Shown here: piece by piece, positions 1 through 64,000 of the stretch
Layout of the letters: each line of letters starts with the position of its first letter
How positions within the stretch are numbered: the first letter of the stretch is position 1
Origin: an uncultured Candidatus Saccharibacteria bacterium
Lineage (GTDB): Bacteria > Patescibacteriota > Minisyncoccia > Phycocordibacterales > VMEP01
Assembly: GCA_964579635.1 (NCBI GenBank)
Contig: CAZOFV010000002.1
Location: forward strand, 1,371-65,370
Reading direction: 5' to 3'
DNA: 64,000 bases
Position numbers and translations under genes: made by a program
Notes under the pieces: generated by a model
What the model was told of the DNA's origin: nothing
The model's input: the letters and a program-made list of their open reading frames with translations, nothing else
Databases searched by the model: none

Positions 1-18
1 AACAGTGAAGTTAAAGAT

Positions 19-603
19 TTGGCACAAAATCCTAATACTCAAATAGCCGCAAAGGTAAACCCACCACAACAAGGCGACCATATTAAAGGAGATATTTCAA
101 AAGCAAAGGTTGTTTTAATTGAATACTCTGATCTTGAATGTCCTTTCTGTAAACGCTTCCAACCAACAGCAACACAAATAATTTCAGAATACGGGGATAA
201 GGTTGCTTTAGTTTACCGACATTTTCCTCTTGATGTTTTACACAAAAAAGCCCGCAAAGAAGCCGAGGCTTCAGAGTGCGCATGGGAACAAGGTGGTGAT
301 GTAGCGTTCTTTAAGTATATTGAACGTATATACGAAATAACCCCAGCAAATGACGGCCTTGATCAAGCAGAACTTCCAAAAATTGCTCAAGAATTAGGTC
401 TTGATGTACAAAAATTCAACACGTGTTTATCTAGCGGAAAATTTGCAACGATAGTTGAAGAACAACTACAAAGTGGTGTGAAGGCAGGTGTTACAGGAAC
501 ACCAACAACTTTTGTTTTAAATCAAAAAGGTGATCAAGAATCTATTGTCGGTGCACAACCAATAGAAACTATCAAACAAACTATCGACAGGTTGCTTAAA
601 TAG
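19..603 (+). CDS. DsbA-family thiol:disulfide oxidoreductase (thioredoxin fold). The N-terminus may lie before the window start.
   Basis: CPFC active-site motif in a thioredoxin-like context (SDLECPFCKRF). The ORF opens 18 nt from the window edge. Followed by a hairpin terminator. Confidence 0.7.
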   Translation: MAQNPNTQIAAKVNPPQQGDHIKGDISKAKVVLIEYSDLECPFCKRFQPTATQIISEYGDKVALVYRHFPLDVLHKKARKEAEASECAWEQGGDVAFFKYIERIYEITPANDGLDQAELPKIAQELGLDVQKFNTCLSSGKFATIVEEQLQSGVKAGVTGTPTTFVLNQKGDQESIVGAQPIETIKQTIDRLLK

Positions 604-620
604 TAAAAATTTATACTAAC

Positions 621-657
621 AAAAAAACCCCAAGGAATCACCTTGGGTTTTTTTTGT
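621..657. terminator. Bidirectional rho-independent terminator
   Basis: A-run, then CCCCAAGG-aatca-CCTTGGG hairpin, then T-run. Sits between the convergent dsbA-like gene and the suf operon. Confidence 0.6.
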
Positions 658-665
658 TTTTCAGC

Positions 666-971
666 TTAGCTACTTAGCCCCAACATTGCCTTCAATTCGT
701 CACTGGGTTGCCACGCTGGCTCAAAGGTTATTTCAACTCGAGCTTCTCCTTTATTTAAAGAATTCACCGCACTCTCAACAGCCTCAATAAGCTCATTGGC
801 AAATGGACACAATGGAGATGTTAATGTCATTAAAACCTCAATCCCCTCCTCGTCAATCTTTATTTTATAAATAAGCCCAAGGGTCCAGACATCAATACCA
901 AGCTCTGGATCTTTAACTGTCTTTAATTTATCTACAACTTCTTTTTCAGTAATTTTTTCCATATTATTCAA
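666..971 (-). CDS. sufT: DUF59/MIP18-family Fe-S cluster assembly protein (SufT-like)
   Basis: About 100 aa with the DUF59 pattern (TSPLCPF...). Last gene of the suf operon; overlaps the sufC stop by 8 nt. Confidence 0.65.
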   Translation of the reverse strand: MNNMEKITEKEVVDKLKTVKDPELGIDVWTLGLIYKIKIDEEGIEVLMTLTSPLCPFANELIEAVESAVNSLNKGEARVEITFEPAWQPSDELKAMLGLSS

Positions 972-1692
972 ATCCTTTCTCTTTAAGGTTTACGATAATC
1001 TCAATGCCACCGGCTCGTTCAATCTTCCCGTCTTTCATCACATAAACCATATCAGGTTTTATATACTCCAAAACGTTTGGGTGGTGTGTCACTAAAATAA
1101 AACCCATTCCCTCATCTGCAAGAATTTTTATCGCCCCAAAAACTTTTTTCAACGCATCAATATCAACACCGGAATCAATCTCATCAAGTAAAGCAAACTT
1201 TGGCTTAAGGATACTAAGTTGGAGAATTTCGCTTAACTTTTTCTCGCCACCCGAAAGCCCTTTGTTTACAGAACGCTTGAGAAATTCTTCAGGCACACCA
1301 ATTTTTTGCGCCATGCCGGATGCTTCTTTATAGAAATCCATCATGCTTTGGTTCTCTTTAGTTAAATCTTTTTTTGCTTGATAAAGGAAACTTGCAAGTG
1401 GTACGCCTGAAATTTCTGGTAAATGTTGCATTGAAAGGAACAAGCCTTCTTTTGCCTTTTTTTCTGGAGATAAATGCGTAATGTCAGTATCGCCAAGTTT
1501 TATGCTTCCACTCGTTACTTCGTATTTGGGATGGCCCATAATAGCGTTTAAGAAACTAGACTTACCAGAACCGTTTGGCCCCATGAGAATAACAATCTCT
1601 CCCTGTTTAACAGAGATTGAAACATCTGTTGCGACAACCTTACCCTCTTTTGTCGTAACACTTAAATTATTGATTTCTAGTCTATTTTCCAT
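964..1692 (-). CDS. sufC: Fe-S cluster assembly ATPase SufC
   Basis: Walker A GPNGSGKSS, ABC signature LSGGEKK, Walker B LLDEIDSG. Start placed at an internal ATG that overlaps the sufU stop by 11 nt (ATGGAAAATAG), suggesting translational coupling. The ORF track extends to 1737. Confidence 0.85.
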   Translation of the reverse strand: MENRLEINNLSVTTKEGKVVATDVSISVKQGEIVILMGPNGSGKSSFLNAIMGHPKYEVTSGSIKLGDTDITHLSPEKKAKEGLFLSMQHLPEISGVPLASFLYQAKKDLTKENQSMMDFYKEASGMAQKIGVPEEFLKRSVNKGLSGGEKKLSEILQLSILKPKFALLDEIDSGVDIDALKKVFGAIKILADEGMGFILVTHHPNVLEYIKPDMVYVMKDGKIERAGGIEIIVNLKEKGFE

Positions 1693-2068
1693 ATTTTGTA
1701 ATACCATCTGATAATGCCTCATATGGTAAAAGCGCACAACGGGTGCGAGTGTGGCTTATTGGCACACCCAAAAGAGAATACATAATCCCAGGAGCCATTA
1801 ACTTCACCTCTGATAATTTCATTCCTTTTAATTTATCTGTAAAAAGAGATGCTCCCGCCAAACTTATCGCGCAACCATCACCTTGAAAAGTTGCCTCCTC
1901 AATAATCTCTCCCGCCTCATCTAATCGAACTGAGAAGATAAGGTTATCGCCACAGTTGGCGTTCTTTCCAACACCCTTAAATGTTGCATCGGAAAGAGCA
2001 CCGCGGTTATGTGGGTGACGATAGTGTTCCATTATGTTTTCTCGATAAAGTTCTTCTTCGAAGCTCAT
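1682..2068 (-). CDS. sufU: SufU/IscU-like Fe-S scaffold (NifU N-terminal domain)
   Basis: Conserved Cys motifs (NCGDNL, GDGCAIS) and a histidine in the C-terminal part. Lies between sufS and sufC. Confidence 0.8.
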   Translation of the reverse strand: MSFEEELYRENIMEHYRHPHNRGALSDATFKGVGKNANCGDNLIFSVRLDEAGEIIEEATFQGDGCAISLAGASLFTDKLKGMKLSEVKLMAPGIMYSLLGVPISHTRTRCALLPYEALSDGITKYGK

Positions 2069-2079
2069 GTTGATTTTTA

Positions 2080-3303
2080 TTATTTTTTAAAAAACTCTTG
2101 CGCTTTTTTAACACTTGATACTAAAGCATCAATATCTTCCTTTGTATTATAAAGATAAATACTTGCTCGCACAGTTGCTGGAACCCCAAGTGTTTTTACG
2201 AATGGTAATGCACAGTGATGTCCACCACGCACAGCAACATTATCACGCCCCAAAAACTCAATCACATCATGAGGATGTGCTCCTTCAACTGTGAAAGAAA
2301 CAATTCCAACATTTTTTTCAACGTCTTGTCCTGCAAAAATCTTAACTCCATCAATTTCCTTAAGTTTCTCTATTGTATAAATGGTTAATTCTTCGGTATG
2401 CTTTTTTATACTTTCAAGACCAACTTCAGTTAGATATTTCACCGCTTCGGACATTCCAATAGCTCCCGAAATATTAGGTGTTCCTGCTTCAAACTTTTCT
2501 GGGGCAGAAACAAACTCTGCTTTTTCTAAATCTACGTCAGTGACAATTCCTCCACCAAAAAACGACGGGTTTAATTTTTCACCAAGCTCGCCCCTTAGAT
2601 AAAGTGCGCCAATTCCTGTTGGTCCGCACATTTTGTGTCCAGAAAAAAACATTGCGTCACAATCTAACTCTTTTACAGAAACTAGAGTGTGTCCAACAGC
2701 TGCCGTCGCATCAACAACAACCAATGCTCCCGCCTTATGCGCAATTTGAGATATGTATAAGATGTCGTTAATCGCCCCTGTTACATTGCTTGCAAGCGTA
2801 ACCCCAACAATCTTTGTTCTATTGGTTATAAGTGATTCCACAGATTTATAATTAAGTCTGTAGTTTTCGTCCACGTTTATATATTTTAAATTAAGTTTTT
2901 TTCGTCTTGCGAGTTCTTGTAAAGGCAGAAGCATTGCGTGATGTTCCATTATTGAAACAACAACTTCATCTCCTTCTTTTAAGTCTAGTGATTGTTCAAA
3001 AGAATACGCGAGCATATTGGCTGATGCTGTTGCACCGGCAGTGAAAACAATTTCATTTTGATTGGCACCAACAAACCCAGCAACAGTCGCCCTTGCACCT
3101 TCATACGACTCACTCGCTTTTTCACTTAAAGCATATGCTCCACGATGAACATTGCTCCTAAAATTCCTATAATATTCGTCCATTGCAGAAATTACACATT
3201 CTGGAGTTTGAGAAGAAGCTGCCGAATCTAGGTAGTGCAAAGTAGCCTCTTTTGAGGCTTTAAAAATTGGAAAATCTGCCTTTATTTTCTTTATATCAAA
3301 CAT
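2080..3303 (-). CDS. sufS: Cysteine desulfurase SufS (class V aminotransferase)
   Basis: PLP-lysine motif SGHKMCGPTG, catalytic Cys loop RGGHHCA, about 400 aa. Confidence 0.9.
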   Translation of the reverse strand: MFDIKKIKADFPIFKASKEATLHYLDSAASSQTPECVISAMDEYYRNFRSNVHRGAYALSEKASESYEGARATVAGFVGANQNEIVFTAGATASANMLAYSFEQSLDLKEGDEVVVSIMEHHAMLLPLQELARRKKLNLKYINVDENYRLNYKSVESLITNRTKIVGVTLASNVTGAINDILYISQIAHKAGALVVVDATAAVGHTLVSVKELDCDAMFFSGHKMCGPTGIGALYLRGELGEKLNPSFFGGGIVTDVDLEKAEFVSAPEKFEAGTPNISGAIGMSEAVKYLTEVGLESIKKHTEELTIYTIEKLKEIDGVKIFAGQDVEKNVGIVSFTVEGAHPHDVIEFLGRDNVAVRGGHHCALPFVKTLGVPATVRASIYLYNTKEDIDALVSSVKKAQEFFKK

Positions 3304-3336
3304 AAATATCGCACAATTATGACATATTTTGTTGTT

Positions 3337-3365
3337 ATTGACAACTTACCTATATTACGGTTAAA
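3337..3365 (+). promoter_or_regulatory. Candidate sigma70-like promoter TTGACA-N17-TTAAAT driving the antisense small ORF
   Basis: Exact TTGACA, a 17-nt spacer, then TTAAAT, about 45 nt upstream of the GTG start at 3411. Confidence 0.4.
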
Positions 3366-3410
3366 TCAAGGAAGTTACTTAGTCCCATCAACCAAACAAG
3401 AGGAGTTCTC

Positions 3411-3629
3411 GTGCATACATACTTTGTCTCGTTTTCTGTAGTGCGCACCGGCCAACCATCATACCCCGTCAACAGGATTCTCAAACGCAAAGCACCAATC
3501 GTTCTGAATTCGATGGCCGACAAGCTGAGGTTGGAAGACAGTCTGCTCAAAAATTTCTACCGCGGACACACGCGGTATGCCGGCGACAGGTGTGTGCTCT
3601 TTTCCATCCAGCGTCTGCCGCTCGCGTAA
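3411..3629 (+). CDS. GC-rich orphan small protein (72 aa) encoded antisense within the suf operon gap
   Basis: SD AAGAGGAG lies 5 nt before a GTG start; a strong terminator follows. The sequence is GC-rich compared with its neighbours. No recognisable domain. Confidence 0.45.
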   Translation: MHTYFVSFSVVRTGQPSYPVNRILKRKAPIVLNSMADKLRLEDSLLKNFYRGHTRYAGDRCVLFSIQRLPLA

Positions 3630-3655
3630 GGTCCGCGCCAGCAAACAGTCAAACC

Positions 3656-3685
3656 AAAAGCCTCCCTCGGGAGGCTTTTTATTTC
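3656..3685. terminator. Rho-independent terminator (best on the + strand, usable in both directions)
   Basis: GCCTCCC-tc-GGGAGGC hairpin followed by TTTTTATTT. Located between sufD and sufS. Confidence 0.6.
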
Positions 3686-3761
3686 AACGAAAGAGGAGTG
3701 CGTGGACTAGTAATATCGTACACAGCATCCGAACGACGTTAAATCAAATGGTAAATACCAT

Positions 3762-4445
3762 TTATATTTCTAAAAATCCATCTACTAAAAGTTTATAGGC
3801 GTTTCCCTCATCAAGTCCGCGCGACATTGGATAAAACAACTCATCACGAGAAATATCTTTTATGGAAAGTGAATGAGAACAACGAACATCATTACTTGCA
3901 ATATCAAGAGATGGAATTGCGTCAACGCGAGCTTCTTCAGACAAAATCAAAAATGAAGCTGATTCCTCCCCTTTTGCCTCTATGTCTTTACCCATCGCGA
4001 TATCACTTCTGTAAATTACGTGTGCCTTATCTTTAAGAACTCCACGCACGTCAATTTTTGAAATAGTGTGTGATGCCATGTGATAAACCTTGTGATATAC
4101 ATCAACCTCCGATTCACCCACTAAATCATAAGAACTGGTTATCGAAGCTTTAGCACCACGACCGGCTAAAATAATGTGAATATCATTTTTACTAACAACC
4201 TGATTCTTAGAAGATTCAACATATTCAAATGTCGCCCCTTCGCCAACATAAACAATAAGAAGTTTTGATTGAGATAAATTATTTTCTAATTTTGTTGTTT
4301 CGTTTGATGCCACTTCAATTACTTTCCCACCCTTTGCGACGATAGATAAAAACTCCTCCGAAAAAGGAGAGGCTATTTTGAGTCCGTATTTAAAAGCGTT
4401 CGGCTCAACATAAGTATTTAAAATTTCTTTAACGTTATTTTTCAT
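3762..4445 (-). CDS. sufD: Fe-S cluster assembly protein SufD (short form)
   Basis: 227 aa SufB/D-family C-terminal beta-helix region, directly downstream of sufB. Confidence 0.75.
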   Translation of the reverse strand: MKNNVKEILNTYVEPNAFKYGLKIASPFSEEFLSIVAKGGKVIEVASNETTKLENNLSQSKLLIVYVGEGATFEYVESSKNQVVSKNDIHIILAGRGAKASITSSYDLVGESEVDVYHKVYHMASHTISKIDVRGVLKDKAHVIYRSDIAMGKDIEAKGEESASFLILSEEARVDAIPSLDIASNDVRCSHSLSIKDISRDELFYPMSRGLDEGNAYKLLVDGFLEI

Positions 4446-4450
4446 ATTGC

Positions 4451-5800
4451 TTAACCAACACTTCCCTCCATCTCAAGCTCAATCAACTTATTAAGCTCAA
4501 TTGCGTATTCAAGTGGCATGGCCTTAACGATAGGCTCCAAAAAACCGCCAACAATAAGGCGTTCTGCTTCTCTCTCAGAAAAACCGCGTGAACGTAGATA
4601 AAACACCTCATCGTCCCCTAGTCGTCCAACTTTTGCTTCGTGAGAAATATTAACCCTCTTATTATCGTTCTTCGTTGATGGGTATGTATTAGAAACTGAT
4701 TTATCATCCAAAATTAATGCATCACAAACAACAGATGACACCGCGCCTGTTGCGCGCTTCCCTATTTGCACAAACCCGCGATAAGTAGAGATACCGCCAT
4801 CTTTAGAAACTGATTTAGAACGAATCGTAGAAACTGTATCCCTCGCCAAGTGTAGCGCTTTTGCACCTGTGTCTTGATTCTGCCCCTCACCGGCAAGTAC
4901 GATTCCTAAACTATCTGCTTTTGCTCTTGCTCCCAAAAGAACAGACGATGGATAAAGCATCGTCACACATGAACCCATATTGCCGTTGACCCACTGCATT
5001 TCTCCGTCTTCATATACCATCGCTTTTTTGGTGTTTAGGTTGTAGGTGTTGCGTGACCAATTCTCAATACTTAAATATTTTACTTTCGCCCCTTTCATCA
5101 CAAAAACTTCCACACAGCCAGCATGAAGCGATGACGATGTGTATCGTGGAGCAGAACATCCTTCGATGTATTCAATCTCTGAACCTTCGTCGGCGATAAT
5201 TAATGTGTGTTCAAACTGGCCAGCAGATGGGCGGTTCATTCTAAAATACGCTTGCAAAGGCAAGCCAACTTTCACCCCTTTGGGAACATAAATAAAAGTG
5301 CCACCGCTCCAAACGGCACCGTGGAGCATGGTGAACTTATGATCAGAAGATGGCACGCAGTCGGTCATAAAATATTTTTCAACAAGCTCTGGATATTTTT
5401 GCACAGCCACATCCATATTCTCAAAAATAACCCCCTTATCAGCAAGTGATTTTTGAAGATTGTGATAAACAATCCCTGAATCATATTGAGCACCAACCCC
5501 ACCTAAATATTCGCGTTCAGCTTTTGGAATTCCGAGCTTTTCAAAAGTGTCAGTTATTTCTTTAGGGAGTTCTTTCCAGTCAGTAGTTTCCTCAACAGAA
5601 GGGTCAATGTAATAAACAAGATCGTCTAAATTGAGCCCTGATAGCGATGGACCCCAATTTGGGATAAGTGTCTCTTTCCACAAAGAAAAGGCCTCTAGGC
5701 GCTTTTTTAGCATCCAAGCGGGCTCATTCTTACTCTCCGAAATATGGCGCACAAGCGCTTCAGAAAGTCCTTTATTAACCATCTTTTCATCTATTGACAT
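4451..5800 (-). CDS. sufB: Fe-S cluster assembly protein SufB
   Basis: 449 aa, characteristic SufB conservation throughout. First gene of the operon. Confidence 0.9.
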   Translation of the reverse strand: MSIDEKMVNKGLSEALVRHISESKNEPAWMLKKRLEAFSLWKETLIPNWGPSLSGLNLDDLVYYIDPSVEETTDWKELPKEITDTFEKLGIPKAEREYLGGVGAQYDSGIVYHNLQKSLADKGVIFENMDVAVQKYPELVEKYFMTDCVPSSDHKFTMLHGAVWSGGTFIYVPKGVKVGLPLQAYFRMNRPSAGQFEHTLIIADEGSEIEYIEGCSAPRYTSSSLHAGCVEVFVMKGAKVKYLSIENWSRNTYNLNTKKAMVYEDGEMQWVNGNMGSCVTMLYPSSVLLGARAKADSLGIVLAGEGQNQDTGAKALHLARDTVSTIRSKSVSKDGGISTYRGFVQIGKRATGAVSSVVCDALILDDKSVSNTYPSTKNDNKRVNISHEAKVGRLGDDEVFYLRSRGFSEREAERLIVGGFLEPIVKAMPLEYAIELNKLIELEMEGSVG

Positions 5801-5876
5801 TGCGACAAATTATATTGTATTATCACGCCAGTTGCAAATTTGATTTAACCCAAACAAAAAGAGGAGGAGAGCTGTC

Positions 5877-6119
5877 ATGAATACTGACTGTGCCAAAGAA
5901 AATGTTTTGAAGGACAACGAGGAATTCGTCGCCTTTCTTCACGAAAACGCGCGTAAAGAAAAAATTCCCGCCACCTGCGACAAGTTGTGGCTCGCCAATG
6001 TTTGGCGGAACAACAGGGGTCTTTTCGCAAACCTCTTCGTTCTGTACACAGGGAAAGCCGTTCTTGTCCCGCAAATCGACTCGTTCTTCCAGCAAGCCGC
6101 CGAGTCGTACAAGGGCTAG
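5877..6119 (+). CDS. GC-rich orphan small protein, paralog 1 (80 aa)
   Basis: SD AAGAGGAGGA before the ATG. Shares the ATCDK and C-terminal FFQQAAESYKG motifs with the downstream paralog. Followed by a hairpin terminator. Confidence 0.6.
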   Translation: MNTDCAKENVLKDNEEFVAFLHENARKEKIPATCDKLWLANVWRNNRGLFANLFVLYTGKAVLVPQIDSFFQQAAESYKG

Positions 6120-6135
6120 CCTTTCCCTTCAACAA

Positions 6136-6165
6136 AAAGTCCCGCATTGTGCGGGGCTTTTCTAA
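6136..6165 (+). terminator. Rho-independent terminator of paralog 1
   Basis: CCCGCA-ttg-TGCGGG hairpin followed by GCTTTTCT. Identical to the copy after paralog 2. Confidence 0.6.
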
Positions 6166-6243
6166 TATTAACGTTTCCAAAAAACGTGATAGTATCACTG
6201 TAGCCGTAACTTCAATCAAATAAACTTAGAAGGAAAACATCAA

Positions 6244-6489
6244 ATGAATACCGCTAGTGTTGCCCCAACAAATGTACTGGAAGACAACAAAGAATTCGTC
6301 GCCTATCTTCACGCGCACTCCAGGGGAAGAAATGTTCCCGCAACCTGCGACAAGTCGTCATTATCCGATTATTGGCAAGGCAATAGACGCTTTTTCGTGG
6401 AAACATTCACAAGCTGTACCGGCAAGGCCGTCAACATCAAGAACATTCGCGAATTCTTCCAGCAAGCCGCCGAGTCGTACAAGGGCTAG
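6244..6489 (+). CDS. GC-rich orphan small protein, paralog 2 (81 aa)
   Basis: SD AGAAGGAAAA before the ATG. About 40% identity to paralog 1, with the last 11 codons and 3' UTR identical. A candidate promoter TTAACG-N16-TAGTAT overlaps the palindrome GTGATAGTATCAC (6186-6198). Confidence 0.6.
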   Translation: MNTASVAPTNVLEDNKEFVAYLHAHSRGRNVPATCDKSSLSDYWQGNRRFFVETFTSCTGKAVNIKNIREFFQQAAESYKG

Positions 6490-6505
6490 CCTTTCCCTTC
6501 AACAA

Positions 6506-6535
6506 AAAGTCCCGCATTGTGCGGGGCTTTTCTAA
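6506..6535. terminator. Rho-independent terminator shared by paralog 2 (+) and bcp (-)
   Basis: Same CCCGCA-ttg-TGCGGG hairpin as at 6136-6165. Confidence 0.6.
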
Positions 6536-6538
6536 TTA

Positions 6539-6997
6539 TTATTTTGTTGCGTCAGCAAGTACTTCGCCAGCATGTTCTTTTGGTTTTACTTCTTCGTAAA
6601 CTTTCTTAATTTTTCCATCTTCACCTATCAAAAAAGAGACACGGTTTGTACCTTCGTATTCACGCCCCATAAATTTTTTCTTTCCCCAAACTTCATATTT
6701 ATTCACAACTTCTTTTTTCTCGTCTGAAAGTAACGGGAATGGTAAATTATACTTTTCACTAAACTTCTTGTGGCTCTTAGTCGAATCAACAGAAATACCG
6801 AAAACAACAATTCCCATTTTTTTGAAATCATCATAACTATCGCGAATAGTACAGGCCTCAGTGGTACACCCCGGAGTATCATCTTTTGGATAAAAATAAA
6901 CCAAAACCATCTTTCCTTTATGGTCCGACAATTTATGGAGATTACCTTCTCCGTCTAGAAGTTCAAAGTCCGGAGCAACTTGTCCTTGTTTTAACAT
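6539..6997 (-). CDS. bcp: Peroxiredoxin Bcp (AhpC/TSA family thiol peroxidase)
   Basis: Peroxidatic Cys motif PGCTTEAC, 152 aa thioredoxin fold. Confidence 0.85.
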   Translation of the reverse strand: MLKQGQVAPDFELLDGEGNLHKLSDHKGKMVLVYFYPKDDTPGCTTEACTIRDSYDDFKKMGIVVFGISVDSTKSHKKFSEKYNLPFPLLSDEKKEVVNKYEVWGKKKFMGREYEGTNRVSFLIGEDGKIKKVYEEVKPKEHAGEVLADATK

Positions 6998-7022
6998 CCG
7001 TTTATTTTACCACTTCTCAAAA

Positions 7023-8288
7023 CTAATAGTTACGTAATCTGTCCGCCTTCTCGTGCTGGCGAATTTTTTCATGAACCTTAGCTTCAATCTGACGAATACG
7101 CTCACGGGTCACTCCAAACTCCTGTCCAACTTCTTCAAGAGTATGCATCACCCCGTCAACAAGACCGTGTCTCATTTCAAGAATTTTTCTCTCTTTTGGA
7201 GAAAGATCATCTAAAATTTCTTTAACTTGATCGGAAAGAATACGGCGCGAAGATTCTTGCGCTGGTGAAAGAATCGTTTCATCGGCGATAAATTCCCCAA
7301 GAGTTGATTTGTCTTCATCATCTCCAATTGGCTTTTCAAGCGAAACGGTATCTTGGTTGATGTTTTCAATCATGTGAATTTTTTCCACATCAATTCCCAT
7401 CTCTGTTGCGATTTCTTCTGGAAGTGGGTCACGTCCTAAATCTTGAGATAAGCGTCGTGATACTTGTTTATATTTTGCGATTGTTTCCACCATGTGCACC
7501 GGAATACGAATCGTTCTTGATTGGTCAGCAAGTGCACGTGTAATCGCCTGGCGAATCCACCATGTTGCATACGTTGAGAATTTGAACCCTTTAGTCCAGT
7601 CAAACTTATCAACCGCCTTATGTAGACCAAGATTGCCTTCCTGGATAAGGTCAAGAAGTGTTAAGTCTGAGCTACGACCAACGAATTTTTTAGCAATGGA
7701 AACAACGAGTCTTAAGTTTGCTCTCCAGAGCAAATCTCTTGCCTCCTTATCACCCTTTTCGATACGTCGAGCATATTCCTTTTCTTCGTTTGCGGAAAGG
7801 AGTGGGTATTGTCCAATCTCTCTAAGATACATCTGAATTGCATCATAAGAAGATGACTCACGACCATAACCTCTTTTTTCTAAAATTTCTTTGGCATCAA
7901 CATCAAGCAAGTTCCCTCCTTCAAGAACGTCTATTCCAGCACTACCAAAACGCTCGTAAAGTTCATCCAAAAACAAAATATTATTTTCAACGTTTGGAAA
8001 TTCTTTTAAAATTTCGTCATAAGTAATAAAACCTCGCTTCTTACCTTTAGCGATAAGAATGTCAGCTTTATCAACCAAAAGATCATGCTTTGTCTTTTTA
8101 ACAGGCTTTGCTGGCTTTTTCTCCTTAATCGGCTTTTTTACCTTAGCCACCTTTGGCTTCTTTGCTGCGACCTTCTTTTTTGAAGCAGGCTTTTTTACCA
8201 CCTTTTTCTTAAGTGGCTTCTTTGTTTTTTTAACCGTTACTTTTGGTTTTTTTGCCTTTGCTTTAGTTTTTACTTTTGTTTTTGCCAT
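7023..8288 (-). CDS. rpoD: RNA polymerase sigma-70 factor RpoD with a lysine-rich N-terminal extension
   Basis: Regions 2-4 conserved ([10 protein letters not shown]..., the [14 protein letters not shown] 2.4 region, and region 4.2 HTH). About 65 N-terminal residues are K/A/P-rich. Confidence 0.9.
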
Positions 8289-8303
8289 ATTTTTTAAATT
8301 ATT

Positions 8304-10016
8304 TTACTGCCGACTATTTTTTAAATTATTTATATTTTTTGAAATTTCCTGACATTCTTTAAATAATTCCCCCGCTTTTTCAACATCCCCACTGTCTTCC
8401 TTTTCTTTTAATTTTCTCATCCTATCTTTAAATTTTTCTTCCAGACAATCTAATTCTAAGTTTGTGAAAAGTTCATCTATTTCCCTATTTAATTTTTTCT
8501 CATCATTATAATTATTTTCAAAAACCAAAATCATCTTTTCCTTCTCCTCCGGAGGAACAAGATCTATTTCCATCAAATCATAGTTGCGAGCAAGAATGTC
8601 ATATCGTTCCCTTAATTTTTTAGGGTCGATTATTGGATTTTTCACCCCTTCTTGCCACGACGTAATGCCGGCTATGGTAGCACGAATTTTATTAAGGCGC
8701 GATATATTTGGCTTTTCAACTCCTTTTGTTAAGTCTTCAATAGCTGGTGTATTTGGCAATTTTTTGACTTCTTCCCAAACGTGCTCTTCTGCAACCTTTA
8801 GTTCGTTTGCGACTTTACCAACAAAATGAGCTTGGTCGATTTTATTTGATATCTCAGCAATGTATGGAATAACTTTTTTTCCAACCTCTCTTCTAAAGGC
8901 CGGTTCATCTAATTTTTTTTCACGAATAGAAGTTAAAACGAAATCAACAATATGATGAGCTTCGCTAACAACCTTATTCCATCCATCTTTATCTTTCGCA
9001 ATCAAATCAGCCGGATCAACATCTTTTGGCAATCGTGCTACTTTCACATCAATCCCGAGTGATATCGCAAGACGAAAAGCTCGCTCAGAAGCATTTAATC
9101 CAGCATCATCACCATCAAGCGCAACAATTAAACTGTCGGAAAATCGCTTCATCATTTGAAGATGGTCAGCGGTGAGCGCGGTGCCGGAAAGAGCAACGGT
9201 ATTAAATGTTCCAGCCTGATGAGCCATCAATAAGTCCATCTGGCCTTCAACCAAAATAACAGTATTGCTTTGAAGCATAGCCCTTTTCGCTTTGTCATAT
9301 CCATAAAGAACACTTGATTTGTGATAAAGCGGAGTCTCTGGTGTATTAACATATTTCGCAGCCTCTCCTTTACTTGGTGCGTCAAAAATTCTTCCAGAAA
9401 AACCAACTATACGACCAATCGTATTTGAAAGTGGAAACATAATTCTTCCACGAAAACGATCGTAGTAGCCACGATTACCCATTATTGAGAGCCCCGCTTT
9501 TTCAATTTCTTCGTCGGTAAAGCCCTTACTTTTTAAAACGTCGTACAATGTTGACCAATTTGTATCTGCGTAACCTAACCGCCAATCGGCGATTGTTCCA
9601 ACATTAAGTCCACGTTTTGTAAGATATTCTTTTGCGCTTGGATTAGCACCTAAACTATTCTCGAAAAATCGCGTTGCTTCTTCAAGCACGCTATATAATC
9701 TTTCGTATTCACTTTTAAGTTTTGGATCAACAGCGCGTAACTCTACACCAGCCTTATCGGCTAAAGTTTTAAGTGCCGAAGCGAAATCAACCCCCTCGAT
9801 TTCTTCTACGAAACTGAAAATATCTCCCCCTCGATTACAACCAAAACAATGATATGTGCCACGCGCAGGTGAGATAAAGAAAGATGGTGTACGTTCATTG
9901 TGAAATGGACATCGCGCTTTGTAATTACTCCCGGCTTTCTCGAGTTTTATATACGACAAAGCAACATCAGTAATTGAGAGTCTTTCTTTTATTTGTTCAA
10001 CTGGTGTTGTGGACAT
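8304..10016 (-). CDS. dnaG: DNA primase DnaG
   Basis: CHC2 zinc finger (CPFHNERTPSF...CFGC), TOPRIM domain (EGQMD, DGDDAG). Confidence 0.9.
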   Translation of the reverse strand: MSTTPVEQIKERLSITDVALSYIKLEKAGSNYKARCPFHNERTPSFFISPARGTYHCFGCNRGGDIFSFVEEIEGVDFASALKTLADKAGVELRAVDPKLKSEYERLYSVLEEATRFFENSLGANPSAKEYLTKRGLNVGTIADWRLGYADTNWSTLYDVLKSKGFTDEEIEKAGLSIMGNRGYYDRFRGRIMFPLSNTIGRIVGFSGRIFDAPSKGEAAKYVNTPETPLYHKSSVLYGYDKAKRAMLQSNTVILVEGQMDLLMAHQAGTFNTVALSGTALTADHLQMMKRFSDSLIVALDGDDAGLNASERAFRLAISLGIDVKVARLPKDVDPADLIAKDKDGWNKVVSEAHHIVDFVLTSIREKKLDEPAFRREVGKKVIPYIAEISNKIDQAHFVGKVANELKVAEEHVWEEVKKLPNTPAIEDLTKGVEKPNISRLNKIRATIAGITSWQEGVKNPIIDPKKLRERYDILARNYDLMEIDLVPPEEKEKMILVFENNYNDEKKLNREIDELFTNLELDCLEEKFKDRMRKLKEKEDSGDVEKAGELFKECQEISKNINNLKNSRQ

Positions 10017-10120
10017 AGATAATAAGTTAAAAGTTTATACAGTTTGTAAAGTTGAAAGTAACACCGTGTGTATTAACTTTATAGACTTTTTACTTTATAA
10101 ACTTTACGAACTTACGCACC

Positions 10121-13100
10121 TTACTCCTCACTCTCCTCTTCTTCAACTTCTACTTTGTCTTTTGCCTTAAAGCCTGTTCCAGCTGGAATCAATCGTCCAA
10201 CAATTACGTTCTCTTTCAAACCACGAAGATCGTCAACCTTACCGCGAACTGCCGAATTAATAAGAACACGAGTGACGTTCTGGAATGATGCTGATGAAAG
10301 CCAGCTCTTTGTTGAAAGAGCAACTTCTGTAATACCGAGGATAACAGATTCGCCTTCAGCGACATCGCCACCAGCTTCTTTAGTTCTTGCGTTTTCAAGA
10401 GCAAATTCCATATTTTCAACAAGCTCACCAACAGTAAATGACGTGTCGGCGCTTTCTTTAATTCGTTTTCGAGAAAACATCTGGCGGATAATAATTTCTA
10501 TGTGCTTACGAGAAATAGATGCTCCTTGTAATTCGTAGATATTATTTATCTCCTTAATGACATATTCTTCAGCAGCTTCTCGTCCACCGTATTTATAGAG
10601 TTCTGCCAAATCTGCCGAACCGTCAGTGATAATGTCTCCTTTCTTTATTTTACTACCAACCTTAACCAAAGGACTTCGTCTGAAAGGTGCAACAAATTCA
10701 ACTTCGCCAACCTTTCCTTTTTTAACATCGTCTTCATCAAGTAGAACCTTGATTACTTTTTCACGTCCAACATCGTTTATTTCAATTACTTCTCCATTAA
10801 CACTTGAAACGATTGCTGGGTTCTTAGGAATTCGACGTTCGAAAATTTCTTCAACACGAGGAAGACCCATCGTAATATCGACTCCAGCAACACCTCCAGC
10901 GTGGAACGTACGCATTGTTAGCTGTGTACCAGGCTCACCAATAGCTTGGGCGGCGATAATACCAACAGCTTCACCTTTTTCAACCATTCTGTTTCTTGCG
11001 AGGTCTAATCCGTAACACATGCGACAAATACCATGAAGTGTCTTACAGGTAAGAGGTGTCCTAACAAAAACTTCTGTTATACCAGCGGCTTCGATTTTCA
11101 AAGCATCGCTCTTTAAAATCAAATGACCCTTCTTGTATAAGACTTCACCCTTCTCATCTTTAATTTCAGTTGCCAAAATACGTCCACGAATACTCTTAGA
11201 GATTGGAACTTCAATTCCAGAAAGAGTTTCTTTGGTGATTCTCTTTGTTTCTTTTGTACCACAATCGTCTTCTGTAATAACAGAGTCTTGCGCAACGTCA
11301 ACAAGCTTTCTTGTTAAGTATCCTGCCTTTGCAGTGTTAAGAGCGGTGTCGGCCAAACCTTTACGTGCACCGTGAGTAGTCGTGAAGTATTCAATAGGTG
11401 AAAGACCTTCTTTGTATGACGGGATAATTGGGAAGTCGATTGTTCGTCCAGCAGTGTTGATAATAAGACCTTTCATTCCAGACATCTGACTAAGCTGGGT
11501 CAAAGAACCTCTAGCACCTGAAGTCACCAAATCGTGAGCTGAACCGTTTCTGTCGAGAGTCTCAGGAACAAGTTTATCGAGTTCACCTTTAACACCCTGC
11601 CAAATTTCAATTGTCTTCCTGTATCTTTCTTCTTCAGCAAGCAAACCTTCGTTGAACTGACTTAAGACATCTTCAACTTTCTTTCTTCCTATATCAACAA
11701 TTTCTTTCTTTCTTGGGTGAACCTTAACGTCATCCATTCCCCATGTAGTTCCAGAAACTGTAGCGTACTTGTATCCGAATGTTTTAATCTTATCCAAAAT
11801 TGCTGGTGTTTTTTCTATACCGTATCGAGCAATCAATTCATCAACCAATGCTGCGAGTTTCTTAATGTTTATTTCCTCGTTTATATAAGGAAGATCTTTA
11901 GGCAAAATTGAGTTAAAAAGAAGACGACCGACAGATGTTTCAAAAAGTTTACCCTCAAACTGTGCATACTTTGGACTATCTGTTGGTAAAACCTTAATCT
12001 TTGAACGGAAGGCTACGATATCAAAATCGTATGACATGATTGCATTGTTTGGAGTTGGGAAAGCCTTTCCTTCACCTTTCTCTCCATCGACAACTTTGGT
12101 CATCCAATAACAACCAAGCACGATATCAAGCTTTGGGTTAACAATTGGATCACCGTTTCCTGGCTTCAAAAGGTTTTTGTTTGCTGCCATCAAATCCCCC
12201 GCTTCCTGTTGAGCTTCTTTAGAAAGTGGAACGTGAACGGCCATCTGGTCACCGTCGAAGTCTGCGTTGAATGCTGTACAAACAAGTGGATGCACTTGAA
12301 TTGCGTTTCCTTCAATAAGGACTGGGTGAAAAGCCTGAATACCTAAGCGGTGAAGTGTAGGAGCACGGTTTAGAAGAACGTACTTTCCTTTAATTACCTC
12401 TTCAAGAATTGCCCAAACCTCTGGCACTCCTTCGTCTATTAAACGGCCAGCTCCACGAATGTTGTAGGCAAGCTCTCGTTCAAGAATTTTAGAAATCACG
12501 AATGGACGGAATAATTCAAGCGCCATGTGTTTTGGCAAACCACACTGATCAAGTTTCAATTGTGGACCAACGACGATAACAGAACGTCCTGAATAATCTA
12601 CACGCTTACCCAAAAGGTTTTGACGGAAGAGACCCTGCTTTCCTTTTAGATTGTCTGAAAGTGATTTAAGTGAACGACGTTGAGATTGATTCATTGCCAT
12701 CGCTTCTGATTGTCGACGAATAGAGTTATCGATAAGTGAATCAACAGCTTCCTGCAAAATACGTTTTTCGTTACGCAAAATAACATCTGGTGCGCCAATT
12801 TCAATAAGCTTTCGCAAACGATTGTTTCGGTTGATAACACGACGGTAAAGATCGTTAACATCAGATGTTGCATGTCGTCCTCCTTCAAGAGCAACCATTG
12901 GACGTAGTGCTGGTGGAATAACTGGAATCACTGTTAAGAACATCCAGTCAGGGCGAACGTTTGAATTAATCATTGCACGAATAAGAGAAAGTCTCTTTTC
13001 GGTTTTTTCTCTTTCAATTGCTGTTGTTTTCTTTGTATTATTCGTGAGTTCGTTTTCAAGCTTCTTCAAATCTAGGTTTTTGAATAGATTAAAGATTGCC

Positions 13101-13747
13101 TCTGCTCCGATTGTTGCCTCAAAGACTGAACCGTATTTCAAGGCGTAGCGGTGATAAGTCGCCTCATCAACAACTTTTCCTACAACAATTTCATTAACTT
13201 CTTTCTTTGCAGTAGAAAGCATCTCTTTGATTTTCTCGCGAGAAGCTTCGTCTGTCATTGATTTAACTTTTGCTTTATATTCTGATTCTAGGTTTTTGAT
13301 AACCTTATCTTTTTCTTCGTCGTTAACCTTAGTGATGATGTAACCAGCAAAATAAATAACCTTTTCAAGATCAGTAACTGGCACGTTCATCAAAAGACTC
13401 ATTCTTGATGGCACACCGCGCAAAAACCAAATATGAGCAACAGGACTTGCGAGCTCGATATGCCCCATTCTTTCACGTCGAACAATAGAGCGAGTAACCT
13501 CAACTCCACATTTCTCACAGACAATATCCTTATAACGAATACGTCGATATTTTCCACAGTAACACTCGAAGTCTTTTTCTGGTCCGAATATACGTTCATC
13601 AAAAAGACCACCGCGCTCAGAACGACCGGTTCTGTAGTTGATTGTTTCCGGTTTCGTTACCTCGCCATATGACCATTCTCTTATTTTGTCCGGAGACGAA
13701 ACTGAGAGAGAAATCGCATCGAAATCTGTTGTATCAAATGTTTTCAT
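10121..13747 (-). CDS. rpoC: DNA-directed RNA polymerase beta' subunit
   Basis: 1208 aa, NADFDGD catalytic motif, zinc-binding Cys clusters. Confidence 0.95.
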
Positions 13748-13760
13748 ATGTTTATTTTAA

Positions 13761-16700
13761 TTAATTACGGCGTCTTTTTTTAAGTTCAACATCAAGGGCC
13801 AATCCACGTAGGTAATTCAACATAACCGTAAAGGAAGCTGGAGCGTTTGGCGCCTTAACATCCTCGCCCTTGATAATAGAATCGAACGTCTGTGAACGAC
13901 CGACGATATCGTCTGATTTAACTGTAAGCATTTCACGAAGTGTGTGTGATGCTCCGTATCCTTCAAGTGCCCACACTTCCATTTCACCAAAACGCTGACC
14001 TCCACCTTGAGCTTTACCTCCCAATGGCTGTTGGGTAATGAGCGAGTACGGTCCGATGGAGCGCATGTGAATCTTATCTTCCACCATGTGGTGAAGCTTC
14101 ATGATATACATGTATCCGAGTGCGATTTCCTGATCAAACGAATCACCTGTGCGACCATCATAAAGTTTAACTTTACCAGTCTCTGAAAAACCAGCTTTCT
14201 TAAGTTCGTCACGAATTTCCTGGTCTGTTGCACCTTGGAAAGGAGGAACTATTGCCTGATAATTTAGTGTGTTTGCTGCAAGACCCATGTGAAGTTCCAA
14301 AATCTGACCTAGGTTCATACGAGAAGGAACTCCAAGTGGTGTCAAAATAACATCAATAGGTGTGCCGTCTTCCATGTATGGCATATCCTGCTCTGGCAAG
14401 ATAAGAGAAATAACACCTTTGTTTCCGTGGCGACCTGCTAGTTTATCTCCAACAGAGATGTTTCTAAGCTGTGCGACTTCAATGTGAATTCTTTTAATGA
14501 TTCCACTATCAAGTGAATCACCACTATCACGAGAGAAAACCTTTACACCAACAATACGTCCACGCTTGCCGTGTTCCATACGAAGTGAAGTGTCTTTAAC
14601 ATCACGTGCTTTTTCACCGAAGATAGAACGCAAAAGTCTTTCTTCTGGAGTAAGTTCTGATTCACCTTTTGGAGTAATCTTTCCAACCAAAATATCGTTA
14701 GGGCGAACTTCTGCACCAATACGGATAATTCCATCAATATCAAGATCTTTCAATTTTGCTTCACCAACGTTTGGAATATCACAAGTTGTGACCTCGGGCC
14801 CAAGCTTTGTATCACGAACATTCACAACGAACTCTTCAATGTGGATACTTGTGAACTTGCTGTCTTTGACCAATCTTTCTGAAAGGATAATAGCGTCTTC
14901 GTAGTTCGAACCGTCCCAAACCATAAAGCCAACCAAGACGTTTTGACCTAGTGCTACTTGTCCATGATCAGACGATGATGTGTCAGCCAATATTTCACCC
15001 TTCTTAACACGCTGTCCAACTGAGACTACTGGACGCTGATGGAAAACGCTAAAGTCGTTTGTTCTTGAGTAGTTAACTAAAGTATATTCTTTTTCTTTTC
15101 CAGATTTTGTTCCATCTACTTTAACCTTCTTTGCATCAACATAAGTAACAGTTCCCTCTTCTTCTGCAAGAACTAAACGACCTGTGTAATAAGCAACGGA
15201 GTGTTCCATACCTGTAGCAACAAGTGGAGCTTCTGGGATAATACAAGGTGTTGCCTGCTTCTGCATGTTAGAACCCATGAGTGCACGACCGGCGTCATCG
15301 TGTTCCAAGAAAGGAATAAGTGAAGTTGCAACAGAGAAAGGTTGTGTTGTTGAAACGTCGATATAATCAACGTCGTTTTTATCAACCATACCAGGTTCTG
15401 TTTTAATACGAGCTTCTACTTTCTTTTCTGTAATGTTCCCGTCAGCGTCATAATGAATACCAGCATGAGCAATAACACTTCCTTCTTCTTCAAGAGCGTT
15501 TAGGTAAACAATTTCTTTTGTAATCTTTCCGTTCTTAACCTTAACGTAAGGAGTTTCAATAATGCCGAAATTATTAATTCGAGCGTGTGTCGACAACTGC
15601 AAAATAAGACCGATGTTTTGGCCTTCTGGTGTATGGATAGGACAAACACGACCGTAGTGGGAAGTGTGCACGTCACGAACTTCAAGACCAGCTCTTTCAC
15701 GAGTAAGACCTCCTGGCCCAAGTGCTGAAAGTCTTCGTAAGTGTTCTATTTCATCCAAAACGTTACCCTGACTCATGAATTGAGAAAGTTGGTTTGTGGT
15801 GAAGAATTCTTTTATACGAGCTTGCAGTGGACGTTGATTAACTATCTGAATTGGAAGAGTTGTCTCGGCATCAATAGTAGACATTCTGTCTTGGATATTT
15901 CTCTTCATTTGAGCCATACCAACACGAATCTTTGCTTGAAGCATTTCTCCAACATATCGAACACGTCTTAATCCTAAGTGATCAATATCGTCAGCTTCAG
16001 ATCCTGGAGTGTTATTTAAGTTAGTGATGTGTTCAACAATAAGAACAACATCTTCAAGTGAAAGTGTGCGACGAGCAAGCGCAACTTCTTTCATGTCCAA
16101 ATCAAATCTCTGGTTAAAACGAAAACGTCCAACAGGAGAAAGATCATATCTCTCTTCGCTAAAAATTGACGAGATAAATTCACGAGCATTATCTGCTGTT
16201 GCAAGATCGCCATCACGAAGACGTTTATAAATTTCTATGTATGAATCATCAAGGGTTTTAGCTGGGTCCTTCTCAAGAAGAGCTGTAACCATTTCCTGCA
16301 TTTCTTTACTAAACTTATTTATGATCTCTTTGTCGCTCTTTGTTCCAAAAACACGTAGTAATGATGCAACTGGGAACTTCCTCTTTCTGTCGATACGAAC
16401 AAAGATACCTTCAGCATCAGATTCTATTTCAATCCAAACACCACGTGATGGGATTATTTTTGCACCAAAAAAACGCTTGCCTTTAATATCTTGGTCGTTA
16501 AAGAAAACGCCGAAGCTTCTAGCAAGCTGAGGAACAATAACACGCTCGACACCGTTAATGATGAAGGTGCCGTGAGAAGTCATAAGAGGAAAATCTGCCA
16601 TGAAGATTTCCTGCTCTTTAACAGTGTTAAAAGTCTTGTTCTTTAGTTTGATTGTTGCACGAAGAGGAGCTTCGTAAGAAAGCTTATTTGCCTTAGCAAA

Positions 16701-16979
16701 ATATTCATTATGTTTTGGCTCACTTAAGAAAAAAGAAGTGAACTCAAGATCAAACTTTTTATCAGAATAATCTTTTATTGGAGAGAATTCCTTAAATATT
16801 TCTTTTAGACCTTTTTCTAAAAGCCATTTATACGATGCGACCTGATTTTCAATCAAGTCTGGCATTTCAGCCAATGGTTTTTTCCATGCGGAAAAATGTT
16901 TCTGCTCACGACCGGCACCACTCAATCTTCCCGAAGACCTAGGAAGAATTGCATCCTGGACACGCAATTGTTTTGCCAT
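13761..16979 (-). CDS. rpoB: DNA-directed RNA polymerase beta subunit
   Basis: 1072 aa with conserved beta-subunit blocks. Immediately upstream of rpoC. Confidence 0.95.
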   Translation of the reverse strand: MAKQLRVQDAILPRSSGRLSGAGREQKHFSAWKKPLAEMPDLIENQVASYKWLLEKGLKEIFKEFSPIKDYSDKKFDLEFTSFFLSEPKHNEYFAKANKLSYEAPLRATIKLKNKTFNTVKEQEIFMADFPLMTSHGTFIINGVERVIVPQLARSFGVFFNDQDIKGKRFFGAKIIPSRGVWIEIESDAEGIFVRIDRKRKFPVASLLRVFGTKSDKEIINKFSKEMQEMVTALLEKDPAKTLDDSYIEIYKRLRDGDLATADNAREFISSIFSEERYDLSPVGRFRFNQRFDLDMKEVALARRTLSLEDVVLIVEHITNLNNTPGSEADDIDHLGLRRVRYVGEMLQAKIRVGMAQMKRNIQDRMSTIDAETTLPIQIVNQRPLQARIKEFFTTNQLSQFMSQGNVLDEIEHLRRLSALGPGGLTRERAGLEVRDVHTSHYGRVCPIHTPEGQNIGLILQLSTHARINNFGIIETPYVKVKNGKITKEIVYLNALEEEGSVIAHAGIHYDADGNITEKKVEARIKTEPGMVDKNDVDYIDVSTTQPFSVATSLIPFLEHDDAGRALMGSNMQKQATPCIIPEAPLVATGMEHSVAYYTGRLVLAEEEGTVTYVDAKKVKVDGTKSGKEKEYTLVNYSRTNDFSVFHQRPVVSVGQRVKKGEILADTSSSDHGQVALGQNVLVGFMVWDGSNYEDAIILSERLVKDSKFTSIHIEEFVVNVRDTKLGPEVTTCDIPNVGEAKLKDLDIDGIIRIGAEVRPNDILVGKITPKGESELTPEERLLRSIFGEKARDVKDTSLRMEHGKRGRIVGVKVFSRDSGDSLDSGIIKRIHIEVAQLRNISVGDKLAGRHGNKGVISLILPEQDMPYMEDGTPIDVILTPLGVPSRMNLGQILELHMGLAANTLNYQAIVPPFQGATDQEIRDELKKAGFSETGKVKLYDGRTGDSFDQEIALGYMYIMKLHHMVEDKIHMRSIGPYSLITQQPLGGKAQGGGQRFGEMEVWALEGYGASHTLREMLTVKSDDIVGRSQTFDSIIKGEDVKAPNAPASFTVMLNYLRGLALDVELKKRRRN

Positions 16980-17253
16980 ATTATTTTTTATCTCGTAAAG
17001 CGACCAACACTCTCATTACAGCGTAGGTCACTGCGCGAAACGGTTACGCAAAAAGAAAATGAAAGCAAGGAAAATCCCGCCCCTTTTCTAGGACACCTGA
17101 TAATTTTCTTCAATTTTCATCGAGAAGAGATTCCCGAATCTTCGCACTCCCAGGGGCGTAACTCAATCAAAAACTGGTTAAAGACAGTATACCTGAAGCA
17201 AAAACACTGTCAAACTTTTCTAATTTACAAAGAGCCACCGCCTTTTAGGGGTT

Positions 17254-17886
17254 TTATTCCCCTTTCTTCCATTTCTCAATATTAGCTTGATGACCTGAAA
17301 GCAAGACTTTTGGCACTTTATAATTTTTCCCTTTATATTTTAAAATTTCTGGACGAGTATAAACTTCGCTTGATGAAATTCTATTCTCTTCAACAGAATC
17401 GAAAGTGTTGAGCACTCCTTTGATCTGACGAGAAACAGTGTCTATCAAAACCATCGCTGGCAATTCTCCGCCAGTGAGAACGTAATCCCCAATTGAAACT
17501 TCTTCTGCTTTTAGAATTTTTTTCACACGGCCATCAATTCCTTCATATCGTCCTGACACTAAAATTATTTCTTTATTTTTTTTCAAAAGATTTCGAGCGT
17601 ATTCATTGGTCAATTTTTTACCAGCTGGTGAAAAAATAATCACCTTAGTTTTTTTCTTCCCACGAGCTTTGCCAATAGCGGTCAAAATAGGTTGCGCTTC
17701 CATGACCATTCCAGGACCACCACCATATGGTCGCCCATCTACTCTCCCCCATTTATTCTCCGTGTAATCACGAGGGTTATAAAACTTAACCGATATTTTC
17801 TTATCTGTTATGGCGCGCCCAATAATCGACTCTTTTAAATACGAGTCGAACATGCTTGGGAAAAGTGTTATTACTTGAAATTTCAT
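17254..17886 (-). CDS. trmD: tRNA (guanine37-N1)-methyltransferase TrmD
   Basis: SPOUT/TrmD conservation (ITLFP, GRYEGID). Confidence 0.9.
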   Translation of the reverse strand: MKFQVITLFPSMFDSYLKESIIGRAITDKKISVKFYNPRDYTENKWGRVDGRPYGGGPGMVMEAQPILTAIGKARGKKKTKVIIFSPAGKKLTNEYARNLLKKNKEIILVSGRYEGIDGRVKKILKAEEVSIGDYVLTGGELPAMVLIDTVSRQIKGVLNTFDSVEENRISSSEVYTRPEILKYKGKNYKVPKVLLSGHQANIEKWKKGE

Positions 17887-17910
17887 ATGCTTGTTCTATC
17901 ACGATAACAT

Positions 17911-17945
17911 AAAAGAAAAAAGCCCCGCGTTCGCAGGACTTTTGT
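17911..17945 (-). terminator. Rho-independent terminator downstream of the GC-rich orphan at 17953-18180
   Basis: On the minus strand, a CCTGCG-aa-CGCGGG hairpin followed by TTTTTTCTTTT. Confidence 0.5.
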
Positions 17946-17952
17946 CGCATGA

Positions 17953-18180
17953 CTAGTCATCTGGGGAGACAACACATCCATGGGCCGAATGCCTGCCCAG
18001 TGGGTGCTTCTCTACCAATTCGCCGAGGGTTTCGAAATAATCTTTTGACACTTGCGAATTTTCCGTCCTCTTTGCAAGAGGCTTGATTTCTCCATCTTCC
18101 TCGATACTTCTAAGCGGATCATCATGCTTGCGCCCCGGGGTTGCTTCGTAAATATCGGCCATCAAGGTCATTCGCGCCAT
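17953..18180 (-). CDS. GC-rich orphan small protein (75 aa) sitting where rimM usually lies
   Basis: SD AAAAGGAGAAAA before the ATG (18180). GC-rich. Flanked by hairpin terminators. No recognisable domain. Confidence 0.5.
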   Translation of the reverse strand: MARMTLMADIYEATPGRKHDDPLRSIEEDGEIKPLAKRTENSQVSKDYFETLGELVEKHPLGRHSAHGCVVSPDD

Positions 18181-18225
18181 CACGTTTTCTCCTTTTCGTT
18201 GATCTAAACTATTAACATCATAAAC

Positions 18226-18257
18226 AAAAACCGCCCTATATCAAGGGCGTTTTTTGT
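18226..18257. terminator. Bidirectional terminator after the KH-domain gene
   Basis: AAAAACCGCCCT-atatcaa-GGGCGTTTTTTG. Confidence 0.6.
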
Positions 18258-18275
18258 TTCTTCCTAATCTCCTAA

Positions 18276-18605
18276 TTACAAATCTTTAATGTCCTCCATC
18301 ACCGACTCAACAGTATTTAGAGTAACCCCGCTGTCGTATGGTCTTGGCGCTCCGCCTGCAGGTTCGTTTATCTTCAAATTAACACGTGCGTTATTTTTCA
18401 TTCCAACAACACGAAGAAGTGTTCTTATTGCCTTTGCGGTATTTCCTTTGCGACCGATAATTTTACCCATATCTGCTGGATTCAAATCAAGAGTCAAAAG
18501 CACACCCATCTGATCAATCACTCTTCCTATCTTCACATCGTCTGGAAAATCAACCAACGCTTTTACAACATATTCTAAAAATTCCTTATCTTTCTCCATA
18601 TTCAT
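18276..18605 (-). CDS. KH-domain RNA-binding protein (YlqC/UPF0109-like)
   Basis: GxxG KH loop (IGRKGNTAKAIR). Canonical position between rpsP and trmD. Confidence 0.8.
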   Translation of the reverse strand: MNMEKDKEFLEYVVKALVDFPDDVKIGRVIDQMGVLLTLDLNPADMGKIIGRKGNTAKAIRTLLRVVGMKNNARVNLKINEPAGGAPRPYDSGVTLNTVESVMEDIKDL

Positions 18606-18707
18606 TTCAGTAAATTATTTTTAAAAAGTAGTTCAATTAAAATGCTCTACTAAATCAATTGTAAAACTTAGATTGTCTTGGGTCAATGAACATTGTTTAA
18701 ACAAGTC

Positions 18708-18752
18708 ACAATAAAAAAGACCCTGCATCTCTGTATAAGCAGATGCAGGGTC
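18708..18752 (-). terminator. Rho-independent terminator of the 190-aa GC-rich orphan
   Basis: GACCCTGCATCT...AGATGCAGGGTC hairpin with a T-run on the minus strand. Confidence 0.55.
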
Positions 18753-18792
18753 CGTCTCCTGCCTGAAATTCTAAACTCTCAAGACCCGAGTG

Positions 18793-19365
18793 CTAATTTG
18801 CGCGCAACGCAGCAGGATCATTGTCGTCCCAGAAGTCGAGACCGAGCCAGTCGCTGAACCAGTACCACCTGCTGCCACTCCGGCCGAGGTAACGAACGTA
18901 CAGACTATCACCGGGGTGGCGGTAGATCGTGCCCCAGAAGAACACATACTTGCCTTTCCATTCCTCGGGAATGAGGTGCGGATGAGCGAGCAGGTAGTCA
19001 AGGATATTCGCGTTTAAGACAGGCTTGCTGACGAGTTCCTTACGGAGCTTGTTGCCTTCCATCATTTTGCCGTTCTGCTGTCCTTCGGCAAGAAAAAGTT
19101 CGATCTGTGAGGCATCAAACTTGAACTGTCCGCCCTTCTGATGCTCTTCGACTTTCCAGCCATCAGGAACGAAAGGGGCAGCATCGCAGTCGATGGTGTG
19201 TTCTACCTGCGTGATAGTGGCGTAGCCGAGCCGCACTTGTCGCACCCTGGCGAGATTACCCCCAGTTGCAAGCCAGTCGAGATCGGCGACATCGGGAATG
19301 CCGTTGCGAAGAAGAGCTTGTTTGATTTTGTAGGCAAGTCCAACATCGAGTGTGATATCACTCAT
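18793..19365 (-). CDS. GC-rich orphan protein (190 aa from the ATG at 19365; the ORF track starts at an upstream TTG)
   Basis: SD AAAGGAG lies 6 nt before the ATG. About 55% GC. W-rich C-terminus (SRWYWFSDWLGLDFWDD). Inserted between rpsP and the KH gene. No recognisable domain. Confidence 0.55.
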   Translation of the reverse strand: MSDITLDVGLAYKIKQALLRNGIPDVADLDWLATGGNLARVRQVRLGYATITQVEHTIDCDAAPFVPDGWKVEEHQKGGQFKFDASQIELFLAEGQQNGKMMEGNKLRKELVSKPVLNANILDYLLAHPHLIPEEWKGKYVFFWGTIYRHPGDSLYVRYLGRSGSRWYWFSDWLGLDFWDDNDPAALRAN

Positions 19366-19430
19366 TAGAGTCTCCTTTGCGACATCGAGTCTGTGAGTAG
19401 ACAAATAGTCGCTTTAATGCCAGCGGGCTT

Positions 19431-19500
19431 TCTTCGGTGCGAAGGTTTGCCATAGCAGAGAATGGCCTAGTGGTTAAAGCCGCTTTCTGCTATGGCAAAC
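19431..19500 (-). promoter_or_regulatory. Structured 5' leader or operator of the 190-aa orphan
   Basis: A perfect 15-bp inverted repeat, GTTTGCCATAGCAGA (19445-19459) and TCTGCTATGGCAAAC (19486-19500), separated by 26 nt. An adjacent CTTCG-gtg-CGAAG hairpin lies 70-135 nt upstream of the start. Confidence 0.4.
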
Positions 19501-19577
19501 ATAAGCTAAGAATCAAAGAACTATATTGGTATAAAAACATGTGTTTGTAATAAAGTCAAACATACATAATATTAAAA

Positions 19578-19613
19578 ACAAAAAAGCTGTCCTTTCTAGG
19601 ACAGCTTTTTTGA
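19578..19613. terminator. Bidirectional terminator after rpsP
   Basis: AGCTGTCCT-ttct-AGGACAGCT hairpin flanked by an A-run and a T-run. Confidence 0.65.
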
Positions 19614-19628
19614 GATAGAAAATTCAAA

Positions 19629-20108
19629 TTATGCAGCTGGTGCTTCTTCTGCCGGAGCTTCAACAACCACTTCTGCTTGCGCTGGGGTTTCTGCTACTAC
19701 CTCCGCCTGTGCTTCAACTGGAGCCTCTTCCACTACCGGTACTTCAGCTGGAATTTCTTCAGGAGCAGGAGTTGCGACTGGTGCTGGTGTAGGGGCTGCG
19801 GGAGCTTCTGCTTTAGCTGGTTCGTCTTTTTTGATAGGACTTTTCTTAGGCAAAACGTTTCTTTTCTTTCCATCAATAATTTTTTTCTCAACTAGGAAAT
19901 TATGCATTGTGTCTGAAGGCAAAGCTCCATGTGACATCCAATGCAAAACGCGATCAGCCTTAACAATGAAGTTGCCGAGCTTAGGTTCATAAGAACCGAT
20001 GACCTCAACGAAATTACCCGTCTTTGGGCTTTCGCGATGATCAACAACAACCACGCGGAAGTGCGGGCTGTTCTTTCGTCCTATTCTTTGTAACCTAATT
20101 TTTAACAT
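19629..20108 (-). CDS. rpsP: 30S ribosomal protein S16 with an Ala/Pro/Glu-rich C-terminal tail
   Basis: N-terminus MLKIRLQRIGRKNSPHFRVVV. The ORF track starts 12 codons earlier. The C-terminal low-complexity region (APAAPTPAPVATPAPEE...) explains the local GC rise. Confidence 0.85.
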   Translation of the reverse strand: MLKIRLQRIGRKNSPHFRVVVVDHRESPKTGNFVEVIGSYEPKLGNFIVKADRVLHWMSHGALPSDTMHNFLVEKKIIDGKKRNVLPKKSPIKKDEPAKAEAPAAPTPAPVATPAPEEIPAEVPVVEEAPVEAQAEVVAETPAQAEVVVEAPAEEAPAA

Positions 20109-20165
20109 GCAGGCAATACTAATAGAAATGGCCCGATAGGTCAAGCTTATTTTTTTAGCTTTTGT

Positions 20166-20241
20166 CTTTAAAAACGCGCATAAAACTTTGCTAAGTTTTT
20201 GCTATGCTCGTGCCGTCGCACTGCGCAATGTTTTTAAAAAC
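20166..20241. promoter_or_regulatory. Conserved structured element, copy 1 (upstream of rpsP)
   Basis: Outer inverted repeat CTTTAAAAAC/GTTTTTAAAAAC, core AAAACTTTGCTAAGTTTTT, inner hairpin GTGC-cgtc-GCAC, then TGCGCAA. Sits just upstream of a predicted rpsP promoter TTGACC-N17-TAGTAT. Confidence 0.45.
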
Positions 20242-20353
20242 AAAAGCAGGGACTAGAAAAGACAAGAATATCCTATCCAAGAGCACCCCCCTTAAAGGTT
20301 CTAATCACCCAATCTAACCAATTTTGGCCACTTTTGTGTTATGATTTGAACCC

Positions 20354-22339
20354 ATGAAAAAGCATACCGATAAACATCATAAAGTAGAGCACAAAAAGGC
20401 TCCTGTGAAAGAACACGCCCAAAAGCACCACGAACATACCGTTGAAGGCACTATCACTGTCAGTTTCAAAGGTATTGGTTTTGTTCGCATTGAAGGAGAA
20501 GATGAATCAATAGAAGTCTCTGCTAATTCACTAAATACTGCGCTTCACGGCGACCGAGTTAAGGTTTCCGTTCACGGCAAAGGACGCAACGGACAACCAC
20601 AAGGTGAAGTTATTGAAATCCTACTTAGGGCAAGATCTGGCTTTGCTGGCACCATAGAAAAAGACCGCGACGTCTATTACCTTATTCCACAAGACCAGCG
20701 TGTTTATGTTGACCTTGTTATTCCAAAAGATGATTTAGGAGAAGCAAAAGAAGGAGATAAGGTTTTTGCCGCATTCATTGAGTGGACCGATCCAAAGAAA
20801 AATCCTGTTGGTAAGGTTCTCCGTGTTTTGGGTAGACCAGGAGAACACGAGGCAGAAATGGTTGCTATCGTTTTGGAATCTGGTTTTGATACTGGTTTTC
20901 CAAAAGAAGTTGAGGACGAATCAAAAAAGCTTGAAGAAAAAGGTATTACTGAAGATGATTTAAAAGGTCGTCGTGATTTTCGCAACACTACAACATTCAC
21001 CATTGACCCAGAAGACGCCAAAGACTTTGATGACGCCATCTCAATTCAAGATTTAGGTAACAATGTTTATGAAATCGGTGTGCATATTGCTGATGTTTCC
21101 CATTATGTTCGCCCAGGAACCGAAATTGATAAAGAAGCGATGAAACGCACAACTTCTATATACCTCGTCGACCGCACAATTCCAATGCTTCCGGAAGGAC
21201 TTTCTAATGGATTATGTAGTTTAAATGCAAACGAAGACAAACTGACTTTTAGCGCCGTTTTTAAAATTGATATGCAGGGGAAAATATCTGACTATTGGTT
21301 TGGTCGCTCTGTTATAAAATCAAATAAACGCTTTACCTACGAAAATGCCCAGGAAACTATCGATCGTGGTTCTGGAGAATATTTTGAAGAACTCGTAATT
21401 TTAAATAAGATTGCCAAAAAATTAAAACAAAAACGCTTTGACGAAGGTGCCATTTCTCTTGAACAAGAAGAAGTGCGTTTTAAGTTGGATGAAACCGGGC
21501 GCCCTGTATCTATTTATAAAAAAGTTCGTGGTGATACTCATAAACTCGTTGAGGAATTTATGCTACTTGCCAACCGCGAGGTTGCCTCATTTGTCGCCAA
21601 AAAACACGAAAATGAAGATGGTGTTTTCGTTTACCGTATTCACGACGAACCAAATACAGAGCGTATCCAAAACCTCGCAATATTCGTTAAAAGCTTGGGC
21701 TATGACCTAAAAATGACCGATGGGAAAACGACACCAAGAGATATAAATAATCTTCTAGAAAAACTTGAAGGCACAAGTGTAAAAGACATGATTCAGACCG
21801 CCGTTGTCCGCTCAATGGCAAAAGCAATTTACACAACTCAAAACATTGGCCACTTTGGCTTAGGTTTTGAGTTCTATACACATTTCACATCTCCTATCCG
21901 TCGTTATCCAGACACCATGGTCCACAGACTTTTAGCACGATACTTAAACAACGAAAAAATAGACGCAAAAGAATGGAAGTTCTACGAAAGAATGTCTACC
22001 TTTTCATCACAACGAGAAAAAGAAGCATCTGATGCTGAGCGTGGCTCAATCAAATATAAACAAGTGGAATATATGTCAGAACGCATTGGGCAGATTTTTG
22101 ACGGCGTAATTTCTGGAGTTACTGAGTGGGGTTTCTACGTTGAAGAAAAAGAAACGAAATGTGAGGGTATGGTTCCGCTACGAACATTAAACGACGACTT
22201 CTATAATTTTGAAGAAAAACGCTACCGCTTGGTTGGAGAAAAAACAAAAAAAATATATTCTCTCGGAGATAAAATAAAATTCAAAGTTGAAAAAACAGAC
22301 CTTGGAAGAAAAACTATTGATTACTCTTTAGTAAGTTAG
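20354..22339 (+). CDS. rnr: Ribonuclease R (RNB family 3'-5' exoribonuclease)
   Basis: RNB catalytic domain conservation, C-terminal S1 domain, His/Lys-rich N-terminus. Confidence 0.88.
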   Translation: MKKHTDKHHKVEHKKAPVKEHAQKHHEHTVEGTITVSFKGIGFVRIEGEDESIEVSANSLNTALHGDRVKVSVHGKGRNGQPQGEVIEILLRARSGFAGTIEKDRDVYYLIPQDQRVYVDLVIPKDDLGEAKEGDKVFAAFIEWTDPKKNPVGKVLRVLGRPGEHEAEMVAIVLESGFDTGFPKEVEDESKKLEEKGITEDDLKGRRDFRNTTTFTIDPEDAKDFDDAISIQDLGNNVYEIGVHIADVSHYVRPGTEIDKEAMKRTTSIYLVDRTIPMLPEGLSNGLCSLNANEDKLTFSAVFKIDMQGKISDYWFGRSVIKSNKRFTYENAQETIDRGSGEYFEELVILNKIAKKLKQKRFDEGAISLEQEEVRFKLDETGRPVSIYKKVRGDTHKLVEEFMLLANREVASFVAKKHENEDGVFVYRIHDEPNTERIQNLAIFVKSLGYDLKMTDGKTTPRDINNLLEKLEGTSVKDMIQTAVVRSMAKAIYTTQNIGHFGLGFEFYTHFTSPIRRYPDTMVHRLLARYLNNEKIDAKEWKFYERMSTFSSQREKEASDAERGSIKYKQVEYMSERIGQIFDGVISGVTEWGFYVEEKETKCEGMVPLRTLNDDFYNFEEKRYRLVGEKTKKIYSLGDKIKFKVEKTDLGRKTIDYSLVS

Positions 22340-22401
22340 ATTTGCCTAAAATAATTAAGTTGAGTTATATTAAAATCTGTTGTTTTTAGGAGAAAGCTAG
22401 C

Positions 22402-22626
22402 ATGGATGTTATCGCACCTTCAGGAGATGGATTTTGCCCAGCGTGTCACGGGGATGCCATTTATTTCAAACAACTCGACGAAGAAAGGATGGGTAAAGAT
22501 ATTCAGATAACCCGTCTTTATCACTGTGTTTGTGGTTATAAAGCGAAAGTTGTAATCAATGGCCGAAACATACTCTCTTGCAAGAACCCATCTCCGCAAG
22601 AAATAGAGTCTCTGCACGCTTCGTAA
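22402..22626 (+). CDS. GC-rich orphan zinc-ribbon protein (74 aa)
   Basis: SD TAGGAGAAAG before the ATG. CPAC...CVCG cysteine pairs. Shares a terminator with the convergent orphan. Confidence 0.5.
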   Translation: MDVIAPSGDGFCPACHGDAIYFKQLDEERMGKDIQITRLYHCVCGYKAKVVINGRNILSCKNPSPQEIESLHAS

Positions 22627-22639
22627 AAAAGCACCAAAC

Positions 22640-22670
22640 AAAAACCCGCCAGTTGGCGGGTTTTATTATT
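22640..22670. terminator. Bidirectional terminator shared by the convergent Zn-ribbon orphans
   Basis: AAAACCCGCCA-gt-TGGCGGGTTTT. Confidence 0.65.
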
Positions 22671-22684
22671 TATGCCACGAATGG

Positions 22685-22975
22685 CTAAATTGTGAACGGA
22701 GTATTCATCATTTCTATGAATTCTTTTTCTCCGACCTTAGGAACATCATCTCCCGCATGAAGATACTGCCTGCCACACTTACGACAAGCCGCAGTGCGAT
22801 AAAGGAATGCCCCGTTAAACCAGCCGGAAACTTCGCGCACAACATCCCCACCGCAATTTTCCGCCTTGCACTTATTGCCAAGGAAGGGAGTATTTTCTTC
22901 CCGGAATACCTTCCTGGCCTTAAAAAACCTGGCCAAGTTTTCCTCAGACAGCTCAGGAAAATTTCTATTGCCCAT
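22685..22975 (-). CDS. GC-rich orphan zinc-ribbon protein (96 aa)
   Basis: SD GGAGGG before the ATG. CKAENC...CRKC cysteine pairs. GC-rich. Confidence 0.5.
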   Translation of the reverse strand: MGNRNFPELSEENLARFFKARKVFREENTPFLGNKCKAENCGGDVVREVSGWFNGAFLYRTAACRKCGRQYLHAGDDVPKVGEKEFIEMMNTPFTI

Positions 22976-23058
22976 GATTAGTCCCTCCAGTTATCAAACC
23001 AAACCTGTCTTTAAGATATATACGCTAAACAATCAAGTCAACCTTATCTAAATGATTA

Positions 23059-25347
23059 TTATTTCGCCACAGCGACAGCTTCTTCAAATTTAACGGAAAG
23101 TAGTCTCGAAGCCGCGTCCCCTGCTGTTGTAATTCCATAAAGCACTCCTGCGCGAGACATTGTTTCTCTATTGTGAGTGATAACAACTAATTGCGAATGT
23201 TTAGCAAGATTCTCCAGCATATCTGCATATTTACGTGAGTTTGCTTCATCAAGCGCCGCGTCGGTTTCATCAAGAACAAGAAATGGTGGAGGATTAACCT
23301 GAGAGACAGCAAAGATAAGCGCGATTGAGGTTAAAGCTCTTTCCCCTCCCGAGAGCATCTGTAAATCACGAATTTTTTTCTGTGGAAGATTTACTTTAAT
23401 ATCAATTCCATATTTAACATCTTCGTCTTCAGACGCTTCATCATAAAGTTCTTCACCTGTGTCTGGGTCAAAACCGATACTTTTTTGTTTTCTTTTCTCC
23501 TCAATGATTGAGAGTGTGGCTGACCCTCCATCAAACATTAATTTAAAGAATTCATCAAACTGTTTATTTATCTTTTCTATCCCTTCAGAGAACTGATTAT
23601 TTAATTTATCACGAAGGTTTGTGATAAGCGCCTCAATATCTTCTGCGCTTCTCTTTAAGTCACCAATTTCGCGTTCAAGGAAAGTATCTCTCTCAGATAC
23701 CTCTTGATATTCTCTCATAAGTTCCGCACCACCAGCAGCACCCATATCTTCAAGGCGAATCTTCATCCTCTCCATTTTCTTTCGACGATCTTCTTGTATC
23801 TCACGTGGTTCAGACATTAAAGAAGACTCGTCAATTTCAAATGTTTGATATCGCATCGAATCATTACCAATCAAAACTTTCGCCTCCTCAATTTCCGTCT
23901 TCATCATTTCTTCGTCGCGTAAAACAGAATGTTCCTTTGAAGAAAGTACGTCCAACTTAGAAACACATTCACTTCTGTGGGCAGATAGTTCATATAATTT
24001 TCGCTCGTGTTCATGTGACAAATCTTTGTCTTTTTCAAGCTCACTCTTCGCTTTCATATACTCAAGATTGAGAGAATTTTCCTCACCTTCTTTTTTCAAA
24101 ATATCCTCTTCGACTGAAACACACTCACTACGTAACCGAGCAAAATCCTCTTCAGAAAAGATAACTCTTTGTGGAATATTCTCACGAAGAATTACCAAAA
24201 AATCACTAGTTAATTGTTTTAAAGAAGCAAAAAGTGTTCTTATTGCCAAAATATCGTTAATCGTCTCCCCTTCAGATAACAAAGAATTAACTCTCTCAGC
24301 GAAAGAACGAACTCTAGAAACAGGAATTTGTGCGCCTTCTTCTTCTTGGACGTTTGATTCAGCTTCTTTTTTTCTCTCCTCTTCAATTTCTATTCTCCCT
24401 TCAAGTCGTCCAAGCTTTCTTGATAACTCATCTTTATCACGACGAATAGCGCGGAGTCCTTCTTCAAACCTGCGCAAACTAGAAAGCGTCTCTAAGTTCC
24501 TTTCTCTTGAAGCAAGAGAATCTTTAATGCTCCCAATCATTTTTTCAACATCACGAAGAGTGTTGGTTAAAACACTCTTTTCTTTCCCTATTTTTTCTTT
24601 TTCGCGCGTAAGGTAAAACTCTTCACGCTTTAAATATTCCGCATAAAGACTTGATAATTCAACACGGAGCTCTTCTGCTTTTTCAACCTTCTCAACCTGT
24701 TTCTTTAAAAATTTTATATGGGGAGCGATTTCACGACGAAGTGATTCGGCTTTTTCTGTATTTTCACGAGTACGTTCTAATTTTTTTTCACCATCGCTTA
24801 TTTTCCATTGGTATATTTTTAGACCAAGCGCTTCTTCGATCATCGTACGGCGCTCAATGATATTCGCATTCAAAATTCTATCTGCTTCGCCTTGTGAAAT
24901 AATATGATGTCCTGATGCTCCAATATTAACCGAAGCTAAGAGTTCAATAATATCTCGAAGGCGAACCTGTGAACCGTTTATTAAATATTTATTTGTCCCG
25001 TCACGATATACCTCACGAGTAATTGTAATTTTATCAAAATTTAAATTTATATCTCCAGACAGCTCACCCTCAAGAGAAAACATTCTCTTTGAGTTATCAA
25101 AAGTAATGGAAACATGGGCTCGGTTCATTACTGGAATTGCCTTTGAACCGTTAAAAATCATGTCCTCTCCTTTTTTACCGCGGAGAGATTTGAGAGACTG
25201 TTCGCCCAAAACAAAACGAATTGATTCTGCGATATTTGATTTACCAGAACCATTAGGTCCAACAATTGATGTGATTGGGGCGGAAAATTCAAGCTCGCTT
25301 TTTTTAGCGAACGATTTAAAACCGGAAAGTTCAAGGCTCTTCAACAT
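23059..25347 (-). CDS. smc: SMC-family chromosome segregation ATPase (unusually short, 762 aa)
   Basis: Walker A GPNGSGKSN, long coiled coil, ABC signature LSGGERALT, Walker B LVLDETDAALD. Confidence 0.75.
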   Translation of the reverse strand: MLKSLELSGFKSFAKKSELEFSAPITSIVGPNGSGKSNIAESIRFVLGEQSLKSLRGKKGEDMIFNGSKAIPVMNRAHVSITFDNSKRMFSLEGELSGDINLNFDKITITREVYRDGTNKYLINGSQVRLRDIIELLASVNIGASGHHIISQGEADRILNANIIERRTMIEEALGLKIYQWKISDGEKKLERTRENTEKAESLRREIAPHIKFLKKQVEKVEKAEELRVELSSLYAEYLKREEFYLTREKEKIGKEKSVLTNTLRDVEKMIGSIKDSLASRERNLETLSSLRRFEEGLRAIRRDKDELSRKLGRLEGRIEIEEERKKEAESNVQEEEGAQIPVSRVRSFAERVNSLLSEGETINDILAIRTLFASLKQLTSDFLVILRENIPQRVIFSEEDFARLRSECVSVEEDILKKEGEENSLNLEYMKAKSELEKDKDLSHEHERKLYELSAHRSECVSKLDVLSSKEHSVLRDEEMMKTEIEEAKVLIGNDSMRYQTFEIDESSLMSEPREIQEDRRKKMERMKIRLEDMGAAGGAELMREYQEVSERDTFLEREIGDLKRSAEDIEALITNLRDKLNNQFSEGIEKINKQFDEFFKLMFDGGSATLSIIEEKRKQKSIGFDPDTGEELYDEASEDEDVKYGIDIKVNLPQKKIRDLQMLSGGERALTSIALIFAVSQVNPPPFLVLDETDAALDEANSRKYADMLENLAKHSQLVVITHNRETMSRAGVLYGITTAGDAASRLLSVKFEEAVAVAK

Positions 25348-25382
25348 GATATTTGATACGAAGTATAGCCTATTTAAAACTT

Positions 25383-25416
25383 AAAAAAAATGGGCCCCGC
25401 GTGATGCGGGGCCCTT
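25383..25416 (-). terminator. Rho-independent terminator of the 220-aa orphan
   Basis: GGGCCCCGC-gtgat-GCGGGGCCC hairpin followed by a T-run on the minus strand. Confidence 0.6.
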
Positions 25417-25434
25417 CAAGGCGAAAACAAACTA

Positions 25435-26094
25435 CTAAAACTTGGGGATACGCTCCCCGACGACAATTGCACCATCGAGCGGTTCCGGCGTCGGGAAATG
25501 ATGAACGTTCTTCATTCCCTTCGGTATGAACGGGTCGCGCCCTTGAACGACGCGCCATTCATGAGTCGGGAAACGTCCGACTTCGGTCTCGCGCGGGAGA
25601 ATGAACAGGTCTAGGTAGAGATATTTCCTGCCATCTTCGCAACGCTTCATCCAGACTTGCGCATTGCAAACCACCTTTTCTCCGGCAAACGGTCCCGGAT
25701 TATGGGGGTGGTAAACGTGAATGTTCATCACGCCGCCTTTCACTGGGCGGAAAAAGCGAAGATAGTCATTACCCCCGTTCACCCCGGCCTTGTACTCCGC
25801 CATGTCCGGAATCTTCACCGAAAACAGCGCCTTTGCGTCAGACCACAACAGCTCGCGAGAAGCGACGCCATCGGACGAAACAACCTTCTTCGGCATTGGT
25901 GCCGGCGCGGGTGCCACTACCGCTTTGGCTTGGTCGGCCTTTTGCGCCACCTTGCCGTTTCCCTTCTTGGCTTTTTCTGCCCTTTCGTTTTTTGCCTTTT
26001 TGACCTCCTCGATCTTCTGGGCTCTTGCCTTCGAAGCCACTTTCGGAAAAAACATCCCGAGCTGTTCGGCCATGCCAACGTGCTGTCCACTCAT
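25435..26094 (-). CDS. GC-rich orphan protein (220 aa) with a Lys/Ala-rich N-terminal region and an unknown C-terminal domain
   Basis: SD CTAAGGAGGAAAACC before the ATG (26094). The ORF track starts earlier at a TTG. No recognisable domain. Confidence 0.5.
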   Translation of the reverse strand: MSGQHVGMAEQLGMFFPKVASKARAQKIEEVKKAKNERAEKAKKGNGKVAQKADQAKAVVAPAPAPMPKKVVSSDGVASRELLWSDAKALFSVKIPDMAEYKAGVNGGNDYLRFFRPVKGGVMNIHVYHPHNPGPFAGEKVVCNAQVWMKRCEDGRKYLYLDLFILPRETEVGRFPTHEWRVVQGRDPFIPKGMKNVHHFPTPEPLDGAIVVGERIPKF

Positions 26095-26187
26095 GGTTTT
26101 CCTCCTTAGGAAAAATGTTTGAAAATACAACGATCAATAATGCTCTTAAGATTAAAGCATTTTTATGCTAATTTGTCAAACAAAAAA

Positions 26188-26898
26188 TTATTTTAGCCAG
26201 CCTTTTTTCTTTAAAGCACCTTCCGCCGCTTTTTGTTCAGCCTCTTGTTTTGATTTACCAGAACCATCCACAATTAATTCTTTAGAAAGAAAAACCCCGA
26301 CAGTAAACCGCTTATCATGATCTGGTCCAGATTCAGATAACACTTTGTAAACCGGAGTAATACCAAAATGCTCCTGTGCTTTTTCTTGAAAAACGCTTTT
26401 AGCATCACGCCATGAACCCTTCTCCAAAATCTCTTTCATTTCTGGAAACAAAAACTCCTCAACAAAATCGTTTGATTTTTCATAACCTTGATCAAGATAA
26501 AGCGCACCCAAAAACGACTCAAAAGTATTCGCCAAGATATCCTGCCTTGCCTTACCAGTATCTTTTGATTCCCCTTTTGAAAGAAGCAGGAATTCATTCA
26601 TTCCAAGTTTTTCCGCAACCATAGAAAGAGTGACTGCATTCACAAGTGCCGCGCGATACGAAGTTAAATCCCCTTCATTTTTATCTGGATAATTTTTATA
26701 CAAATAATTTGTGGTAATAAGCTCAAGAACAGCATCACCTAAAAATTCCAAACGTTCATTATGATGAATTCCAACCTTTGGGTTTTCGTTTAAATATGAA
26801 CGATGAATAAACGCCTGCTTTAATAGGTTTTTATCTTTAAAGTTAACACTTACCTTTTTTTCAAACTTTGAGAAATCAATCATGTTTCTTGAGAACAC
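26188..26898 (-). CDS. rnc: Ribonuclease III
   Basis: ERLEFLGDAVLE signature, C-terminal dsRBD. Confidence 0.9.
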   Translation of the reverse strand: MFSRNMIDFSKFEKKVSVNFKDKNLLKQAFIHRSYLNENPKVGIHHNERLEFLGDAVLELITTNYLYKNYPDKNEGDLTSYRAALVNAVTLSMVAEKLGMNEFLLLSKGESKDTGKARQDILANTFESFLGALYLDQGYEKSNDFVEEFLFPEMKEILEKGSWRDAKSVFQEKAQEHFGITPVYKVLSESGPDHDKRFTVGVFLSKELIVDGSGKSKQEAEQKAAEGALKKKGWLK

Positions 26899-26986
26899 GA
26901 ATCATGGAACATGTAACAAAATAATTGTTCAAAATTCCATAACTACGTTCGAATTACTTTCTAATATTCAAACATTAAAACTATCT

Positions 26987-27886
26987 TTATTTCTTCAAAA
27001 GAACGCCTACTGCTTTTGTGATGATTGGCACAATATCATCATAAAGATTCAAAGAAGGAACTTCCGTTACAGGGAACCATCTTGAATCATCGAGTCCGCC
27101 AACTTTCTCTGTTGTAAGTGTGACAACCGGCGATTCAGCAAGATAATAACAAACCTGCTTCCTTAGCCTACCTTTTTCTGGGTCAGTTGCAAGATACTCA
27201 TTATCTCCAATTTTTTCTTTAACTGTAACTGGAATTCCAAGCTCTTCTTTGGTTTTTCGATTAACCGCTTCTTCGTCGGTCTCGCCTTCTTGCAGATGAC
27301 CCTTAGCAAGCGTCCAGTGTCCAAAAATATCGTGAACCAAAGCAAGCTGTAAAACACCGTTTCCCCAACCAAAAACAATTGCACCAATTAATTTATCAAT
27401 TGGGAGTTTTTCTATGTCTTCCGGGTCTTTGCTGTGTTTATTTTTACTCGTATCATCTTTTCCTGGTTCGCCCAACTCTTTATAGACCGCACCCAAAACT
27501 CCATTAACAAATTTTCCACTATTCTCTCCGCCAAAAGATTTTGCCAATTCAATTGCTTCGTTGATTGCAACCTTTGGTGGAACCTCGAGTCTATCTGCAA
27601 AAAGAAGCTCAAAGAGCCCTAAACGTAAGATATTTCTATCAACTGCTGCAATTCGATCAATCGGCCAAGCTGGTGCCGCTTTTTCTATAATGTCGTCTAG
27701 TGTTTTTGTACGAGAAGCAATATTGACGGAAAGTGTACGCATAAAATCTGCGTCACTTGTTCCTGGGGCAAATTCTTCAATATTTCTTTTTAAGGTGTCT
27801 TCTAGAGTATTTTCCGGCTGGCCATTAAAATCCCACTCAAAGAGGGTTTGGAGAACTATTGACCGTGAAAGGTGCCTATTAGCCAT
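26987..27886 (-). CDS. nusB: NusB antitermination factor fused to a C-terminal NUDIX hydrolase domain
   Basis: N-terminal about 140 aa NusB fold. C-terminal Nudix box GHWTLAKGHLQEGETDEEAVNRKTKEELGI. Confidence 0.75.
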   Translation of the reverse strand: MANRHLSRSIVLQTLFEWDFNGQPENTLEDTLKRNIEEFAPGTSDADFMRTLSVNIASRTKTLDDIIEKAAPAWPIDRIAAVDRNILRLGLFELLFADRLEVPPKVAINEAIELAKSFGGENSGKFVNGVLGAVYKELGEPGKDDTSKNKHSKDPEDIEKLPIDKLIGAIVFGWGNGVLQLALVHDIFGHWTLAKGHLQEGETDEEAVNRKTKEELGIPVTVKEKIGDNEYLATDPEKGRLRKQVCYYLAESPVVTLTTEKVGGLDDSRWFPVTEVPSLNLYDDIVPIITKAVGVLLKK

Positions 27887-27913
27887 ACCGTAATGGTACG
27901 AGATGAGAAAACG

Positions 27914-28138
27914 TTATTTTACCGCCGAAGCTTTCTTAGCCTTCTTTTCTTTCTTCGCTATCTTTTTGTTTACATCAAGTACCTGGCGACCACGGTAAGT
28001 ACCGCAGTTCGGGCAGACCCGATGCGTAAGGTGCGGTGCCGCACATTTCTCGCACTTAGATAACGAACCCCCCACTAATGCGTGGTGGGAACGGCGATTG
28101 CGGGTGTGAGCCCGCGTGTGTCTCATTCGTACAACCAT
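27914..28138 (-). CDS. rpmF: 50S ribosomal protein L32
   Basis: RRSHHAL...CxxC...[13 protein letters not shown] zinc-ribbon signature. Confidence 0.85.
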
Positions 28139-28195
28139 AACTTGCGTAGTATTACAAAAAGAGACAAAAAAGTAAAGGTTTCATTTTTAAACACA

Positions 28196-28277
28196 CACCA
28201 CTAAAATACACGCGTAAAATTCTGCTGAATTTTCGCTCTGCTCGATTCGTCAATCTGCGCAAGGTATTTTAGTGGTG
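28196..28277. promoter_or_regulatory. Conserved structured element, copy 2 (upstream of rpmF)
   Basis: Outer inverted repeat CACCACTAAAATAC/GTATTTTAGTGGTG, core AAAATTCTGCTGAATTTT, inner hairpin GATT-cgtc-AATC, then TGCGCAA. Confidence 0.45.
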
Positions 28278-28311
28278 TATGCGGGGTACGGAATACGTAA
28301 AATTTATCTAA

Positions 28312-28947
28312 TTAAGAAGAAAAACCTGTATTTTTAAGGAAACTCCGGCGGTGGATTTTGGTGATGCCATGTTTTTTAATCGCCAAGTAATGTGCCTTAG
28401 TGCCATATCCTTTATGTCTTTCAAAACCATATTGTGGAAACTTCTTGGCAAATCGCACCATTAATCGGTCGCGGGTTACCTTTGCAACAACTGAGGCAAT
28501 AGAAATAATCTGCACCAAATCATCTCCGTGGATTATTGTTTTTTGGTTTTTATATTCTTTAGGCGCTTTCAATCCCCCATCAAGAAATATCTGCGCATAC
28601 TCTGGTTTAACCTTAAGATTTGAAAGAGATTTATCAAGCGCGCTTTGTATAGAAAAAACTATTCCCTTTTTATCGATAATTGTTGGTGTGGTAAAAGAAA
28701 CAGAAAATTTTATATCGCCACACATTTGCGCCAATTTTATTTTCTTAAACCACTCTTCTCTTTTTTTCTCTGAAAGTTTCTTTGAATCTCGTATTCCTTT
28801 GAATTCTTTTTTTAGCCGAGAATTATATACAGCCGAATTTATGGCCACGGCGCCGACAGCCACCGGCCCTGCCAACGGCCCTCGCCCTACTTCATCGATA
28901 CCGACAATAAATTTTTGTTTTTTAGCCACACAATTCTTCATATCCAC
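28312..28947 (-). CDS. rnhB: Ribonuclease HII
   Basis: GIDEVGRGPLAGPVV motif, 211 aa. Confidence 0.9.
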   Translation of the reverse strand: MDMKNCVAKKQKFIVGIDEVGRGPLAGPVAVGAVAINSAVYNSRLKKEFKGIRDSKKLSEKKREEWFKKIKLAQMCGDIKFSVSFTTPTIIDKKGIVFSIQSALDKSLSNLKVKPEYAQIFLDGGLKAPKEYKNQKTIIHGDDLVQIISIASVVAKVTRDRLMVRFAKKFPQYGFERHKGYGTKAHYLAIKKHGITKIHRRSFLKNTGFSS

Positions 28948-28980
28948 ATAATATCAGAGTATTATCTTGCCTCTGCTATA

Positions 28981-31900
28981 ATGGGCAAACTTAATGACAT
29001 GGAGAAAAATTTTGTTCATCTTCACACCCACTCGCACTATTCCCTCTTAGACGGATTAAGTAAGGTTGATGCAATGGTAAAACGCGCCCAAGAACTCAAA
29101 ATGCCGGCGCTTGCTCTCACCGACCACGGCAACATGTATGGAGCAATTGAATTCTATAAGCTCTGTAAGACACACGGAATAAAACCAATCATTGGTGTTG
29201 AGGCGTATATCGCCGAGCGGACACGTTTTGATAAAGAACCAAATATCGATTCAAAAAGGTACCACCTTACTCTTCTCGCCAAAAACGAAAAAGGGTACAA
29301 AAATCTTTTAAAACTCGTTAGTCGCGCAAACCTCGAAGGCTATTATTACAAACCGAGAATGGATAAGGAGCTTCTTCGTGAACACAGCGAGGGAATTATT
29401 TGTCTCTCTGGATGTTTTGGTGGTGAACTTTCCCGCGCACTATCAGCACACAACGATGAAAAAGCGCGCACAATAATCGCTGAGTATCAAGATATTTTTG
29501 GTAAAGAAAATTATTTCCTTGAAATAATGGCTCACGTAAAAATGGATGGGGCAAAAGAAGTTCGCGATAAAATTGTTGCGCTTGGGCGAGAATTAAACAT
29601 TCCGCTTGTCGCCACTCACGACTCACACTATTTAGACGAAGATGACCATAAAGCACATGATACTTTACTTGCTGTGCAAACAGGGTCTGACACTACTGAT
29701 GCCAATCGTCTCACATTCGGAGACGACAACTTTTCTTTAATAGATGCTAAAAAAGCATATGAACTTTTTAAAGATATCCCCGACGCTGTTGAAAACACTG
29801 TACGTATCGCTGAAATGTGCGACATAGAAATTGAGCTCGGAAAATGGGTTTTCCCAGACATAAAACTTCCAGAGAGAAGTTCAAATTATGACGAGGAGTT
29901 AAAGAATATAACCTACGAAGGTCTTATTAGACGCGAACTTGAGAGAACTCCAGAAGTTGAAGGGCGCATAGAATATGAGTTAAAAATTATTAAAGATAAG
30001 GGATATGCGCCATATTTCTTGGTTGTGGCCGACCTTCTCCGCTTCGCGGCTGAAAATAAAATCTTCACAAACATTAGAGGCTCTGTCGCGGGCTCTATTG
30101 TCACGTACCTAACGGGAATTACTAAAGTTAATCCACTTGAGTACAAGCTTCCATTTGAACGTTTCCTAAACCCAGAACGCCCATCAGCACCCGATATTGA
30201 TATGGACTTCGCCGACAATCGTCGCGATGAAATGATTGAGTATGTAAAGCAAAAATATGGCGCTGATAAGGTTGCACAAATTGGAACGTTTGGAACCATG
30301 ATGGCGCGCGGAGCCGTGCGTGATGTTGCAAGAGCACTCGGATATCCGTATGCAACAGGCGACCGTCTTTCTAAATTAATCCCAATGGGATCCCAAGGTT
30401 TTCCGATGACAATAGAAAACGCCCTTAAAATAACCCCAGAGCTTAAGGCTATTTATAAAAACGAGAAAGATGCAAAAGAAATAATAGACTTAGCAAAAAA
30501 ACTCGAAGGTTGTGTGAGGCATGTTTCAGTGCACGCCGCTGGAGTTGTTATCTCACCTACCCCCCTCACTGATTTTACTCCACTACAGTTTGACCCAAAG
30601 GGTGGAAAGATTATTACTCAATACGATATGTATGTCGTTGAAGATGTTGGTCTTCTAAAATTCGACTTCCTTGGAATTAGAAACCTTTCTATTTTAGGGA
30701 GAGCTGTTGATTTGGTTAAAAAACTTTACGACGAAGACGTTGATATCGAACGCATACCTCTTGATGACAAATTAACGTTTGAGCTTTTAGCCCGTGGCGA
30801 GACCGAAGGGTTATTCCAATTAAATGGTGACGGAATGACTCGCTACTTAAAGGAGCTGAAGCCAACCACCATCCACGACATTAACGCCATGGTCGCCCTC
30901 TATCGCCCAGGTCCTATGGTTTCTATTCCGGATTACATCGCAAGAAAACGAAACCCAGCCTTAATTAAATATCCAGACCCAAGACTAAAAGATATTTTAA
31001 AAGAGTCCTATGGTGTTATCGCCTACCAAGACGACGTTCTTTTGACCGCAATCACGCTTGCTGGATATTCGTGGCTCGAAGCCGACAAGCTCCGCAAAGC
31101 CATGGGTAAAAAAATTCCAAAAGAAATGGCTGCACAAGAAGAAAAGTTTATTTCTGGTTGTGTTGATAAAGGATTGAAACCTGAAAAAGCGCTTGAAATT
31201 TGGAAATTAATTGAGCCATTTGCCGCTTATGGTTTTAACAAAGCACACGCCGCAAGCTACGGTCGTGTCTCTTATCAAACGGCGTATATGAAGGCACACT
31301 ACCCCGCTCCTTATATGGCAGCGATACTTTCTGCTGAATCTGGTGATATTGATAAAGTCGCAGAAATCATTACAGAGTGTAAGCATATGAACATCAGTGT
31401 ATTACCACCAGACGTTAACGAAAGCTTCGGCGACTTTACTGTGGTGAAAAACGAAAACGGAGTAGAGGAAATACGTTTCGGTTTAATTTCAACAAAAAAT
31501 CTCGGGATTGATATTGCCGAAGCGATAATCACCGAAAGAAAACTAAACGGAAAATATGTTTCGTTTGCTGATTTTCTAACACGCGTTAAACATAAAAACC
31601 TAAACAAAAAATCTCTTGAAGCTCTTATCAAATCTGGAAGTATGGATAAGCTTGGTGAACGAGGACAATTTCTTGCGAACATGGAAGAAGCGCTCGAATT
31701 TGCGCACGCAGCAAGCCATATGGATAGTGCGCAAACATCACTCTTCGGGGGAATGGCATCCGAACCAGAAGCAACAATAAATTTAAAGGAAGCAGAGCCA
31801 GCAAAGAAAAGTGACATGCTTGCTTGGGAAAAAGAATTGCTTGGTCTTTATATTTCTGGGCACCCACTTGACCAATGGAAAGAAAAATTAAACGGCCGTG

Positions 31901-32187
31901 ACATGACAGTATCAAAACTTAAAGCAACATACAAAGAAGGAATGCTTGCTGTTGTTGCCGGTATCATTGAAGAATCAAAAGAAGTTATAACCAAAACAAA
32001 CGACCGTATGGCATTCTTAAAAATATCCGACTTTACCGGCACAATGGAAGCTGTTGTCTTCCCCAAACTATACAAAGATGTGAAAGATTTATGCGTACCT
32101 GATAAATGTGTTGTTGCTCGCGGTCGCATATCAAAAAGAAACGACGAAACAAGTTTGATTATCGAAGAAATAAAAGAGCTGAAGTAA
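28981..32187 (+). CDS. dnaE: DNA polymerase III alpha subunit
   Basis: PHP domain (HLHTHSHYS), polymerase core and OB fold. The start is uncertain (ATG at 28981 or 28999; the track gives 28915). Confidence 0.9.
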   Translation: MGKLNDMEKNFVHLHTHSHYSLLDGLSKVDAMVKRAQELKMPALALTDHGNMYGAIEFYKLCKTHGIKPIIGVEAYIAERTRFDKEPNIDSKRYHLTLLAKNEKGYKNLLKLVSRANLEGYYYKPRMDKELLREHSEGIICLSGCFGGELSRALSAHNDEKARTIIAEYQDIFGKENYFLEIMAHVKMDGAKEVRDKIVALGRELNIPLVATHDSHYLDEDDHKAHDTLLAVQTGSDTTDANRLTFGDDNFSLIDAKKAYELFKDIPDAVENTVRIAEMCDIEIELGKWVFPDIKLPERSSNYDEELKNITYEGLIRRELERTPEVEGRIEYELKIIKDKGYAPYFLVVADLLRFAAENKIFTNIRGSVAGSIVTYLTGITKVNPLEYKLPFERFLNPERPSAPDIDMDFADNRRDEMIEYVKQKYGADKVAQIGTFGTMMARGAVRDVARALGYPYATGDRLSKLIPMGSQGFPMTIENALKITPELKAIYKNEKDAKEIIDLAKKLEGCVRHVSVHAAGVVISPTPLTDFTPLQFDPKGGKIITQYDMYVVEDVGLLKFDFLGIRNLSILGRAVDLVKKLYDEDVDIERIPLDDKLTFELLARGETEGLFQLNGDGMTRYLKELKPTTIHDINAMVALYRPGPMVSIPDYIARKRNPALIKYPDPRLKDILKESYGVIAYQDDVLLTAITLAGYSWLEADKLRKAMGKKIPKEMAAQEEKFISGCVDKGLKPEKALEIWKLIEPFAAYGFNKAHAASYGRVSYQTAYMKAHYPAPYMAAILSAESGDIDKVAEIITECKHMNISVLPPDVNESFGDFTVVKNENGVEEIRFGLISTKNLGIDIAEAIITERKLNGKYVSFADFLTRVKHKNLNKKSLEALIKSGSMDKLGERGQFLANMEEALEFAHAASHMDSAQTSLFGGMASEPEATINLKEAEPAKKSDMLAWEKELLGLYISGHPLDQWKEKLNGRDMTVSKLKATYKEGMLAVVAGIIEESKEVITKTNDRMAFLKISDFTGTMEAVVFPKLYKDVKDLCVPDKCVVARGRISKRNDETSLIIEEIKELK

Positions 32188-32225
32188 CATTTGGTAAAAT
32201 CAATAAAATTGCTATTATTGCCTTT

Positions 32226-33965
32226 ATGACAGAAGAAAAACTACAAAACCTAAGACACTCCCTCGCCCACCTCTTGGCGGCAGCTGTTAAAGAGATTTAC
32301 CCTGACGCACTACCGGCAATCGGGCCAGCTATCGAAAATGGTTTCTATTATGACTTTGAATTTAAAACTCCAATTAGCGACACAGACCTTCCAAAGATTG
32401 AGAAGGAAATGCGTAAGATTTTAAAAGGGTGGGAAGAGTTTGAAGGACACGAAGTCAGTGAATCCGAAGCTACTGAGGTTTTTTCAGGGAACCCATACAA
32501 ACTTGAGTTAATTAACGAGATTAATCAACGCAGCGAAAAACTAACCATATATGCATCGGGGAATTTTACCGACCTATGTCGTGGCGGTCATGTTGATGAT
32601 GCAAAAAAAATAAACGAGGACGCTTTCGCTCTCACCCACACTGCTGGCGCTTACTGGCGTGGAAATGAAAAAAACAAAATGTTGACTCGTATCTACGGTC
32701 TCGCATTTACCACAAAAGAAGAACTCGACTCATATATCGTGATGCAAGAAGAAGCCAAAAAGCGCGATCATCGTAAGCTCGGCAAAGAACTTGAGCTCTT
32801 CACTTTAATAGACGAAGTTGGTGCTGGGCTTCCCCTCTTTTACCCTAAAGGTGCAATTCTACGTCGTTTAATTGAAGGATATATAACAGAAGAACAAGAA
32901 AAACGTGGATATCTACCAATATGGATTCCACACATCACAAAAGGGAAACTTTATGAAATATCCGGGCACTTGGATAAATATGATGCGATGTACAGCCCAA
33001 TGAAAGTTGATGAAATTGATTACTATCTAAAGCCAATGAATTGTCCGCACTTCATGATGCTTTATAAATCTCTTCCTCACTCATATCGCGAACTACCTCT
33101 TCGTTACACCTCAACCACAACAAACTATCGCTATGAAAAATCTGGTGAGCTTTCAGGCCTTACCCGCGTTCGCTCGTTAACACAAGATGATTGCCATGTA
33201 TTCTGCGAAAGCGATCAAATTGAAACGGAAATAAGCACCATGGCTGAAATGATTGGTGAGACATATAAAGCTTTTGGATTCAAAGATTTTTGGGTACGCA
33301 TCTCTCTTCGAGATTCTAAAAATAAAGAAAAATATCTTGGTGATGATGCGGTTTGGGAAAAGGCCGAAAATGCCTTGCGCTCAGTTATCGGAAACACAGG
33401 CTGGAATTATAAAGAAGCTGAAGACGAAGCCGCTTTTTACGGACCAAAACTAGACTTTATGTTTAAAGATGTTTTAGGACGTGAGTGGCAACTTTCAACA
33501 ATTCAACTAGACTTCAATCTCCCTAAAAAATTTGACCTTGAATACACCGACAAAGAAGGTAAAAAATCTCAACCTGTTGTTATTCATCGTGCAATTTTAG
33601 GTTCAACAGAACGCTTTATGGGAATCTTAATTGAACATTATGGCGGAGCATTTCCTCTTTGGCTCTCACCTGTACAAGTTGTCGTAATTCCTATTGGTGA
33701 AAAACAAGAAGAGTATGCGCAAAATATTAACCGTTTACTTAAAGAAGCTGGCATAAGAACAGAGATTGATTCAACAAACGAAACTCTTGGAAAAAAGATA
33801 CGCAATGCTAAAACAAGCAAAACTCCTTACTTCCTTGTTATTGGTGACAAAGAAATGGAAAACAACACAGCAACACTAGAAAGCCGTGACGCCGGACAAA
33901 TTGGTGCATTTTCGGCTGAGGAAATACTTAAAAAGTTACAGGAGGAAATTAAGGAGAAAAAATAA
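32226..33965 (+). CDS. thrS: Threonyl-tRNA synthetase
   Basis: Class II aaRS motifs plus the ThrRS editing/TGS region. Start chosen at MTEEKLQNL; the track ORF begins 40 codons earlier. Confidence 0.88.
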   Translation: MTEEKLQNLRHSLAHLLAAAVKEIYPDALPAIGPAIENGFYYDFEFKTPISDTDLPKIEKEMRKILKGWEEFEGHEVSESEATEVFSGNPYKLELINEINQRSEKLTIYASGNFTDLCRGGHVDDAKKINEDAFALTHTAGAYWRGNEKNKMLTRIYGLAFTTKEELDSYIVMQEEAKKRDHRKLGKELELFTLIDEVGAGLPLFYPKGAILRRLIEGYITEEQEKRGYLPIWIPHITKGKLYEISGHLDKYDAMYSPMKVDEIDYYLKPMNCPHFMMLYKSLPHSYRELPLRYTSTTTNYRYEKSGELSGLTRVRSLTQDDCHVFCESDQIETEISTMAEMIGETYKAFGFKDFWVRISLRDSKNKEKYLGDDAVWEKAENALRSVIGNTGWNYKEAEDEAAFYGPKLDFMFKDVLGREWQLSTIQLDFNLPKKFDLEYTDKEGKKSQPVVIHRAILGSTERFMGILIEHYGGAFPLWLSPVQVVVIPIGEKQEEYAQNINRLLKEAGIRTEIDSTNETLGKKIRNAKTSKTPYFLVIGDKEMENNTATLESRDAGQIGAFSAEEILKKLQEEIKEKK

Positions 33966-34032
33966 TCCTTCGCTAGACCCTGTTATTAAAGTGTGTTAGC
34001 TTTACTCTCAGTTAATCAAAAGGGGGTGCAAA

Positions 34033-34239
34033 ATGACTGTTCCTAAGAGAATCTTTGAAGACACGTGGGTGAAGGGAAATTTCCTGATCCCGGCAGACAA
34101 GAGCGTTCGGACTGAACTGCGACAACAGCTCGAAAACTACTCGCGCGCCGGCGTCATGTTCGTACCAGGAAACGAGGAGGTGCGATCAATCCTGAAAGCG
34201 CGTATTGCCGCAATTGATGCCTACGATACCGTGAGATAA
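34033..34239 (+). CDS. GC-rich orphan small protein (68 aa)
   Basis: SD AAAGGGGGTG before the ATG. GC-rich. A hairpin terminator follows. Confidence 0.5.
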   Translation: MTVPKRIFEDTWVKGNFLIPADKSVRTELRQQLENYSRAGVMFVPGNEEVRSILKARIAAIDAYDTVR

Positions 34240-34256
34240 GAAATACTCACACCCAA

Positions 34257-34292
34257 ACAAAAAAACAGCCGAAACTTATCGGCTGTTTTTAA
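34257..34292. terminator. Bidirectional terminator between the orphan and gyrB
   Basis: AAACAGCCGA-aactta-TCGGCTGTTTTT. Confidence 0.6.
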
Positions 34293-34316
34293 TTTAAATA
34301 CAACAACAAGAACAAA

Positions 34317-36365
34317 CTAAACGTCTAGATTTGCCATCTTGGCATTAGACTGGATGAATGACTTACGTGATGGAACATCAGAACCCATTAGTGTCACGAA
34401 TACTTTTTCCGCATCAGCAGCATCATCGATTGTAACTTGCTTTAATACGCGCTTATCTGGATCCATAGTTGTTTCCCATAATTCCTCTGGGTTCATTTCT
34501 CCAAGACCTTTATATCTCTGAATGGAAACTTTTGCTTCGCGCTTCTTTGTTTTTTCCTCAACCTCTTCTTCCGTCTCAACTTCTCCTTCTTCTAAGACCT
34601 CCTCAATTTCTTCTATAGAAACATCTTTACCGACTATTTTAAGTTTTTCCTCGTCGGAATATGCATACTTAATATCTTTACCTTTCTTTATTTTATAAAG
34701 CGGTGGTTGGGCAATATACAAAAATCCTCCATCAATAACTGGCTTAAAATATCTAAAGAATAACGTCAATAAAAGAGTACGGATGTGTGCACCGTCAACG
34801 TCGGCATCGGTTGCGATTATAATTTTATGATAACGAAGTTTTGATAAATCAAAAGTATCACCAATAGCAGTTCCCATTGCGATAACAAGGGATTTAATTT
34901 CATTTGAGGTAAGCATCTTATCAATTCGAGAGCGCTCAACATTCAAAATTTTTCCCTTTAATGGAAGGATCGCTTGTGTGCGTCTATCGCGACCCTGTTT
35001 AGAAGAACCACCTGCAGAATCTCCCTCAACGATAAATATTTCTGCTTCCTCTGCGTTTCTTGTCTGACAATCAGCAAGCTTCCCTGGTAAAGTCATCCCT
35101 TCAAGCGCACCCTTACGAAGAACGCTATCTTTAGCCGCCTTAGCTGCCTTTCGCGCCTTAAGCGCCAATAACACCTTATTTAGAATATCGCGCGCGTCAT
35201 CAGGGTTTTCCTCAAGGAAGTAGTTAAATGCTTCGCCGAAGACGGTTGCCACAGCACCCTGAGCTTCAACGCTACCCAATTTTGCTTTTGTTTGACCTTC
35301 AAACTGAATCTCACGCAATTTAACAGAGACGACAGCTGTTATTCCTTCGAGAACATCTTCCCCTGTTAGATTCTCTTCTTTTTCTTTAATTATATTGTTC
35401 TTTCTCCCATATGAATTTAAAACACGAGTAAGAGCGGTTTTAAAACCAGTTATATGTGTTCCACCTTCTGGGTTATAAGTATTGTTAGCGTATGGAATTA
35501 TTTTAGGAGTTATGTCGTCAACGTATTGAAGCGCAACTTCCACATGAACCCCATCTGCTTCTTTTTCGGTATAAAAAATATTTTTATGAACTGGCTTTTG
35601 TGTTTGATTATGAAACTTAACAAGTGAAAGCAAGCCTCCTTCAAAAAAGAAGCTCATAGATGGAACTTCAAGCCCTAATTCTTCAAAATAAAATACCTCG
35701 CTATCATCAATCTTTCCTTCGTATAACCGAGCGTCAATAACCCCAATGCGAAGACCTTTCACTAAGTAAGCCTGACCACGCATGTGGTTCACTACTGTGT
35801 TCCATTCAAATTTTATTTCTTTAAATATTTCTTTGTCTGGTTCAAAAGTTACAATAGTTCCATTTAGTTTAGAACTTCCAAATTTTTTAACCGCTGCTTT
35901 TTTTACACCCTGTTTGTATTCCTGGAAATGTTTTCCTCCATCGCGATGCACTTCAACTTTTGCGTAAACAGATAATGCGTTAACAACAGAAGCTCCCACT
36001 CCGTGTAAACCTCCAGAAACTTTATATCCTTCACCACCAAACTTTCCTCCAGCGTGGAGAGTTGTCATAACTGTTTCAAGAGCGGAAACTTTTGTCTTCT
36101 TGTGAATCTCAACTGGAATACCACGACCATTATCCGCAACGCGAATACGATTACCAGGCAAAAGCACGACTTCAATATGATCAGCAAAACCACCCATCGC
36201 CTCGTCGCGTGAGTTATCAAAAATTTCCCAAATTAAGTGGTGGAGACCATCGATACCGGTTGTACCAATATACATTCCGGGACGTTTTCGTACCGGCTCT
36301 AGTCCTTCCAAAACTGTAATATCTTGGGCGTCGTAGTGGTGTCCGTTTCCTTTCTTTTCAGCCAT
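34317..36365 (-). CDS. gyrB: DNA gyrase subunit B
   Basis: GHKL ATPase and TOPRIM domains (EGDSAGGS, PLKGKILNVE). Confidence 0.9.
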   Translation of the reverse strand: MAEKKGNGHHYDAQDITVLEGLEPVRKRPGMYIGTTGIDGLHHLIWEIFDNSRDEAMGGFADHIEVVLLPGNRIRVADNGRGIPVEIHKKTKVSALETVMTTLHAGGKFGGEGYKVSGGLHGVGASVVNALSVYAKVEVHRDGGKHFQEYKQGVKKAAVKKFGSSKLNGTIVTFEPDKEIFKEIKFEWNTVVNHMRGQAYLVKGLRIGVIDARLYEGKIDDSEVFYFEELGLEVPSMSFFFEGGLLSLVKFHNQTQKPVHKNIFYTEKEADGVHVEVALQYVDDITPKIIPYANNTYNPEGGTHITGFKTALTRVLNSYGRKNNIIKEKEENLTGEDVLEGITAVVSVKLREIQFEGQTKAKLGSVEAQGAVATVFGEAFNYFLEENPDDARDILNKVLLALKARKAAKAAKDSVLRKGALEGMTLPGKLADCQTRNAEEAEIFIVEGDSAGGSSKQGRDRRTQAILPLKGKILNVERSRIDKMLTSNEIKSLVIAMGTAIGDTFDLSKLRYHKIIIATDADVDGAHIRTLLLTLFFRYFKPVIDGGFLYIAQPPLYKIKKGKDIKYAYSDEEKLKIVGKDVSIEEIEEVLEEGEVETEEEVEEKTKKREAKVSIQRYKGLGEMNPEELWETTMDPDKRVLKQVTIDDAADAEKVFVTLMGSDVPSRKSFIQSNAKMANLDV

Positions 36366-36466
36366 ATTTTAAGGGTTAAATCAAAAAAGCGCCTTCGCTT
36401 TGTTACAGAAAAGTATATCAGAAAATGGCCTAAAATGAAAGCTTTTTAAGGGGAAAGTAAGGTGAA

Positions 36467-37006
36467 TTATGGCTTGAAAAATATGGCCATTCTACGCCAA
36501 TCGTGCTTAAACGACTTGATATCCACAAAGAGGTCTTTTCCTTGTTCTTTAGAGAGTGATTCTGGCTCATTAAAGTAAAACCCTGTGAGTTGCCCTTTCC
36601 TTTCAGGAAACTCAACTCCATCATTTTCTTCGTATCCCGTTAACACCACCATGTGAAATTTTGTCTGACCGAGAGTGTATTTTGAAACTGAAACAATTAC
36701 AGGGCGACCATCTTTGAGCTCGTCGTGTATTTTTTGCAAACCCAAAATCTCTCCAATCTTCTCACCCCTTTCAGAAACTAATCCATGTTCTTTGGCTATC
36801 TTCACAAAATAATCGTGGAACCACCCTGATGGTCCATACCCCCCGTCACTCTTCCCTTTTTCACACATTTCCAAAAGTGATAGTGTTTTTTTGTGATGAT
36901 AATCAAGAACCATTTTCAAACACGTCATGCCACAAGCCCTCGGCATCCAATATGGATTGTCGTTTACATCTAAAAATTGAGAGTAGTATGGTACGTTTAA
37001 TTTCAT
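36467..37006 (-). CDS. Papain-like cysteine peptidase, C39-like domain
   Basis: VPYYSQ...ACGMTCLKMVL catalytic-Cys context typical of Peptidase_C39_2. Confidence 0.55.
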   Translation of the reverse strand: MKLNVPYYSQFLDVNDNPYWMPRACGMTCLKMVLDYHHKKTLSLLEMCEKGKSDGGYGPSGWFHDYFVKIAKEHGLVSERGEKIGEILGLQKIHDELKDGRPVIVSVSKYTLGQTKFHMVVLTGYEENDGVEFPERKGQLTGFYFNEPESLSKEQGKDLFVDIKSFKHDWRRMAIFFKP

Positions 37007-37027
37007 TATGATGCTATAAGTTTTATT

Positions 37028-39373
37028 CTATCTCACCTGCCAACCATCTTTATTGTTAAGAGCGTTCGTTACACGATTCATAATTTCATCAAGCTCTACA
37101 TCACTAAGCGTTTTTTCTTGTGATAGAAATACTAAATGGAAAGCGTAAGAAATTTTGCTATCCTTTTCAAACTTATCAAACATCTCTATTCGCGTAAGTA
37201 AACTACCTGCCTCGCTTTTAATAATTTCTTTAACAGCATCTTCTTCTGTTCCACTACCCACAAACACCGCGATATCGCGAAGCGCAAATGGATAAGGAGA
37301 AACTGTTTTATAGCTTACGCCTGACAAAAATTGATAAGTTGATACTTCGTGCTCTTTTGGATCTTCGAGTTTTTCGATTACTGCATCAAAATCAATCTCT
37401 GCGATACAAGGCTTTTCTTCGTAATTAACATTCTTTGAAACATCCACCCCAAGAGTTTCCCCTATTTCTTTAACGATACTTTTTGCTTCCTCCCCAAAAT
37501 TGTCTTTCTTTGTGCCCCCACCAAAAGCAAATGCCAATTTTTTAATTTCACTGTTTTTGGTAAAAACATTACCAAATTCAAAAATCTTAATTACCTTCTG
37601 CCCAAGAAGCGGAGCATTGTGAACATTTAATTTAAGAGATTCTTCCATCCCTTTTCGTAAACTTATGCGTATTTTTTCCTTATCTCCTGCAAGACCTTTT
37701 ATTATTGAAACCTCACCCTCGCTTCCAAAGGTGTAAGTCATCACCTCAGAAAATCCGTGATTGAGCAATATTTCGCGAATTTTATCTTCATAATACATGC
37801 GTTTATGGACCAAACCAACACGAGCAAGTTTTGGCAGTACCGGAACTAATTTTTCATAACCCAAAATACGCCCTATTTCTTCTGCGAGGTCCTCTTTAAT
37901 GCGAAGGTCTAATCTTTCGGATGGAACATTTACGACATATCTTTCTTCTTTTAAATTTTCTACTACTCTTCCGTATCCAACTATTTTTCTTGTTGCCGAA
38001 AACTCTTCAATGCTTTCTATTACAACCTTCCCGTGCACTCTTGTAGAGTGAACAATTTTCCCATCTTCCAGATACATACCAACATGATCAACCCCTTCAG
38101 GAACTTTAGTTCCTCTTAAAAATTCTACTGATTCAAAATAAATCTTTCCTTCGCCAGAATTCGCAAACACTAAATCTCCGAACTTTAATTCTTCTAATTT
38201 TATTCTTTCCGAAAAAACATATTTATCAACGGAAATACTCGGCATCCAAATACCTTTATATAAATAACTAACCAAGGAAGAACAATTAAAAGCGTGGGGG
38301 GCATCTTCGCGCATACTTGAGGGGTTTTTGTATGGCACCCCAACAACAGCCTTATACGTTTCTGTTATGTAATTTTCAGGAATTATTTTTTCAAAAGAAA
38401 AAGAAAGTCTTCTAAGAGTGCTCTCAACATCGTTATTGGTACATGTTGTACCTAGAATCATATTCAGTTCGGAAAGCGAAATTCCCACATGATATTTAGT
38501 ATCCTTGCGAGGATACACATCTATTGCGACACTCCCTTCCGCATCTTTGCATAATTCCTTAATTAAATTCGCTGTCATATACAAACCCTCTTCTATGAGA
38601 GAGTTGGCAATGCCATTTTCAAAACGCTTGGATGCATCTGTGTGAAGACCATATCTCTGTGAAGTTTTTCTAATCAAACTTGGATAAAAATTGGCACTTT
38701 CAAGAATAATACTTGTTGTATCTTTGTTTATACCACTATGTTTTCCACCTTTTATTCCAGCAAGACCAAGAGCTTTTTCATCGTCGGCAATCACAAGAGT
38801 TTTCTCGTCAAGTGCTAATTCTTTATCGTCAAGCGTGATGAGCACCTCCCCGTTATTCGCAAAACGAGTGCCGAGTGTTCCTTTTATGCTTCTTGTGTCA
38901 TAAGCGTGTATTGGCTTATTAAGTGCGAATTGCACGTAATTAGTGACATCAACGATGTTATTTATACTTCTCTGCCCTATGGCCTCAAGGCGCGTTTTTA
39001 ACCACTCTGGGCTTTCTTCGACAACTACCCCATCAATCCGCACGCTCATAAATCTTGGGCAAAACTTAGCATCACTAACTGAAAGTACGGGGGCAGGAAT
39101 TGAAGAATTTATGAGATCATCCCGCTTTTTCATTCGCGCACCTTCTTTAAACATAAGGCCCAAATCAGCACACAACTCACGAGCCATGCCACGATGTCCT
39201 AGCGCATCGTGTGCGCGATTTGGAAGAACTTTAATATCGTAAACAGTGTCGTTAGGCAAAGAAATAACCTCTTCCACCTCAAATGATTTTTTATTCAAAG
39301 TATCAACAACAACCTCATTTTCTGGAAGAGTTTCGACGATATAATCTTGTAACCACTGTTTAGAGAATTTCAT
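37028..39373 (-). CDS. pheT: Phenylalanyl-tRNA synthetase beta subunit
   Basis: 781 aa; B3/4, B5 and FDX-ACB domain order. Confidence 0.88.
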   Translation of the reverse strand: MKFSKQWLQDYIVETLPENEVVVDTLNKKSFEVEEVISLPNDTVYDIKVLPNRAHDALGHRGMARELCADLGLMFKEGARMKKRDDLINSSIPAPVLSVSDAKFCPRFMSVRIDGVVVEESPEWLKTRLEAIGQRSINNIVDVTNYVQFALNKPIHAYDTRSIKGTLGTRFANNGEVLITLDDKELALDEKTLVIADDEKALGLAGIKGGKHSGINKDTTSIILESANFYPSLIRKTSQRYGLHTDASKRFENGIANSLIEEGLYMTANLIKELCKDAEGSVAIDVYPRKDTKYHVGISLSELNMILGTTCTNNDVESTLRRLSFSFEKIIPENYITETYKAVVGVPYKNPSSMREDAPHAFNCSSLVSYLYKGIWMPSISVDKYVFSERIKLEELKFGDLVFANSGEGKIYFESVEFLRGTKVPEGVDHVGMYLEDGKIVHSTRVHGKVVIESIEEFSATRKIVGYGRVVENLKEERYVVNVPSERLDLRIKEDLAEEIGRILGYEKLVPVLPKLARVGLVHKRMYYEDKIREILLNHGFSEVMTYTFGSEGEVSIIKGLAGDKEKIRISLRKGMEESLKLNVHNAPLLGQKVIKIFEFGNVFTKNSEIKKLAFAFGGGTKKDNFGEEAKSIVKEIGETLGVDVSKNVNYEEKPCIAEIDFDAVIEKLEDPKEHEVSTYQFLSGVSYKTVSPYPFALRDIAVFVGSGTEEDAVKEIIKSEAGSLLTRIEMFDKFEKDSKISYAFHLVFLSQEKTLSDVELDEIMNRVTNALNNKDGWQVR

Positions 39374-39378
39374 AATAC

Positions 39379-40212
39379 CTAAAATTGATTAACCACCCGA
39401 AGGTCTCCGTTATACAATAACCTCACGTCATCAATTCCGTATTTAAGCATCACCATGCGATCAATACCGCAACCAAAAGCAAAACCGCGGTATTCGCGAG
39501 GATTAATACCGCCTGCTTCAAGCACACGAGGATGAACCATCCCCGCGCCACCTATTTCTATCCAACCCGTACTTTTGCAAACATTGCACGATACATTTTC
39601 GCCCTTGCATTTAAAACATTGCATGTCGAACTCATTTCCCGGCTCGACGAAAGGAAAATACGATGAACGAAGTCTGATTACAATATCTGTTTCAAAAAAT
39701 TCCGAAAAAAGTTTCTGCATCACCCCAACCATCATTGAAAGAGATGCGTCCTTAGCAACATAAAAACCTTCGATTTGATAAAACTGTGCTTCGTGTGTCG
39801 CATCTGTTGCTTCGTTACGAAAAACTTTTCCAGGGCAACAAATTGCAAGTGGAAAATCGCGACCTTCCGCCACATACTTTTCCATCGCCCGAATCTGCAT
39901 GTTGCTTGTATGGGTGCGAAGAACATATCCGACATCTTCGCCATGCTTATTTTTACCCCTCATGTCTTTAATCCAAAAAGTATCCTGCATATCACGGGCT
40001 GGGTGATCACCAGGAACATTTAGTGCGTCAAAGTTATGCCACTCATTTTCAAGCTCCGGACCATCAACGGTGTCAAAACCCATTTTTGAGAAAATGCTTG
40101 AGATGCGGTTAATCGCAATAGTTATCGGGTGTATATGTCCTAAACCAAGCTTTGCTTGGTCGGGCGAACTTCCATTAGGAAGTTTTAGTCCTCTTTCTTC
40201 TTTAGATAGCAT
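39379..40212 (-). CDS. pheS: Phenylalanyl-tRNA synthetase alpha subunit (short N-terminus)
   Basis: Class II core motifs (FRNE, GFAFGCGIDR). Confidence 0.9.
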   Translation of the reverse strand: MLSKEERGLKLPNGSSPDQAKLGLGHIHPITIAINRISSIFSKMGFDTVDGPELENEWHNFDALNVPGDHPARDMQDTFWIKDMRGKNKHGEDVGYVLRTHTSNMQIRAMEKYVAEGRDFPLAICCPGKVFRNEATDATHEAQFYQIEGFYVAKDASLSMMVGVMQKLFSEFFETDIVIRLRSSYFPFVEPGNEFDMQCFKCKGENVSCNVCKSTGWIEIGGAGMVHPRVLEAGGINPREYRGFAFGCGIDRMVMLKYGIDDVRLLYNGDLRVVNQF

Positions 40213-40254
40213 AATTCTCTGATTATAGCCAAACAGAGTCCTTAAACAAAGTCT

Positions 40255-41193
40255 TTATGGTAGTTCTAGGCTATAAAACCGCCCCTCTTTATTTTTTATA
40301 AAATATTCCCCATTTGAAGATATTCTAATTTTTGACTGAGGATCGATAAAAACAGGTCGCAAATCTTCCATTTTTGAACCAATATTTAATTGTAGGGCAA
40401 ATATTCCAGATGGCATTTCCATTAAAACAACATCTGTTCTTCCTGGGTAAAATTCAATGTTTGAAATCTTCTCATCACTTCTAAAAATAGCCGTTGTTGT
40501 GGCAACAGTAGAAGTGGAAACATGGAAAAAATATGGTGCATCTGAAACATTTCCTATCCAAGAAGCCAACACAACATTATCTTTCAAGTACACAATACTT
40601 TTACCAGAAACTAAAGTATCATCTGCTCTATCGATATTAAACTTCTCGTAAATATTTTCCGTCGCCAAAATCTCTTTCTTTTCTTCAACTTTAGTTAGTT
40701 TCTTTTTTTCAAAAAGTGCTTTTACTTCTAAATATTCCGTAGTACTTGTTGCAATTTTTATCGTTTCTTTTGTTGTCGTCGAAACAATATCTTTTGGCTT
40801 ACTAAACTGTGTGATTTCCTTCAAAATAAATTTCTCGGGAGAAAGAAAAGAGTAGTTTTCGGTAACAATCTTTGGATAAACAACTATATTTTTTTTCCAA
40901 GAATAATATCCTTCTTTTTTAACCTCTATAGAATATGAGCCAACCTTTAAATCTTGGACAAAAAACGACCTAGATAAAAATCCGAGTGTGTCGTTAAACT
41001 TACCATTTATATACAAATTAGATCCCGAAGGACTTAAGTAAACTGATATTCCACCAGTTTTAGAAATTATTCCCTCACCAAATCTATAACCAGTTGTGTA
41101 TAAAACCAAAACAGGGACGGCTATCAAAAAGATAATAATTGATAAGTAAAAAAACATATTTCTACTTTTAACTGAAAGTGGTTTTATTGGCAT
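40255..41193 (-). CDS. Membrane-anchored PEGA-domain protein
   Basis: N-terminal TM helix. PEGA-like motif (VGSYSIEVKKEGYYSW). Confidence 0.45.
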   Translation of the reverse strand: MPIKPLSVKSRNMFFYLSIIIFLIAVPVLVLYTTGYRFGEGIISKTGGISVYLSPSGSNLYINGKFNDTLGFLSRSFFVQDLKVGSYSIEVKKEGYYSWKKNIVVYPKIVTENYSFLSPEKFILKEITQFSKPKDIVSTTTKETIKIATSTTEYLEVKALFEKKKLTKVEEKKEILATENIYEKFNIDRADDTLVSGKSIVYLKDNVVLASWIGNVSDAPYFFHVSTSTVATTTAIFRSDEKISNIEFYPGRTDVVLMEMPSGIFALQLNIGSKMEDLRPVFIDPQSKIRISSNGEYFIKNKEGRFYSLELP

Positions 41194-41196
41194 ATT

Positions 41197-42810
41197 TTAA
41201 ATGTTAGCATTTTTTGCCTTACTAAAAACCTTTATTTCTCCACGATGTTTAGGTGTAACCCAAAATCCCATATAACGACCAAGCATCAATCTTGTCTGAG
41301 CTTCAAGTCCTGGGATGGCGCCAAATATTGTTATCGTGACCGGAACTAAAACCCATTGAATGATCATGAAAAAATTATCTCTCCATGTCCTATTCAGCGG
41401 ACGTAGTGGTAAGAAAGAATAAGAAATTGCTGCTGTAAGAAAAAGACCAAGCATAGAGAGAACCATCAAATCCCTTGTAATTATTGGGAGATTATATGAA
41501 AGAATCGTCTGATTAAAAATATTTCCGCCAATCATAACTGGTAACCAACCAAGTAAAAATATTATCAATGGATTCGTAGAGAGCGACCAATATCCTTCAA
41601 GTTGAACTAAAGAAATTTTTATCTTCTGCGCCAAAGGAATTCTTTTATTTTTAAAAAAATTCATAAGAATATAAGGAACATTCTCTGAACCATAAGCCCA
41701 ACGGCGATGTTGTTTGTAAACATTCTTCATTGTCTGCCACAAAGTTGGCGCCAAATTAGCGTCCATGGAAACAGGGTACGCAATAGAAACTATTTCATAT
41801 TTACCGTCGTGGGCAACCAAAAGGTTCCAAAAAATTCTTGAATCTTCAGAAACCATATTCTTCTGCCAATATCCCACTTCATAAAGAGTTTTAAATGAAA
41901 CAGCGTGAGATGAGAAAGTAACAAGTTTTTCCGGTCTTTCCTGTTGAATCATTTGCCAAAAAGTAGAAGACATCGCAGCAACACGAGAAGGAGCAGGTGC
42001 ATCCCAGATATTATTGTTATACAAAGGAACTGGCTGGAAAGATGATTGATATGGTCTTTCGCAGGTCAAAAAATGCCAAGTAAGGCATGTGAAATAATTC
42101 GGATAAACCACTGTGTCACTATCAAAAGCAGACACTAAAACATCTTCATAAGAAATATTTTTTGCGTCTAGAATTAATTTACGGGCCATCTCGGCCATGT
42201 AAGATATGTTTGACCCCTTACCCGCCATCTCACCAAAAACCCCATCTGGATGAATTGTGAGCAAAACATCATAAAACTTATCTTTATATTTTGAGATAAT
42301 TGCCTCCCCTCGGGCGATTGCCTCTTTACCCGCCTTCTCTTCCGCCCCCAAAACAACAATAAGCTTCTTTAGGTCATAGTTTGATTCAAATAACTTTTCA
42401 ACAGTATTGTTAAGAACTTGTTCACTCTCATCATAATAAGGAAGAACGATCATGTGATAAACATGTTCATATTTAAGATGAGAAAGCATTAGAGACCAAT
42501 CCGCTTTTAAGTTGTGCTTAATTCTTTTCCAATTATAACGGAGGTGATAAGAAAGGTGGGCTGTTTTCAAAACCCAATACACATCAAACGCAATAATAAA
42601 TACTGCCGCTACTGTTGGTGCAAAAATGGAAAAAATAATTATCGCTAGAATTGTCCCCCAAGCCATAAGCCCGGGAATCATTTCAAAAAATCTATAAAGG
42701 CGGTAGTCTTCTTTAGAAAGATCAGTAGCACGACCCACATGAAAATAAGGAGTATTAATTGACTCCTTATTCACCAAAGAGATATTAAGTTTTTTTTCTT
42801 CTCCTTCCAT
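41197..42810 (-). CDS. Family-2 processive glycosyltransferase (BcsA/PgaC-like, multi-TM)
   Basis: D,D,D residues and the Q(H)RRW motif (VYKQHRRWAYG), N- and C-terminal TM helices. Confidence 0.7.
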   Translation of the reverse strand: MEGEEKKLNISLVNKESINTPYFHVGRATDLSKEDYRLYRFFEMIPGLMAWGTILAIIIFSIFAPTVAAVFIIAFDVYWVLKTAHLSYHLRYNWKRIKHNLKADWSLMLSHLKYEHVYHMIVLPYYDESEQVLNNTVEKLFESNYDLKKLIVVLGAEEKAGKEAIARGEAIISKYKDKFYDVLLTIHPDGVFGEMAGKGSNISYMAEMARKLILDAKNISYEDVLVSAFDSDTVVYPNYFTCLTWHFLTCERPYQSSFQPVPLYNNNIWDAPAPSRVAAMSSTFWQMIQQERPEKLVTFSSHAVSFKTLYEVGYWQKNMVSEDSRIFWNLLVAHDGKYEIVSIAYPVSMDANLAPTLWQTMKNVYKQHRRWAYGSENVPYILMNFFKNKRIPLAQKIKISLVQLEGYWSLSTNPLIIFLLGWLPVMIGGNIFNQTILSYNLPIITRDLMVLSMLGLFLTAAISYSFLPLRPLNRTWRDNFFMIIQWVLVPVTITIFGAIPGLEAQTRLMLGRYMGFWVTPKHRGEIKVFSKAKNANI

Positions 42811-43021
42811 AAAATTTATAAACTAACACAAAAGACAAAATCTTCTGCACCATGTACCAAGAGTGCCTTTATAGCTTTACTCGAAGCCTACTTTATCAAA
42901 AATTCCAAGCCAATGAAAGCCCTTGAAACACCTCACCCTGTTCATGAAAAAAGACGTAAATATAGACTCTATAAGTGCTGAAATTTCCCACTAAAACAAA
43001 CAAGAAAAGAGAGGTTAATAT

Positions 43022-43684
43022 TTAGACCTTATCAGTAAACACAACAAGTCTCCTAGAATAACTTTTATCTATTTTGTTCCAAACTCCCCCACAAGTAATA
43101 AGGTTGAGGTGTGATTTACCATCATTTGAAAAAAATACTTCGTCTGTATTCGCTTTTTGGTCATAGCTTTGGATTTCTGTTACTACGAAAGTAGCGGTGA
43201 CCATGTTTTCATCCTGAACATATATCTTGTCTCCCTTCTGTAATTTATTTAAATCATCAAACACTGCTGGCTCACTGTTTTTCCAACCATAATGACCAAC
43301 AATAACAGAACTACCCTCTTCTCCCGGGCGTGGGCCCAAATTAAACCAAGCGGCGGCCGTTGGTGTTGTTGGGGCATCCACTGCTCCCTGTGGCGTAACT
43401 CCAACACCAACAAGACTTGTGTTAATGTTAAGTTTTGGAATTTTAAGATTCGTGGGAATACCGATTTTACTTTGTTCTAAAAAAACACTACTTTGGTTAA
43501 ATTCACTTGATTTTGCTTCGGTAAAATTTTTAGTATTCTGGTCGCCAGTAAATGTTGATATTTTTTTATAATAACCATTATCATCTATCCCCTCGAACAT
43601 AAAAAAGACAGTGGTCATTAAAAAAATAACTCCAATAATACCTAAACCAAATAGTAGCCACTTCATTAAAATTTTTGATTGCAT
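43022..43684 (-). CDS. Sortase-family transpeptidase
   Basis: N-terminal TM, then His (VGHYG), Cys (NLITCGG) and Arg in sortase order. Confidence 0.6.
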   Translation of the reverse strand: MQSKILMKWLLFGLGIIGVIFLMTTVFFMFEGIDDNGYYKKISTFTGDQNTKNFTEAKSSEFNQSSVFLEQSKIGIPTNLKIPKLNINTSLVGVGVTPQGAVDAPTTPTAAAWFNLGPRPGEEGSSVIVGHYGWKNSEPAVFDDLNKLQKGDKIYVQDENMVTATFVVTEIQSYDQKANTDEVFFSNDGKSHLNLITCGGVWNKIDKSYSRRLVVFTDKV

Positions 43685-43776
43685 ATTTTTTTAATTAAAC
43701 AAAGAAGGCCCCGCAAAAGCGGGGCCTTCTCCGCTCTTGGATCAAGCGCCTACGTTAATTTATAAATGTAATTAAC

Positions 43777-45654
43777 CTAAACTTTCTTCTTTCTCATAAC
43801 AACAACAAACGGAGCTATCGCTAAAAATAAAACAGCAAATAGTTTAGCGATATCCCATCCATTAATTACACCCTCTGGTGGAAATCCTGTATTAGGAAAT
43901 CCAATCGAAGCTCCCACAACAACAGTGGCTGAAGAAAAATCAACAGCAGTCAAACCATTAGCGTGACCAATTGCTGTGCCGATATTTGTGGTCGTTTTAG
44001 TAAGGTTGGTTTGGCAAGTAAAAGACCATGTTTCATTACTCTCAAGTAGATTATTTTTATTTATATCTCCGGGATGTCCCACGACTCTACTAGGTAAACC
44101 AGTACACTTATCGTCAGTGATACCAACATCACTCAATGCGACAGTACCTGGATTGGTCACTGTGTAAGAGTATGTAACTGCCCCACCACCAACTGGAAGT
44201 GTGAACACGTTAGGCCTTTTTACTAAATGTATTAGTGGTGGTGTCGACGATACCCCAACAACAACAGTTGCGCTTGCTGTGTCGTATGTATCCCAACCAT
44301 TATAGAAACCACGAGCAGTAGTTGTATTTGTTTCTGTTTGAGTAACTATCTTAGTACAACGGTATATCCAAGTTTCAGACAAACCAAGCCATGAATCTTT
44401 ATTAAGATCTCCTGAAATATACTCCACTGCACTACATTTATTATCCTTAACCCATACATTACTCATTGCGACTGGACCTATGTTTGTTACCGTATAAGTG
44501 TAAGCAACAGTTCCTGATCCATTTGGCAAAGAAAGTGGGCTTGGTATTTTTGTGACATTTATAAGTGGTAGTGGTGAAAAAGTGCTACCGCCGGTAGTAG
44601 ATACTGGTGCTGGAGGAGGAGGCGTGTCAGTGTTTGTTATTGTACAAGTTTTATTATCACCAAATGAAAGTGTCACACTACCGCTTGAATTACAGTCCCC
44701 ACTGAAAATTGCGGTATAAGATGAATTTACGTTTTCACTTACTACATAAGTACCAGGAGAAAGTGTGTAGGCAGTCCCTAGTGTTGAGACTCCAACCTGA
44801 GGACTTCCAGAAACATCTACACCGGCACTCTTTACATGTATCGTAAAATCAGAAGAAACAGCGGTTCCGCCACTTGAATTAATTACTGTTTTAACAACGC
44901 GAAGAGTAGTAGGTACTGTGATGGTGTTTGAGTCTGTTGTAACAGTGTGACCAAACGCCAACACTCTTCCTAACAAATTTGCAAAATGTCCCAAGGTAAC
45001 ACCAGTAGAACCAAGAGCATCAGCAATAATATTTCCAACAAAAGTAGGTGTTGGTGATGTTGCAGAATTTGCCCCAATCGATGCAAGACCAGTAGGGGTC
45101 CAGAACACATCAGAGGCGCTGGCACCATTTGCCAAAACAACCTTAGAATTGGCTCCCGTAGTAAGCGCCCCGCCTGACCTGAAGATATATGTTCCAGGGC
45201 CATCTAAGGTCACTGTTGTGCTTAAAGCTATGTCCATAGTGCCACTACTAGAGTAACAGCCTGGGGTGTATGTCCCAGACAAAACGACATTAACACCAAG
45301 AGATGTACATGCCTGGTTATTCAAATCTACCAAAGCTGTTGCTTGAGCTGCTCCGTTTGTACAAGGAGTGACAGCTTGGCTCAACGGGGTAACAGTAATA
45401 CCGTTAATCGATACAGGTGGTGTGTCTGGTGGTGTGGTATAACAAACACCGCCATTGATAGCGGTTTCTAAACCAGTATTTAAGGAGTTAGTCCAAGTAC
45501 TAGAAACAATGCCGTATGTGCCAACAGCCCCAAGAGCTGGTGTTGATGCGGCAAAAACACCAACCGGTCCAATTAAACCAATCATTGATAAAATCCCCAC
45601 TATTGCTACTATCGAATTTTTATTAAAATTTTTCATATATTTTTTATTATCCAA
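43777..45654 (-). CDS. Surface protein with DUF11 repeats and a C-terminal sorting signal (predicted sortase substrate)
   Basis: Signal/TM at the N-terminus. Repeated TYTVTN(I/P)G...DDKC modules. C-terminus FPNTG, then a hydrophobic stretch and RKKKV. Confidence 0.65.
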   Translation of the reverse strand: MDNKKYMKNFNKNSIVAIVGILSMIGLIGPVGVFAASTPALGAVGTYGIVSSTWTNSLNTGLETAINGGVCYTTPPDTPPVSINGITVTPLSQAVTPCTNGAAQATALVDLNNQACTSLGVNVVLSGTYTPGCYSSSGTMDIALSTTVTLDGPGTYIFRSGGALTTGANSKVVLANGASASDVFWTPTGLASIGANSATSPTPTFVGNIIADALGSTGVTLGHFANLLGRVLAFGHTVTTDSNTITVPTTLRVVKTVINSSGGTAVSSDFTIHVKSAGVDVSGSPQVGVSTLGTAYTLSPGTYVVSENVNSSYTAIFSGDCNSSGSVTLSFGDNKTCTITNTDTPPPPAPVSTTGGSTFSPLPLINVTKIPSPLSLPNGSGTVAYTYTVTNIGPVAMSNVWVKDNKCSAVEYISGDLNKDSWLGLSETWIYRCTKIVTQTETNTTTARGFYNGWDTYDTASATVVVGVSSTPPLIHLVKRPNVFTLPVGGGAVTYSYTVTNPGTVALSDVGITDDKCTGLPSRVVGHPGDINKNNLLESNETWSFTCQTNLTKTTTNIGTAIGHANGLTAVDFSSATVVVGASIGFPNTGFPPEGVINGWDIAKLFAVLFLAIAPFVVVMRKKKV

Positions 45655-45796
45655 AAAACAGCGCCATGTTATTAATAATTAAAACGCGCTATTTATATGG
45701 CTTATTATTAGATGTAATTGTCTTACGTAATGATGCCGTCGTAATAGCGAAAGTATTACACTCAAATTTAAAAACAATTTTTAAATTGAAACGAAA

Positions 45797-45826
45797 AATA
45801 ACCTAATTTTTACAATTAGGTTATTT
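45797..45826 (-). terminator. Terminator downstream of the two-component operon
   Basis: AATAACCTAATT-tttaca-AATTAGGTTATTT hairpin. Confidence 0.5.
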
Positions 45827-45874
45827 AAAATTCCTTTCAGTAACTGAATTAAACGCTTCTGGTTAAAATATATT

Positions 45875-46384
45875 TTACTTCTTAGAAACCTTTAAAAGCA
45901 CTTCATTTATATCACTGATAATTTCATCGAGTCGATGGTCAGATTTAACATAGTATTTACTTACCCCCGAACTAACATAGGATTTTATTGTCTTAGGACT
46001 TGCAGCGTTTGATACAACAAAGACTGGTATTTTACTCCACCTTCCGCCGTTAGCTTTAAATTTTTTAACAAAATCAAGACCATCTTCTTTCCCTAGTAAA
46101 TGATGGTCAAGCCAAATAGCATCTACCTTCTCTAACCTTTCAAGATAATCAAGAGCCTGTTTAATACTACTGACTGTTATTGCTCCCAAGCCATTTTTAT
46201 CTAGATTTGCATTAAAAGCCTCTTCAACACTACGCGCAACAATTACCCCAAAACCACTTTTCTTTAGTTTTGCGTTTACCACTTCAAGCAACGCCCGATC
46301 ATCTTCTATGACCAGGATTGTTTTACCCTTATCTGTGGTGATTCTTTTTTCAGTACTAACCTCTTTTAATATTTTTTTAATCAT
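45875..46384 (-). CDS. Response-regulator receiver protein with an uncharacterised C-terminal extension
   Basis: Receiver-fold acidic pocket (LVIEDD...). 169 aa. Confidence 0.65.
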   Translation of the reverse strand: MIKKILKEVSTEKRITTDKGKTILVIEDDRALLEVVNAKLKKSGFGVIVARSVEEAFNANLDKNGLGAITVSSIKQALDYLERLEKVDAIWLDHHLLGKEDGLDFVKKFKANGGRWSKIPVFVVSNAASPKTIKSYVSSGVSKYYVKSDHRLDEIISDINEVLLKVSKK

Positions 46385-46421
46385 GTTGTTTTTTGTGCAT
46401 TAACTATAAGTACTGATAAAT

Positions 46422-47783
46422 CTATTTCGCATTCTCTTTCCCCCGTTTTTTAGGCCCTAGAAGAGGTAGCGTCACGTAAAAAATAGTACCCTTCTCACCC
46501 TCCCCAAAAGACTTAAACCAAACTTTCCCCCCAGAATTTTCAACAATCGACTTTACAATATAAAGGCCTAATCCCGTCCCGTCGGTATCTTTATCTCTAA
46601 CATTATCTGCCCTAAACAACTTGGTGAATATTTTATCTTGTTGGTTTTTTGGTATGCCATAACCATTATCAATAACCTTCAGAAGAACATTATTTTTTTC
46701 AGCCGACGAAATTGATATATTTATTTTTCCACCTTCGGGCGTATACTTTACCGCGTTTGATAAAATATTCTGTACTACCATTCGTAAATGCTTTGGGTCG
46801 GCGTGCATAACTCCAATATTTTTTTCAAACGAAAAAGAAAACGAGATTTTTCTAGCATTAATTTGGGGTTTCTGTTCGTCTATCACACTTTGCGCAAGTT
46901 TGGTTATATCTATTGATTCTGGTTCAACTATAAACGTCCCCAACTCAAGCGAGGAAACATCTAAAAGGGCATTTACCAATTCAACCATACGTTGGTTACT
47001 ACGATAAACCTCGTCGAGATATTTTTTTTGTTTTTCGTTCAACTCCCCAACATCTCCAGCTAAAAGCATTTCCGCGTACCAATTAACCGTAGATAGCGGG
47101 GTACGAAGCTGGTGGCTAGCAAGGGAAACGAATTCTGTTTTAGCTTTATCGATTTCTCTTTCAGAGGTTATATCTCTAAAAATCTTAATTGCTCCTATAA
47201 CCTTACCCTTAAAAATTACTGGGGTTGCCATGATGGCCACCGGAAACTTTGTTTTATCTTTCCTTCTGTAGTAATAAGTTGAAAGAGAAGTAGTTGTATT
47301 ATTGCTCAAAACTGTCTTTGCTTGATACTGTTCTAACGCGACAGGTAACCCTTTTTCGTTTTCGAAAACAACAACCTCGGAAAAAACCTTTCCTATTGTT
47401 TCATTGCTTTTTTTACCAAACAACTTTTCAGCTGTTTTGTTCATAATAATAACAACCCCTTTTTCATCTGTAACAAGAAGTCCGTCACCAATTGATAACA
47501 ATATTGCCTCTTCTTTCACCCTAGCCATTTCAAGGTCCTTGGTGCGTTCAAAAACCTTACGCTCCAATGTTTCGTGTGACTTCTTAAGTTTTTCTGCTGT
47601 TACTACAAGCTTACGTCTAACTACCTCTTTCTCTCGTGCAGTAATAGCAAGTTTCTTTGCCGTTACAGCAAGCTCTCTTGCTGTAACGGCAAGCTTACGT
47701 CGAACAACCTCTTTTTCTTTAGCTAAAACTTTAAGGTTACGAATTATTTCATTGGAAACGGAGGTGATGATATTTTTTTTCAT
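46422..47783 (-). CDS. Cytoplasmic sensor histidine kinase (heptad-repeat N-terminus, PAS, HisKA, HATPase_c)
   Basis: H-box SHQLRTPLS, N/G boxes (DNGYGIP, GTGLGLYIVK). N-terminal (E/K)LAVTA(R/K) tandem repeats. Confidence 0.85.
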   Translation of the reverse strand: MKKNIITSVSNEIIRNLKVLAKEKEVVRRKLAVTARELAVTAKKLAITAREKEVVRRKLVVTAEKLKKSHETLERKVFERTKDLEMARVKEEAILLSIGDGLLVTDEKGVVIIMNKTAEKLFGKKSNETIGKVFSEVVVFENEKGLPVALEQYQAKTVLSNNTTTSLSTYYYRRKDKTKFPVAIMATPVIFKGKVIGAIKIFRDITSEREIDKAKTEFVSLASHQLRTPLSTVNWYAEMLLAGDVGELNEKQKKYLDEVYRSNQRMVELVNALLDVSSLELGTFIVEPESIDITKLAQSVIDEQKPQINARKISFSFSFEKNIGVMHADPKHLRMVVQNILSNAVKYTPEGGKINISISSAEKNNVLLKVIDNGYGIPKNQQDKIFTKLFRADNVRDKDTDGTGLGLYIVKSIVENSGGKVWFKSFGEGEKGTIFYVTLPLLGPKKRGKENAK

Positions 47784-47790
47784 AAAGTAT

Positions 47791-48174
47791 TTAAATCTCC
47801 AATATTTCTTCTATCTTCTTCACAATAGCATGTAGTTTCCAATCAGACTTTATTAAATAATGAGTTAACTTATGAGCTAACATTTCATCCGCAACCTGCT
47901 CGTTGGGGCCACTTAAATTAGTCAGAATAATAACCGGGACTTTTCCTCCCCACATATCTTCTCTAATATTTTTTAGTGCCGTTACCCCATCCATCTCCGG
48001 CATAATAAGGTCGAGTAAAATAAGGTCTGGGTGCTTCAAAAACGCGAGAGCCACTCCCTCTTTTCCATTTCTAGCCTCGATTGGTAGAAAATTTTTAGCT
48101 AATAGTATATCTACCATGGCACCACGAAGGCTTTTTTCATCCTCAATTATTAATATCGTTTTTTGTTTTTTCAT
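47791..48174 (-). CDS. Single-domain CheY-like response regulator
   Basis: ILIIEDE...LILLDLIMP...K motif pattern. 127 aa. Confidence 0.8.
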   Translation of the reverse strand: MKKQKTILIIEDEKSLRGAMVDILLAKNFLPIEARNGKEGVALAFLKHPDLILLDLIMPEMDGVTALKNIREDMWGGKVPVIILTNLSGPNEQVADEMLAHKLTHYLIKSDWKLHAIVKKIEEILEI

Positions 48175-48299
48175 AATATTTTCTCTACACTAGGGAGCCG
48201 AGTGAGAACGTAAACCATTACAACAAAACAAAAAAGACCCTGAGAAAAGATATTCTCAGGGTCCTCTTTGTTAAACTTTCTCTAAGCTTTTCTATATTG

Positions 48300-49058
48300 T
48301 TAATTTGTATAGAAGGAAGCTGGGGAGGTTATGCTTGTGTTATTAGACGAATCTAATACCTCAACCAAATAGAAGTAATTTGTATTTGGGGTCAAACCAC
48401 TTATTCCTACAACTTGAGATGTTCGAGCAACACCATCGTATTGAGCCAAAGTACCACTTACACTTGGTTCAACAAAATTGACTCCAGTTTGATCAAAGGT
48501 GTTATTAAGTCTAATTGGTGATGTACTGTAATAAACCTTACCTCTTGCCAAATCATTAGTAGTCCAGCTAATCGTAGCGCTGTTACTATTTTTACTAACA
48601 TTTAAGCTTGTGATAATTGGAGCAGCTGAATCACCGCTAACACCCATATTAGCCATCTGAAGGTTAAGAACAGGTAACGTTGCAGGACCAACACGACCAA
48701 CGGGTGAAATTCCATTATGTGACTGGAATCTCGCTACAGCGGCTTTTGTTAACTGGCCAAAATAACCAGTAACAAGACCTTCTGGATAAAATGCAGGATC
48801 TGCCGCCAAAAAAGTCTGAAGAGCAGAAACATCTGAACCACTAACACCAACCTCCAATTGGCGATTGAGTGTATCTGCACGCGCAAACAAGGGAGCACTA
48901 ATAATCAACACTGCTGACAAAATTATTCCCGCTTCAAAAAGAAAACGGCTTAATACTTTTGTGTAATTTATAGTTTTAGTCATATTTTTATTTTTATTAT
49001 TATTAATTTTACTATTAATTTCGCCCTCTTTTAAAAAGGGCCTTCGACCACAAACCAA
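48300..49058 (-). CDS. Secreted protein with a peptidoglycan-binding domain and a FN3-like domain
   Basis: PG_binding_1-like segment (VSALQTFLAADPAFYPEGLVTGYFGQLTKAAVARFQ). N-terminal TM/signal. Confidence 0.55.
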   Translation of the reverse strand: MVCGRRPFLKEGEINSKINNNKNKNMTKTINYTKVLSRFLFEAGIILSAVLIISAPLFARADTLNRQLEVGVSGSDVSALQTFLAADPAFYPEGLVTGYFGQLTKAAVARFQSHNGISPVGRVGPATLPVLNLQMANMGVSGDSAAPIITSLNVSKNSNSATISWTTNDLARGKVYYSTSPIRLNNTFDQTGVNFVEPSVSGTLAQYDGVARTSQVVGISGLTPNTNYFYLVEVLDSSNNTSITSPASFYTN

Positions 49059-49118
49059 CCCACCTGTGATAAATGACGTTTCTGTGTTTAATTTATTACG
49101 TGTTGTAATAAATTAATA

Positions 49119-49556
49119 CTACAAGTGCTTTTTAATATTTTTCCAAAAACGGCTTGTTTCGTTCCTGAGCATTTTTTCTTCTGCAACGGAAAGCTTCTTC
49201 GCTTTAACGTAATTTTTTACGCCTTCATCAACAAAAGCATCGTATTGTTTTTCACCAACTTTCTTTAATTTTTTTACACGTGGTGACATATATCGATAAA
49301 AATCACCGGGAAGTTTCTTGATGTCCTCACGTAATTTCTTTCCAGACTCTGGTGCGAGAAGCATCCCCGCCGCAACACCAAGGACCGCGCCAACTAAAGC
49401 TCCTTCTAAAAGTTTCTCTTTTTTACTAACGACCGAATTCTTTGTATTCTTTTTATTTATTATTTTTTTCATATTACTAAAAATTGAATTATCTATTAAC
49501 CATTTGATAAAAACCTTAAGAATTATTTGTAACTTACATCTTTTTAGCCGAACCAA
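49119..49556 (-). CDS. YtxH-like protein
   Basis: GAxxGxxxGxLLAPESGKKLR motif. The start is likely an internal ATG near 49472. Confidence 0.5.
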   Translation of the reverse strand: MVRLKRCKLQIILKVFIKWLIDNSIFSNMKKIINKKNTKNSVVSKKEKLLEGALVGAVLGVAAGMLLAPESGKKLREDIKKLPGDFYRYMSPRVKKLKKVGEKQYDAFVDEGVKNYVKAKKLSVAEEKMLRNETSRFWKNIKKHL

Positions 49557-49821
49557 TGTTACTTGTCTTTTTTATTTTCCGAGAGCGATCTTTCAAGAAA
49601 AATGAAAATATCGGCAATTCAGAAAACCTATCAACAATGTCGTTTATTCTTTCAACTGCGTCAGATGATATTTGATTGAGGTTTGATGAAAATTTTTCAA
49701 GCTCTCTTAATATACGTATCATCGGAACAACAATAAAAACAAACAGAACACCGACCGTGATAACCGCGACAGAAACAACAAAGTTAAAAGTTATTTCTGA
49801 AAAAATAAATACTGTTTCCAT
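49534..49821 (-). CDS. Small membrane protein (DUF948-like)
   Basis: N-terminal TM followed by a coiled region. Pairs with the YtxH gene. Confidence 0.35.
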   Translation of the reverse strand: METVFIFSEITFNFVVSVAVITVGVLFVFIVVPMIRILRELEKFSSNLNQISSDAVERINDIVDRFSELPIFSFFLKDRSRKIKKTSNIGSAKKM

Positions 49822-50004
49822 GATAATAACGCCGACTAAAGCAGTAATTTATTACAATTGATATAAAGTAATATATGTGTTATTATTTAAGTAATAAATT
49901 TCCTTATTTTCTCTATTACGTAACTTTTGAGTAACTACTAAAACACTGCAAAATACCCCTTTTAAGCGGGAAAACCTACTGAATTACAAGACACGGTGTA
50001 ATAA

Positions 50005-50035
50005 CACTGTAATAAAGACCTCCTCTATTACGTCT
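50005..50035 (+). promoter_or_regulatory. ECF-type promoter candidate TGTAATA-N16-CGTCT upstream of the sigma factor
   Basis: CGTC-type -10 and an AAC-containing -35, 19 nt before the ATG. The motif recurs at 49944-49955 and 50573-50603. Confidence 0.4.
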
Positions 50036-50053
50036 TAATCTATAACAACTAAC

Positions 50054-50569
50054 ATGAAACCTAAACAAAAAGCTCAACAACAAAGAGCGTTAACTTCAGC
50101 GCACCGAGAATACGGAAAAGGGCTTAATTCTTACGCATTTTTTAAAACAAACAGCCATGAAATTGGCGAGGATTTAGTGCAAGACACATTCATGAAAACA
50201 TGGGCCTACCTTATTAAAGGTGGGAAAATTGATGTAATGAAGGCATTTCTTTATCACGTCCTTAACAATCTAATAGTGGATGAATATCGCAAACACAAAG
50301 CAACCTCACTGGATGTTCTTATTGAAAAAGGGTTTGATCCTGGAAATAACGAATCCTTAGAACTACTTACAAACTCTTTAGACAGCAAGGCAGCTATCTT
50401 ATTAATACAACAACTTCCAGAAGCATACAGAAAAGTAATGACCATGAGATACGCCCAAGATCTTTCACTTAAGGAAATATCACTTATAACAGGGAAAACA
50501 AAAAACGCTGTCGCTGTTCAACTACACCGAGGACTTGAAAAATTTAAAATATTATACGGCCACGCATAA
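50054..50569 (+). CDS. ECF-family RNA polymerase sigma factor
   Basis: Region 2 (DLVQDTFMKTW) and region 4 HTH (LSLKEISLITGKTKNAVAVQLHRGL). Confidence 0.8.
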   Translation: MKPKQKAQQQRALTSAHREYGKGLNSYAFFKTNSHEIGEDLVQDTFMKTWAYLIKGGKIDVMKAFLYHVLNNLIVDEYRKHKATSLDVLIEKGFDPGNNESLELLTNSLDSKAAILLIQQLPEAYRKVMTMRYAQDLSLKEISLITGKTKNAVAVQLHRGLEKFKILYGHA

Positions 50570-50572
50570 AAA

Positions 50573-50603
50573 CACTGTAATAAAATAAACCACGTTACGT
50601 CAT
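50573..50603 (+). promoter_or_regulatory. Second ECF-type promoter candidate (CACTGTAATAAA-N-CGTCA) downstream of the sigma gene
   Basis: Same CACTGTAATAAA word as upstream of the sigma gene. Followed by a 43-aa hydrophobic ORF. Confidence 0.35.
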
Positions 50604-50631
50604 TAATGTATTACAGGTAATTTTTAAAAAC

Positions 50632-50763
50632 ATGCTTCAAACAATTATTATAGTGCTACTAATCCTTTGGTTGCTTGGCTTTAGTTTTAATTTCGGCGGT
50701 GAACTAATCCATACACTACTTGTTATTGTAGTCATTGCGCTTATTGTCAGATTATTTTACTGA
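50632..50763 (+). CDS. Tiny hydrophobic ORF (43 aa, two TM-like segments) downstream of the ECF sigma
   Basis: Not in the ORF track (under 60 aa). ATG at 50632; entirely hydrophobic. Confidence 0.25.
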   Translation: MLQTIIIVLLILWLLGFSFNFGGELIHTLLVIVVIALIVRLFY

Positions 50764-50833
50764 TTAAAATTTCAGTATTCATAAAAAAAGAGACTGTGTT
50801 ATATAACACAGTCTCTTTTTTTATGAATTTATT

Positions 50834-50907
50834 GGAGCCGCCTCTCGGATTTGAACCGAGGACCCTCGCTTTACAAAAGCGACGCTCTACCACTGAGCTA
50901 AGGCGGC
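50834..50907 (-). tRNA. tRNA-Thr (anticodon UGU), CCA encoded
   Basis: Minus-strand cloverleaf: acceptor GCCGCCT/AGGCGGC, D-arm GCTC-AGTGGTA-GAGC, anticodon stem TCGCT/AGCGA with loop TTTGTAA, T-arm CTCGG-TTCAAAT-CCGAG, then TCCA. Confidence 0.85.
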
Positions 50908-50923
50908 AATTATTTCTTAAAAA

Positions 50924-51322
50924 CTAAACGACTTTATCAGCCTCTCCGTTTCTAAAACTATCTTTGTGTTCAGATATGTCTTTTAAGAAAAAAGAAGCTG
51001 TTCCTTTTTCACTATCTCCGTTATTAATTGACGGAACAGACACAGAAAAATGCTCTACCCTCTCATCAATAAATTTTTTTGCTATTTTATAAAAATTTAT
51101 TAATAAACGGGAAACAATAACTGAAACTTTTTGCAATTTACTAAGAACGAAAGATGATATTTTATTGAGTGTCTTTTCCCATTCAAAAACAGAAAAAATC
51201 TCCATTATCTCATACTCTTCTCCTGCTACTACCCTGCCTTTCCTTATACTCCATACTCTAGCAAAAACCATACCAGAAATTGCTATTGCAAAAACCAAGG
51301 AGAATATAAACGGTAAAAGCAT
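50924..51322 (-). CDS. Hypothetical membrane protein
   Basis: N-terminal TM helix. No recognisable domain. Confidence 0.35.
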   Translation of the reverse strand: MLLPFIFSLVFAIAISGMVFARVWSIRKGRVVAGEEYEIMEIFSVFEWEKTLNKISSFVLSKLQKVSVIVSRLLINFYKIAKKFIDERVEHFSVSVPSINNGDSEKGTASFFLKDISEHKDSFRNGEADKVV

Positions 51323-51334
51323 ACCTACAATATA

Positions 51335-51928
51335 CTACACACTTGAAGAAAAACGTGCAAAGCGAGTCACTTCAATTCTCTCGCCAAACTTCTGAACAGC
51401 CTCATCTACCAAAGCCCCAACGGTAACATCACCATTCTTCACAAATGGCTGTTCGAGCAAAGCACGCTCTGCAAAATAAGTGTTCAATTTTCCAGAAACA
51501 ACCTTCTCCTTAACAGCTGGGTCGGTCTTACCAGAAGCCACTGCTTCTTCTTCAAAAACCTTTTTTAAATCGTTAATCGTTTCCTCAGAAACTTCTTCAC
51601 GGCTAACAAACTCTGGGTTTGCTGCGGCAATATGCATAGCTATATCATAAGCAAGTTTTTTAAACTCTTCGTTCTTAGAAACGAAATCTGTTTCAGAAGA
51701 AAGTAAAACCATAGAGCCAACAGCTCCACCAAGATGAATATACGACTGAATAGTTCCAGCCCCCAAAGTTCTGTCTCCTTTTTTACCAGCAATATCTTTA
51801 CTTTTACGCTTTAAGATTTCAATTGCTTTTTCTTTGTCACCCTGAGCTTCCTCAAGAGCTTTTTTACACTGCATAACAGACACACCGGTCATGTCACGCA
51901 ATTCCTTAACTTGATCCATCGTTACCAT
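51335..51928 (-). CDS. tsf: Elongation factor Ts
   Basis: N-terminal UBA-like VKELRDMTGVSVMQCKKAL. Confidence 0.9.
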   Translation of the reverse strand: MVTMDQVKELRDMTGVSVMQCKKALEEAQGDKEKAIEILKRKSKDIAGKKGDRTLGAGTIQSYIHLGGAVGSMVLLSSETDFVSKNEEFKKLAYDIAMHIAAANPEFVSREEVSEETINDLKKVFEEEAVASGKTDPAVKEKVVSGKLNTYFAERALLEQPFVKNGDVTVGALVDEAVQKFGERIEVTRFARFSSSV

Positions 51929-51956
51929 GGTTTAAATAAAGAGCTTATGAATAAAT

Positions 51957-52670
51957 TTACTTAACAACCTCACGCATAAGAGCACCTTCCTGATATGCGT
52001 TTACGATACTTTCAACAAAAAGTTTAATACTTGAAGTTGAAGCATCGTTACCAATAATTGGATATGTGATAACTGAAACATCACAATCTGAGTTTGAGAT
52101 ACTAACAACCGGAACCTTAACATTTTTTGCTTCTGCAATTGCAATTGTTTCCTTTTTAGAATCAACAACAAACATTGCACCCGGCATAGCTTTTAAAGAA
52201 ATCAAACCAAAGAAATATCGATTAAGTCTTCCTAATTCTAAATCAATAACCAAGCGTTCCTTTTTTGTATAGCGAGCAATTGTTCCTTTTTCTTTTTCAT
52301 CATTAATCTGAAGAAGTCTTTCAACGCGCTTTCTGATTTCTGGGAGGTTGGTCAAAGTGCCACCAATCCAACGCTCTGTAACAAATGGCATATCAATCGA
52401 CTGTGCTGCTTCTTTTACTATATCTCGAGCTTCTGGTTTAGAACCAACAAAAATAATTTGCTTTCCTTGTTTTCCTAGTTCTCTAACAAAATCACATGCT
52501 GTTTCAAGCATTTGAGTGGTTTTTTCAAGATCTATAACATCAGAATGATTTTTTGAACCTAATAGAGCCTTTTTGACTGAAGGATGACGTCTTGTACGAG
52601 AATAACCAAAATGAGCCCCTGCCTTAAGCAATGCTTCCATATTTGGTGTTTCTTTAGTGTTTTTCTGCAT
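51957..52670 (-). CDS. rpsB: 30S ribosomal protein S2
   Basis: S2 family conservation. Upstream of tsf. Confidence 0.9.
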   Translation of the reverse strand: MQKNTKETPNMEALLKAGAHFGYSRTRRHPSVKKALLGSKNHSDVIDLEKTTQMLETACDFVRELGKQGKQIIFVGSKPEARDIVKEAAQSIDMPFVTERWIGGTLTNLPEIRKRVERLLQINDEKEKGTIARYTKKERLVIDLELGRLNRYFFGLISLKAMPGAMFVVDSKKETIAIAEAKNVKVPVVSISNSDCDVSVITYPIIGNDASTSSIKLFVESIVNAYQEGALMREVVK

Positions 52671-52767
52671 ATTTTAAATTATCGGGGCCTAAACCCCGTA
52701 GAAGTTCCTATACTAACAAAAAGGTCTATTTGAAGCAACCCATAACCACCAAAATCATTGGTGGTGC

Positions 52768-53757
52768 TTAATCTTCGTCTCCCCCGCCCTCTCCAACTTT
52801 CGGTAACACTCCATCAAACTTTTCAAATGTTCTTATTATTGGATCAAGATTACCAGCAAGTATTCCTTCAATATTATGCCAAGACTGTTTAATTCGATGA
52901 TCTGTAATACGATCTTGAAGAACATTATATGTGCGAATTTTTTCTGAACGATCACGAGTCCCGATTTGGCTTTTCTTTTCAGCAGAAAGCTTGTTGAATT
53001 CTTCTTCTTCTTTCATCATAGAAAGGCGCGCCGAAAGCATTTCAAAAGCTTTTTCGCGATTTTTTAACTGACTCCTCTCACTCTGACAACGCACCGCAAC
53101 TCCTGTTGGTTTATGAATAAGACGAACGGCTGTTTCAACTTTGTTAACATTTTGCCCTCCAGCACCACCGGAACGAGAAAGCTCCATCTCCACGTCACTT
53201 GGAGATATTGTAAAAGAAAAACGAGTACGTATTGGCAAAACAGAAACAGAAGCTGTCGATGTGTGTACTCGACCAGATTTTTCTGTCGCAGGAATTCTTT
53301 GAACTCGGTGAACTCCGGTCTCAAACTGAAGTGCTTCATAAGCACCCTTACCCTTCACTTCAAATGACGCATCTTTATATCCACCAAGCTCACTTCGAGA
53401 TTCATCAAGTCTTGTCACAGACCAATTACGCGATATAGCATATCGCTCATACATGGTAGTTAATTCTTCCGCAAAAAGCGCAGCCTCTTCCCCACCCGCT
53501 CCAGCGTAAACTTCCAAAATTGCTCCAGTTGGTTTAGCGACTTCCTCTTTTTCTGAATCAAAAATTGTTTCTATTTGTTTTTCTATTGTTTCTTTTTGCT
53601 CACTAATTCTTTTTAGGTCTTCCTCTGCAAGTTCACTCATTGACGGATCGTTCTCTACCATCGTGCGAACATCTTCTTCTTCTTTAAGCAACTTCTCAAA
53701 CTGTGTCGCAAGATATGCGGTTTTAGAATTTTTTTTAGCGCTCTCAAGATCTTCCAT
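52768..53757 (-). CDS. prfA: Peptide chain release factor 1
   Basis: GGQ motif ([13 protein letters not shown]) and the RF1-type PAT tripeptide ([14 protein letters not shown]). Confidence 0.85.
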
Positions 53758-53814
53758 AATTTTTTTAGAAAAAGAAAAAACAGCAATTATCTCGCTGTTT
53801 TTCTTACTGATTAT

Positions 53815-54048
53815 CTAAGACTTCTTAGCTACTTTCTTAACTGGTTCCGCTGCTGCTCTTCGCTTCTTGAATCTTTCAACGCGACCAGCGGTATCGATAA
53901 CCTTTTCGTTACCTGTATAGAATGGGTGGCAAGAACTACAAATTTCAACGTTTATCTCTGGCAAGCCAGAAGAAACGACATATGTCGCTCCACAGGCGCA
54001 AGTGGCCTTGATTTCATCGTTATATTTAGGATGGATATCTTTCTTCAT
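53815..54048 (-). CDS. rpmE: 50S ribosomal protein L31
   Basis: MKKDIHPKY... with CxCG...C..CHPFYTG. Confidence 0.9.
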   Translation of the reverse strand: MKKDIHPKYNDEIKATCACGATYVVSSGLPEINVEICSSCHPFYTGNEKVIDTAGRVERFKKRRAAAEPVKKVAKKS

Positions 54049-54104
54049 AAGCCCGTACTTTACTAGAAAGCGCTCAAATTTGCAAATGTGTCTTTTTCAC
54101 TTTT

Positions 54105-54183
54105 CCTTTTTAAAAACACGATAAAATTCTGCTGAATTTTTCTCTACTCGCGCTCATCGCGCTCCGTAAGGTTTTTAAAAAGG
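54105..54183. promoter_or_regulatory. Conserved structured element, copy 3 (upstream of rpmE)
   Basis: Outer inverted repeat CCTTTTTAAAAA/TTTTTAAAAAGG, core AAAATTCTGCTGAATTTTT, inner hairpin GCGC-tcatc-GCGC, then TCCGTAA. Sits upstream of the predicted rpmE promoter TTGCAA-N17-TAAAGT. Confidence 0.45.
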
Positions 54184-54224
54184 AAAAGTCTAGATTTTTT
54201 AAGAAAAATCAGGGTAAAAATGAA

Positions 54225-55640
54225 CTACACCCCCTTCAAGAAATCAATATTGGCCTGAATATCTTCAGCTTTTTGCAAAACCTGTGTCCCATAAAAAGAG
54301 TTGGCTGGTCTTTGGTTATCACATCTCCTGCCAGAATAATACCTACAGGCTGCGTTTCTTTCAGCGCTATAACTACCACTCACCGCCCCAAGGTCTGACA
54401 GATAAATTGCTGTTGCCGTAAACGAGTGTTCTGGATTCCATGGATTTGCTTCATTTTGAGAAACACCAACAGCGCTTGCTATACGCTTCTTGAAAAGTTC
54501 CCATGTTGAAGGAATAAATTGTGAAGGACCCATTCCCCCACCATAACCGCGAGAAGACGACCACGTAGCCTTAGGAGGACATGATACTGGTGTAATTTTC
54601 CAATCCAAATTTAATCTATTTGTAATATCTTTAAACGGTTCTGTATCTCTTGGTGATTTCATTACTTTCTCAAAAAATGTCCCCGTATTTTTACCAACAC
54701 CATCACCTGTATCAAGACTAGATAAAATACATGAGCCCTGGTTTTTACCAAGATCAGATTCTTGGGTGAGGATTGCTAAGATAAGCGCTGGTCTAATGCC
54801 GGTCTTTTCGCTGGCAAAATTTGCATACTCAAGAGCTTTGGCGAAAGGAATTCCTTCACTATCGCGAAGCTTAAAAAGAGCTGCCCTGATTTGTGCGGCC
54901 CTTTTCTGCCTTTCACTCAACACAGCCTGATACCCACTTGCTTCAGTTTTTGTAATAGCTAGAAGTTTTTTCTTTTCAGATTCTGTTTGAGCAATTGTTT
55001 TTTTCTTCACCTCTACAACATATTTTGCATCAGCTTCTTCGTTTTTTTGTTTATCTAATTTTTGGCGCTCTTCTTCGGTAATAGCCTTAACTTCTCGTAC
55101 GTTAGTAAAATGTTCCTTCATTTCATTTTTTATTGAATCGTAAGAATCAATATCCTGAAAAAACTCCGAGACACTTTCCTCAGAGAAAAATACTTCAGCT
55201 AAAGTTTTGGAATCTATCTCATTTGTTTTTCTTATAATCTGTGCGAGTGACCTGCGCCCATCATCAAGTTTTCCTTCGAGAGTTTTAATTTTTTTACTTT
55301 TATCAGCGATTTGTGTGCCAAGTTTTGAAATAGCTATATTTTTTTGCCTTATCATTAATTCCGCTTCTTTTATTTTTGCGGTAAGGATAGAGATATCTCC
55401 TTGGATAGTGTTAGCTTTCTGCCTGGTGTCATCTAAAATTTTCTGCCAATTACCAATTTCTTTCTGCAGAGCATCGTATTCAGCCTGAAGTTTTGCCTCT
55501 TGTTGTGCCACCTGATCTGCCGATTGAGCACTAACAATAAACCCAGGTACTAGAAAAATACCAAACAAAACTATCACTAAAACTAATTTATTAAAGAAAA
55601 TATTAAATTTCATATAGGAAACTAAAAAACCAAGGAACAC
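54225..55640 (-). CDS. Membrane-anchored coiled-coil protein with a C-terminal lytic-transglycosylase-like (SLT-like) domain
   Basis: N-terminal TM, about 250 aa coiled coil. C-terminal ILTQESDLG and GGMGPSQF motifs. Confidence 0.45.
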   Translation of the reverse strand: MFLGFLVSYMKFNIFFNKLVLVIVLFGIFLVPGFIVSAQSADQVAQQEAKLQAEYDALQKEIGNWQKILDDTRQKANTIQGDISILTAKIKEAELMIRQKNIAISKLGTQIADKSKKIKTLEGKLDDGRRSLAQIIRKTNEIDSKTLAEVFFSEESVSEFFQDIDSYDSIKNEMKEHFTNVREVKAITEEERQKLDKQKNEEADAKYVVEVKKKTIAQTESEKKKLLAITKTEASGYQAVLSERQKRAAQIRAALFKLRDSEGIPFAKALEYANFASEKTGIRPALILAILTQESDLGKNQGSCILSSLDTGDGVGKNTGTFFEKVMKSPRDTEPFKDITNRLNLDWKITPVSCPPKATWSSSRGYGGGMGPSQFIPSTWELFKKRIASAVGVSQNEANPWNPEHSFTATAIYLSDLGAVSGSYSAERNAACRYYSGRRCDNQRPANSFYGTQVLQKAEDIQANIDFLKGV

Positions 55641-55743
55641 TTCGCTCCTATCTATATATTCTATCTCAACAGACTAATTGAAGCCACCGCCATAAATTAA
55701 AAAAGAAGACCTTAAGTCTTCTTTTTTAAAAAAAATATTTAGA

Positions 55744-56385
55744 TTATTTTTCTTCTTCGCTAGATTCTTCTTCTTTCTTCCCTTTCTTTTCAACTTCAAT
55801 TGAAGAAAGATCAATTGATGCGACTGGTGTCTCTTCTTCTTTTGCTGCTTCTGAAACCAAAGCAACGATTTCCTCTCCTTTAGTTATAGCCGTAACACCT
55901 TTTGGCATAACGATATCTTTAACTGTGATATGCCCATCAATAGCTGTAAGGGTGGAAATATCGACATTAATATTGTGTGGAAGATCTTGTGGAAGAGCTT
56001 CAACTTCAATTTCATGCAAAACCTTAACCAAAATACCTCCCAAATCTTTAACTGCAGGAGATTCACCGATAAACTCAAGATGAACCTCAACTTGGGTCTT
56101 TTTGTCTTTTTCAACTACGTAAAAATCAACATGAACAGGTTCGTGACGGATTGGCTCATACTGGACATCGTGTACCAAAACATCAGTATTACCGCTTGCT
56201 CCCTTTAGACGAACGATGGAAGACTCCCCTGCATCTTTCAAAACTTTTTTAAACTGGACCTTATCTATAAAGAATGAAGTCGATTTTGCTTTTGGTCCGT
56301 AGAAAACAGCAGGAATACGCCCGCTTTTTCTTACGTCTGCGAGATTTGCCTTAACATCTCTTTCTTCTATTTCTAGTTCAAACAT
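55744..56385 (-). CDS. rplY: 50S ribosomal protein L25 (Ctc form)
   Basis: L25 N-domain plus a Ctc C-domain and acidic tail. Start chosen at MFELEIEERD. Confidence 0.85.
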   Translation of the reverse strand: MFELEIEERDVKANLADVRKSGRIPAVFYGPKAKSTSFFIDKVQFKKVLKDAGESSIVRLKGASGNTDVLVHDVQYEPIRHEPVHVDFYVVEKDKKTQVEVHLEFIGESPAVKDLGGILVKVLHEIEVEALPQDLPHNINVDISTLTAIDGHITVKDIVMPKGVTAITKGEEIVALVSEAAKEEETPVASIDLSSIEVEKKGKKEEESSEEEK

Positions 56386-56453
56386 GGCGGACATTATACA
56401 CAACCAAATAAAATTGTGAAGCCTTTAAATAATAGATATTTTTTAGGTGAAAA

Positions 56454-57320
56454 TTAAACACTACTAAACATCGTTATGTAATTTTTTACGAAATTTTTAA
56501 GATCCTCAACAACGGATGCATCGTATTTATATGGAGCAACCTCGTTTTTCTCTATACTTTCATCTATAGCCTCTTTTGTTGATTTCTGATAAAGAACCCT
56601 CATCTCCGTACTAATGTGGATAATTCTTATTCCAGCACGAATAGCTTCTTTAAAGTCTTCCGGAGATATTCCAGAACCACCATGTAAAACAAGCGGTGTT
56701 TTAATGGCATTTTTTAGATCTTTAATCGCTTCTATATTTAGCGCCGGATTTCCAATACCTTTAATAAACCCGTGGATGTTTCCGACCGACGGCGCAAACA
56801 AATCTATACCAGTAGCATTTATAAAATTTTCGGCTTCTTCTTTTTTTGTAAAGTTCTTCAAATCAATTCCTTCAGGAATAGCGTCTATCACTTGTGACGA
56901 AGTCCCAATGTAACCAACTTCTGCTTCAACAAGAACGTCTTTACCACTAGCACGAGCATAATCAACACATCTTTTTGTAATTTCGATATTCTCTAAAAGA
57001 GACAATTTTGCTCCATCAAAAATAACGGCGTCGAAACCGGCGTCAATCGCTTCTTTAGTACGTTCAAACGAATAAGAATGGTCTGCGTTCAAAAAAATCG
57101 GAAAATCATATTCTTCTCGCAGGCTACGAACCAAAGCAACAACTTGTTCGACTCCAATATAATCTCTCTCCCCCTCAGAAACACCGACAATAACGGGCAT
57201 ATTCAATTCTTTTGCCGCTTCAAAAACACCTTTTAACATCTCCAAATTTGAAATATTAAAATGACCAATTGCGATACCTTTCTCGTCAGCTTCTTTAATA
57301 ACCTCGCGTAGTGATTTCAT
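56454..57320 (-). CDS. fba: Class II fructose-bisphosphate aldolase
   Basis: Class II FBA conservation (GHFNISN, LHGGSG). Start placed at MKSLREVIKEA. Confidence 0.85.
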   Translation of the reverse strand: MKSLREVIKEADEKGIAIGHFNISNLEMLKGVFEAAKELNMPVIVGVSEGERDYIGVEQVVALVRSLREEYDFPIFLNADHSYSFERTKEAIDAGFDAVIFDGAKLSLLENIEITKRCVDYARASGKDVLVEAEVGYIGTSSQVIDAIPEGIDLKNFTKKEEAENFINATGIDLFAPSVGNIHGFIKGIGNPALNIEAIKDLKNAIKTPLVLHGGSGISPEDFKEAIRAGIRIIHISTEMRVLYQKSTKEAIDESIEKNEVAPYKYDASVVEDLKNFVKNYITMFSSV

Positions 57321-57421
57321 TTGAAAATTATTATAACACGCAGTTTTTCTTAGCACATCTTGCTATAATTTTACACCATAAATGCTTTCACTCCGCCATC
57401 TAAAAATGTTAAAATAAACAC

Positions 57422-58411
57422 ATGGCCTTCGACATCATCGCAATTGGAGATACAGTTATCGACGACTTTATTCGTCTTAGTGATTCTTCTAACAGTAAAG
57501 TAGACGAGGAAAAAAATCTCCTTTGTATCCCGTTTCGAAACAAAGTTCCTTTTGAATTTTCAAAATTAGTTTCAGCTGTTGGCAACAGTCCAAACGCGGC
57601 GGTCTCTGGGGCAAGGCTTGGATTAAAAACCGCCATCGTCACAAACGTTGGACACGACTCAAACGGAAAACTTTGTATAGATACTTTTAGAAAAGAGTTA
57701 GTCTCCACTGATTTTATCCGCCAACACGATGGCAAAAAAACCAACTATCACTACGTTTTGTGGCTTGAAAATGACAGAACAATTTTAATAAAACATGAAG
57801 AATTCCCTTATGAATTACCACTTTTTGAACCACCTAAGTGGCTTTATCTAAGCTCCCTTGGCGAGCACTCTCTTTCTTTCCATAAAAAAATTGCTGATTA
57901 TTGCAACGAAAATCCGCGTGTTAAATTAGCCTTTCAACCAGGTACATACCAAATGAAATTTGGGCACGAATCGTTGCGTCACATATACGAACGTTCTGAT
58001 TTTTTTATTTGTAATATCGAGGAAGCACAATTAATTTTAAACACCAGCGAAAACGATAAGAAGAAATTGCTCTCTGCAATGCGAGAGCTTGGACCAAAAA
58101 TTGTTGTCTTAACGGATGGACCGCTCGGCGCATACCTTTCATACGCAGACGAAAATTGGTTTATTCCGTTATACCCAGACCACAGAGAAGCATATGAACG
58201 AACCGGTGCGGGAGACGCCTTTGCTTCAACGTTCGTATCTGCCCTTGCATTGGGGAAAAGTCCACTTGAAGCATTCACTTGGGCGCCAGTAAACTCAATG
58301 TCTGTTGTACAAAAAATCGGAGCACAGGAAGGATTGCTCTCGCGCGCAAAGCTAGAAGAATTATTAAAGAAGGCCGTCGCCGAAGAAGAGTGGCGCCCAC
58401 AAAAAATATAA
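57422..58411 (+). CDS. PfkB-family carbohydrate kinase
   Basis: Ribokinase-fold motifs including TGAGDAFASTF. Confidence 0.8.
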   Translation: MAFDIIAIGDTVIDDFIRLSDSSNSKVDEEKNLLCIPFRNKVPFEFSKLVSAVGNSPNAAVSGARLGLKTAIVTNVGHDSNGKLCIDTFRKELVSTDFIRQHDGKKTNYHYVLWLENDRTILIKHEEFPYELPLFEPPKWLYLSSLGEHSLSFHKKIADYCNENPRVKLAFQPGTYQMKFGHESLRHIYERSDFFICNIEEAQLILNTSENDKKKLLSAMRELGPKIVVLTDGPLGAYLSYADENWFIPLYPDHREAYERTGAGDAFASTFVSALALGKSPLEAFTWAPVNSMSVVQKIGAQEGLLSRAKLEELLKKAVAEEEWRPQKI

Positions 58412-58418
58412 TATTTAA

Positions 58419-59432
58419 CTACGACTTTAATCTACGAGCTAAAAATAAGACGTCGCTGACGGCTTTTTTAATTGAGGAGACTCCCATTTCGTAATGCTCT
58501 ATAAGCTCTTCTGGTTTTCCAGATTGTCCAAATAAATCTTTAACACCAACAAATTTTATTGGAGTTGGAAATTCTGCAGATAAAAACTCAGAAACAGTAC
58601 CACCCATCCCACCGGCAATCTGATGCTCTTCTACGGTTACAATCGCGCGATACTTTCGGGCAAATGAAAGGACGGCTTCTTTATCAAGTGGTTTTATTGT
58701 CGCAAGATTCATAACACCAACCGAAATTCCTTCGGCCTCAAGTAGGCGCGCAGAAATGAGAGCTTTATGAACAAGACCTCCACAAGCAATAATCCCAACT
58801 TTCTTATCATAAGAATTTTCGGTTTCGTAAAAAATTTGAGCTTTACCAATCTCAAACGGGGTATCTTCGGTTGTGACTATTGGAGTTTTTTCTCTTGCAA
58901 GACGTATATAAACTGGACCATCAAACTTTGCCGAAGCGATTGTCGCTTTTTTTGCTTCAATAGAATCACATGGCACAATCACCGTCATTCTTGGAATAAC
59001 GCGTGTTAAAGCTATGTCTTCAACTGCTTGATGTGTTCCACCGTCTGGCCCAACTGAAACTCCAGCATGAGAACCAACTATCTTTGCATTAACGTTGTTG
59101 TAGCAAATTGTCGTGCGAATCTGCTCCCAATTTCTTCCAGGAGAAAACATTGCGTATGATGTAAAAAATGGAATCTTCCCCATCACGGCCATCCCCGAAG
59201 CGACCGCCGCCAAATTTTGTTCAGCAACCCCCATTTCTATAAATCGAGATGGAAATCTTTCTTTAAAAAAGTGCATCTGGGTTGATTCTGTGAGATCGGC
59301 ACACAAACCAACAACCCTATCATCCTGTGTTCCAGCGATGAGTAACCCTTCCCCAAAACCCTTACGAATAGGAGCTTGTTCAACATCCTCATCGAAAAGT
59401 TTTTGATTTAATTTTAAGTTTGAATTAAGCAT
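58419..59432 (-). CDS. Transketolase, C-terminal subunit
   Basis: Split-tkt pyrimidine-binding and C-terminal domains. Confidence 0.85.
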   Translation of the reverse strand: MLNSNLKLNQKLFDEDVEQAPIRKGFGEGLLIAGTQDDRVVGLCADLTESTQMHFFKERFPSRFIEMGVAEQNLAAVASGMAVMGKIPFFTSYAMFSPGRNWEQIRTTICYNNVNAKIVGSHAGVSVGPDGGTHQAVEDIALTRVIPRMTVIVPCDSIEAKKATIASAKFDGPVYIRLAREKTPIVTTEDTPFEIGKAQIFYETENSYDKKVGIIACGGLVHKALISARLLEAEGISVGVMNLATIKPLDKEAVLSFARKYRAIVTVEEHQIAGGMGGTVSEFLSAEFPTPIKFVGVKDLFGQSGKPEELIEHYEMGVSSIKKAVSDVLFLARRLKS

Positions 59433-59442
59433 GCCGATTAAT

Positions 59443-59628
59443 TTATTTATTTTCCCAAAAATAAAAATATATAAAAATAAAAATTGATGGAATAACTGAA
59501 CTTATCACCATACTCATACTTTGATTAGAAAACTGTGTTTGTATGTATACAACAAAAACTATAGTGGCAGTAAAAACAATTGGAATCATGTATTTCATGT
59601 TATTTTTATTATTTTTAATTTGCTTCAT
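59443..59628 (-). CDS. Small hydrophobic ORF (61 aa) between the two transketolase subunits
   Basis: Two TM-like segments. No SD. Weak support. Confidence 0.25.
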   Translation of the reverse strand: MKQIKNNKNNMKYMIPIVFTATIVFVVYIQTQFSNQSMSMVISSVIPSIFIFIYFYFWENK

Positions 59629-60478
59629 TTTCTATTTTCCCGTGCAAGGTTCGAAGCTCTTTCAGCGCCTTCAACCCCTGCTCTTTGTTAGGTGGTACAC
59701 CGTGCCAACGAAAGTCTCTTTCAAAATCAAAAACACCTTTTCCTGGAATTGTATGCGCGATAATAACAGATGGTTTTTCAAAAATCGCACGAGCTTGTTC
59801 CACTGCTTCAATAATCCCCTGGAAACTATGCCCATCAATTTCTTGCACATGCCAACCAAATGATTCCCATTTTTCATGTAGTGGCTCAAGTGGCATTATG
59901 TCCTCGGTAAATCCGTCTATTTGTATATTATTCCTATCGACAATTGCAATAACATTTCGTAGTTTTTCTTTTCCAGCAAGCATCATCGCTTCCCAATTTT
60001 CTCCAGCGTCTAACTCTCCATCGCCCAAAAAACAATAAAAGAAATGTGGTGTAGAACGGCCGTGGTCAATTCTATCTGCAAGCGCCATTCCAACTGCTTG
60101 TGAAAGGCCAGAACCCAAGGGACCCGACGATGTTTCTACAAATGGAAGCCATTCACGGTGCGGATGACCTTGTAATCTTGAACCAAATTTACGTAACGTT
60201 TTTAATTCTTCCATAGGAAAGTAACCAGCGTGCGCGAGGGTCGCATAAAGTATCGGACAAATATGGCCATTGGAAAGTATTAATCTATCGCGTTCATCCC
60301 AATCTGGTCTTTTGGGGTCATGACGCAAAAAACGAAAGTACGCAGCGGTAAAAATATCAGCCATACCTAAAGGTCCCGCTGTGTGACCAGAACCAGCCTC
60401 CATGAGCATATCAATAATAGACTGACGAATTTCATTCGCCTTAAGTTCTAAAAATTTTATTTCTTTGTCAGATAGCAT
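59615..60478 (-). CDS. Transketolase, N-terminal (TPP-binding) subunit
   Basis: GHTAGPLGMADI, GDGELDAGENWEA. Confidence 0.85.
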   Translation of the reverse strand: MLSDKEIKFLELKANEIRQSIIDMLMEAGSGHTAGPLGMADIFTAAYFRFLRHDPKRPDWDERDRLILSNGHICPILYATLAHAGYFPMEELKTLRKFGSRLQGHPHREWLPFVETSSGPLGSGLSQAVGMALADRIDHGRSTPHFFYCFLGDGELDAGENWEAMMLAGKEKLRNVIAIVDRNNIQIDGFTEDIMPLEPLHEKWESFGWHVQEIDGHSFQGIIEAVEQARAIFEKPSVIIAHTIPGKGVFDFERDFRWHGVPPNKEQGLKALKELRTLHGKIENEAN

Positions 60479-61160
60479 TGTTTGCTGTGTTATAAAGATC
60501 CCCTATCGCGCCGTGAGTATTTTCATTTTTGAATATTGCCGAACCTGCAACCAAACGATCCACTCCTGCTTTTACAATTTCTGTAACATTATTCATTCCT
60601 ACTCCACCATCAATACTTATTATAACATCAGGAAATTTTTTTCTGAATGAGGATATCTTTTCAACTACTCTTTTATCAAACGGCTCACCTTGAAGCCCAA
60701 TAGTTGCGATACCCATAAACTGCACAAAATCTATATCGGAAATAAACTCTTCAAGTGTTCCGCTCTCCGTATCGATGTTTATAGCCAGTCCAACCTCTAA
60801 ATCTTTTTCCCGAGCAAGTTTTATTGCTTCCCCAATTTTATCAGTGCTTTCAATATGAAAAATAATTCTTGAAGCGCCAAGCATTACAAAGCGATCAATT
60901 TCTTTCTCCGGATTTTTAATCATCAAATCAAACTCATAATCAATATCTTCCCAATGTGGCAACCCCTCAAACTCAAATTCAAACGCTTTTGCATCAAAAG
61001 AAATATATGGCCATGTTTTACCGCGCACAAAAACTCCGTCCATCACATCTATCTGCACCCAAGGAGCAGAGCCAACAACTCGCGAGATGTGTTCTTCTAA
61101 ATCATTTAAACTGCGGGGCATTACTGCCGGGATAATTTCTATATTAGATTGATTAGACAT
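60468..61160 (-). CDS. rpe: Ribulose-phosphate 3-epimerase-like (TIM barrel)
   Basis: IDVMDG motif and barrel length match. Sits between rpiB and tkt. Confidence 0.7.
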   Translation of the reverse strand: MSNQSNIEIIPAVMPRSLNDLEEHISRVVGSAPWVQIDVMDGVFVRGKTWPYISFDAKAFEFEFEGLPHWEDIDYEFDLMIKNPEKEIDRFVMLGASRIIFHIESTDKIGEAIKLAREKDLEVGLAINIDTESGTLEEFISDIDFVQFMGIATIGLQGEPFDKRVVEKISSFRKKFPDVIISIDGGVGMNNVTEIVKAGVDRLVAGSAIFKNENTHGAIGDLYNTANNAI

Positions 61161-61176
61161 AATTTACTAATACCTA

Positions 61177-61629
61177 CTAGTCTACTAATTTATCTATCTT
61201 CGCAATCCTCCTACTATGCCTTTCTTCTTTTGAAAATTCGGTCTCAAGCCACATTTTAACAGCCTGTTTTGCTTCCTCTTCGCCAACAAAACGCGCTCCA
61301 ATTGAAAGAATATTCGCGTCATTATGCTCACGAGAAAGGCGCACGATTGTCCCCGCTCCACCATAATAAACAACAGCGCGCACACCTTTAAAACGGTTTG
61401 CAACGATTGCTTCACCCTGACCAGAACCACCAATAACTATTCCTTTAACTTCCCCACCTCCGTCTGCAACTTCTTTAGCAACTTCTGAAACATGGTCTGG
61501 ATAATCATCTTCTGGGTCAAAAGAGAAAGGTCCTTCATCTGTCACCTCATATCCAAGGTCAATCAAAAACTGAAAAAGTTTTTCTTTTAAGTCGTATCCT
61601 GCGTGATCACTTCCGAGATAAATTTTCAT
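61177..61629 (-). CDS. rpiB: Ribose-5-phosphate isomerase B
   Basis: MKIYLGSDHAGYDLK... RpiB/LacAB family. Confidence 0.9.
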   Translation of the reverse strand: MKIYLGSDHAGYDLKEKLFQFLIDLGYEVTDEGPFSFDPEDDYPDHVSEVAKEVADGGGEVKGIVIGGSGQGEAIVANRFKGVRAVVYYGGAGTIVRLSREHNDANILSIGARFVGEEEAKQAVKMWLETEFSKEERHSRRIAKIDKLVD

Positions 61630-61632
61630 AGT

Positions 61633-62682
61633 TTAAACAAAAGAAGCCGCTTTAATTACATGTTCAATAAGTGTTTTTGAATACCCCATTTCATTATCGT
61701 ACCAAACAAGAACCTTTACCAAATTTCCACCAACAACCTTCGTAAAAGATAAGTCGGCAATTGCCGCGCGAGTATCTCCAATAATATCAGAAGAAACCAA
61801 TGGCTCTTCTGTTACGGCAAAAATTCCTTTCCATCTTAATTCTTGCGTCGCTTTTTTTAACACCTCATTAATTTCTTCAACAGTTGTGTCTCTCTTTGAA
61901 ATAAAAGTAATATCTGCAATAGAACCAGACACCACTGGAACACGGATAGCGACTCCATCAAATTTTCCATCTAAACTCTTAATAGTTTTTGTCACAGCGA
62001 TGGCCGCGCCCGTTGTTGAAGGAATAATATTTTGTGCGCCAGCACGACCACGGCGAAAATCTTTAACATCAGGAGAATCAACAAGACGTTGAGTCGCTGT
62101 GTAAGCGTGTACTGTGTTTAAAATAGCTTTTTCAATCCCAATAGCATCATCCAAAATCTGAATTACTGGACCGCTAGCGTTTGTAGTGCAAGAAGCGTTG
62201 GAGCTAACCTTGCAAATAGAGAGCTCAACTTCGTTTACGCCCATAAGCACTGTTGCTCCGTTTGGTCCATTCTCTTCCCCGTCTTTTGCTGGAGCTGAAA
62301 TAACAACACGCTTTGCTCCAGCATCAATATGCGCTCTCGCCTTATCAAAACCTTCAAAGACTCCAGTTGATTCAACAACAACATCTATATCAAGATTTCT
62401 CCATGGAAGTTTCGCTGGGTCACGCTCTGCTATAAGTAGAATTTCTTTTACGCCAATTTTTAAATATTTTTCACCGCCTTTATCTAAAATCTCAATCGGG
62501 GTACGACCACGACCATAAACAGTGTCATATCGTAGAAGATAAGCTAAGTTTTCTGCGTCACCTAAATCGTTTATCGCGACAATAGTCATGCGCGAATCAT
62601 TAAGCGCCAATTTCAAAAAAGCTCGCCCAATTCTTCCAAAACCATTTATCGCCACGCGTACATTTTTATCCATATTGTTCAA
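61633..62682 (-). CDS. gap: Glyceraldehyde-3-phosphate dehydrogenase
   Basis: NGFGRIGR Rossmann motif, SNASCTTN catalytic Cys. Confidence 0.95.
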   Translation of the reverse strand: MNNMDKNVRVAINGFGRIGRAFLKLALNDSRMTIVAINDLGDAENLAYLLRYDTVYGRGRTPIEILDKGGEKYLKIGVKEILLIAERDPAKLPWRNLDIDVVVESTGVFEGFDKARAHIDAGAKRVVISAPAKDGEENGPNGATVLMGVNEVELSICKVSSNASCTTNASGPVIQILDDAIGIEKAILNTVHAYTATQRLVDSPDVKDFRRGRAGAQNIIPSTTGAAIAVTKTIKSLDGKFDGVAIRVPVVSGSIADITFISKRDTTVEEINEVLKKATQELRWKGIFAVTEEPLVSSDIIGDTRAAIADLSFTKVVGGNLVKVLVWYDNEMGYSKTLIEHVIKAASFV

Positions 62683-62770
62683 AGATTAATTTCTCCAATT
62701 GTATCAAAACATAGAACGAAAAAATAGCCCGTAAACCTTAACCTCACTTGGAGGTTGAACCTCCAAGTGG

Positions 62771-63457
62771 TTATTCTAATAAAAATTTTTCTAAGTCTTT
62801 CATGTCTTCCTTTCTTTTCCTAATCATTTCTAAAGATGACAAGGAGAATTTCTTGTATTCATCAATATTATTATTAAATTGATCTAAAATAATTTTCTTT
62901 TCACAGATACCTTTAGTATTTTTATCTATATACTCTCCCCAACTAGACCTACTTCCCGCCAACTTGGAGGTTAAACCTCCAAGTTGGTGAACTTTGTTAT
63001 TTAAATTAACGTAGGCACTAAGATGAAGAAGGTATTCATTAGTACCTACGTGAACTGATTTAAATCTACCTTGGAATAAAGCACCACTTCGTTTTTCCTT
63101 TTCATTAAAATACATTGTGTATCCTGTCCCCAGTCGATGCATAAATTTTTCAATCCCCTTTTCTGAAGACTGCATAACTATAAAATGAAAATGGTTTGGG
63201 TTAAGGCAAAAAGCTACGAAATCAACTAATTTTTGACTCCCTTTTCTCAACTTGGAGGTTGAACCTCCAAGTTGAGACTTTTTTATAAAAGAATTTTCAT
63301 AGATACTTCCTATTGGCTCAGAAACATTGAATTCAATCATGCTTTGAAAAAAGCGATTCAAATCTTTTTGATCTGAGAAAATGCTTCGTTTATCTATTCC
63401 CCTATTATAAAGATGATAATATTCACCAGTTACGAACGGAGTTTTTCTATTTGTCAT
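62771..63457 (-). CDS. IS200/IS605-like HuH transposase (REP-associated tyrosine transposase-like)
   Basis: YHLYNRG motif, HuH NHFHFIV, then QGRFKS...LSAYVNLN with the catalytic Tyr. Two in-frame QLGG(S/L)TSKL segments are encoded by the internal hairpins. Confidence 0.6.
   Translation of the reverse strand: MTNRKTPFVTGEYYHLYNRGIDKRSIFSDQKDLNRFFQSMIEFNVSEPIGSIYENSFIKKSQLGGSTSKLRKGSQKLVDFVAFCLNPNHFHFIVMQSSEKGIEKFMHRLGTGYTMYFNEKEKRSGALFQGRFKSVHVGTNEYLLHLSAYVNLNNKVHQLGGLTSKLAGSRSSWGEYIDKNTKGICEKKIILDQFNNNIDEYKKFSLSSLEMIRKRKEDMKDLEKFLLE
62959..62987. repeat. Internal copy of the hairpin repeat (29 bp) within the transposase ORF
   Basis: CCAACTTGGAGGTTAAACCTCCAAGTTGG, translated as QLGGLTSKL. 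Confidence 0.6.
63247..63275. repeat. Internal copy of the hairpin repeat (29 bp) within the transposase ORF
   Basis: TCAACTTGGAGGTTGAACCTCCAAGTTGA, translated as QLGGSTSKL. Confidence 0.6.
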
Positions 63458-63510
63458 ATATAACTGATTATTTTACTACTTGGAGGTTGAACCTCCAAGT
63501 AGTAATGTGG

Positions 63511-64000
63511 CTAGCGAGCTAAGTTATAAAGCTGTTTAATTTCTGTAGCGGAAAGAGCACGGTTATACAAACGCACATCATCTATTTTCCCATTAAATGT
63601 ATACGTTCCGGGGCTAAGGCCCATTCCTCCAATAGCAGCCGGGTAAGTTGCGGGAGAACCAACACCAAGAGTACTGTTCGCCGAATTACTCAAAAGACCG
63701 TCTACATACACACGTAAAACAGCACCATCATAAGAAAAAGCAACATGTCTCCATTTTATATCTATTCCTTGATAAGCAGAGGTAACATATGCGGCTGTGC
63801 TGTTCCATATACCGCCGGTAACTCTACCGTTAGTATATTGCAAATCTATTCCGTTATATGCGCCACAACAATCTCTCGCACTACTATATATATATCCATA
63901 ACTAACCGTCGTTGTTGCCGGATACAACCAAGCAGAAATAGTAAAATTTGCCGGATTTAATGTAGTACTTGTTCCAAGGGTTACATAGGAACCAGAGCTT
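63511..64000 (-). CDS. LamG/concanavalin-A-like lectin domain protein (C-terminal part; the gene continues beyond the window)
   Basis: C-terminal GKIDDVRLYNRALSATEI, typical of LamG-domain proteins. The ORF is open to the window edge. Confidence 0.55.
   Translation of the reverse strand, partial: SSGSYVTLGTSTTLNPANFTISAWLYPATTTVSYGYIYSSARDCCGAYNGIDLQYTNGRVTGGIWNSTAAYVTSAYQGIDIKWRHVAFSYDGAVLRVYVDGLLSNSANSTLGVGSPATYPAAIGGMGLSPGTYTFNGKIDDVRLYNRALSATEIKQLYNLAR

Follow-up and report, generated by a model that had tools for sequence, protein, structure and literature searches.

On the minus strand of the 64-kb window, by which is meant the whole stretch of DNA that was analysed, rpsP is followed by a 190-aa ORF, the KH gene khpA, a 75-aa ORF, trmD and then rpoB (Table 1). 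This gene order had already been given in a preliminary description of the DNA and is borne out by the coordinates and the Pfam calls. The rpsP product has a long C-terminal tail that is rich in Ala, Pro and Glu. A terminator scan found that each gene in the cluster has a terminator-like hairpin of its own; the one that follows rpsP is also present in the related locus L081, and L155 has a different terminator. Both ORFs had been described as GC-rich and this is the case, with a GC content of 53% for the 190-aa ORF and of up to 49% in a 300-nt window over the 75-aa ORF, against 39% for the window as a whole.

Table 1. Features of the rpsP-khpA-trmD cluster and its two additional ORFs, by position in the window
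Feature	Position	Strand	Basis or remark
rpsP (ribosomal protein S16)	19629..20102	-	Pfam Ribosomal_S16, E=7.6e-15; upstream flank of insertion
Terminator-like hairpin after rpsP	19579..19612	-	15-bp stem, then T-run
Inferred sigma70-type promoter, TTGACT, 17 nt, TTTTAT	19531..19559	-	Position homology with L081 and 40/42 leader loci
Conserved structured leader RNA (5' UTR), predicted: AGUUCUUUGAU, P1, P2, AGCCCGCUGGCA, P3	19378..19523	-	Covariance model R1
P1, long bulged hairpin	19445..19500	-	Perfect 15-bp inverted repeat
P2, short hairpin CUUCG CAC CGAAG	19432..19444	-	Fold and covariation
Conserved stretch AGCCCGCUGGCA, P2b or single-stranded	19418..19429	-	Alignments A3, A4, A6 consensus
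P3, two-tier hairpin GCGAC..GUCU-loop-AGAC..GUCGC	19379..19412	-	Fold and covariation
190-aa gene, predicted DGR variable-protein (target) family member, putative solo copy	18793..19365	-	Homologues, VR/TR, dN/dS
Variable region (VR), roughly codons 148-188	18800..18925	-	Aligns to ~123-nt VR/TR repeats of relatives
Hairpin and T-run after 190-aa gene, putative intrinsic terminator	18719..18752	-	12-bp perfect stem; conserved in L081
khpA (KH-domain RNA-binding protein)	18276..18605	-	Pfam KH_KhpA-B, E=2.3e-20; downstream flank of insertion
75-aa ORF, lineage-restricted	17953..18180	-	Own RBS and terminator (17918-17943)
trmD	17254..17886	-	Pfam tRNA_m1G_MT, E=3.6e-44

The order and strand of rpsP, khpA and trmD are those of the canonical bacterial rpsP-(ylqC/khpA)-rimM-trmD-rplS operon, but rimM and rplS are missing, both here and in all the Paceibacteria relatives examined, and it is rpoB that comes after trmD. 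It had been pointed out that rimM is absent from the cluster, and this holds, although an operon that includes rimM and rplS is not the standard to apply in this phylum. The relatives compared have a plain rpsP-khpA-trmD-(rpoB) cluster. It is reported that rimM is nearly absent in CPR (PMC12641178), and its absence is the normal state of the phylum and no peculiarity of this locus. The S16 cluster would be present here in its Patescibacteria form, rpsP-khpA-trmD, to which rimM never belonged.

It is apparent that the two ORFs interrupt this conserved cluster, as had been noted. In L154-L156 the khpA and trmD DNA is 83-86% identical to that of the window with no 75-aa ORF between the genes, and the rpsP-khpA spacer is empty in L154-L157, being ~150 nt long in L154-L156; the empty spacers support the view that both ORFs are probably insertions. 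An orphan-free cluster in relatives had been named beforehand as a finding that would speak for a recent insertion of no functional relevance. Such clusters do exist, and the inserted unit appears to be under purifying selection (see below) and is therefore not functionally irrelevant. Two small foreign units would thus sit in spacers of the cluster, the larger of them between rpsP and khpA, from ~19620 to ~18715, as what may be a self-contained expression module made up of promoter, 146-nt structured 5' leader, 190-aa gene and terminator. The module is found in different genomic contexts, with the rpsP-khpA spacer hit twice, and tRNA genes rarely adjoin it. Transposon ends of the IS200/IS605 type were also considered and rejected, the ORF having no transposase model match in Pfam, PHROGs or NCBIfam. 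The 75-aa ORF is limited to the window and two close relatives, and neither L065 nor any of L154-L160 has it. A single close homologue shares 92% identity; the L081 version is 106 aa long, its identity is 52% over 42 aa, and a 93-nt indel separates the two while the flanks are near-identical. The ORF is possibly fast-evolving or decaying.

The 190-aa ORF had been taken for an orphan, yet its product has 1313 homologues at E<=0.01, with 55-84% identity, all of them from Patescibacteria where the source names the organism. Relatives of the family occur in 372 species genomes, and there are 4253 representatives at 50% clustering. The AF2 model of the protein has a pLDDT of 89, and at E<=1 no model in Pfam or NCBIfam, RimM and PRC-barrel included, is matched by either this protein or that of the 75-aa ORF. 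About 30 of the fetched loci hold complete cassettes, in which the target gene is followed by a template repeat and then a reverse transcriptase. An ORF of ~340 aa lies downstream of the target gene in 27 of the 80 fetched loci, all three of those tested match Pfam RVT_1 (about 1e-23), and L065 also encodes bAvd (PF22296, E=1.5e-11). The pairs of variable region and template repeat (VR/TR), of ~123 nt, differ almost only at template adenines in about 30 loci, with 17 of 17 mismatches at adenines in L065 and 20 of 20 in both L010 and L043. These adenine mismatches, along with the reverse transcriptases of the relatives, argue that the gene is, by homology, a member of a variable-protein family of diversity-generating retroelements (DGRs) and no orphan. 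Where the cassette is complete, the C-terminal variable region would be rewritten from the template repeat by the reverse transcriptase, which is adenine-mutagenic and acts with Avd.

The closest known system is that of the Patescibacteria/CPR DGR targets, 'clade 2' of Roux et al. 2021 and the B3-architecture CPR set of Wu et al. 2018. These too are small proteins with a C-terminal variable region, and the relatives of the 190-aa gene likewise have the template repeat with its adenine-specific mismatches, avd and the reverse transcriptase immediately downstream. CPR DGR targets have no recognisable domain or transmembrane segment (PMC8144416), and the same is true of the 190-aa family. CPR DGRs have been found next to or interleaved with ribosomal-protein genes (PMC5758913). 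The family gene lies mostly far from ribosomal genes, in 79 of 80 loci. DGRs are especially abundant in Patescibacteria, where their targets are small and domain-less.

Unlike the CPR DGR cassettes, the window copy stands alone, and the 64 kb contain neither a template repeat nor avd nor a reverse transcriptase. A tblastn search of the window with the reverse transcriptases of related loci gave only noise, and no template repeat was found in it. Because these components are not within 64 kb, the copy is taken to be a solo target, and the gene may be a solo or remote target, or a relic. Its scaffold (codons 1-148) has a dN/dS of 0.07 against L081 and is evidently kept by purifying selection, and in the same comparison dN is 0.41 in the variable region against 0.03 in the scaffold. 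The two variable regions differ at 20 of 35 template-adenine columns compared with 19 of 110 other columns (Fisher p=1.3e-5), the adenine columns for the window having been taken from family template repeats and not from a cognate one. As the divergence lies mostly at template adenines, diversification probably took place not long ago, or a DGR still acts on the region in trans. Compared with L081 and the majority of template repeats the region has one extra codon, a hint that it has drifted since DGR activity came to an end. The hairpin after the gene lies 40 nt past the stop codon and, with its T-run, looks like an ordinary terminator, and VR/TR homology stops at the ORF end; it is possible that this hairpin is a DGR target-recognition hairpin.

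Between the inferred promoter and the 190-aa gene lies a leader that is 146 nt long in its structured model, in which the 5' motif AGUUCUUUGAU is followed by the helices and by the conserved stretch AGCCCGCUGGCA. This stretch is nearly invariant in alignments A3, A4 and the A6 consensus, with little covariation. One stretch at the 5' side of the leader is GUUCUUUGAU. That the gene has a long structured leader with a perfect 15-bp inverted repeat had been noted and was confirmed: the arms, 19445-19459 and 19486-19500, extend to 22 nt with 86% complementarity, and the hairpin forms P1 of a leader that dozens of unrelated loci share, with covariation. Counted from the inferred start of transcription the leader measures about 160 nt, rather than the ~135 nt given before, and P3 ends 1 nt ahead of the Shine-Dalgarno AAGGAG (19372-19377). 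Its fold, the prediction of which had been suggested, is far better than that of shuffled sequence (z = -4.3). The inverted repeat had also been thought a possible intrinsic terminator, but a T-run follows the stem on neither strand and the stem is not among the terminators that the scan predicts. In the window copy, the apical loop resembles a reversed tRNA D-arm. A tRNA fragment or integration site was nevertheless rejected, as neither ARAGORN nor Rfam finds a tRNA there, the apical loop is not conserved at other loci, and tRNA genes are rarely adjacent. P1 (CCAUAGC...GCUAUGG) presumably resembles helices II and III of 5S rRNA, and this idea was dropped with no 5S rRNA family among the Rfam matches at E<=10.

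The covariance model R1 was built from 7 other loci, with the window left out, and matches the window leader over its full length at 91.8 bits (E=1.4e-22), this being the only sense-strand match in the window; in all, R1 matches at least 120 loci. For P1, RNAalifold finds 19 pairs on an unfitted MAFFT alignment, 16 of which are compensatory. In the 42 best R1 matches 93.5% of cells are paired and 31 of the 40 pairs show double changes, with 177 double-change cells against 44±5.5 in shuffles, none of 500 of which reaches 177, and 13-33, about 5-fold lower, in slid controls. Helices 2 and 3 have changes on both sides in 5 of 5 pairs and helices 5 and 6 double changes in 9 of 10, the alignment behind the P2 and P3 covariation counts having been fitted to the model. 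There are 127 G.U/U.G cells as against 44 of A.C/C.A, and two wobble positions in P1 are conserved; the wobble excess and the fixed wobbles point to the sense strand as the one that would fold. Loci whose genomic surroundings are unrelated have a P1-type hairpin too, between -140 and -80. By these counts the leader is evidently a conserved structured RNA, with its pairs kept by compensatory substitutions.

The preliminary description had suggested a riboswitch-like or operator element. The conserved structured leader agrees with this, but it belongs to no known riboswitch or other Rfam family. A comparison with Rfam 15, which took in riboswitches, r-protein leaders and the RT-1..19 motifs, gave a single tRNA in the window at gathering score. 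At E<=10 there was nothing relevant over 17800-20400, nor over the leader of L019, its best representative, and at E<=0.01 the six DGR cassette loci gave tRNAs only. The 146-nt leader RNA is apparently undescribed so far.

In 40 of 42 leader loci a TTGACA-N16-18-TATAAT promoter precedes the leader, the -10 hexamer ending a median of 8 nt before the R1 start. We infer that the leader lies at the 5' end of a transcription unit that would begin at this predicted promoter. In most loci it is upstream of DGR targets; in L083 the target is a different protein, which is accompanied by a reverse transcriptase and by a template repeat of its own, all 22 mismatches of which are at adenines. The full leader also stands ahead of at least 6 other small-protein families, about 17 of the ORFs that it precedes have no template repeat or reverse transcriptase in the locus, and a 693-kb contig carries two leader-bearing genes of different families. 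It is absent from four viral contigs that encode variable-domain relatives. When the 190-aa family was compared by hhalign with single sequences of the other proteins that follow the leader, the probabilities were <2%. A leader common to DGR targets and other small proteins suggests a common regulon.

An S16 cluster with insertions, a solo DGR target and a cis-regulatory leader RNA make up the explanation that we consider, as a whole, to be probably right. The leader would be a cis-acting regulatory RNA. A protein or a small ligand, acting in trans, might recognise the P1 bulge and wobble signature together with AGCCCGCUGGCA, and such recognition would set the translation or the mRNA stability of the downstream gene. 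That the leader is a new regulatory RNA class, riboswitch or protein-binding, which defines a Patescibacteria small-protein regulon partly hypermutated by DGRs, is put forward only tentatively and may well be wrong. If true, the new leader class would tie expression of a variable-protein repertoire to a cellular or host-derived signal. The leader resembles orphan cis-regulatory 5' UTR motifs, riboswitch candidates and protein-binding leaders, such as those of ribosomal-protein genes, in having several helices between promoter and Shine-Dalgarno, in its stem covariation, its conserved unpaired nucleotides and its occurrence before several unrelated genes, two of them on one contig. In contrast to these it shows no evident expression platform, be it a terminator or a sequestered Shine-Dalgarno: no terminator or attenuator was found in the leader, the Shine-Dalgarno is outside P3, and the pairing of the latter with the P1 3' arm or the 5' motif amounts to generic complementarity, with no locus-specific covariation.

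A conserved structured RNA linked to a DGR is already known in the RT-10 RNA motif (Weinberg et al. 2017) of the Bordetella phage BPP-1 DGR. There the motif is placed between template repeat and reverse transcriptase (PMC5737381), with a presumed role in priming, whereas the present leader is upstream of the target gene, persists where there is no reverse transcriptase and is also found before ORFs that are not DGR-linked. A conserved promoter or leader upstream of targets is not mentioned in PMC5758913, on CPR DGRs, where the words 'promoter' and 'stem-loop' occur 0 times, or in PMC8144416, on DGRs, where 'promoter' and 'non-coding' occur 0 times. The covariance model provides a search handle for leader-bearing genes, among them the solo targets overlooked by DGR finders that start from the RT. 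The small size of the leader suits it to in-line probing, pull-downs and reporter assays, from which the timing of production of these proteins may be learnt. For annotation, the 'missing rimM' and the 'GC-rich orphans' of this locus are phylum-expected features with a mobile gene module, and not a rewired ribosome-maturation operon.

Such a rewired operon was one of the other explanations weighed: the two ORFs would have replaced rimM function, with the 75-aa ORF as a minimal RimM analogue and the leader as a ribosome-related riboswitch or operator. The 75-aa ORF is indeed in the position that rimM takes in other phyla. This is a matter of position only, and we find the idea scarcely credible given that rimM is nearly absent across CPR (PMC12641178), that in relatives at several distances khpA is directly followed by trmD with neither ORF present, and that the 190-aa gene is a predicted DGR target found far from ribosomal genes in 79 of 80 loci. 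The proposed analogue has no Pfam or NCBIfam family match, is too short, and is unconserved, with its one close homologue and its scrambled L081 version. More serious, though still unlikely, is that the leader is a passive structural 5' UTR, giving nuclease protection or an RNase III processing site with no signal sensed. P1 as a nearly perfect 20-24 bp helix is a typical RNase III substrate, and the finding of no alternative switching fold or attenuator would also fit. So would the near-consensus promoter, from which control after transcription is likewise plausible. However, a simple stabiliser would not need a conserved primary sequence, and in this leader the sequence of the stem, its bulge, two G.U wobbles and the unpaired AGCCCGCUGGCA are all conserved; P1 begins ~24 nt from the predicted 5' end, and four helices exceed what protection requires.

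An improbable reading has the leader as a DGR-specific cis element that marks the retrohoming target or recruits RT-Avd rather than controlling expression. Its position ahead of DGR targets in most loci agrees with this, as do L083, where a different target has its own template repeat and reverse transcriptase, and the precedent of RT-10 in phage BPP-1 (PMC5737381). Yet the leader is kept by solo genes with no nearby reverse transcriptase and by the about 17 ORFs with neither template repeat nor reverse transcriptase in the locus, and the four viral contigs with variable-domain relatives lack it. In DGRs the target is recognised through elements located 3' in the variable region, at its end, and the leader is ~600 nt from that region. 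It is very improbable, too, that the inverted repeat acts as DNA, as the operator palindrome of a dimeric repressor, a cruciform or an attC-like single-stranded recombination site that mobilises ORF cassettes. The arms keep their sequence and not just their pairing, the same element stands cassette-like before many unrelated ORFs, the module occurs in varied contexts and twice in the rpsP-khpA spacer, and folded single-stranded DNA would also tolerate G.T pairs. But P2 and P3 covary too, and fixed G.U wobbles with free compensatory changes do not suit a double-stranded operator. Conservation also runs upstream of the hairpin to the promoter and 5' motif, and therefore the hairpin is no cassette boundary. 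R1 scores 148 bits on the sense strand against 43 on the antisense, a gap that is a weak point because sense-strand sequences went into the model. Among the annotated flanking ORFs, which cover a minority of loci, neither an integrase nor a transposase was identified, and tRNA genes are rarely adjacent. The cis-regulatory leader RNA that we favour also differs in layout from integron attC cassettes, which are promoterless and have their hairpin at the boundary 3' of the ORF: here the hairpin is inside the leader, downstream of the promoter, and the leader modules carry their own terminators and are scattered singly, not arrayed, the exception being L009 with two.

The 190-aa protein encoded between rpsP and khpA is a variable protein of a diversity-generating retroelement (DGR). 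In 27 of the 80 fetched loci an ORF of ~340 aa lies ~1.3 kb downstream of the family gene, with all three of those tested being reverse transcriptases (Pfam RVT_1), and between the two sits a ~123-nt copy of the family gene's own 3' end. Mismatches between the copies fall almost exclusively at adenines of the downstream copy (17 of 17 in locus L065, 18 of 18 in L007 and 20 of 20 in both L010 and L043), which is the hallmark of a template repeat (TR) and the variable region (VR) of its target gene. L065 also has an Avd-type accessory protein (bAvd; PF22296, E=1.5e-11) on the opposite strand. The targets of CPR DGRs have been described as small and as lacking any domain or transmembrane segment that can be recognised (PMC8144416), and the cassettes as sometimes interleaved with ribosomal-protein genes (PMC5758913), a description that the 190-aa protein fits.

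The preliminary description took this ORF for an orphan, yet it has 1313 homologues at E≤0.01, the best 120 of which share 55-84% identity, and relatives in 372 genomes of a scan that took one genome per species; an exhaustive profile search gave 4253 cluster representatives. Where the source names the organism the homologues are all from Patescibacteria. Pfam, NCBIfam and PHROG gave no meaningful match to the protein, whilst the profile search marks residues ~52-188 as a separable domain that can be present in 3-4 copies in longer proteins; in P0242 (481 aa) and P0243 (804 aa) these copies are in tandem. The AF2 model is confident (pLDDT 89), with residues 88-189 in the order beta-alpha-alpha-beta-beta-beta-beta, a modelled arrangement that presumably resembles a C-type-lectin domain, although the searches run did not confirm the likeness. 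Four IMG/VR viral contigs (L150-L153), none of which carries the leader RNA discussed below, encode relatives of just the variable domain, spanning residues ~31-189 and in three cases beginning at residue 55. The family genes have a GC content of 46-63%, above that of their own locus nearly everywhere (35-60% across 80 loci), with the 190-aa ORF at 53% against 39% for the window. This excess would be consistent with horizontal spread; a compositional constraint is the other possible cause.

With a mobile DGR-target module recognised in it, the apparent anomaly of the gene cluster becomes ordinary for the phylum. Gene order, the GC-rich ORFs and the inverted repeat had been described accurately, with coordinates and the 15-bp stem upheld; the lack of rimM had been set against the canonical order. 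In all khpA neighbourhoods fetched from relatives (58-93% DNA identity) the order is rpsP-khpA-trmD, usually followed by rpoB, and rplS is missing from these neighbourhoods, as is any gene for RimM or a PRC-barrel protein. CPR bacteria are reported to be almost devoid of rimM (PMC12641178), and its lack is normal for the phylum. Every gene of the window cluster ends in a hairpin and T-run. In the Paceibacteria relatives (L154-L160) it is rpoB/rpoC, not rplS, that follows trmD. The spacers of rpsP-khpA-trmD-rpoB look like an insertion hot spot; lineage-specific ORFs in them include one of 122 aa without a Pfam match between khpA and trmD in L160, and one of 215 aa together with a glyoxalase in L158, and in L157 a 435-aa lineage-specific ORF precedes rpsP. 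The window S16 protein ends in a low-complexity tail of ~90 aa in which Ala, Pro, Glu and Val abound; the tail is variable, S16 being 100-149 aa among relatives.

Coordinates of features in the window and in fetched loci
Feature	Sequence	Position	Strand	Remark
rpsP	window	20102..19629	-	Pfam S16
low-complexity tail of S16	window	19629-19900	-	
predicted promoter element	window	19559-19531	-	TTGACT-17-TTTTAT
leader, covariance model match	window	19523..19378	sense	
inverted repeat	window	19445-19500		
190-aa ORF	window	19365..18793	-	
khpA	window	18605..18276	-	KH_KhpA-B
75-aa ORF	window	18180..17953	-	
trmD	window	17886..17254	-	
rpoB and rpoC	window	after trmD	-	trmD-rpoB/rpoC stretch 13761-17886
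zinc-ribbon-like ORF	window	22402-22626	+	
zinc-ribbon-like ORF	window	22685-22975	-	
complete DGR	L065	3986-6499		rpsP-khpA spacer
target	L065	3986-4606		
TR	L065	4926-5047		
bAvd	L065	~5100-5450	opposite	
reverse transcriptase	L065	5468-6499		
two tandem leader-plus-gene units	L009	3835-5463		
second leader copy	L011	5-118		3.9 kb upstream

The sister strain L081, whose khpA and trmD DNA is 93% identical to that of the window, has the same layout of rpsP, 190-aa gene, khpA, small ORF and trmD. In L154-L156 (83-86% DNA identity) the rpsP-khpA spacer is 150 nt and its terminator a different one, the small ORF is missing, and L157 and L158 are also empty at the insertion site. L065 (~58-66% identity) has target, TR, avd and reverse transcriptase in the same spacer, and the window protein is 49% identical to the L065 target against 68-69% to copies in unrelated contexts. 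The simplest reading would have the module gained before the window and L081 lineages split, and inserted independently in the lineage of L065; an ancient module that was then lost repeatedly is a possible, less simple, alternative. The inserted block begins immediately after the stop codon of rpsP and ends shortly ahead of the -35 element of khpA.

With no reverse transcriptase or TR anywhere in the 64-kb window, the 190-aa gene is a solo target, and about half of the fetched loci are likewise without a TR within 1.6 kb. Comparison with L081 gives a dN/dS of 0.07 for the scaffold (codons 1-148) with a dS of 0.43, close to the 0.375 of khpA, and a dN of 0.41 for the VR; from these rates the gene does not appear to be decaying. 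Differences between the two VRs fall in 20 of 35 template-adenine columns, as defined by the family TRs, against 19 of 110 others (p = 1.3e-5). The window VR has one extra codon, which suggests some drift after DGR activity.

That this gene has a structured leader, as first proposed, is well supported, and the leader is the part of the locus worth following up. The inverted repeat forms a perfect stem of 15 bp and continues as a longer hairpin with bulges (P1); folding of the 221 nt ahead of the ORF scores z = -4.3 relative to shuffled sequence. P1 recurs 80-140 nt upstream of homologues in unrelated genomic contexts with both its arms changing together, as in tcgccacagctttgag/ttcaaagctgtggcga of L022 and gtggtcatagccaaaagg/ttttttggctatgactac of L053; in a plain unfitted MAFFT alignment of 36 leaders RNAalifold predicted 19 pairs for P1, of which 16 show compensatory changes. 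In individual folds P1 is followed by a short P2, by the conserved stretch AGCCCGCUGGCA and by P3, a two-tier hairpin whose end lies immediately ahead of the Shine-Dalgarno sequence. A covariance model of 134 positions and 40 pairs, built from seven loci that did not include the window, has a single sense-strand match there, at 91.8 bits (E=1.4e-22). In about 57 of 81 loci the model has a sense-strand match immediately upstream of the homologue, whilst antisense matches are weak echoes of the P1 palindrome.

Across the 42 best matches, in an alignment fitted to the model (the unfitted P1 result is independent of this fitting), pairing holds in 93.5% of cells, and 31 of the 40 pairs have changed on both sides. 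Double-change cells number 177, compared with 44±5.5 in shuffles (0 of 500 reaching 177) and 13-33 in slid controls. Such covariation shows the leader to be a structured RNA, with its pairing evidently under selection. On a rival reading the repeat might be a DNA-level site, such as the operator first suggested. G.U wobbles at two positions hardly vary, and there are 127 G.U/U.G cells to 44 of A.C/C.A, which points to folding of the sense strand and not to a double-stranded DNA site. In 40 of the 42 loci the model start is preceded, at a median distance of 8 nt, by the end of a near-consensus promoter (TTGACA-N16-18-TATAAT). The window has a matching predicted element, and given this predicted promoter the conserved AGUUCUUUGAU would be the 5' end of the transcript. 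The leader is seen to occupy the 5' end of what is predicted to be a strongly promoted transcription unit and to end at the ribosome-binding site.

The leader is not confined to the 190-aa family but is common to several gene families. A 20-mer from P1 had exact matches at 68 loci in metagenome contigs, 60 of which match the model over positions 1-134, with L082 and L112 matching P1 only; seven of the 68 were judged chance matches, six being without a model match and all five that were inspected lying in non-hairpin sequence. The leader is followed by a member of the 190-aa family in 42 loci and by other ORFs of 140-240 aa in ~17, which form at least six groups without a Pfam match, except for one weak TrkA_C far below threshold, and without significant similarity to the 190-aa family by hhalign. 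Ten of the eleven listed non-family loci (L082, L086-L088, L094, L099, L110, L125, L127, L128 and L140) carry the whole leader at 43-71 bits, the exception being L082. In L083 a different leader-bearing protein has its own TR (22 of 22 mismatches at adenines) and reverse transcriptase; the fetched DNA of the other non-family loci has neither, except that L086 has a reverse transcriptase ~3.4 kb away on the opposite strand. Several leader-bearing genes per genome occur, with L088 and L128 being genes of different families on one 693-kb contig. L009 and L011 each have more than one leader copy. The C-termini of several of the non-family proteins are rich in aromatic residues and end in ...AS or ...SR, which recalls the VR.

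As an RNA motif the leader is real and widespread, and it is apparently undescribed. A riboswitch-like element had been suggested; in Rfam 15 the leader has no match at gathering score and neither the window leader nor the best representative leader has anything relevant at E≤10; six DGR cassettes gave only tRNAs at E≤0.01. The one DGR-linked RNA motif found in the literature, RT-10, lies between the TR and reverse transcriptase of phage BPP-1 (PMC5737381), whereas the leader lies upstream of the target gene, and two DGR surveys (PMC5758913, PMC8144416) make no mention of a promoter or structure upstream of targets. The leader probably has its effect in cis, through translation or the stability of the mRNA, and would be read by a trans factor. 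No attenuator was found in it, nor an alternative fold that convinces; complementarity between the P1 3' arm and the Shine-Dalgarno region gives -11.1 kcal/mol against -9.4 when shuffled, with no locus-specific covariation. As rivals to such a cis-acting role, the leader might be a passive stabiliser or RNase III site, or a homing element of the DGR.

The 75-aa ORF had been put forward as a possible RimM analog, for which there is no support. It has a single close homologue (92% identity) and is absent in L065 and L154-L158. Its counterpart in L081 is 106 aa and only 52% identical over the first 42 residues, beyond which a 93-nt indel removes a Cys-rich segment, with the flanking terminator, promoter, RBS and downstream terminator nearly identical in the two strains. 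It is apparently a lineage-specific gene, either evolving fast or decaying. Elsewhere in the window, between an SMC-like gene and RNase R, are two small Cys-rich zinc-ribbon-like ORFs in a region of ~45% GC, and L154-L156 have an ORF of 76-97 aa at their position.

Follow-up and report, generated by a model that had tools for sequence, protein, structure and literature searches.

Three intergenic hairpins found in a 64,000-nucleotide stretch of DNA (hereafter, the window) are probably members of a class-wide, multi-copy, non-coding, non-autonomous, and structure-dependent family of intergenic repeats of Patescibacteria/Paceibacteria. The window comes from a Patescibacteria/Parcubacteria-type bacterium with a G+C content of 39%. 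Each of the three copies precedes a gene for a ribosomal protein (r-protein), and an earlier note on the same DNA had suggested that they might form an r-protein regulon operator; the r-protein identity of the three downstream genes is incidental. No description of the element was found in the literature on repeats or non-coding RNAs (ncRNAs) of CPR/Patescibacteria, and it appears to be undescribed so far.

The three copies lie where the earlier note had placed them (positions 20166 to 20241, 28196 to 28277, and 54105 to 54183), as confirmed by both the sequence and a covariance model, and all of them contain the shared core that it had claimed. With filters off, the model built from these three copies (R1) recovers them at 92.1 to 99.8 bits, with the runner-up in the window at 21 bits. 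R2, a broader model based on 131 relatives, finds the same three copies and no others, so the element is indeed absent elsewhere in the window. A weak match at positions 43684 to 43769 was considered as an extra copy and rejected, being an ordinary terminator. The copies (n = 3) are ~90 nt long and can be aligned end to end. Given their dinucleotide-shuffle z-scores of −3.1 to −7.0 (Table 1) and homologues that number in the hundreds, these hairpins are not products of chance. In an Rfam search of the whole window at gathering thresholds, only a tRNA reached the threshold; at permissive thresholds, the best E-values for copy 2 (2.9 to 6.6) were at chance level. Thus, as far as Rfam is concerned, no family matches the element, in agreement with the earlier note.

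Table 1. Copies of the element, their hairpins, and neighboring promoter-like sites in the window
Feature	Position	Strand	Sequence or structure	Scores and folding energy	Setting
Copy 1, full hairpin	20158..20247	−	P1, GCUUUUGUUUUUAAAAAC / GUUUUUAAAGACAAAAGC, with one U·G pair; three-way-junction core inside	R1, 99.8 bits; R2, 93.1 bits; −29 kcal/mol (plus strand, −24); z, −3.1	Divergent gap, rpsP / RNase R gene
Copy 2, full hairpin	28191..28282	−	P1, GCAUACACCACUAAAAUAC / GUAUUUUAGUGGUGUGUGU; two wobble pairs, present on the minus strand only	R1, 97.7 bits; −41.5 kcal/mol (plus strand, −33.8); z, −7.0	~30 nt past the rnhB stop codon; 52 nt ahead of the rpmF ATG
Copy 3, full hairpin	54099..54189	−	P1, ACUUUUCCUUUUUAAAAAC / GUUUUUAAAAAGGAAAAGU	R1, 92.1 bits; −32 kcal/mol (plus strand, −29.6); z, −6.0	35 nt past the stop codon of the SLT-domain gene; 50 nt ahead of the rpmE ATG
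P2 of copy 2	28238..28262	−	UUGC-[GCA]-GAUU-GACG-AAUC-[GA]-GCAG; internal loop GCA/GA and GACG loop conserved family-wide		
P3 of copy 2	28212..28236	−	GCGAAAAUUC-AGCA-GAAUUUU-A-CGC; 10-bp hairpin with AGCA loop and bulged A		
rpsP promoter-like site	20116..20144	−	TTGACC-17-TAGTAT	Called in the strict promoter scan	Outside the element
rpmF block (putative promoter)	28139..28172	−	CUUUACU (−35-like) via UGUAAUAC (−10-like) to the rpmF ATG		Outside the element
rpmE block (putative promoter)	54049..54087	−	UUUGCAAA (−35-like) to the rpmE ATG		Outside the element

A degenerate pattern for the two inner hairpins, P2 and P3, was used to scan species-representative genomes and returned at least 115 loci, 114 of those listed coming from Patescibacteria metagenome-assembled genomes (MAGs). 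Their submitter labels include Paceibacterota, Parcubacteria, Nomura-, Taylor-, Vogel-, Zambryski-, Lloyd-, Wildermuth-, and Portnoybacteria, Minisyncoccia, and “Saccharibacteria.” An Acetobacter locus gave no covariance-model hit and was rejected as a chance match. Among the loci listed, R1 identifies 154 copies (131 in L001 to L100 and 23 in L101 to L115), which are spread over 81 Patescibacteria/Paceibacteria genomes, with up to 17 copies per genome. Apart from the one copy per locus through which the loci were ascertained, there are ~40 further copies in 0.82 Mb, or ~1 per 20 kb, in agreement with the 3 copies per 64 kb seen in the window. The virus and plasmid collections IMG/VR, PLSDB, and INPHARED contain no matches to the element, and a phage or plasmid origin was rejected on these grounds.

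RNAalifold analysis of the three window copies yields a three-way junction, in which an outer stem, P1, carries the hairpins P2 and P3 and the junction strands are 1, 1, and 2 nt long. P2 has the layout UUGC-[GCA]-NNNN-loop-NNNN-[GA]-GCAG and bears a conserved internal loop; P3, with the layout GCGAAAAUUC-AGCA-GAAUUUU-A-CGC, bears a bulged A. The earlier note had described outer repeats that differ between the copies while remaining complementary, as well as a small covarying hairpin (GTGC/GCAC, GATT/AATC, and GCGC/GCGC). Both sets of changes are compensated as claimed, and the outer repeats are real, but the extent given for them was too short, the outer stem actually comprising 18 to 19 bp. 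The inner palindrome (AAAACTT..AAGTTTT in copy 1 versus AAAATTC..GAATTTT) is also fully compensated. In the three window copies alone, compensated pairs make up 13 of 30.

The same fold emerges from two alignments of the relatives. In the first, which consists of 131 copies fitted to the covariance model, standard pairs account for 94.4% of the cells versus 70.4% in shuffles, 29 of the 30 pairs are changed on both sides, and the covariation score is 0.605, versus at most 0.109 when the partners are slid by 1 to 3 columns. The second, an independent repeat with MAFFT and RNAalifold on 41 diverse copies, recovers this junction, and compensation is seen in 26 of its 32 pairs. Double changes are seen in all 12 pairs of P1, the arms of which differ between copies, and in 9 of the 10 pairs of P3, where 99.6% of the cells are paired. 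The earlier claim that the stems covary is therefore very strongly borne out by both alignments, and the covariation is the signature of a folded single strand. As for the outcome that the earlier note had set against its own proposal, namely, identical termini and no covariation once more copies are aligned, the termini were found to covary strongly.

Several unpaired bases are conserved as well. The columns of the P2 internal loop show G in 91%, C in 75%, and A in 96% of the sequences on one side and G in 99% and A in 98% on the other, and those of the GACG loop show G in 95%, A in 72%, C in 87%, and G in 73%. Because the loci were picked by a P2/P3 pattern, conservation of the bases in that pattern is partly built in: for the J2/3 A and the bulged A of P3 (98% each) and for the AGCA loop, it is largely so by construction, whereas the GCA/GA loop (75 to 99%), the GACG loop (72 to 95%), and the UUGC start of P2 lie outside the search pattern. 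Resemblances to known motifs were considered and rejected. For a K-turn in the P2 internal loop, the non-bulged strand fits and the bulged strand has no GA step. One subfamily carries hammerhead-like CGAAA and UGAUGAG sequences in its flanks, but their order and topology are wrong, and the junction strands of the element are unlike the hammerhead core. Self-cleaving ribozymes (hammerhead, twister, twister-sister, pistol, hatchet, and HDV) gave no Rfam match even at an E-value of ≤10.

In all three window copies, the minus strand, which is also the strand of the downstream genes, folds more stably than the plus strand (Table 1). Across the family, a strand-symmetric count of isolated P1 mismatches gives 45 G·U versus 9 A·C, and at the base of P3, 85 sequences have G-C, 38 have G·U, and none has A·C. 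Given these two asymmetries, the selected fold is that of the element's own strand, as either RNA or single-stranded DNA (ssDNA). Transcription of the neighboring genes was considered as the source of the wobble excess and rejected, since the excess, which is also seen in sense contexts, persists in copies that are antisense to both neighbors (12 versus 2), as well as in convergent (11 versus 0) and divergent (4 versus 1) gaps. The earlier note had left a choice between a structured RNA and a protein-recognized DNA hairpin; a single-strand fold is thus upheld, while the wobble pairs argue against a double-stranded DNA operator.

Outside the core, the anatomy is far more variable. The outer stems are particular to each copy or subfamily, and the center is conserved. 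Pairing often continues beyond the ends of the model, with continuous stems of up to ~35 bp and a gapless maximum of 36 positions. Some outer modules are common to subfamilies, e.g., GAGCGAG on both sides or CUCGUCGAAAUCA ... UGAUGAGAAAGAG with a further helix of 8 to 17 bp; elements with such modules reach 150 to 190 nt, and the overall hairpin length across the family is ~85 to 190 nt. A long structured extension of P2 is common to four species, and other insertions are found at the tips of P2 or P3. The flanks are inverted, not direct, repeats, and the GAGCGAG on both sides in one subfamily may be structural. Insertion into pre-existing terminator hairpins was rejected as an origin of this arrangement: it would need loop-less perfect palindromes as targets and is also contradicted by identical P1 stems that travel between loci.

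Outer stems of up to 25 to 35 bp that are almost entirely Watson-Crick paired and different in every copy could also have a mutational origin. Quasi-palindromes are known to be corrected by template switching, a well-established source of mutations, and strand-switch correction during replication might keep the repeats perfect, so that the element would be inert palindromic DNA. We give this explanation very little credence, as it leaves unexplained the conserved asymmetric core, in which P2 differs from P3, the unpaired bases that are conserved throughout the class, the 5:1 ratio of G·U to A·C on a single strand, and the amplification to many copies.

The placement of the copies was analyzed in a set of 157, comprising the 154 from relatives and the 3 from the window, with genes in the census delineated by crude open reading frame (ORF) calls. 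With respect to the element strand, both flanking genes are in the opposite orientation in 42 cases and in the same orientation in 37; another 19 pairs are convergent and 18 are divergent. These proportions look like those of random placement in gene gaps. About one-sixth of the copies lie between divergent genes, many lie between convergent ones, and half point away from the nearest gene start. Typically, a copy is found 10 to 60 nt from the 3′ end of a gene, leaving ~30 to 140 nt before the next start. In the element's orientation, GC skew is positive for 75 copies and negative for 82, and the local coding strand agrees with the element in 79 cases and disagrees in 78. A replication-strand bias of the kind expected for IS200-type ssDNA insertion was therefore rejected as far as GC skew can serve as a proxy, the skew tracking gene strand with an r of 0.81.

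The genes whose 5′ ends face an element (n = 103) belong to 116 Pfam families, of which signal peptidase (4 genes), S1 (3), and S16 (3) are the most frequent; RNB, ClpP, RRF, Pth, and ComEC are represented by 2 genes each. We judge r-protein genes to be near their estimated genomic share among the facing genes. The earlier note had named, as the result that would speak against an r-protein connection, a generic intergenic repeat unrelated to r-protein genes, and this is what was found. Searching related genomes with a covariance model, as it had proposed, did produce many copies, but they are those of such a generic repeat.

The window copies themselves are situated upstream of promoter-like sequences, as the earlier note had stated, although its predicted promoters were recovered in only one of the three cases. 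A strict promoter scan called the site ahead of rpsP, whose ATG is located 7 nt past the −10 box, a leaderless-type layout; the rpmF block fell below the threshold, and no promoter was called in the rpmE gap. The site at rpsP is identical in L071 (VMEP01000001), a close relative in which the sequence upstream of it has been rearranged. The rpmF block is nearly identical in L116 and L117, with a 5-nt difference inside the spacer. In the rpmE block, all strains have an identical core (the −35-like box and CUUUCUAGUAAAGUACGGGCUU), with a variable spacer between its two parts; in an alignment of five strains, conservation begins at TTTGCAAA, and the element upstream is strongly different. On the strength of this sequence conservation, both blocks may be predicted to function as promoters. 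With a promoter in the rpsP spacer and conserved blocks at rpmF and rpmE, the window elements are likely to be positioned upstream of promoters and not in leaders.

This position bears directly on the proposal of an r-protein regulon operator or leader, or of an UP-like or activator-binding DNA element of r-protein promoters. Within the window, the proposal has an evident appeal: copy 1 lies between the divergent rpsP and RNase R genes, copy 2 between rnhB and rpmF, and copy 3 between the SLT-domain gene and rpmE, so that 3 of 3 copies precede r-protein genes and none of the ~55 other genes has one. The distance from the hairpin foot to the start codon is nearly constant, at 49 to 52 nt (52 to 57 nt from the boundaries of the model or of the earlier note). 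In the window's lineage, most copies are followed by an A-rich tail just ahead of the −35 box, and S16 recurs downstream of the element in 3 of 103 cases. Against this, the window r-protein genes rpsB and rplY have no copy, and the rpmF genes of L116 and L117 have the same promoter block without the element. R-protein genes do not exceed their estimated genome share, half of the copies face away from the nearest start, and many lie in convergent gaps. In the window, the copies stop on the upstream side of the −35 box and are hence outside the mRNA leader, whereas a leader would be expected in the 5′ untranslated region (UTR) on the strand of the r-protein operon; for a double-stranded DNA operator, the strand-specific wobble pairs are an additional obstacle. 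We therefore attach scarcely any probability to an r-protein control element. A regulon operator, in particular, does not survive the random orientation, the 116 Pfam families, the strains with element-free rpmF, and the copy-free rpsB and rplY. A 5′ leader or riboswitch was likewise rejected because of the orientation of the copies and their location ahead of the −35 box.

Comparison of closely related genomes reveals the presence, absence, and replacement of copies. In L071, whose RNase R is 96.8% identical to that of the window, the orthologous copy at rpsP has an 85-nt insertion in the P2 loop and is accompanied by an extra adjacent copy, whose P1 (ACACCACUAAAAUAC) is the P1 of window copy 2 at rpmF. 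Upstream of a KH-domain gene, L071 has an insertion of ~190 nt that includes the element; the window is empty there, and the sequence shared by the two genomes resumes at TCATTGACC, the −35 box. In L116 and L117, which encode an identical L32 protein, there is no element at rpmF; the upstream gene is different, and a canonical terminator abuts the same promoter block. Copies also resemble each other within genomes, the nearest neighbor of a copy being in its own genome in 36 of 100 cases versus 3.7 expected, and 100% identical 85-nt copies with unrelated flanks are found in two species (L045 and L086). Polymorphic sites resemble replacements more than simple insertions, and none of the sites compared provided a clean empty-versus-filled pair with a target duplication.

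Elsewhere, a site keeps a copy while its sequence turns over. All 10 places returned for the identical L31 protein hold the element at rpmE in the same place and orientation (five of them were aligned); these strains have very different but fully compensated P1 and P3 stems (P1, e.g., CUUUUCCUUUUUAAAAAC, AUCUGCUUUUAAAAUAC, and AAUACCUUCAAAAAAC) in a mosaic pattern, and the conserved block restarts at the −35-like box. A look-up of the exact S16 protein yielded no record. At greater distances, copies are kept in orthologous gaps whose flanking proteins are 55 to 83% identical, such as those at lepB and between ftsZ and trxB, where the stems are different yet paired.

Such persistence fits equally well with a multi-copy structured RNA that has a role in the cell. 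The element strand could be transcribed as a small RNA, or it could act inside transcripts, where it would be an insulator, processing site, stability element, or unconventional terminator. A conserved protein would then bind the junction tip, and the long stem would serve as a double-stranded RNA target or barrier. This is the main rival explanation, which we regard as possible but less likely than a repeat. Strong covariation and the excess of G·U over A·C reveal a single-strand fold, the unpaired nucleotides are highly conserved while the peripheral stems vary in length, one extended form of P2 is shared by four species, and copies with compensated stems are kept in orthologous gaps across deep divergence. 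Moreover, copies occupy the usual sites of terminators: no canonical terminator is present between the rnhB or SLT-domain gene and copies 2 and 3, and L116 has one at the window position of the element. On the other hand, the orientation is random with respect to transcription, yet the wobble asymmetry stays on the element strand even in antisense copies. Inspection of the flanks by eye revealed no convincing promoter motif upstream of the element, and at some loci its stem begins only a few nucleotides past another terminator. None of the window copies has a U-tract at its 3′ side. In a scan for intrinsic terminators, copies 2 and 3 have no match, and the matches near copy 1 are limited to short unrelated stems; the organism does have ordinary intrinsic terminators, which are seen elsewhere in the window. 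Termination would not be needed in the divergent gaps that harbor about one-sixth of the copies, and copies are gained or lost between near-identical strains. Finally, only ~3% of the P1 pairs are G·U, which is low for an old RNA helix.

We favor the explanation that the family is maintained as a mobile or recombining element that is not autonomous. To propagate, it would require one strand of its DNA, or the transcript thereof, to fold into the three-way-junction shape, and the folded strand would be recognized by a putative trans-acting enzyme; we infer both the active mobility of the family and the existence of such an enzyme. In compact genomes, copies may survive only in dispensable DNA that extends from the end of a gene to the −35 box of the next promoter. 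Survival only upstream of the −35 box would lead to the near-constant distance between the window copies and the start codons, and the usual spacing of copies in the family fits with their being tolerated nowhere but in the DNA that separates a stop codon from the next promoter. Several observations count against a repeat. The main weakness is that the neighborhood of the copies shows no enrichment of any mobilizing gene and that no clean footprint of an insertion was seen; there is also no orientation bias versus GC skew, as would be usual for ssDNA transposons targeting the lagging strand. Conservation of the tip, shared P2 extensions, and orthologous persistence are equally typical of a functional RNA.

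REPINs are hairpins with compensatory changes and random extragenic placement (PMC3116915), and by analogy, the behavior of the family is most likely to resemble that of REPIN and ERIC elements. Like REPIN and REP sequences, the element is short, non-coding, multi-copy, and extragenic, and it forms long hairpins with changes that compensate between the arms (PMC3116915). It also shares with them the formation of clusters and long persistence in a lineage. However, a REPIN consists of two inverted copies of a single REP, whereas here P2 (UUGCGCAG..CGAGCAGAG) and P3 (GCAAAAAUUCAGCAGAAUUUUAUGC) are not reverse complements but unrelated hairpins on a three-way junction; in addition, the element has no GTAG motif. 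A linkage to transposases was considered and rejected: the 853 ORFs that neighbor the copies, when clustered, were housekeeping genes only, with no enrichment of a transposase, reverse transcriptase, or other mobilizing gene. The Y1_Tnp gene in the window (positions 62771 to 63457) is flanked by the palindrome CTTGGAGGTTNAACCTCCAAG and not by the three-way-junction element, and the Y1 transposase homologues in L014 and L042 also have short palindromes of their own alongside.

Other short repeats offer partial parallels. The ERIC (IRU) sequences of enterobacteria are imperfect palindromes of ~127 bp that occur in intergenic regions in either orientation, with optional internal insertions at fixed points, and to our knowledge, they have no known transposase. 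The element is similar to them in being an intergenic palindrome found in either orientation, in its conservation across a wide taxon, in its internal insertions, and in having no known transposase; it differs in showing no sequence similarity, in belonging to another host phylum, and in its branched tip and variable outer stem, ERIC being conserved over the full length. Miniature inverted-repeat transposable elements (MITEs), which include Correia/NEMIS, RUP, and bcr1, resemble the element in being intergenic, multi-copy, non-autonomous, and small and in ending in inverted repeats; bcr1 and Correia elements are also known to fold as RNA and to have effects on transcripts. The terminal repeats of MITEs are conserved because they are read by a transposase, and target duplications flank them. 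In contrast, the element has variable ends and a conserved center, and neither a duplication at the sites compared nor a parent insertion sequence among the neighboring ORFs was found for it.

With the attC sites of integrons, which are recognized as folded single strands, the strand being chosen through imperfect pairing, and which are variable in length and sometimes branched at the tip, the element shares the presumed recognition of a folded strand, strand choice by imperfect pairing, variable length, and the branched tip. However, attC sites have conserved ends (R''/R') and a variable center and are located in cassette arrays next to an integrase, whereas the element shows the reverse pattern and is scattered among housekeeping genes; an attC identity was rejected because of this reversed conservation. 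The likeness to r-protein leaders is confined to the window, where the element is structured, covarying, and upstream of small r-protein genes. Such leaders are part of the 5′ UTR, on the strand of the gene, and belong to one operon, whereas the element is found ahead of the promoter, in either orientation, and beside genes of all kinds.

Few known genomes are as small and streamlined as those of CPR/Patescibacteria, and it is therefore unexpected to find there a repeat that occupies, by extrapolation, ~0.5% of the genome, has a class-wide core, and is found in the same gaps over deep divergence. For genome annotation, such hairpins should not be labeled as r-protein leaders, riboswitches, or terminators, and the covariance model could be used to mask or label them. 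The covariation among the paralogous copies of the window signaled a real structure and nothing about the function of the neighboring genes. The family can serve as a marker of strain-level rearrangement upstream of promoters, as a candidate substrate of a putative nucleic-acid enzyme, and as a test case for REPIN-like “resident replicators” outside Proteobacteria. Its interest lies in the combination of a tiny-genome CPR host and a conserved branched core, and would be greater if the tip were the substrate of a new enzyme or catalytic.

A tentative suggestion, to which we give no more than a fair minority chance, is that the element represents a new type of replicator or RNA that works as a folded strand and is both ancient and distributed throughout the class Paceibacteria. 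Its tip, with the internal loop GCA/GA, the loops GACG and AGCA, and the bulged A, would be recognized by an enzyme or have catalytic activity of its own. The element would then represent either a mobile element that uses a mechanism unlike that of RAYT/REP or a multi-copy functional ncRNA, in genomes of ~0.7 Mb. Head-to-head pairs, tandem pairs, and truncated 5′ halves broken in the P2 loop are all frequent in the family. In truncated and nested copies, the breakpoints are concentrated in the P2 loop, a hint that this loop may be a point of cleavage or insertion.

The hairpin tips of the three-way-junction element tolerate insertions. In a close relative of the window organism (L071), the copy at rpsP has a P2 loop enlarged by an 85-nt insert that includes a second P3-like AGCA hairpin, and one long A/U-rich P2 extension with a GGAGG-containing tip is common to four species (L034, L068, L012, and L061). 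The 5' strand of P2 is split in two genomes by a G+C-rich mini-palindrome, CUGCCCGCGUGUAC...GCGCAGGCGGG, which is duplicated in one of them. In three cases, a complete copy follows a truncated 5' half of the element, made up of a P1 arm and the beginning of P2, and each time the break lies within or close to the P2 loop. The break may indicate a position at which cleavage, insertion, or recombination occurs preferentially.

Classical RAYT-REP systems exist alongside the three-way-junction element, as seen from REP-like palindromes shared between species and from Y1 transposase homologues with palindromes of their own. At the Y1 gene in the window, there are four copies of a 21-nt palindrome, CTTGGAGGTTNAACCTCCAAG, two flanking the gene and two within its reading frame, where they encode QLGGSTSKL and QLGGLTSKL. 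This REP-like palindrome is found in a second species as CTACTTGGAGGTTCAACCTCCAAGTAG (as read in L045), with GTAG ends and ~90 nt away from a three-way-junction element, and its 21-nt core is present in a third. Two Y1 homologues have other short palindromes on their flanks, different ones for each gene.

Features discussed in the text (window, the 64,000-nt stretch; L numbers, loci from other genomes)
Feature	Location	Strand	Remark
rpsP copy of element	L071 4117-4203	minus	P2-loop insert
Mini-palindrome locus	L071 2333-2440
Mini-palindrome locus	L086 7224-7357
Truncated 5' half	L045 7620-7645
Truncated 5' half	L091 about 3610-3630
Truncated 5' half	L071 4204-4240
Y1 transposase gene	window 62771-63457 (region 62747-63499)	minus	IS200-like, RAYT type; PF01797, E = 5.7e-8
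REP-like palindrome	L045 7674-7694
Palindrome core	L039 3269-3289
Y1 homologue	L014 4892-5698
Y1 homologue	L042 6269-6975
Intrinsic terminator	window about 18700-18745	minus	G+C-rich, U-tract
Intrinsic terminator	window about 43690-43730	minus	G+C-rich, U-tract
203-aa ORF	window 18793-19404	minus	Between rpsP and KhpA-like KH gene
SLT-rpmE element gap	L119 797-1500
NusB-NUDIX fusion	window 26987-27886	minus	299 aa
rpsP start	window 20106-20144		Short spacing, no Shine-Dalgarno
RNase R gene start	window 20329-20356		TGTTATGAT, 8 nt, then start
rpmF start	window 28136-28172		Short spacing, no Shine-Dalgarno
rpmE start	window 54046-54087		Short spacing, no Shine-Dalgarno
trxB start	L005 2665-2705		Short spacing, no Shine-Dalgarno

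Termination in the window organism is not dependent on the three-way-junction element, since the window contains ordinary intrinsic terminators, exemplified by GACCCUGCAUCUG...CAGAGAUGCAGGGUC-UUUUUU and GAAGGCCCCGC-UUUU-GCGGGGCCUUC-UUUGUUU.

The 203-aa ORF, which gave no match in Pfam, is a lineage-specific insertion, because on another contig (L129) rpsP is directly followed by a terminator and then the KH gene. Once more, the breakpoint lies at the KH gene's -35 box. L119, from a strain whose L31 protein is identical, has ~700 nt between the SLT-domain gene and the element at rpmE, including an additional 117-aa ORF on the opposite strand; we count this gap as another sign that the DNA upstream of the rpmE promoter is an insertion hotspot.

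Directly downstream of rpmF lies a gene for a fusion of NusB and NUDIX hydrolase domains, which is also encoded in L116 and L117, two strains with an identical L32 protein that lack the element at rpmF.

Several genes have a -10-like box only 7-10 nt before the start codon and no Shine-Dalgarno sequence, an arrangement suggesting that this lineage makes frequent use of leaderless mRNAs.

Follow-up and report, generated by a model that had tools for sequence, protein, structure and literature searches.

An apparently undescribed folded repeat of about 92 bases between rnhB and rpmF

Position and fold of copy 2

The window, which is the whole 64,000-nucleotide stretch of DNA analysed here, carries rnhB and rpmF in series on its minus strand, and a structured element, copy 2, lies between them (Table 1). 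The rnhB stop codon at 28312 is located 29 nt before stem P1 of the element. Just downstream of rpmF are a NusB-NUDIX fusion gene (Pfam NusB and NUDIX; 26987–27886, minus strand) and then the gene for RNase III (26188–26898, minus strand). The first-pass annotation had placed a conserved structured element at 28196–28277; it is present and slightly larger, with its ends set by the extension of P1. Copy 1 separates the divergent genes rnr and rpsP (S16 by Pfam), and copy 3 lies between an SLT-domain gene and rpmE (L31 by Pfam). The three copies score 84–103 bits in covariance model searches (E values of 1e-18 to 1e-23), and all are found 50–60 nt upstream of ribosomal-protein start codons in one orientation. 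No fourth copy was found in the 64-kb window with two covariance models and the filters off; the remaining matches are plain hairpins below 20 bits.

Table 1. Coordinates of the element copies, the parts of copy 2 and the neighbouring features in the window
Feature	Position	Strand	Description
Copy 2, whole element	28191–28282	-	92 nt, P1 and three-way-junction core; model scores 102.8 and 95.5 bits
Copy 1	20158–20247	-	P1 18 bp; covariance model match
Copy 3	54099–54189	-	P1 19 bp; covariance model match
P1 5´ arm	28264–28282	-	GCAUACACCACUAAAAUAC, 19 nt; pairs with 28191–28209, 19 bp
P1 3´ arm	28191–28209	-	GUAUUUUAGUGGUGUGUGU; from fold
P2	28238–28262	-	P2a UUGC/GCAG, internal loop GCA/GA, P2b GAUU/AAUC, loop GACG; from fold and covariation
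P2a	28262–28259 with 28241–28238	-	UUGC/GCAG
P2 internal loop	GCA 28258–28256 opposite GA 28243–28242	-	
P2b loop GACG	28251–28248	-	loop of GAUU/AAUC
P3	28212–28236	-	P3a GCG/CGC, bulged A28215, P3b AAAAUUC/GAAUUUU, loop AGCA 28226–28223; from fold
Junction bases	C28263, A28237, G28211, U28210	-	
rnhB (RNase HII)	28312–28947	-	upstream neighbour of copy 2; Pfam RNase_HII, E 5e-37
rpmF (ribosomal protein L32)	27914–28138	-	downstream neighbour of copy 2; Pfam Ribosomal_L32p, E 3.9e-16
A-rich spacer	28177–28190	-	UUAAAAAUGAAACC, between copy 2 and -35 box; UP-element-like position; direct reading
Predicted rpmF promoter	28148–28176	-	-35 TTTACT 28171–28176, 17 nt, extended -10 TGtAATACT 28148–28156; 9 nt to ATG 28138
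Predicted rpsP promoter	TTGACC 20139–20144; TAGTAT 20116–20121	-	17 nt between hexamers; 7 nt to ATG 20108; flagged by scan
Predicted rpmE promoter	TTGCAA 54080–54085; TAAAGT 54057–54062	-	17 nt between hexamers; 8 nt to ATG 54048; below strict scan threshold

Read on the minus strand from 28282 to 28191, copy 2 consists of GCAUACACCACUAAAAUAC, a 54-nt core and GUAUUUUAGUGGUGUGUGU. P1 contains two G-U pairs, which are possible on the minus strand only. As RNA, the minus strand folds with -41.5 kcal/mol (z = -8.3), and none of 200 shuffled sequences is equally stable; the plus strand reaches -33.8 kcal/mol, and the minus-strand fold is likewise the more stable one in copies 1 and 3. The fold is also significantly stable with DNA parameters (z = -8.5). 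In an alignment of the three window copies, the mean column identity is 77%, and the outer stems are unlike in sequence while their complementarity is kept. The alignment and the fold thus confirm the earlier view that copy 2 has the architecture of copy 1 with outer and inner stems that differ and remain complementary. The identity of its core with that of copy 3 also holds: the 18-mer AAAATTCTGCTGAATTTT is exact at 28216–28233 and at 54123–54140. The GCGC segments, which had been taken as an extension of the outer stem, instead form P2a and P3a at the junction, as indicated by covariation and by copy 3, in which both partners of one P3a pair are co-deleted. Copy 3 also changes position 24:45 from G-C to A-U.

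The distance from P1 to the -35 box is 13–14 nt of A-rich sequence at all three copies (13 nt for copies 1 and 3). Two short hairpins near copy 1 lie in the rpsP promoter region, outside the element. The rpmF promoter hexamers and the TG are conserved in the closest relative (L116, 93% L32 identity) and the spacer is not; a strict consensus scan leaves this promoter unflagged. No Shine-Dalgarno sequence precedes rpsP, rpmF or rpmE, and each predicted promoter is close to the ATG; the mRNAs look leaderless, with the element upstream of the predicted promoter. For rpmF, transcription is predicted to start 2–3 nt before the ATG. To the earlier question of whether it initiates downstream of the element, promoter-like hexamers alone predict a yes. 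The window copies would follow the end of the upstream unit and precede the A-rich UP region and -35 box of a ribosomal-protein promoter that is apparently leaderless. Copy 2 would lie outside the main rpmF mRNA and may at most block, or cap at the 3´ end, read-through transcripts from rnhB. The -10-like hexamers of rpsP, rpmF, rpmE and rnr all end 7–10 nt before the ATG; the regions concerned are 20106–20144, 28136–28176 and 54046–54085 on the minus strand and, for rnr, 20330–20356 on the plus strand, where a Shine-Dalgarno sequence is also absent and the mRNA likewise looks leaderless. The S16 protein (19629–20108, minus strand) has a C-terminal tail of ~95 residues that is rich in Ala, Pro, Glu and Val.

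Distribution, pairing and strand of the element family

The search with a covariance model that the first-pass annotation had proposed reveals a large family outside the window. A pattern of the P2/P3 region was scanned over species-representative genomes and returned at least 115 loci; the covariance model then identifies at least 158 copies in at least 114 loci (133 in 100 loci and 25 in 15 more), which represent at least 78 species genomes as counted by accession prefix. Among the matches listed, all but one are metagenome-assembled genomes (MAGs) of the Parcubacteria group, and the exception, a gammaproteobacterial false positive, is rejected by the model. The labels include Nomura-, Taylor-, Zambryski-, Lloyd-, Vogel-, Wildermuth- and Portnoybacteria, Paceibacterota, RAAC4_OD1_1 and LiPW_30, and some carrier MAGs are deposited as 'Saccharibacteria'. 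Nearly all of the copies lie between called ORFs and all form hairpins; 20 of 136 fall inside a crude ORF call. Copies other than the match by which each locus was fetched occur at ~1 per 19 kb, and the window holds 3 in 64 kb. This density corresponds to roughly 30 copies in a 0.7-Mb genome of such kind, and the number per genome ranges from one to perhaps dozens. The phage, plasmid and viral contigs searched contain no match.

Rfam 15 at gathering thresholds recovers only a tRNA-Thr from the whole window and has no family for the element. A permissive search (E up to 10) of 28120–28320 returns chance hairpin matches of 12–16 bits. No description of the element was found in the literature searched, and it is apparently an undescribed folded repeat of about 92 bases. 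We tentatively assign copy 2 to a family of extragenic repeats that is dispersed in the Parcubacteria group and conserved in structure.

Pairing is maintained throughout the family. In an alignment of 131 distinct sequences, which had been fitted to the covariance model, standard pairs occupy 94.0% of the cells, compared with 66.9% in shuffles and 41–51% with slid partners, and both sides change in 33 of the 34 pairs. Covariation in these sequences is seen for P2a and P2b; in P3, 99% of the cells are paired and double changes occur at 9 of 10 pairs. The stem sequences vary between copies, and pairing alone is kept. The unpaired nucleotides, namely the junction bases, the GCA/GA loop, the AGCA loop and the bulged A, are conserved across at least 78 species genomes, a conservation that the retrieval partly imposed. 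The retrieval pattern forced a part of the core (part of P3 and the junction) and left the 5´ half YUUGCGSAG free, so the apparent conservation of P3 and the junction is inflated.

The folded species is the model strand, which corresponds to the minus strand of the window, because G-U pairs far outnumber A-C mismatches: 78 to 23 in P1, 83 to 1 in P2a, 10 to 2 in P2b and 42 to 2 in P3. The asymmetry persists in copies that are antisense to both neighbours (37 to 1 in the core). The strand of the element correlates neither with GC skew (49 of 114 loci) nor with the local coding strand (50 of 114), and scanning for consensus sequences and counting TAnnnT and TTGnnn by position reveals no promoter signal at a fixed distance upstream of P1. 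Strand selection is not accounted for by neighbour transcription, replication strand or a detectable promoter. Single-stranded DNA mobility of the IS200/IS605 type at the replication fork predicts a strand bias, and none is seen at the 114 loci.

Around the core, the copies differ in length. P1 spans 17–19 bp in 57 of 106 well-flanked copies, which form a sharp peak, and its sequence is copy-specific. Many subfamilies carry an internal loop of about 6x6 nt outside P1, with GUCG[AC]A or GAGCGA on the 5´ side and [GA]AGAAA or GAGCGA on the 3´ side. The GAGCGA motif that flanks P1 in one subfamily reappears in the core. A further outer stem, P0, of at least 7 bp is present in 32% of copies, compared with 11% of controls, mostly across the 6x6 loop. 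P0 covaries, and relatives with both the loop and P0 form a rod of about 125–150 nt. The genus of the window has ...CCCC on the 5´ side and AAAAAA on the 3´ side, without a clear P0. In some copies P2 carries conserved expansions of 30–60 nt that vary in length, and one genome holds two core types set apart by compensatory changes. The P1 arms have no other complementary site in the window to which they might act as guides.

Neighbouring genes, gain and loss

The link to rpmF was followed in 80 metagenomic rpmF loci, which cover 286 kb and an L32 identity of 42–93%. The element is located upstream of rpmF in one of the 80 (L160), and one more locus has a copy 1.8 kb away, which gives 2 copies in 286 kb. 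The closest relative, L116, is without copy 2 at rpmF. After its rnhB stands a 5´-truncated element of the copy-1 lineage, of which only the 3´ part is present, followed by an A-tract and promoter for two small membrane-peptide ORFs and then by the rpmF promoter as in the window. These ORFs (L116 700–1020, between rnhB and rpmF) are paralogous, encode ~48 aa each and end in ...SGLFLVAIVMM.... In L058, too, an element stands after rnhB; if any association is conserved, it is this one ('after rnhB') and not 'before rpmF'. With one occurrence in 80 rpmF loci, four orientation contexts and diverse neighbours, the functional tie to rpmF or ribosomal-protein genes that had been implied does not survive; the element is not an rpmF-specific control element.

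Relative to the element, the upstream and downstream neighbours are opposite/opposite in 34 cases, same/same in 27, same/opposite in 21 and opposite/same in 18, as scored with a crude ORF caller. About half of the copies are antisense to the adjacent gene, and the antisense cases are flanked by long ORFs. The neighbours are ordinary housekeeping genes (S16, S2, RRF, Pth, ClpP, FtsH, SmpB, RNase R and others) as well as tRNA genes. No recurrent partner gene stands beside the element: the 835 ORFs of the loci cluster into housekeeping families only. The 3´ side is typically 10–20 nt from the stop codon of an opposite-strand gene or, in a subset, 8–18 nt from a -35 box, and the spacers on the 5´ side are longer. 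Family-wide, the 3´ flank is A-rich, with 54–75% A at most of positions +2 to +6; no such richness is seen in the 5´ flank. The sole positional promoter signal (-35/-10) lies downstream of P1 in a subset of copies; in the cluster of the genus of the window, a -35 box follows at a distance of 8–18 nt in about 12–13 of about 16 copies, judged by eye. The stem is not followed by a U-tract on either strand, and no terminator-like site was found at copies 2 and 3. An intrinsic terminator is rejected because no U-tract comes directly after the stem.

Some loci keep a copy across genera: after rnhB, before rpsP (as also in L069 and L029), and between tRNA-Lys and tRNA-Leu. The tRNA cluster Leu(taa)-Lys(ctt)-[element]-Leu(tag) is conserved in two genomes (L035 7519–7927, minus strand; L024 456–1142, plus strand) with the element in sense. 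The L035 element ends 4 nt before tRNA-Leu and must therefore be transcribed and read through there. Other copies fill gaps between convergent genes with 2–7 nt to each stop codon, and a single convergent gene pair holds copies of opposite orientation in L006 and L081. Most copies are singlets; the 18 adjacent pairs are head-to-head in 10 cases, tandem in 7 and tail-to-tail in 1.

The LiPW_30 genome is syntenic with 16580–24011 of the window (92–96% identity over most of this length and 81–86% in two short blocks). Between a terminator and the khpA promoter it carries one copy more than the window, whose corresponding site (~18690–18710) is empty. Upstream of its rpsP lies an orthologue of copy 1 with a nested insertion in P2, and the 3´ arm of this orthologue is lost to a second, copy-2-like element, which makes the arrangement both nested and tandem. 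A single composite, in which the hairpin CTCAATTGC...GCAATTGAG and a second core occupy the P2 loop, occurs at two LiPW_30 loci (L069 ~4100–4190 and L053 ~7440–7500), and the nested form itself has therefore been copied. Related genomes carry the copy-2 P1 lineage at loci that differ from one genome to the next. Of the 190 copy pairs in genome CAZFHL, 63 reach an identity of 90% or more over P0, P1 and the core; these near-identical copies have no target-site duplication and instead carry 2–3 further copy-specific complementary bases at their ends. In most genomes the copies are as divergent within as between genomes (median identity 68%) with stems intact, and the persistence of copy-specific stems in old, divergent copies argues for selection at each locus and not just copying.

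The region between rpsP and khpA also contains a variable cassette (18690–19500, minus strand). In the window it encodes a 203-aa ORF (18793–19404) with no Pfam hit, and in LiPW_30 (L069 2310–3300) an unrelated ORF takes its place. Both cassettes are bounded by a conserved hairpin (19445–19500) and a canonical terminator (18719–18752).

Readings of the element

Our best reading, which we hold tentatively, is that the element is a REP/REPIN-like structured extragenic repeat read by a conserved factor, because it is extragenic, palindromic and multi-copy, occurs in both orientations, forms some doublets, is nested and variably present, and leaves no duplication. REP, BIME and REPIN sequences are likewise multi-copy, palindromic extragenic repeats in both orientations without target-site duplication, keep their hairpin pairing and insert into or beside existing copies. 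They are often arranged as inverted doublets; of the 18 adjacent pairs of the element, 10 are head-to-head and 1 is tail-to-tail, and most copies are singlets. In the REP/REPIN and RAYT (TnpA-REP) system, recognition is of a single-stranded fold that contains a bulge and has a conserved motif beside it (PMC3116915, PMC8266576), to which the strand-specific folding of the element may be compared. The unpaired nucleotides of the element are shared by several candidate phyla, and the junction must have a conserved reader. The junction would be the recognition surface for a conserved trans-acting protein, which may maintain or copy the element via a single-stranded form by the logic of REP/REPIN and RAYT, with a far more elaborate fold. 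The stable hairpin would be tolerated, and perhaps used, at transcription-unit boundaries.

Several features do not fit a REP/REPIN-like repeat. A REP hairpin is 20–40 nt long, whereas the element is an asymmetric three-way junction of 92–150 nt. REP sequences are species-specific, in contrast to a core whose pattern is exact in at least 78 species genomes of several candidate phyla. Unlike REPINs, the copies are mostly singlets, without strand bias relative to GC skew (49 of 114) or the coding strand (50 of 114). Most copies are old, at ~68% identity, and some loci are retained across genera. No partner enzyme was found by adjacency, and a phmmer query with an approximate IS608 TnpA sequence, which is a weak test, returns no IS200- or RAYT-like protein from ~1.2 Mb of six-frame ORFs in 8-kb blocks around the element.

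A serious rival, which we consider rather unlikely, is a small structured RNA that is made on the model strand at each copy, independently or by processing from longer transcripts. Release may perhaps occur by RNase III cutting of the long P0/P1 stem, with the junction as the scaffold of a conserved protein that acts in trans in a host function; the RNase III gene lies 1.3 kb from copy 2. The excess of G-U over A-C in every context, including copies antisense to both neighbours, is consistent with this reading, as are the stems that stay intact in old, divergent copies. The 3–4-bp helices P2a (4 bp with a conserved U-G) and P3a (3 bp and a bulge) are more plausible in RNA than in DNA, and expansions of variable length, as seen in P2, are found in functional RNAs. 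The L035 element is in sense within a tRNA cluster, and the longer 5´ spacers together with the head-to-head preference (10 versus 1 tail-to-tail) leave room for upstream promoters. However, no promoter-like signal stands at a fixed upstream distance, no U-tract follows P1, and the copies in convergent gaps are separated from either stop codon by 2–7 nt. Most rpmF-bearing relatives have the element rarely or not at all, with 2 copies in 286 kb, and an essential RNA gene would not usually show bursts, nesting and truncation.

We also regard it as doubtful that the family is a new class, which would be either a multi-copy small RNA with a Parcubacteria-wide ribonucleoprotein or a mobile element recognised purely by its fold. 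In the latter case, an enzyme family that has so far not been connected with substrates of this kind would copy a fixed 19-bp stem of arbitrary sequence and a conserved junction via a single-stranded intermediate. Non-coding DNA is scarce in the tiny genomes of Parcubacteria, yet up to dozens of copies of this 92–150-nt fold are present in some of them. Identifying the reader of the junction, which could be an RNA-binding protein, a nuclease or a structure-specific recombinase, would bring to light either a new ribonucleoprotein or a new route by which DNA spreads in a lineage that is uncultured and poorly understood. The covariance model lets annotators mask or label the copies and prevents their being mistaken for ribosomal-protein leaders.

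Other intergenic hairpin repeats resemble the element in size and position. Correia/NEMIS repeats of Neisseria and ERIC repeats of enterobacteria are 100–150 nt long and lie near gene ends and promoters. They are transcribed together with their neighbours, and can be cut by RNase III or affect the promoters next to them. Their terminal inverted repeats are conserved in sequence, and Correia elements have a TA duplication. In contrast, the element has stems that differ between copies, sequence conservation confined to the apical core, and no duplication. A MITE is rejected for similar reasons: P1 differs between copies, and the near-identical CAZFHL copies have no direct repeat at their ends. 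Integron attC sites are not known to have a conserved 54-nt core, form arrays at the 3´ ends of cassettes and carry RYYYAAC/GTTRRRY core sites. The element shares with them the conservation of structure over sequence, strand-specific folding and variable length; compared with this description of attC, its copies are dispersed among housekeeping genes and have a conserved core, and an attC assignment is rejected. The K-turn, hammerhead, twister-sister and group II domain V motifs do not fit the conserved positions.

It is improbable that the element serves as transcription punctuation, in which the hairpin would be a read-through barrier, a 3´-end protector or an insulator in either orientation and the core would be secondary. 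This role would fit the places in which the element is found (in convergent gaps, behind tRNA genes, and between the upstream stop codon and the promoter that follows), the -35/-10 signal after P1, the 8–18-nt distance to the -35 box at about 12–13 of about 16 copies (by eye) in the genus of the window, and the L006/L081 convergent pair with its two orientations. Against it, neither strand has a U-tract, canonical terminators are used elsewhere (for example at 18719–18752) and one of them precedes the element in LiPW_30, copy 1 has no co-directional upstream gene, and the L035 element must be read through for tRNA-Leu. The conserved unpaired core and the strand asymmetry are left unexplained by such a role.

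A function as double-stranded DNA, whether as a cruciform or protein-binding site ahead of promoters or as a segment that inverts between the P1 inverted repeats, is very improbable. The element is at about -50 to -140 from the predicted starts in the window, P1 is a perfect inverted repeat, the orientation is flipped between L006 and L081 at one locus, and the DNA fold is significantly stable (z = -8.5). However, a symmetric duplex or cruciform predicts no asymmetry between G-T and A-C, and the asymmetry is strong; the pairing of the stems is conserved and their sequence is not, and the 54-nt core contains no promoter.

Least probable is the model implied by the first-pass annotation, a cis-regulatory leader or riboswitch for rpmF, rpsP and rpmE: the window copies resemble ribosomal-protein leaders in being structured elements 50–60 nt before these starts in one orientation, the element precedes rpsP in L069 and L029, and rnhB read-through could place copy 2 in a longer rpmF transcript, but predicted promoters lie between element and ATG, the mRNAs look leaderless, 1 of 80 rpmF loci has the element, about half of the copies are antisense to the adjacent gene, and the neighbours are functionally unrelated. 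The element is tied to no single ribosomal-protein gene, and the Rfam leader families do not match it. A riboswitch is rejected, since all four orientation classes occur beside unrelated neighbours and no expression platform is present, neither a terminator nor a helix that sequesters a Shine-Dalgarno sequence or ribosome-binding site.

Two observations were made at individual loci. Downstream of the element in L042, a strong promoter (TTGACC-17-TAATAT; ~7400–7495, minus strand) is followed by no ORF of at least 45 aa within ~300 nt by a crude ORF call, and may belong to an unannotated RNA gene. The CAZFHL loci (L021 1348–1689 and neighbours) encode a tandem family of small secreted or membrane proteins, MKKVSIVLALALLPF..., with 9 members in 3 loci.

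Follow-up and report, generated by a model that had tools for sequence, protein, structure and literature searches.

Just upstream of rpmE, the gene for ribosomal protein L31, the 64,000-nucleotide stretch of DNA analysed here (the window) carries a conserved, structured palindrome that recurs in front of two other ribosomal protein genes. Does this element control the genes that follow it, as its position suggests, or is it present at these sites for another reason? We approached the question through the fold of the element, its relation to the rpmE promoter, and its distribution in related genomes.

Architecture and covariation of the element

An inverted-repeat search placed the arms of the rpmE-proximal copy (copy 3) at 54099–54117 and 54171–54189; each arm is 19 nt long, the two are 100% complementary, and 53 nt lie between them. 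A reading of the letters alone (the sequence-only reading) had reported shorter arms, CCTTTTTAAAAA and TTTTTAAAAAGG, which are located where it had placed them, at 54105–54116 and 54172–54183, as parts of the full 19-nt arms. The fold of copy 3 has an energy of −34.4 kcal/mol (z = −5.7), and none of 200 shuffled sequences folded as well; each window copy has a fold energy far below those of its own shuffles. On the minus strand, which is the strand of all of the neighbouring genes, copies 1–3 share a single three-way junction made of three stems, P1, P2 and P3.

P1 is A/U-rich and has 18–19 bp across the window copies. In copy 3, its 5′ arm (ACUUUUCCUUUUUAAAAAC, 54171–54189, minus strand), one half of the perfect inverted repeat, pairs in the fold with the 3′ arm (GUUUUUAAAAAGGAAAAGU, 54099–54117, minus strand), which both the inverted-repeat search and the fold identify. 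P2 (54145–54168, minus strand) is predicted to stand on a 3-bp base (UAC/GUA), above which lie a 3 × 2 internal loop (GGA/GA; G-S-A opposite G-A across the three window copies), a 4-bp GC hairpin and the loop GAUGA. P3 (54120–54142, minus strand) is a predicted A/U hairpin of 9–10 bp with one bulged A and an AGCA loop at 54130–54133. Sequence shared between copies extends beyond P1: a 5′ flank (GAUUUUUCUUAAAAAAUCUAG, 54190–54212, minus strand) travels with the subfamily of copy 3, preceding related copies at other loci and in other genomes, and an A-rich 3′ flank (GAAAAAGA, 54091–54098, minus strand) is common to family members. The consensus AAAAAAGAA / AAAAGAAA follows P1 in both subfamilies. 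We had considered an outer stem formed by the shared flanks (‘P0’, UUUUCUU/AAGAAAA), and rejected it because it is absent from the extended folds, in which the 5′ flank of copy 3 is predicted to make a small A/U hairpin of its own.

Copies 1 and 2 (20158–20247 and 28192–28281, both on the minus strand) have arms of 18 nt each with 54 nt between them (20158–20175 and 20230–20247; 28192–28209 and 28264–28281). Copy 1 lies 49 nt upstream of rpsP (S16; ATG at 20108), in a divergent region shared with the RNase R gene, and copy 2 lies 53 nt upstream of rpmF (L32; ATG at 28138) and downstream of rnhB. The interiors of the three copies can be aligned with one another, and the P2b hairpin reads GUGC, GAUU and GCGC in the three, with covariation. 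Since compensatory changes distinguish the copies, the family escaped a direct-repeat finder and came to light in the inverted-repeat search. A covariance-model search, of the kind that the sequence-only reading had proposed, was applied to all of the window with no filters and returned exactly these three copies as strong matches (94–106 bits), with the next sense match below 20 bits. With three copies of one architecture and strong covariation among family members, the description of copy 3 as a conserved structured element is borne out. In Rfam 15, the sole match at the gathering threshold is a tRNA, and admitting E values up to 10 added chance-level microRNA-type matches only, with no ribozyme or intron family among them.

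Pairing is supported by changes on both sides of the stems. In seven sequences (the three window copies and the rpmE-upstream copies of related contigs), 24 of the 35 pairs are compensated, and a paired gap at columns 53 and 75 is found in copy 3 and in contig L003. The AGCA loop of P3 is invariant in these first seven copies, and the pattern used to gather further copies demands this loop. Among 53 distinct copies from many Patescibacteria genomes, 98.3% of the pair cells are paired and double changes occur at 32 of 35 pairs; when the partners were slid by 1–3 columns as a control, pairing was only 40–55%. Double changes affect every pair of P1 but one and all ten pairs of P3, and all four pairs of P2b covary. 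The arms of P1 remain inverted repeats of 18–22 bp across copies; their outer sequence varies between copies and is maintained solely through compensatory change, so that what is conserved is the pairing itself and the inner AAAAAC/GUUUUU. Conservation of the core is partly by construction, because the loci of the large alignment were gathered with a pattern that fixes several core positions. Wobble pairs in the stems number 52 G·U and 10 A·C when read on the sense strand. This roughly five-fold excess indicates that the selected fold is that of one strand, either RNA or single-stranded DNA, and not of duplex DNA.

Several other features of the window were recorded alongside. S16 (19629–20108, minus strand) ends in a low-complexity tail of about 70 residues that is rich in Pro, Ala, Glu and Val; its close homologues have 147–157 amino acids and more distant ones about 100. 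Downstream of rpmF lies a gene for a NusB–NUDIX fusion protein (26987–27886, minus strand), with RNase III next in related contigs. A loopless, perfect 26-bp palindrome (50777–50828) adjoins tRNA-Thr (50833–50907). Between 62746 and 63517, a perfect 23-nt hairpin, ACTTGGAGGTTGAACCTCCAAGT, occurs four times at a spacing of 216–288 nt; the four may be terminators that separate short repeated genes, or may form a further family of small repeats. At 6084–6166 and 6454–6536, 370 nt apart, there is an exact direct repeat of 83 nt that ends in a GC hairpin and a T-run, as if the end of a gene, terminator included, had recently been duplicated in tandem.

The putative rpmE promoter and the position of copy 3

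Copy 3 occupies the interval between rpmE (53815–54048, minus strand; Pfam PF01197, 99 bits) and an upstream gene for a protein of 471 amino acids (54225–55640, minus strand), which was taken from the list of open reading frames (ORFs) and has weak Pfam matches to SLT/SLT_2 of about 25 bits. The stop codon of the latter precedes P1 by 35 nt. The sequence-only reading had put about 55 nt between the element and the rpmE ATG, which agrees with the 50 nt measured from the end of P1 and the 56 nt measured from 54105. It had also seen a TTGCAA-N17-TAAAGT promoter-like sequence in between, and this too is present: the site (54057–54085, minus strand) consists of TTGCAA at 54085–54080, a 17-nt spacer and TAAAGT at 54062–54057, lies outside the repeat, and ends 8 nt from the ATG at 54048. 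A consensus scan did not list it because just 8 of 12 positions match the consensus. The block is invariant in 10 of 10 related contigs with an identical L31, whereas the adjacent element varies.

Promoter-like sites of the same layout precede the other two ribosomal protein genes, with TTGACC, a 17-nt spacer, TAGTAT and 7 nt before the ATG of rpsP, and TTTACT, a 16-nt spacer, TAATAC and 10 nt before that of rpmF. Of the 49 long genes of the window, 3 have a Shine–Dalgarno-like motif, and 20 have a −10-like TANNNT, frequently extended by TG, whose end lies 6–9 nt from the ATG. The scarcity of the former and the closeness of the latter to the start codon make rpmE, rpmF and rpsP look most likely leaderless, or nearly so, judging from these sequence motifs; the element would consequently lie upstream of the start of transcription. 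The host organism apparently relies largely on leaderless or very short-leader mRNAs. The cis-acting role at rpmE and other ribosomal protein genes that the sequence-only reading had implied fits poorly with an element that precedes the promoter of a gene whose mRNA probably has no leader.

The terminator scan listed none at copy 3, the A/U-rich stem of which is followed by GAAAAAGA and no U-tract. The effect of copy 3 on rpmE is probably neutral. At most, it may have side effects: it could leave a stable structure at the 3′ end of transcripts that read through from the upstream gene, and might serve as a substrate for RNase III or as an A/T-rich, UP-like tract abutting the −35 hexamer.

Copies in other genomes and inside genes

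An exact-pattern scan of one genome per species found 50 loci, nearly all of them in Patescibacteria metagenome-assembled genomes (MAGs), including 8 in the 680-kb LiPW_30 scaffold, more than 10 in CAYPVT01 and at least 8 in CAZCND01; these counts are lower bounds because the exact pattern covers part of the family. Within the scanned loci, the covariance model identified more than 55 full copies, many at contig ends and several in tandem arrays, and some copies adjoin one another in opposite orientation. Many contigs of CAZCND01 and related MAGs end inside a copy, which indicates that the repeat fragments assemblies. The tandem arrays of CAZCND01 and related MAGs (L025, L036, L051, L053 and L059) have a near-constant linker of 20–31 nt. 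Members of a subfamily have P1, about 20 nt of 5′ flank and the A-rich 3′ flank in common, from which we infer a copied unit of about 120–130 nt. At least five copies are preceded by a 5′-truncated remnant of another copy, one of these being the rpmE-upstream site in L007 and L009. No match to the core pattern was found in a viral contig collection. One pattern match in a ‘Gammaproteobacteria’ MAG (L058) was rejected as a chance match without stems; another, in L048, is a genuine copy, though a divergent one whose binning is uncertain.

The sites taken up by the element are diverse. Copies are found upstream of rpoB or of an unrelated gene, antisense between rnc and smc, and 3′ of the RNase R gene. 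Where a copy lies between two co-directional genes, it is in the sense orientation in 14 cases and antisense in 14, according to rough ORF calls. Most copies of the LiPW_30-like lineage lie against a promoter and are in the sense orientation; a preference for such targets, tolerance of insertions there or co-option could each account for this bias. In L016 (8492–8605 and 6255–6362), the element occurs in longer variants that have two extra hairpins between P2 and P3. In two MAGs (L040, 246–347; L023, 3562–3664), copies of the main family are accompanied by another palindromic repeat, AAGAATAGTTCCACAAAAGAGG ... CTCTTTTGTGGAACTATTCTT, which is weakly related to them.

Orthologous sites can be filled or empty. 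The region upstream of rpsP contains an element in the window and, in the longer form with its two additional hairpins, in L016, and none in L013 or L014, which have the same promoter; in L013, the S16 of which is 88% identical, both the rpsP promoter and the start are kept. The S16 homologues are named as Paceibacterota or Nomurabacteria, and the window itself derives from a groundwater member of the Paceibacteria/Parcubacteria. In the divergent region at fba, LiPW_30 carries a copy (L038, 5683–5780) and the window has an empty spacer of 64 nt (57357–57420). No target-site duplication is evident in these two filled/empty pairs, the boundaries of which are not clean because both filled sites carry extra remnant sequence. 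Upstream of rpmE, an element is present in 10 of 10 contigs with identical L31 (the identical L31 occurs in GCA_007375595.1). Compared with the window, identity is 84–96% for the flanking coding sequences of its relatives and, from contig to contig, 91%, 70% or 53% for the element. An element so much less identical than its flanks has been replaced rather than merely diverged, and in relatives the rpmE-upstream copy is indeed swapped for copies of other subfamilies.

Some copies lie inside protein-coding genes. In four genomes, the element is inserted in rsmE directly before the IGPEGGW motif, and one genome each has it inside fmt and inside a uvrD-type helicase gene; the host ORF is open throughout in all of these. 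Among the 120 best RsmE homologues, 52 contain an element-derived peptide (40 in the sense orientation, with three frame patterns, 11 antisense, and 1 as an antisense and sense tandem) and 64 are short; several more in-frame remnants occur among the 120. The in-gene copies represent at least five different combinations of frame and orientation, always with an open reading frame. This retention of frame across orientations suggests that in-gene copies are translated and speaks against their removal at the RNA level. One short rsmE allele, examined as DNA, has kept both arms of P1 and lost about 66 nt of the core. When AlphaFold was applied to one RsmE that carries the insert, the insert (residues ~171–200) scored about 51–55 and the blocks of the remainder 84–94; the low confidence of the insert fits a tolerated surface loop.

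Searches for further host proteins added little. An exhaustive search of a representative library gave 42 matches, nearly all of them spurious ORFs of 26–90 amino acids; the others include a KsgA-like protein that is disrupted at the element and out of frame from there on, and a pilin-like protein that carries the element at the 5′ end. A padded peptide-profile search returned only 8 tiny ORFs. Dozens of database ‘proteins’ of 26–90 amino acids (P0241–P0259 and similar entries) are spurious, being conceptual translations of intergenic copies. A GC-rich core that lacks P1 is found at the extreme 3′ end of prfA in L003 (4293–4350), and also in L005 and L010; it replaces the last codons, and the product has 324 amino acids, against 329 in the window. 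The special tie to rpmE and ribosomal protein genes that the sequence-only reading had implied finds no support in this wider sample, in which the element is absent at rpsP in relatives, exchanged between subfamilies, present inside genes and in arrays, and found in either orientation.

A probable selfish repeat and its alternatives

[quoted passage not shown] That the family is mobile is suggested by how its copies are distributed among the sequenced genomes. The unit is a three-way junction of about 90 nt, in which conserved junction nucleotides hold P1, P2 and P3 together, and the form that matters would be a folded single strand, of RNA or single-stranded DNA. If only structurally intact copies propagate, the heavy covariation would follow. 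Mobilisation most likely occurs in trans, by a postulated enzyme that recognizes the folded junction, and copies would afterwards decay by core deletion, nesting and recombination. In so compact a genome, copy 3 would sit in the sole dispensable space, which is bounded by the upstream stop codon and by the promoter of the seemingly leaderless rpmE. Against the selfish reading stands the placement of the window copies, all of which are in gene-sense orientation and 49–53 nt before the starts of small ribosomal protein genes; they may have been co-opted locally, for instance as upstream promoter elements or insulators. Nor did the genome fragments covered by the analysis yield a transposase, HUH enzyme, reverse transcriptase or any other candidate partner.

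A more specific proposal, which we hold only tentatively and think rather unlikely, is that the active agent of a new small mobile element is the three-way-junction core by itself (about 55–65 nt of RNA or single-stranded DNA). At the RsmE site, the sequences would allow that the core alone moves into or out of a hairpin, or inverts between the arms. Such a core, recognized by an enzyme or itself catalytic, would copy into A/T-rich hairpins and promoter-upstream DNA in either orientation; entry in either orientation would explain why sense, antisense and tandem cores lie between the same arms in RsmE, as well as the short allele that consists of arms only. If this were so, minimal genomes would harbour a structure-guided mobility that needs neither the recognition of terminal repeats nor target duplication. 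In L045, two copies lie inverted to each other at a distance of 3.5 kb. We considered whether they form a composite transposon and rejected this, since the ORFs between them, judged by eye, resemble an aminoacyl-tRNA-synthetase-like gene and hypothetical genes and include no obvious transposase.

Deep covariation and the G·U bias would be expected equally of an RNA that serves the host. The element could accordingly be a multi-copy small-RNA gene that acts in trans or structurally and is expressed from a promoter in its own 5′ flank. Its strand-specific fold and conserved junction nucleotides are compatible with this, and the conserved, A/T-rich flank of about 20 nt could hold a −10 box. The flanks of the two subfamilies differ, however, and show no consistent −35/−10 pair; the element is followed by an A-rich sequence and no terminator. 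Copy number and positions differ among close relatives, copies in essential genes are translated in both orientations, and copies decay by core deletion. These traits suit a parasite better than a host RNA gene, and we therefore judge a host function of this kind improbable.

A cis-regulatory leader common to rpmE, rpmF and rpsP, either a binding site for an autoregulatory protein or a riboswitch-like sensor, is marginally less probable still. It would account for the three window copies on the coding strand, 49–53 nt before the ATG codons of L31, L32 and S16, for a conserved structure with a sense-strand G·U bias, and for the presence of a copy upstream of rpmE in all ten contigs with the same L31. 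Yet a −35/−10-like site intervenes between element and ATG in each case, its −10 hexamer ending 7–10 nt from the start codon in a genome in which Shine–Dalgarno motifs are nearly absent, so that the element seems to lie outside the mRNA, upstream of the promoter. Furthermore, rpsP retains its promoter without an element in L013 and L014, other copies occur before rpoB, antisense to rnc/smc, 3′ of the RNase R gene and inside coding sequences, and no Rfam leader family matched. The leaders of L31 genes in Rfam are likewise structured, upstream of rpmE and on the coding strand; ribosomal protein leaders differ from the element in that the latter stands upstream of a promoter, is common to unrelated genes and enters ORFs.

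To much the same low degree, the palindrome might act as DNA, as a cruciform or protein-binding site that insulates or activates the adjacent promoter, or might be the terminator of the upstream gene. Copies 2 and 3 begin 27–35 nt past the upstream stop codon and end about 12 nt before the −35 hexamer, P1 and its flank are rich in A/T tracts, as UP elements are, and the interval from the upstream gene to rpmE contains no further hairpin of terminator type. A double-stranded site would not be expected to show a five-fold excess of G·U over A·C, and homogenization of cruciform arms does not explain the covarying 4-bp P2 and the P3 hairpin. As a terminator, the A/U-rich P1 without a U-tract is unlike those of the window, which have GC stems followed by T-runs, and neither function fits copies inside ORFs in both orientations; an effect on DNA or on termination may arise as a by-product. 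That the element is a tiny intron, or is otherwise excised from transcripts by a self-cleaving or self-splicing core, is scarcely credible: the junction with its conserved nucleotides and the single rsmE site shared by many genomes would suit it, but in-gene copies and even partial remnants keep the frame open, as expected only if they are translated, and no ribozyme or intron family of Rfam matched at E values up to 10.

For the selfish repeat that we favour, the closest analogue appears to be the Rickettsia palindromic element (RPE), which frequently inserts in frame into unrelated genes and adds a tolerated peptide (PMC10969869). The resemblance would be one of function only. Both are palindromic repeats of ~100–150 bp in reduced genomes, dispersed between genes and present in frame in unrelated housekeeping genes. 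The hosts of RPEs are Alphaproteobacteria, whereas those of the present family belong to the ultra-small Paceibacteria of the candidate phyla radiation (CPR), and the simple long hairpin of RPEs contrasts with a conserved three-way-junction core, a single-strand G·U signature, and one protein loop that has received the element in both orientations and several frames.

Correia elements of Neisseria and ERIC sequences are short, non-coding, multi-copy repeats with inverted-repeat ends; they are polymorphic between strains, are often found beside promoters and can fold in transcripts. With classical MITEs, our family shares the small size, the lack of coding capacity, multiple copies, adjacency to promoters and presence/absence polymorphism, the last seen upstream of rpsP, in the fba divergent region and for the rsmE core; its ends are inverted repeats of variable outer sequence. 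It differs in that no target-site duplication was seen in two filled/empty pairs, in that no parent IS with ends like its own came to light in the genome fragments analysed, and in that arm sequence is unconserved, the covariation reflecting a selected fold and not recent copying. REP/REPIN sequences and palindromic elements derived from IS200/IS605 move as single-stranded hairpins by means of HUH/Y1 enzymes; they are defined by structure, lack terminal inverted repeats of the transposase type and target duplications, and form clusters or arrays. The present repeat is similarly defined by its structure, has a strand-specific fold, lacks both target duplication and terminal inverted repeats of the transposase type, and occurs in clusters or arrays. 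Unlike REPs, its consensus has no GTAG-type head; its P2 and P3 are dissimilar, whereas the left- and right-end hairpins of IS200/IS605 are alike; and it differs from both groups in having no orientation bias relative to neighbouring genes.

The repeat family appears to be new for CPR bacteria, as neither Rfam nor the searchable literature holds a prior description; our search of publications on CPR, Parcubacteria and Paceibacteria returned none. The genomes of these bacteria are among the smallest and most streamlined known and have not been considered hosts of proliferating repeats. On the evidence of this family, they carry a structured and probably selfish element, with an estimated dozens of copies per ~0.7-Mb genome. 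It reshapes promoter-upstream regions and inserts peptides of 22–35 residues into the essential enzymes RsmE, Fmt and UvrD. After the RPEs of Rickettsia, reduced genomes would thus provide another example, of separate origin, of selfish DNA that is read in frame. In practical terms, the element breaks assemblies, seeds databases with spurious small ORFs and can be mistaken for a riboregulator; the covariance model from this analysis provides a means of annotating it. The conserved junction and the strand-specific fold hint at an undescribed, testable mechanism of mobilisation.
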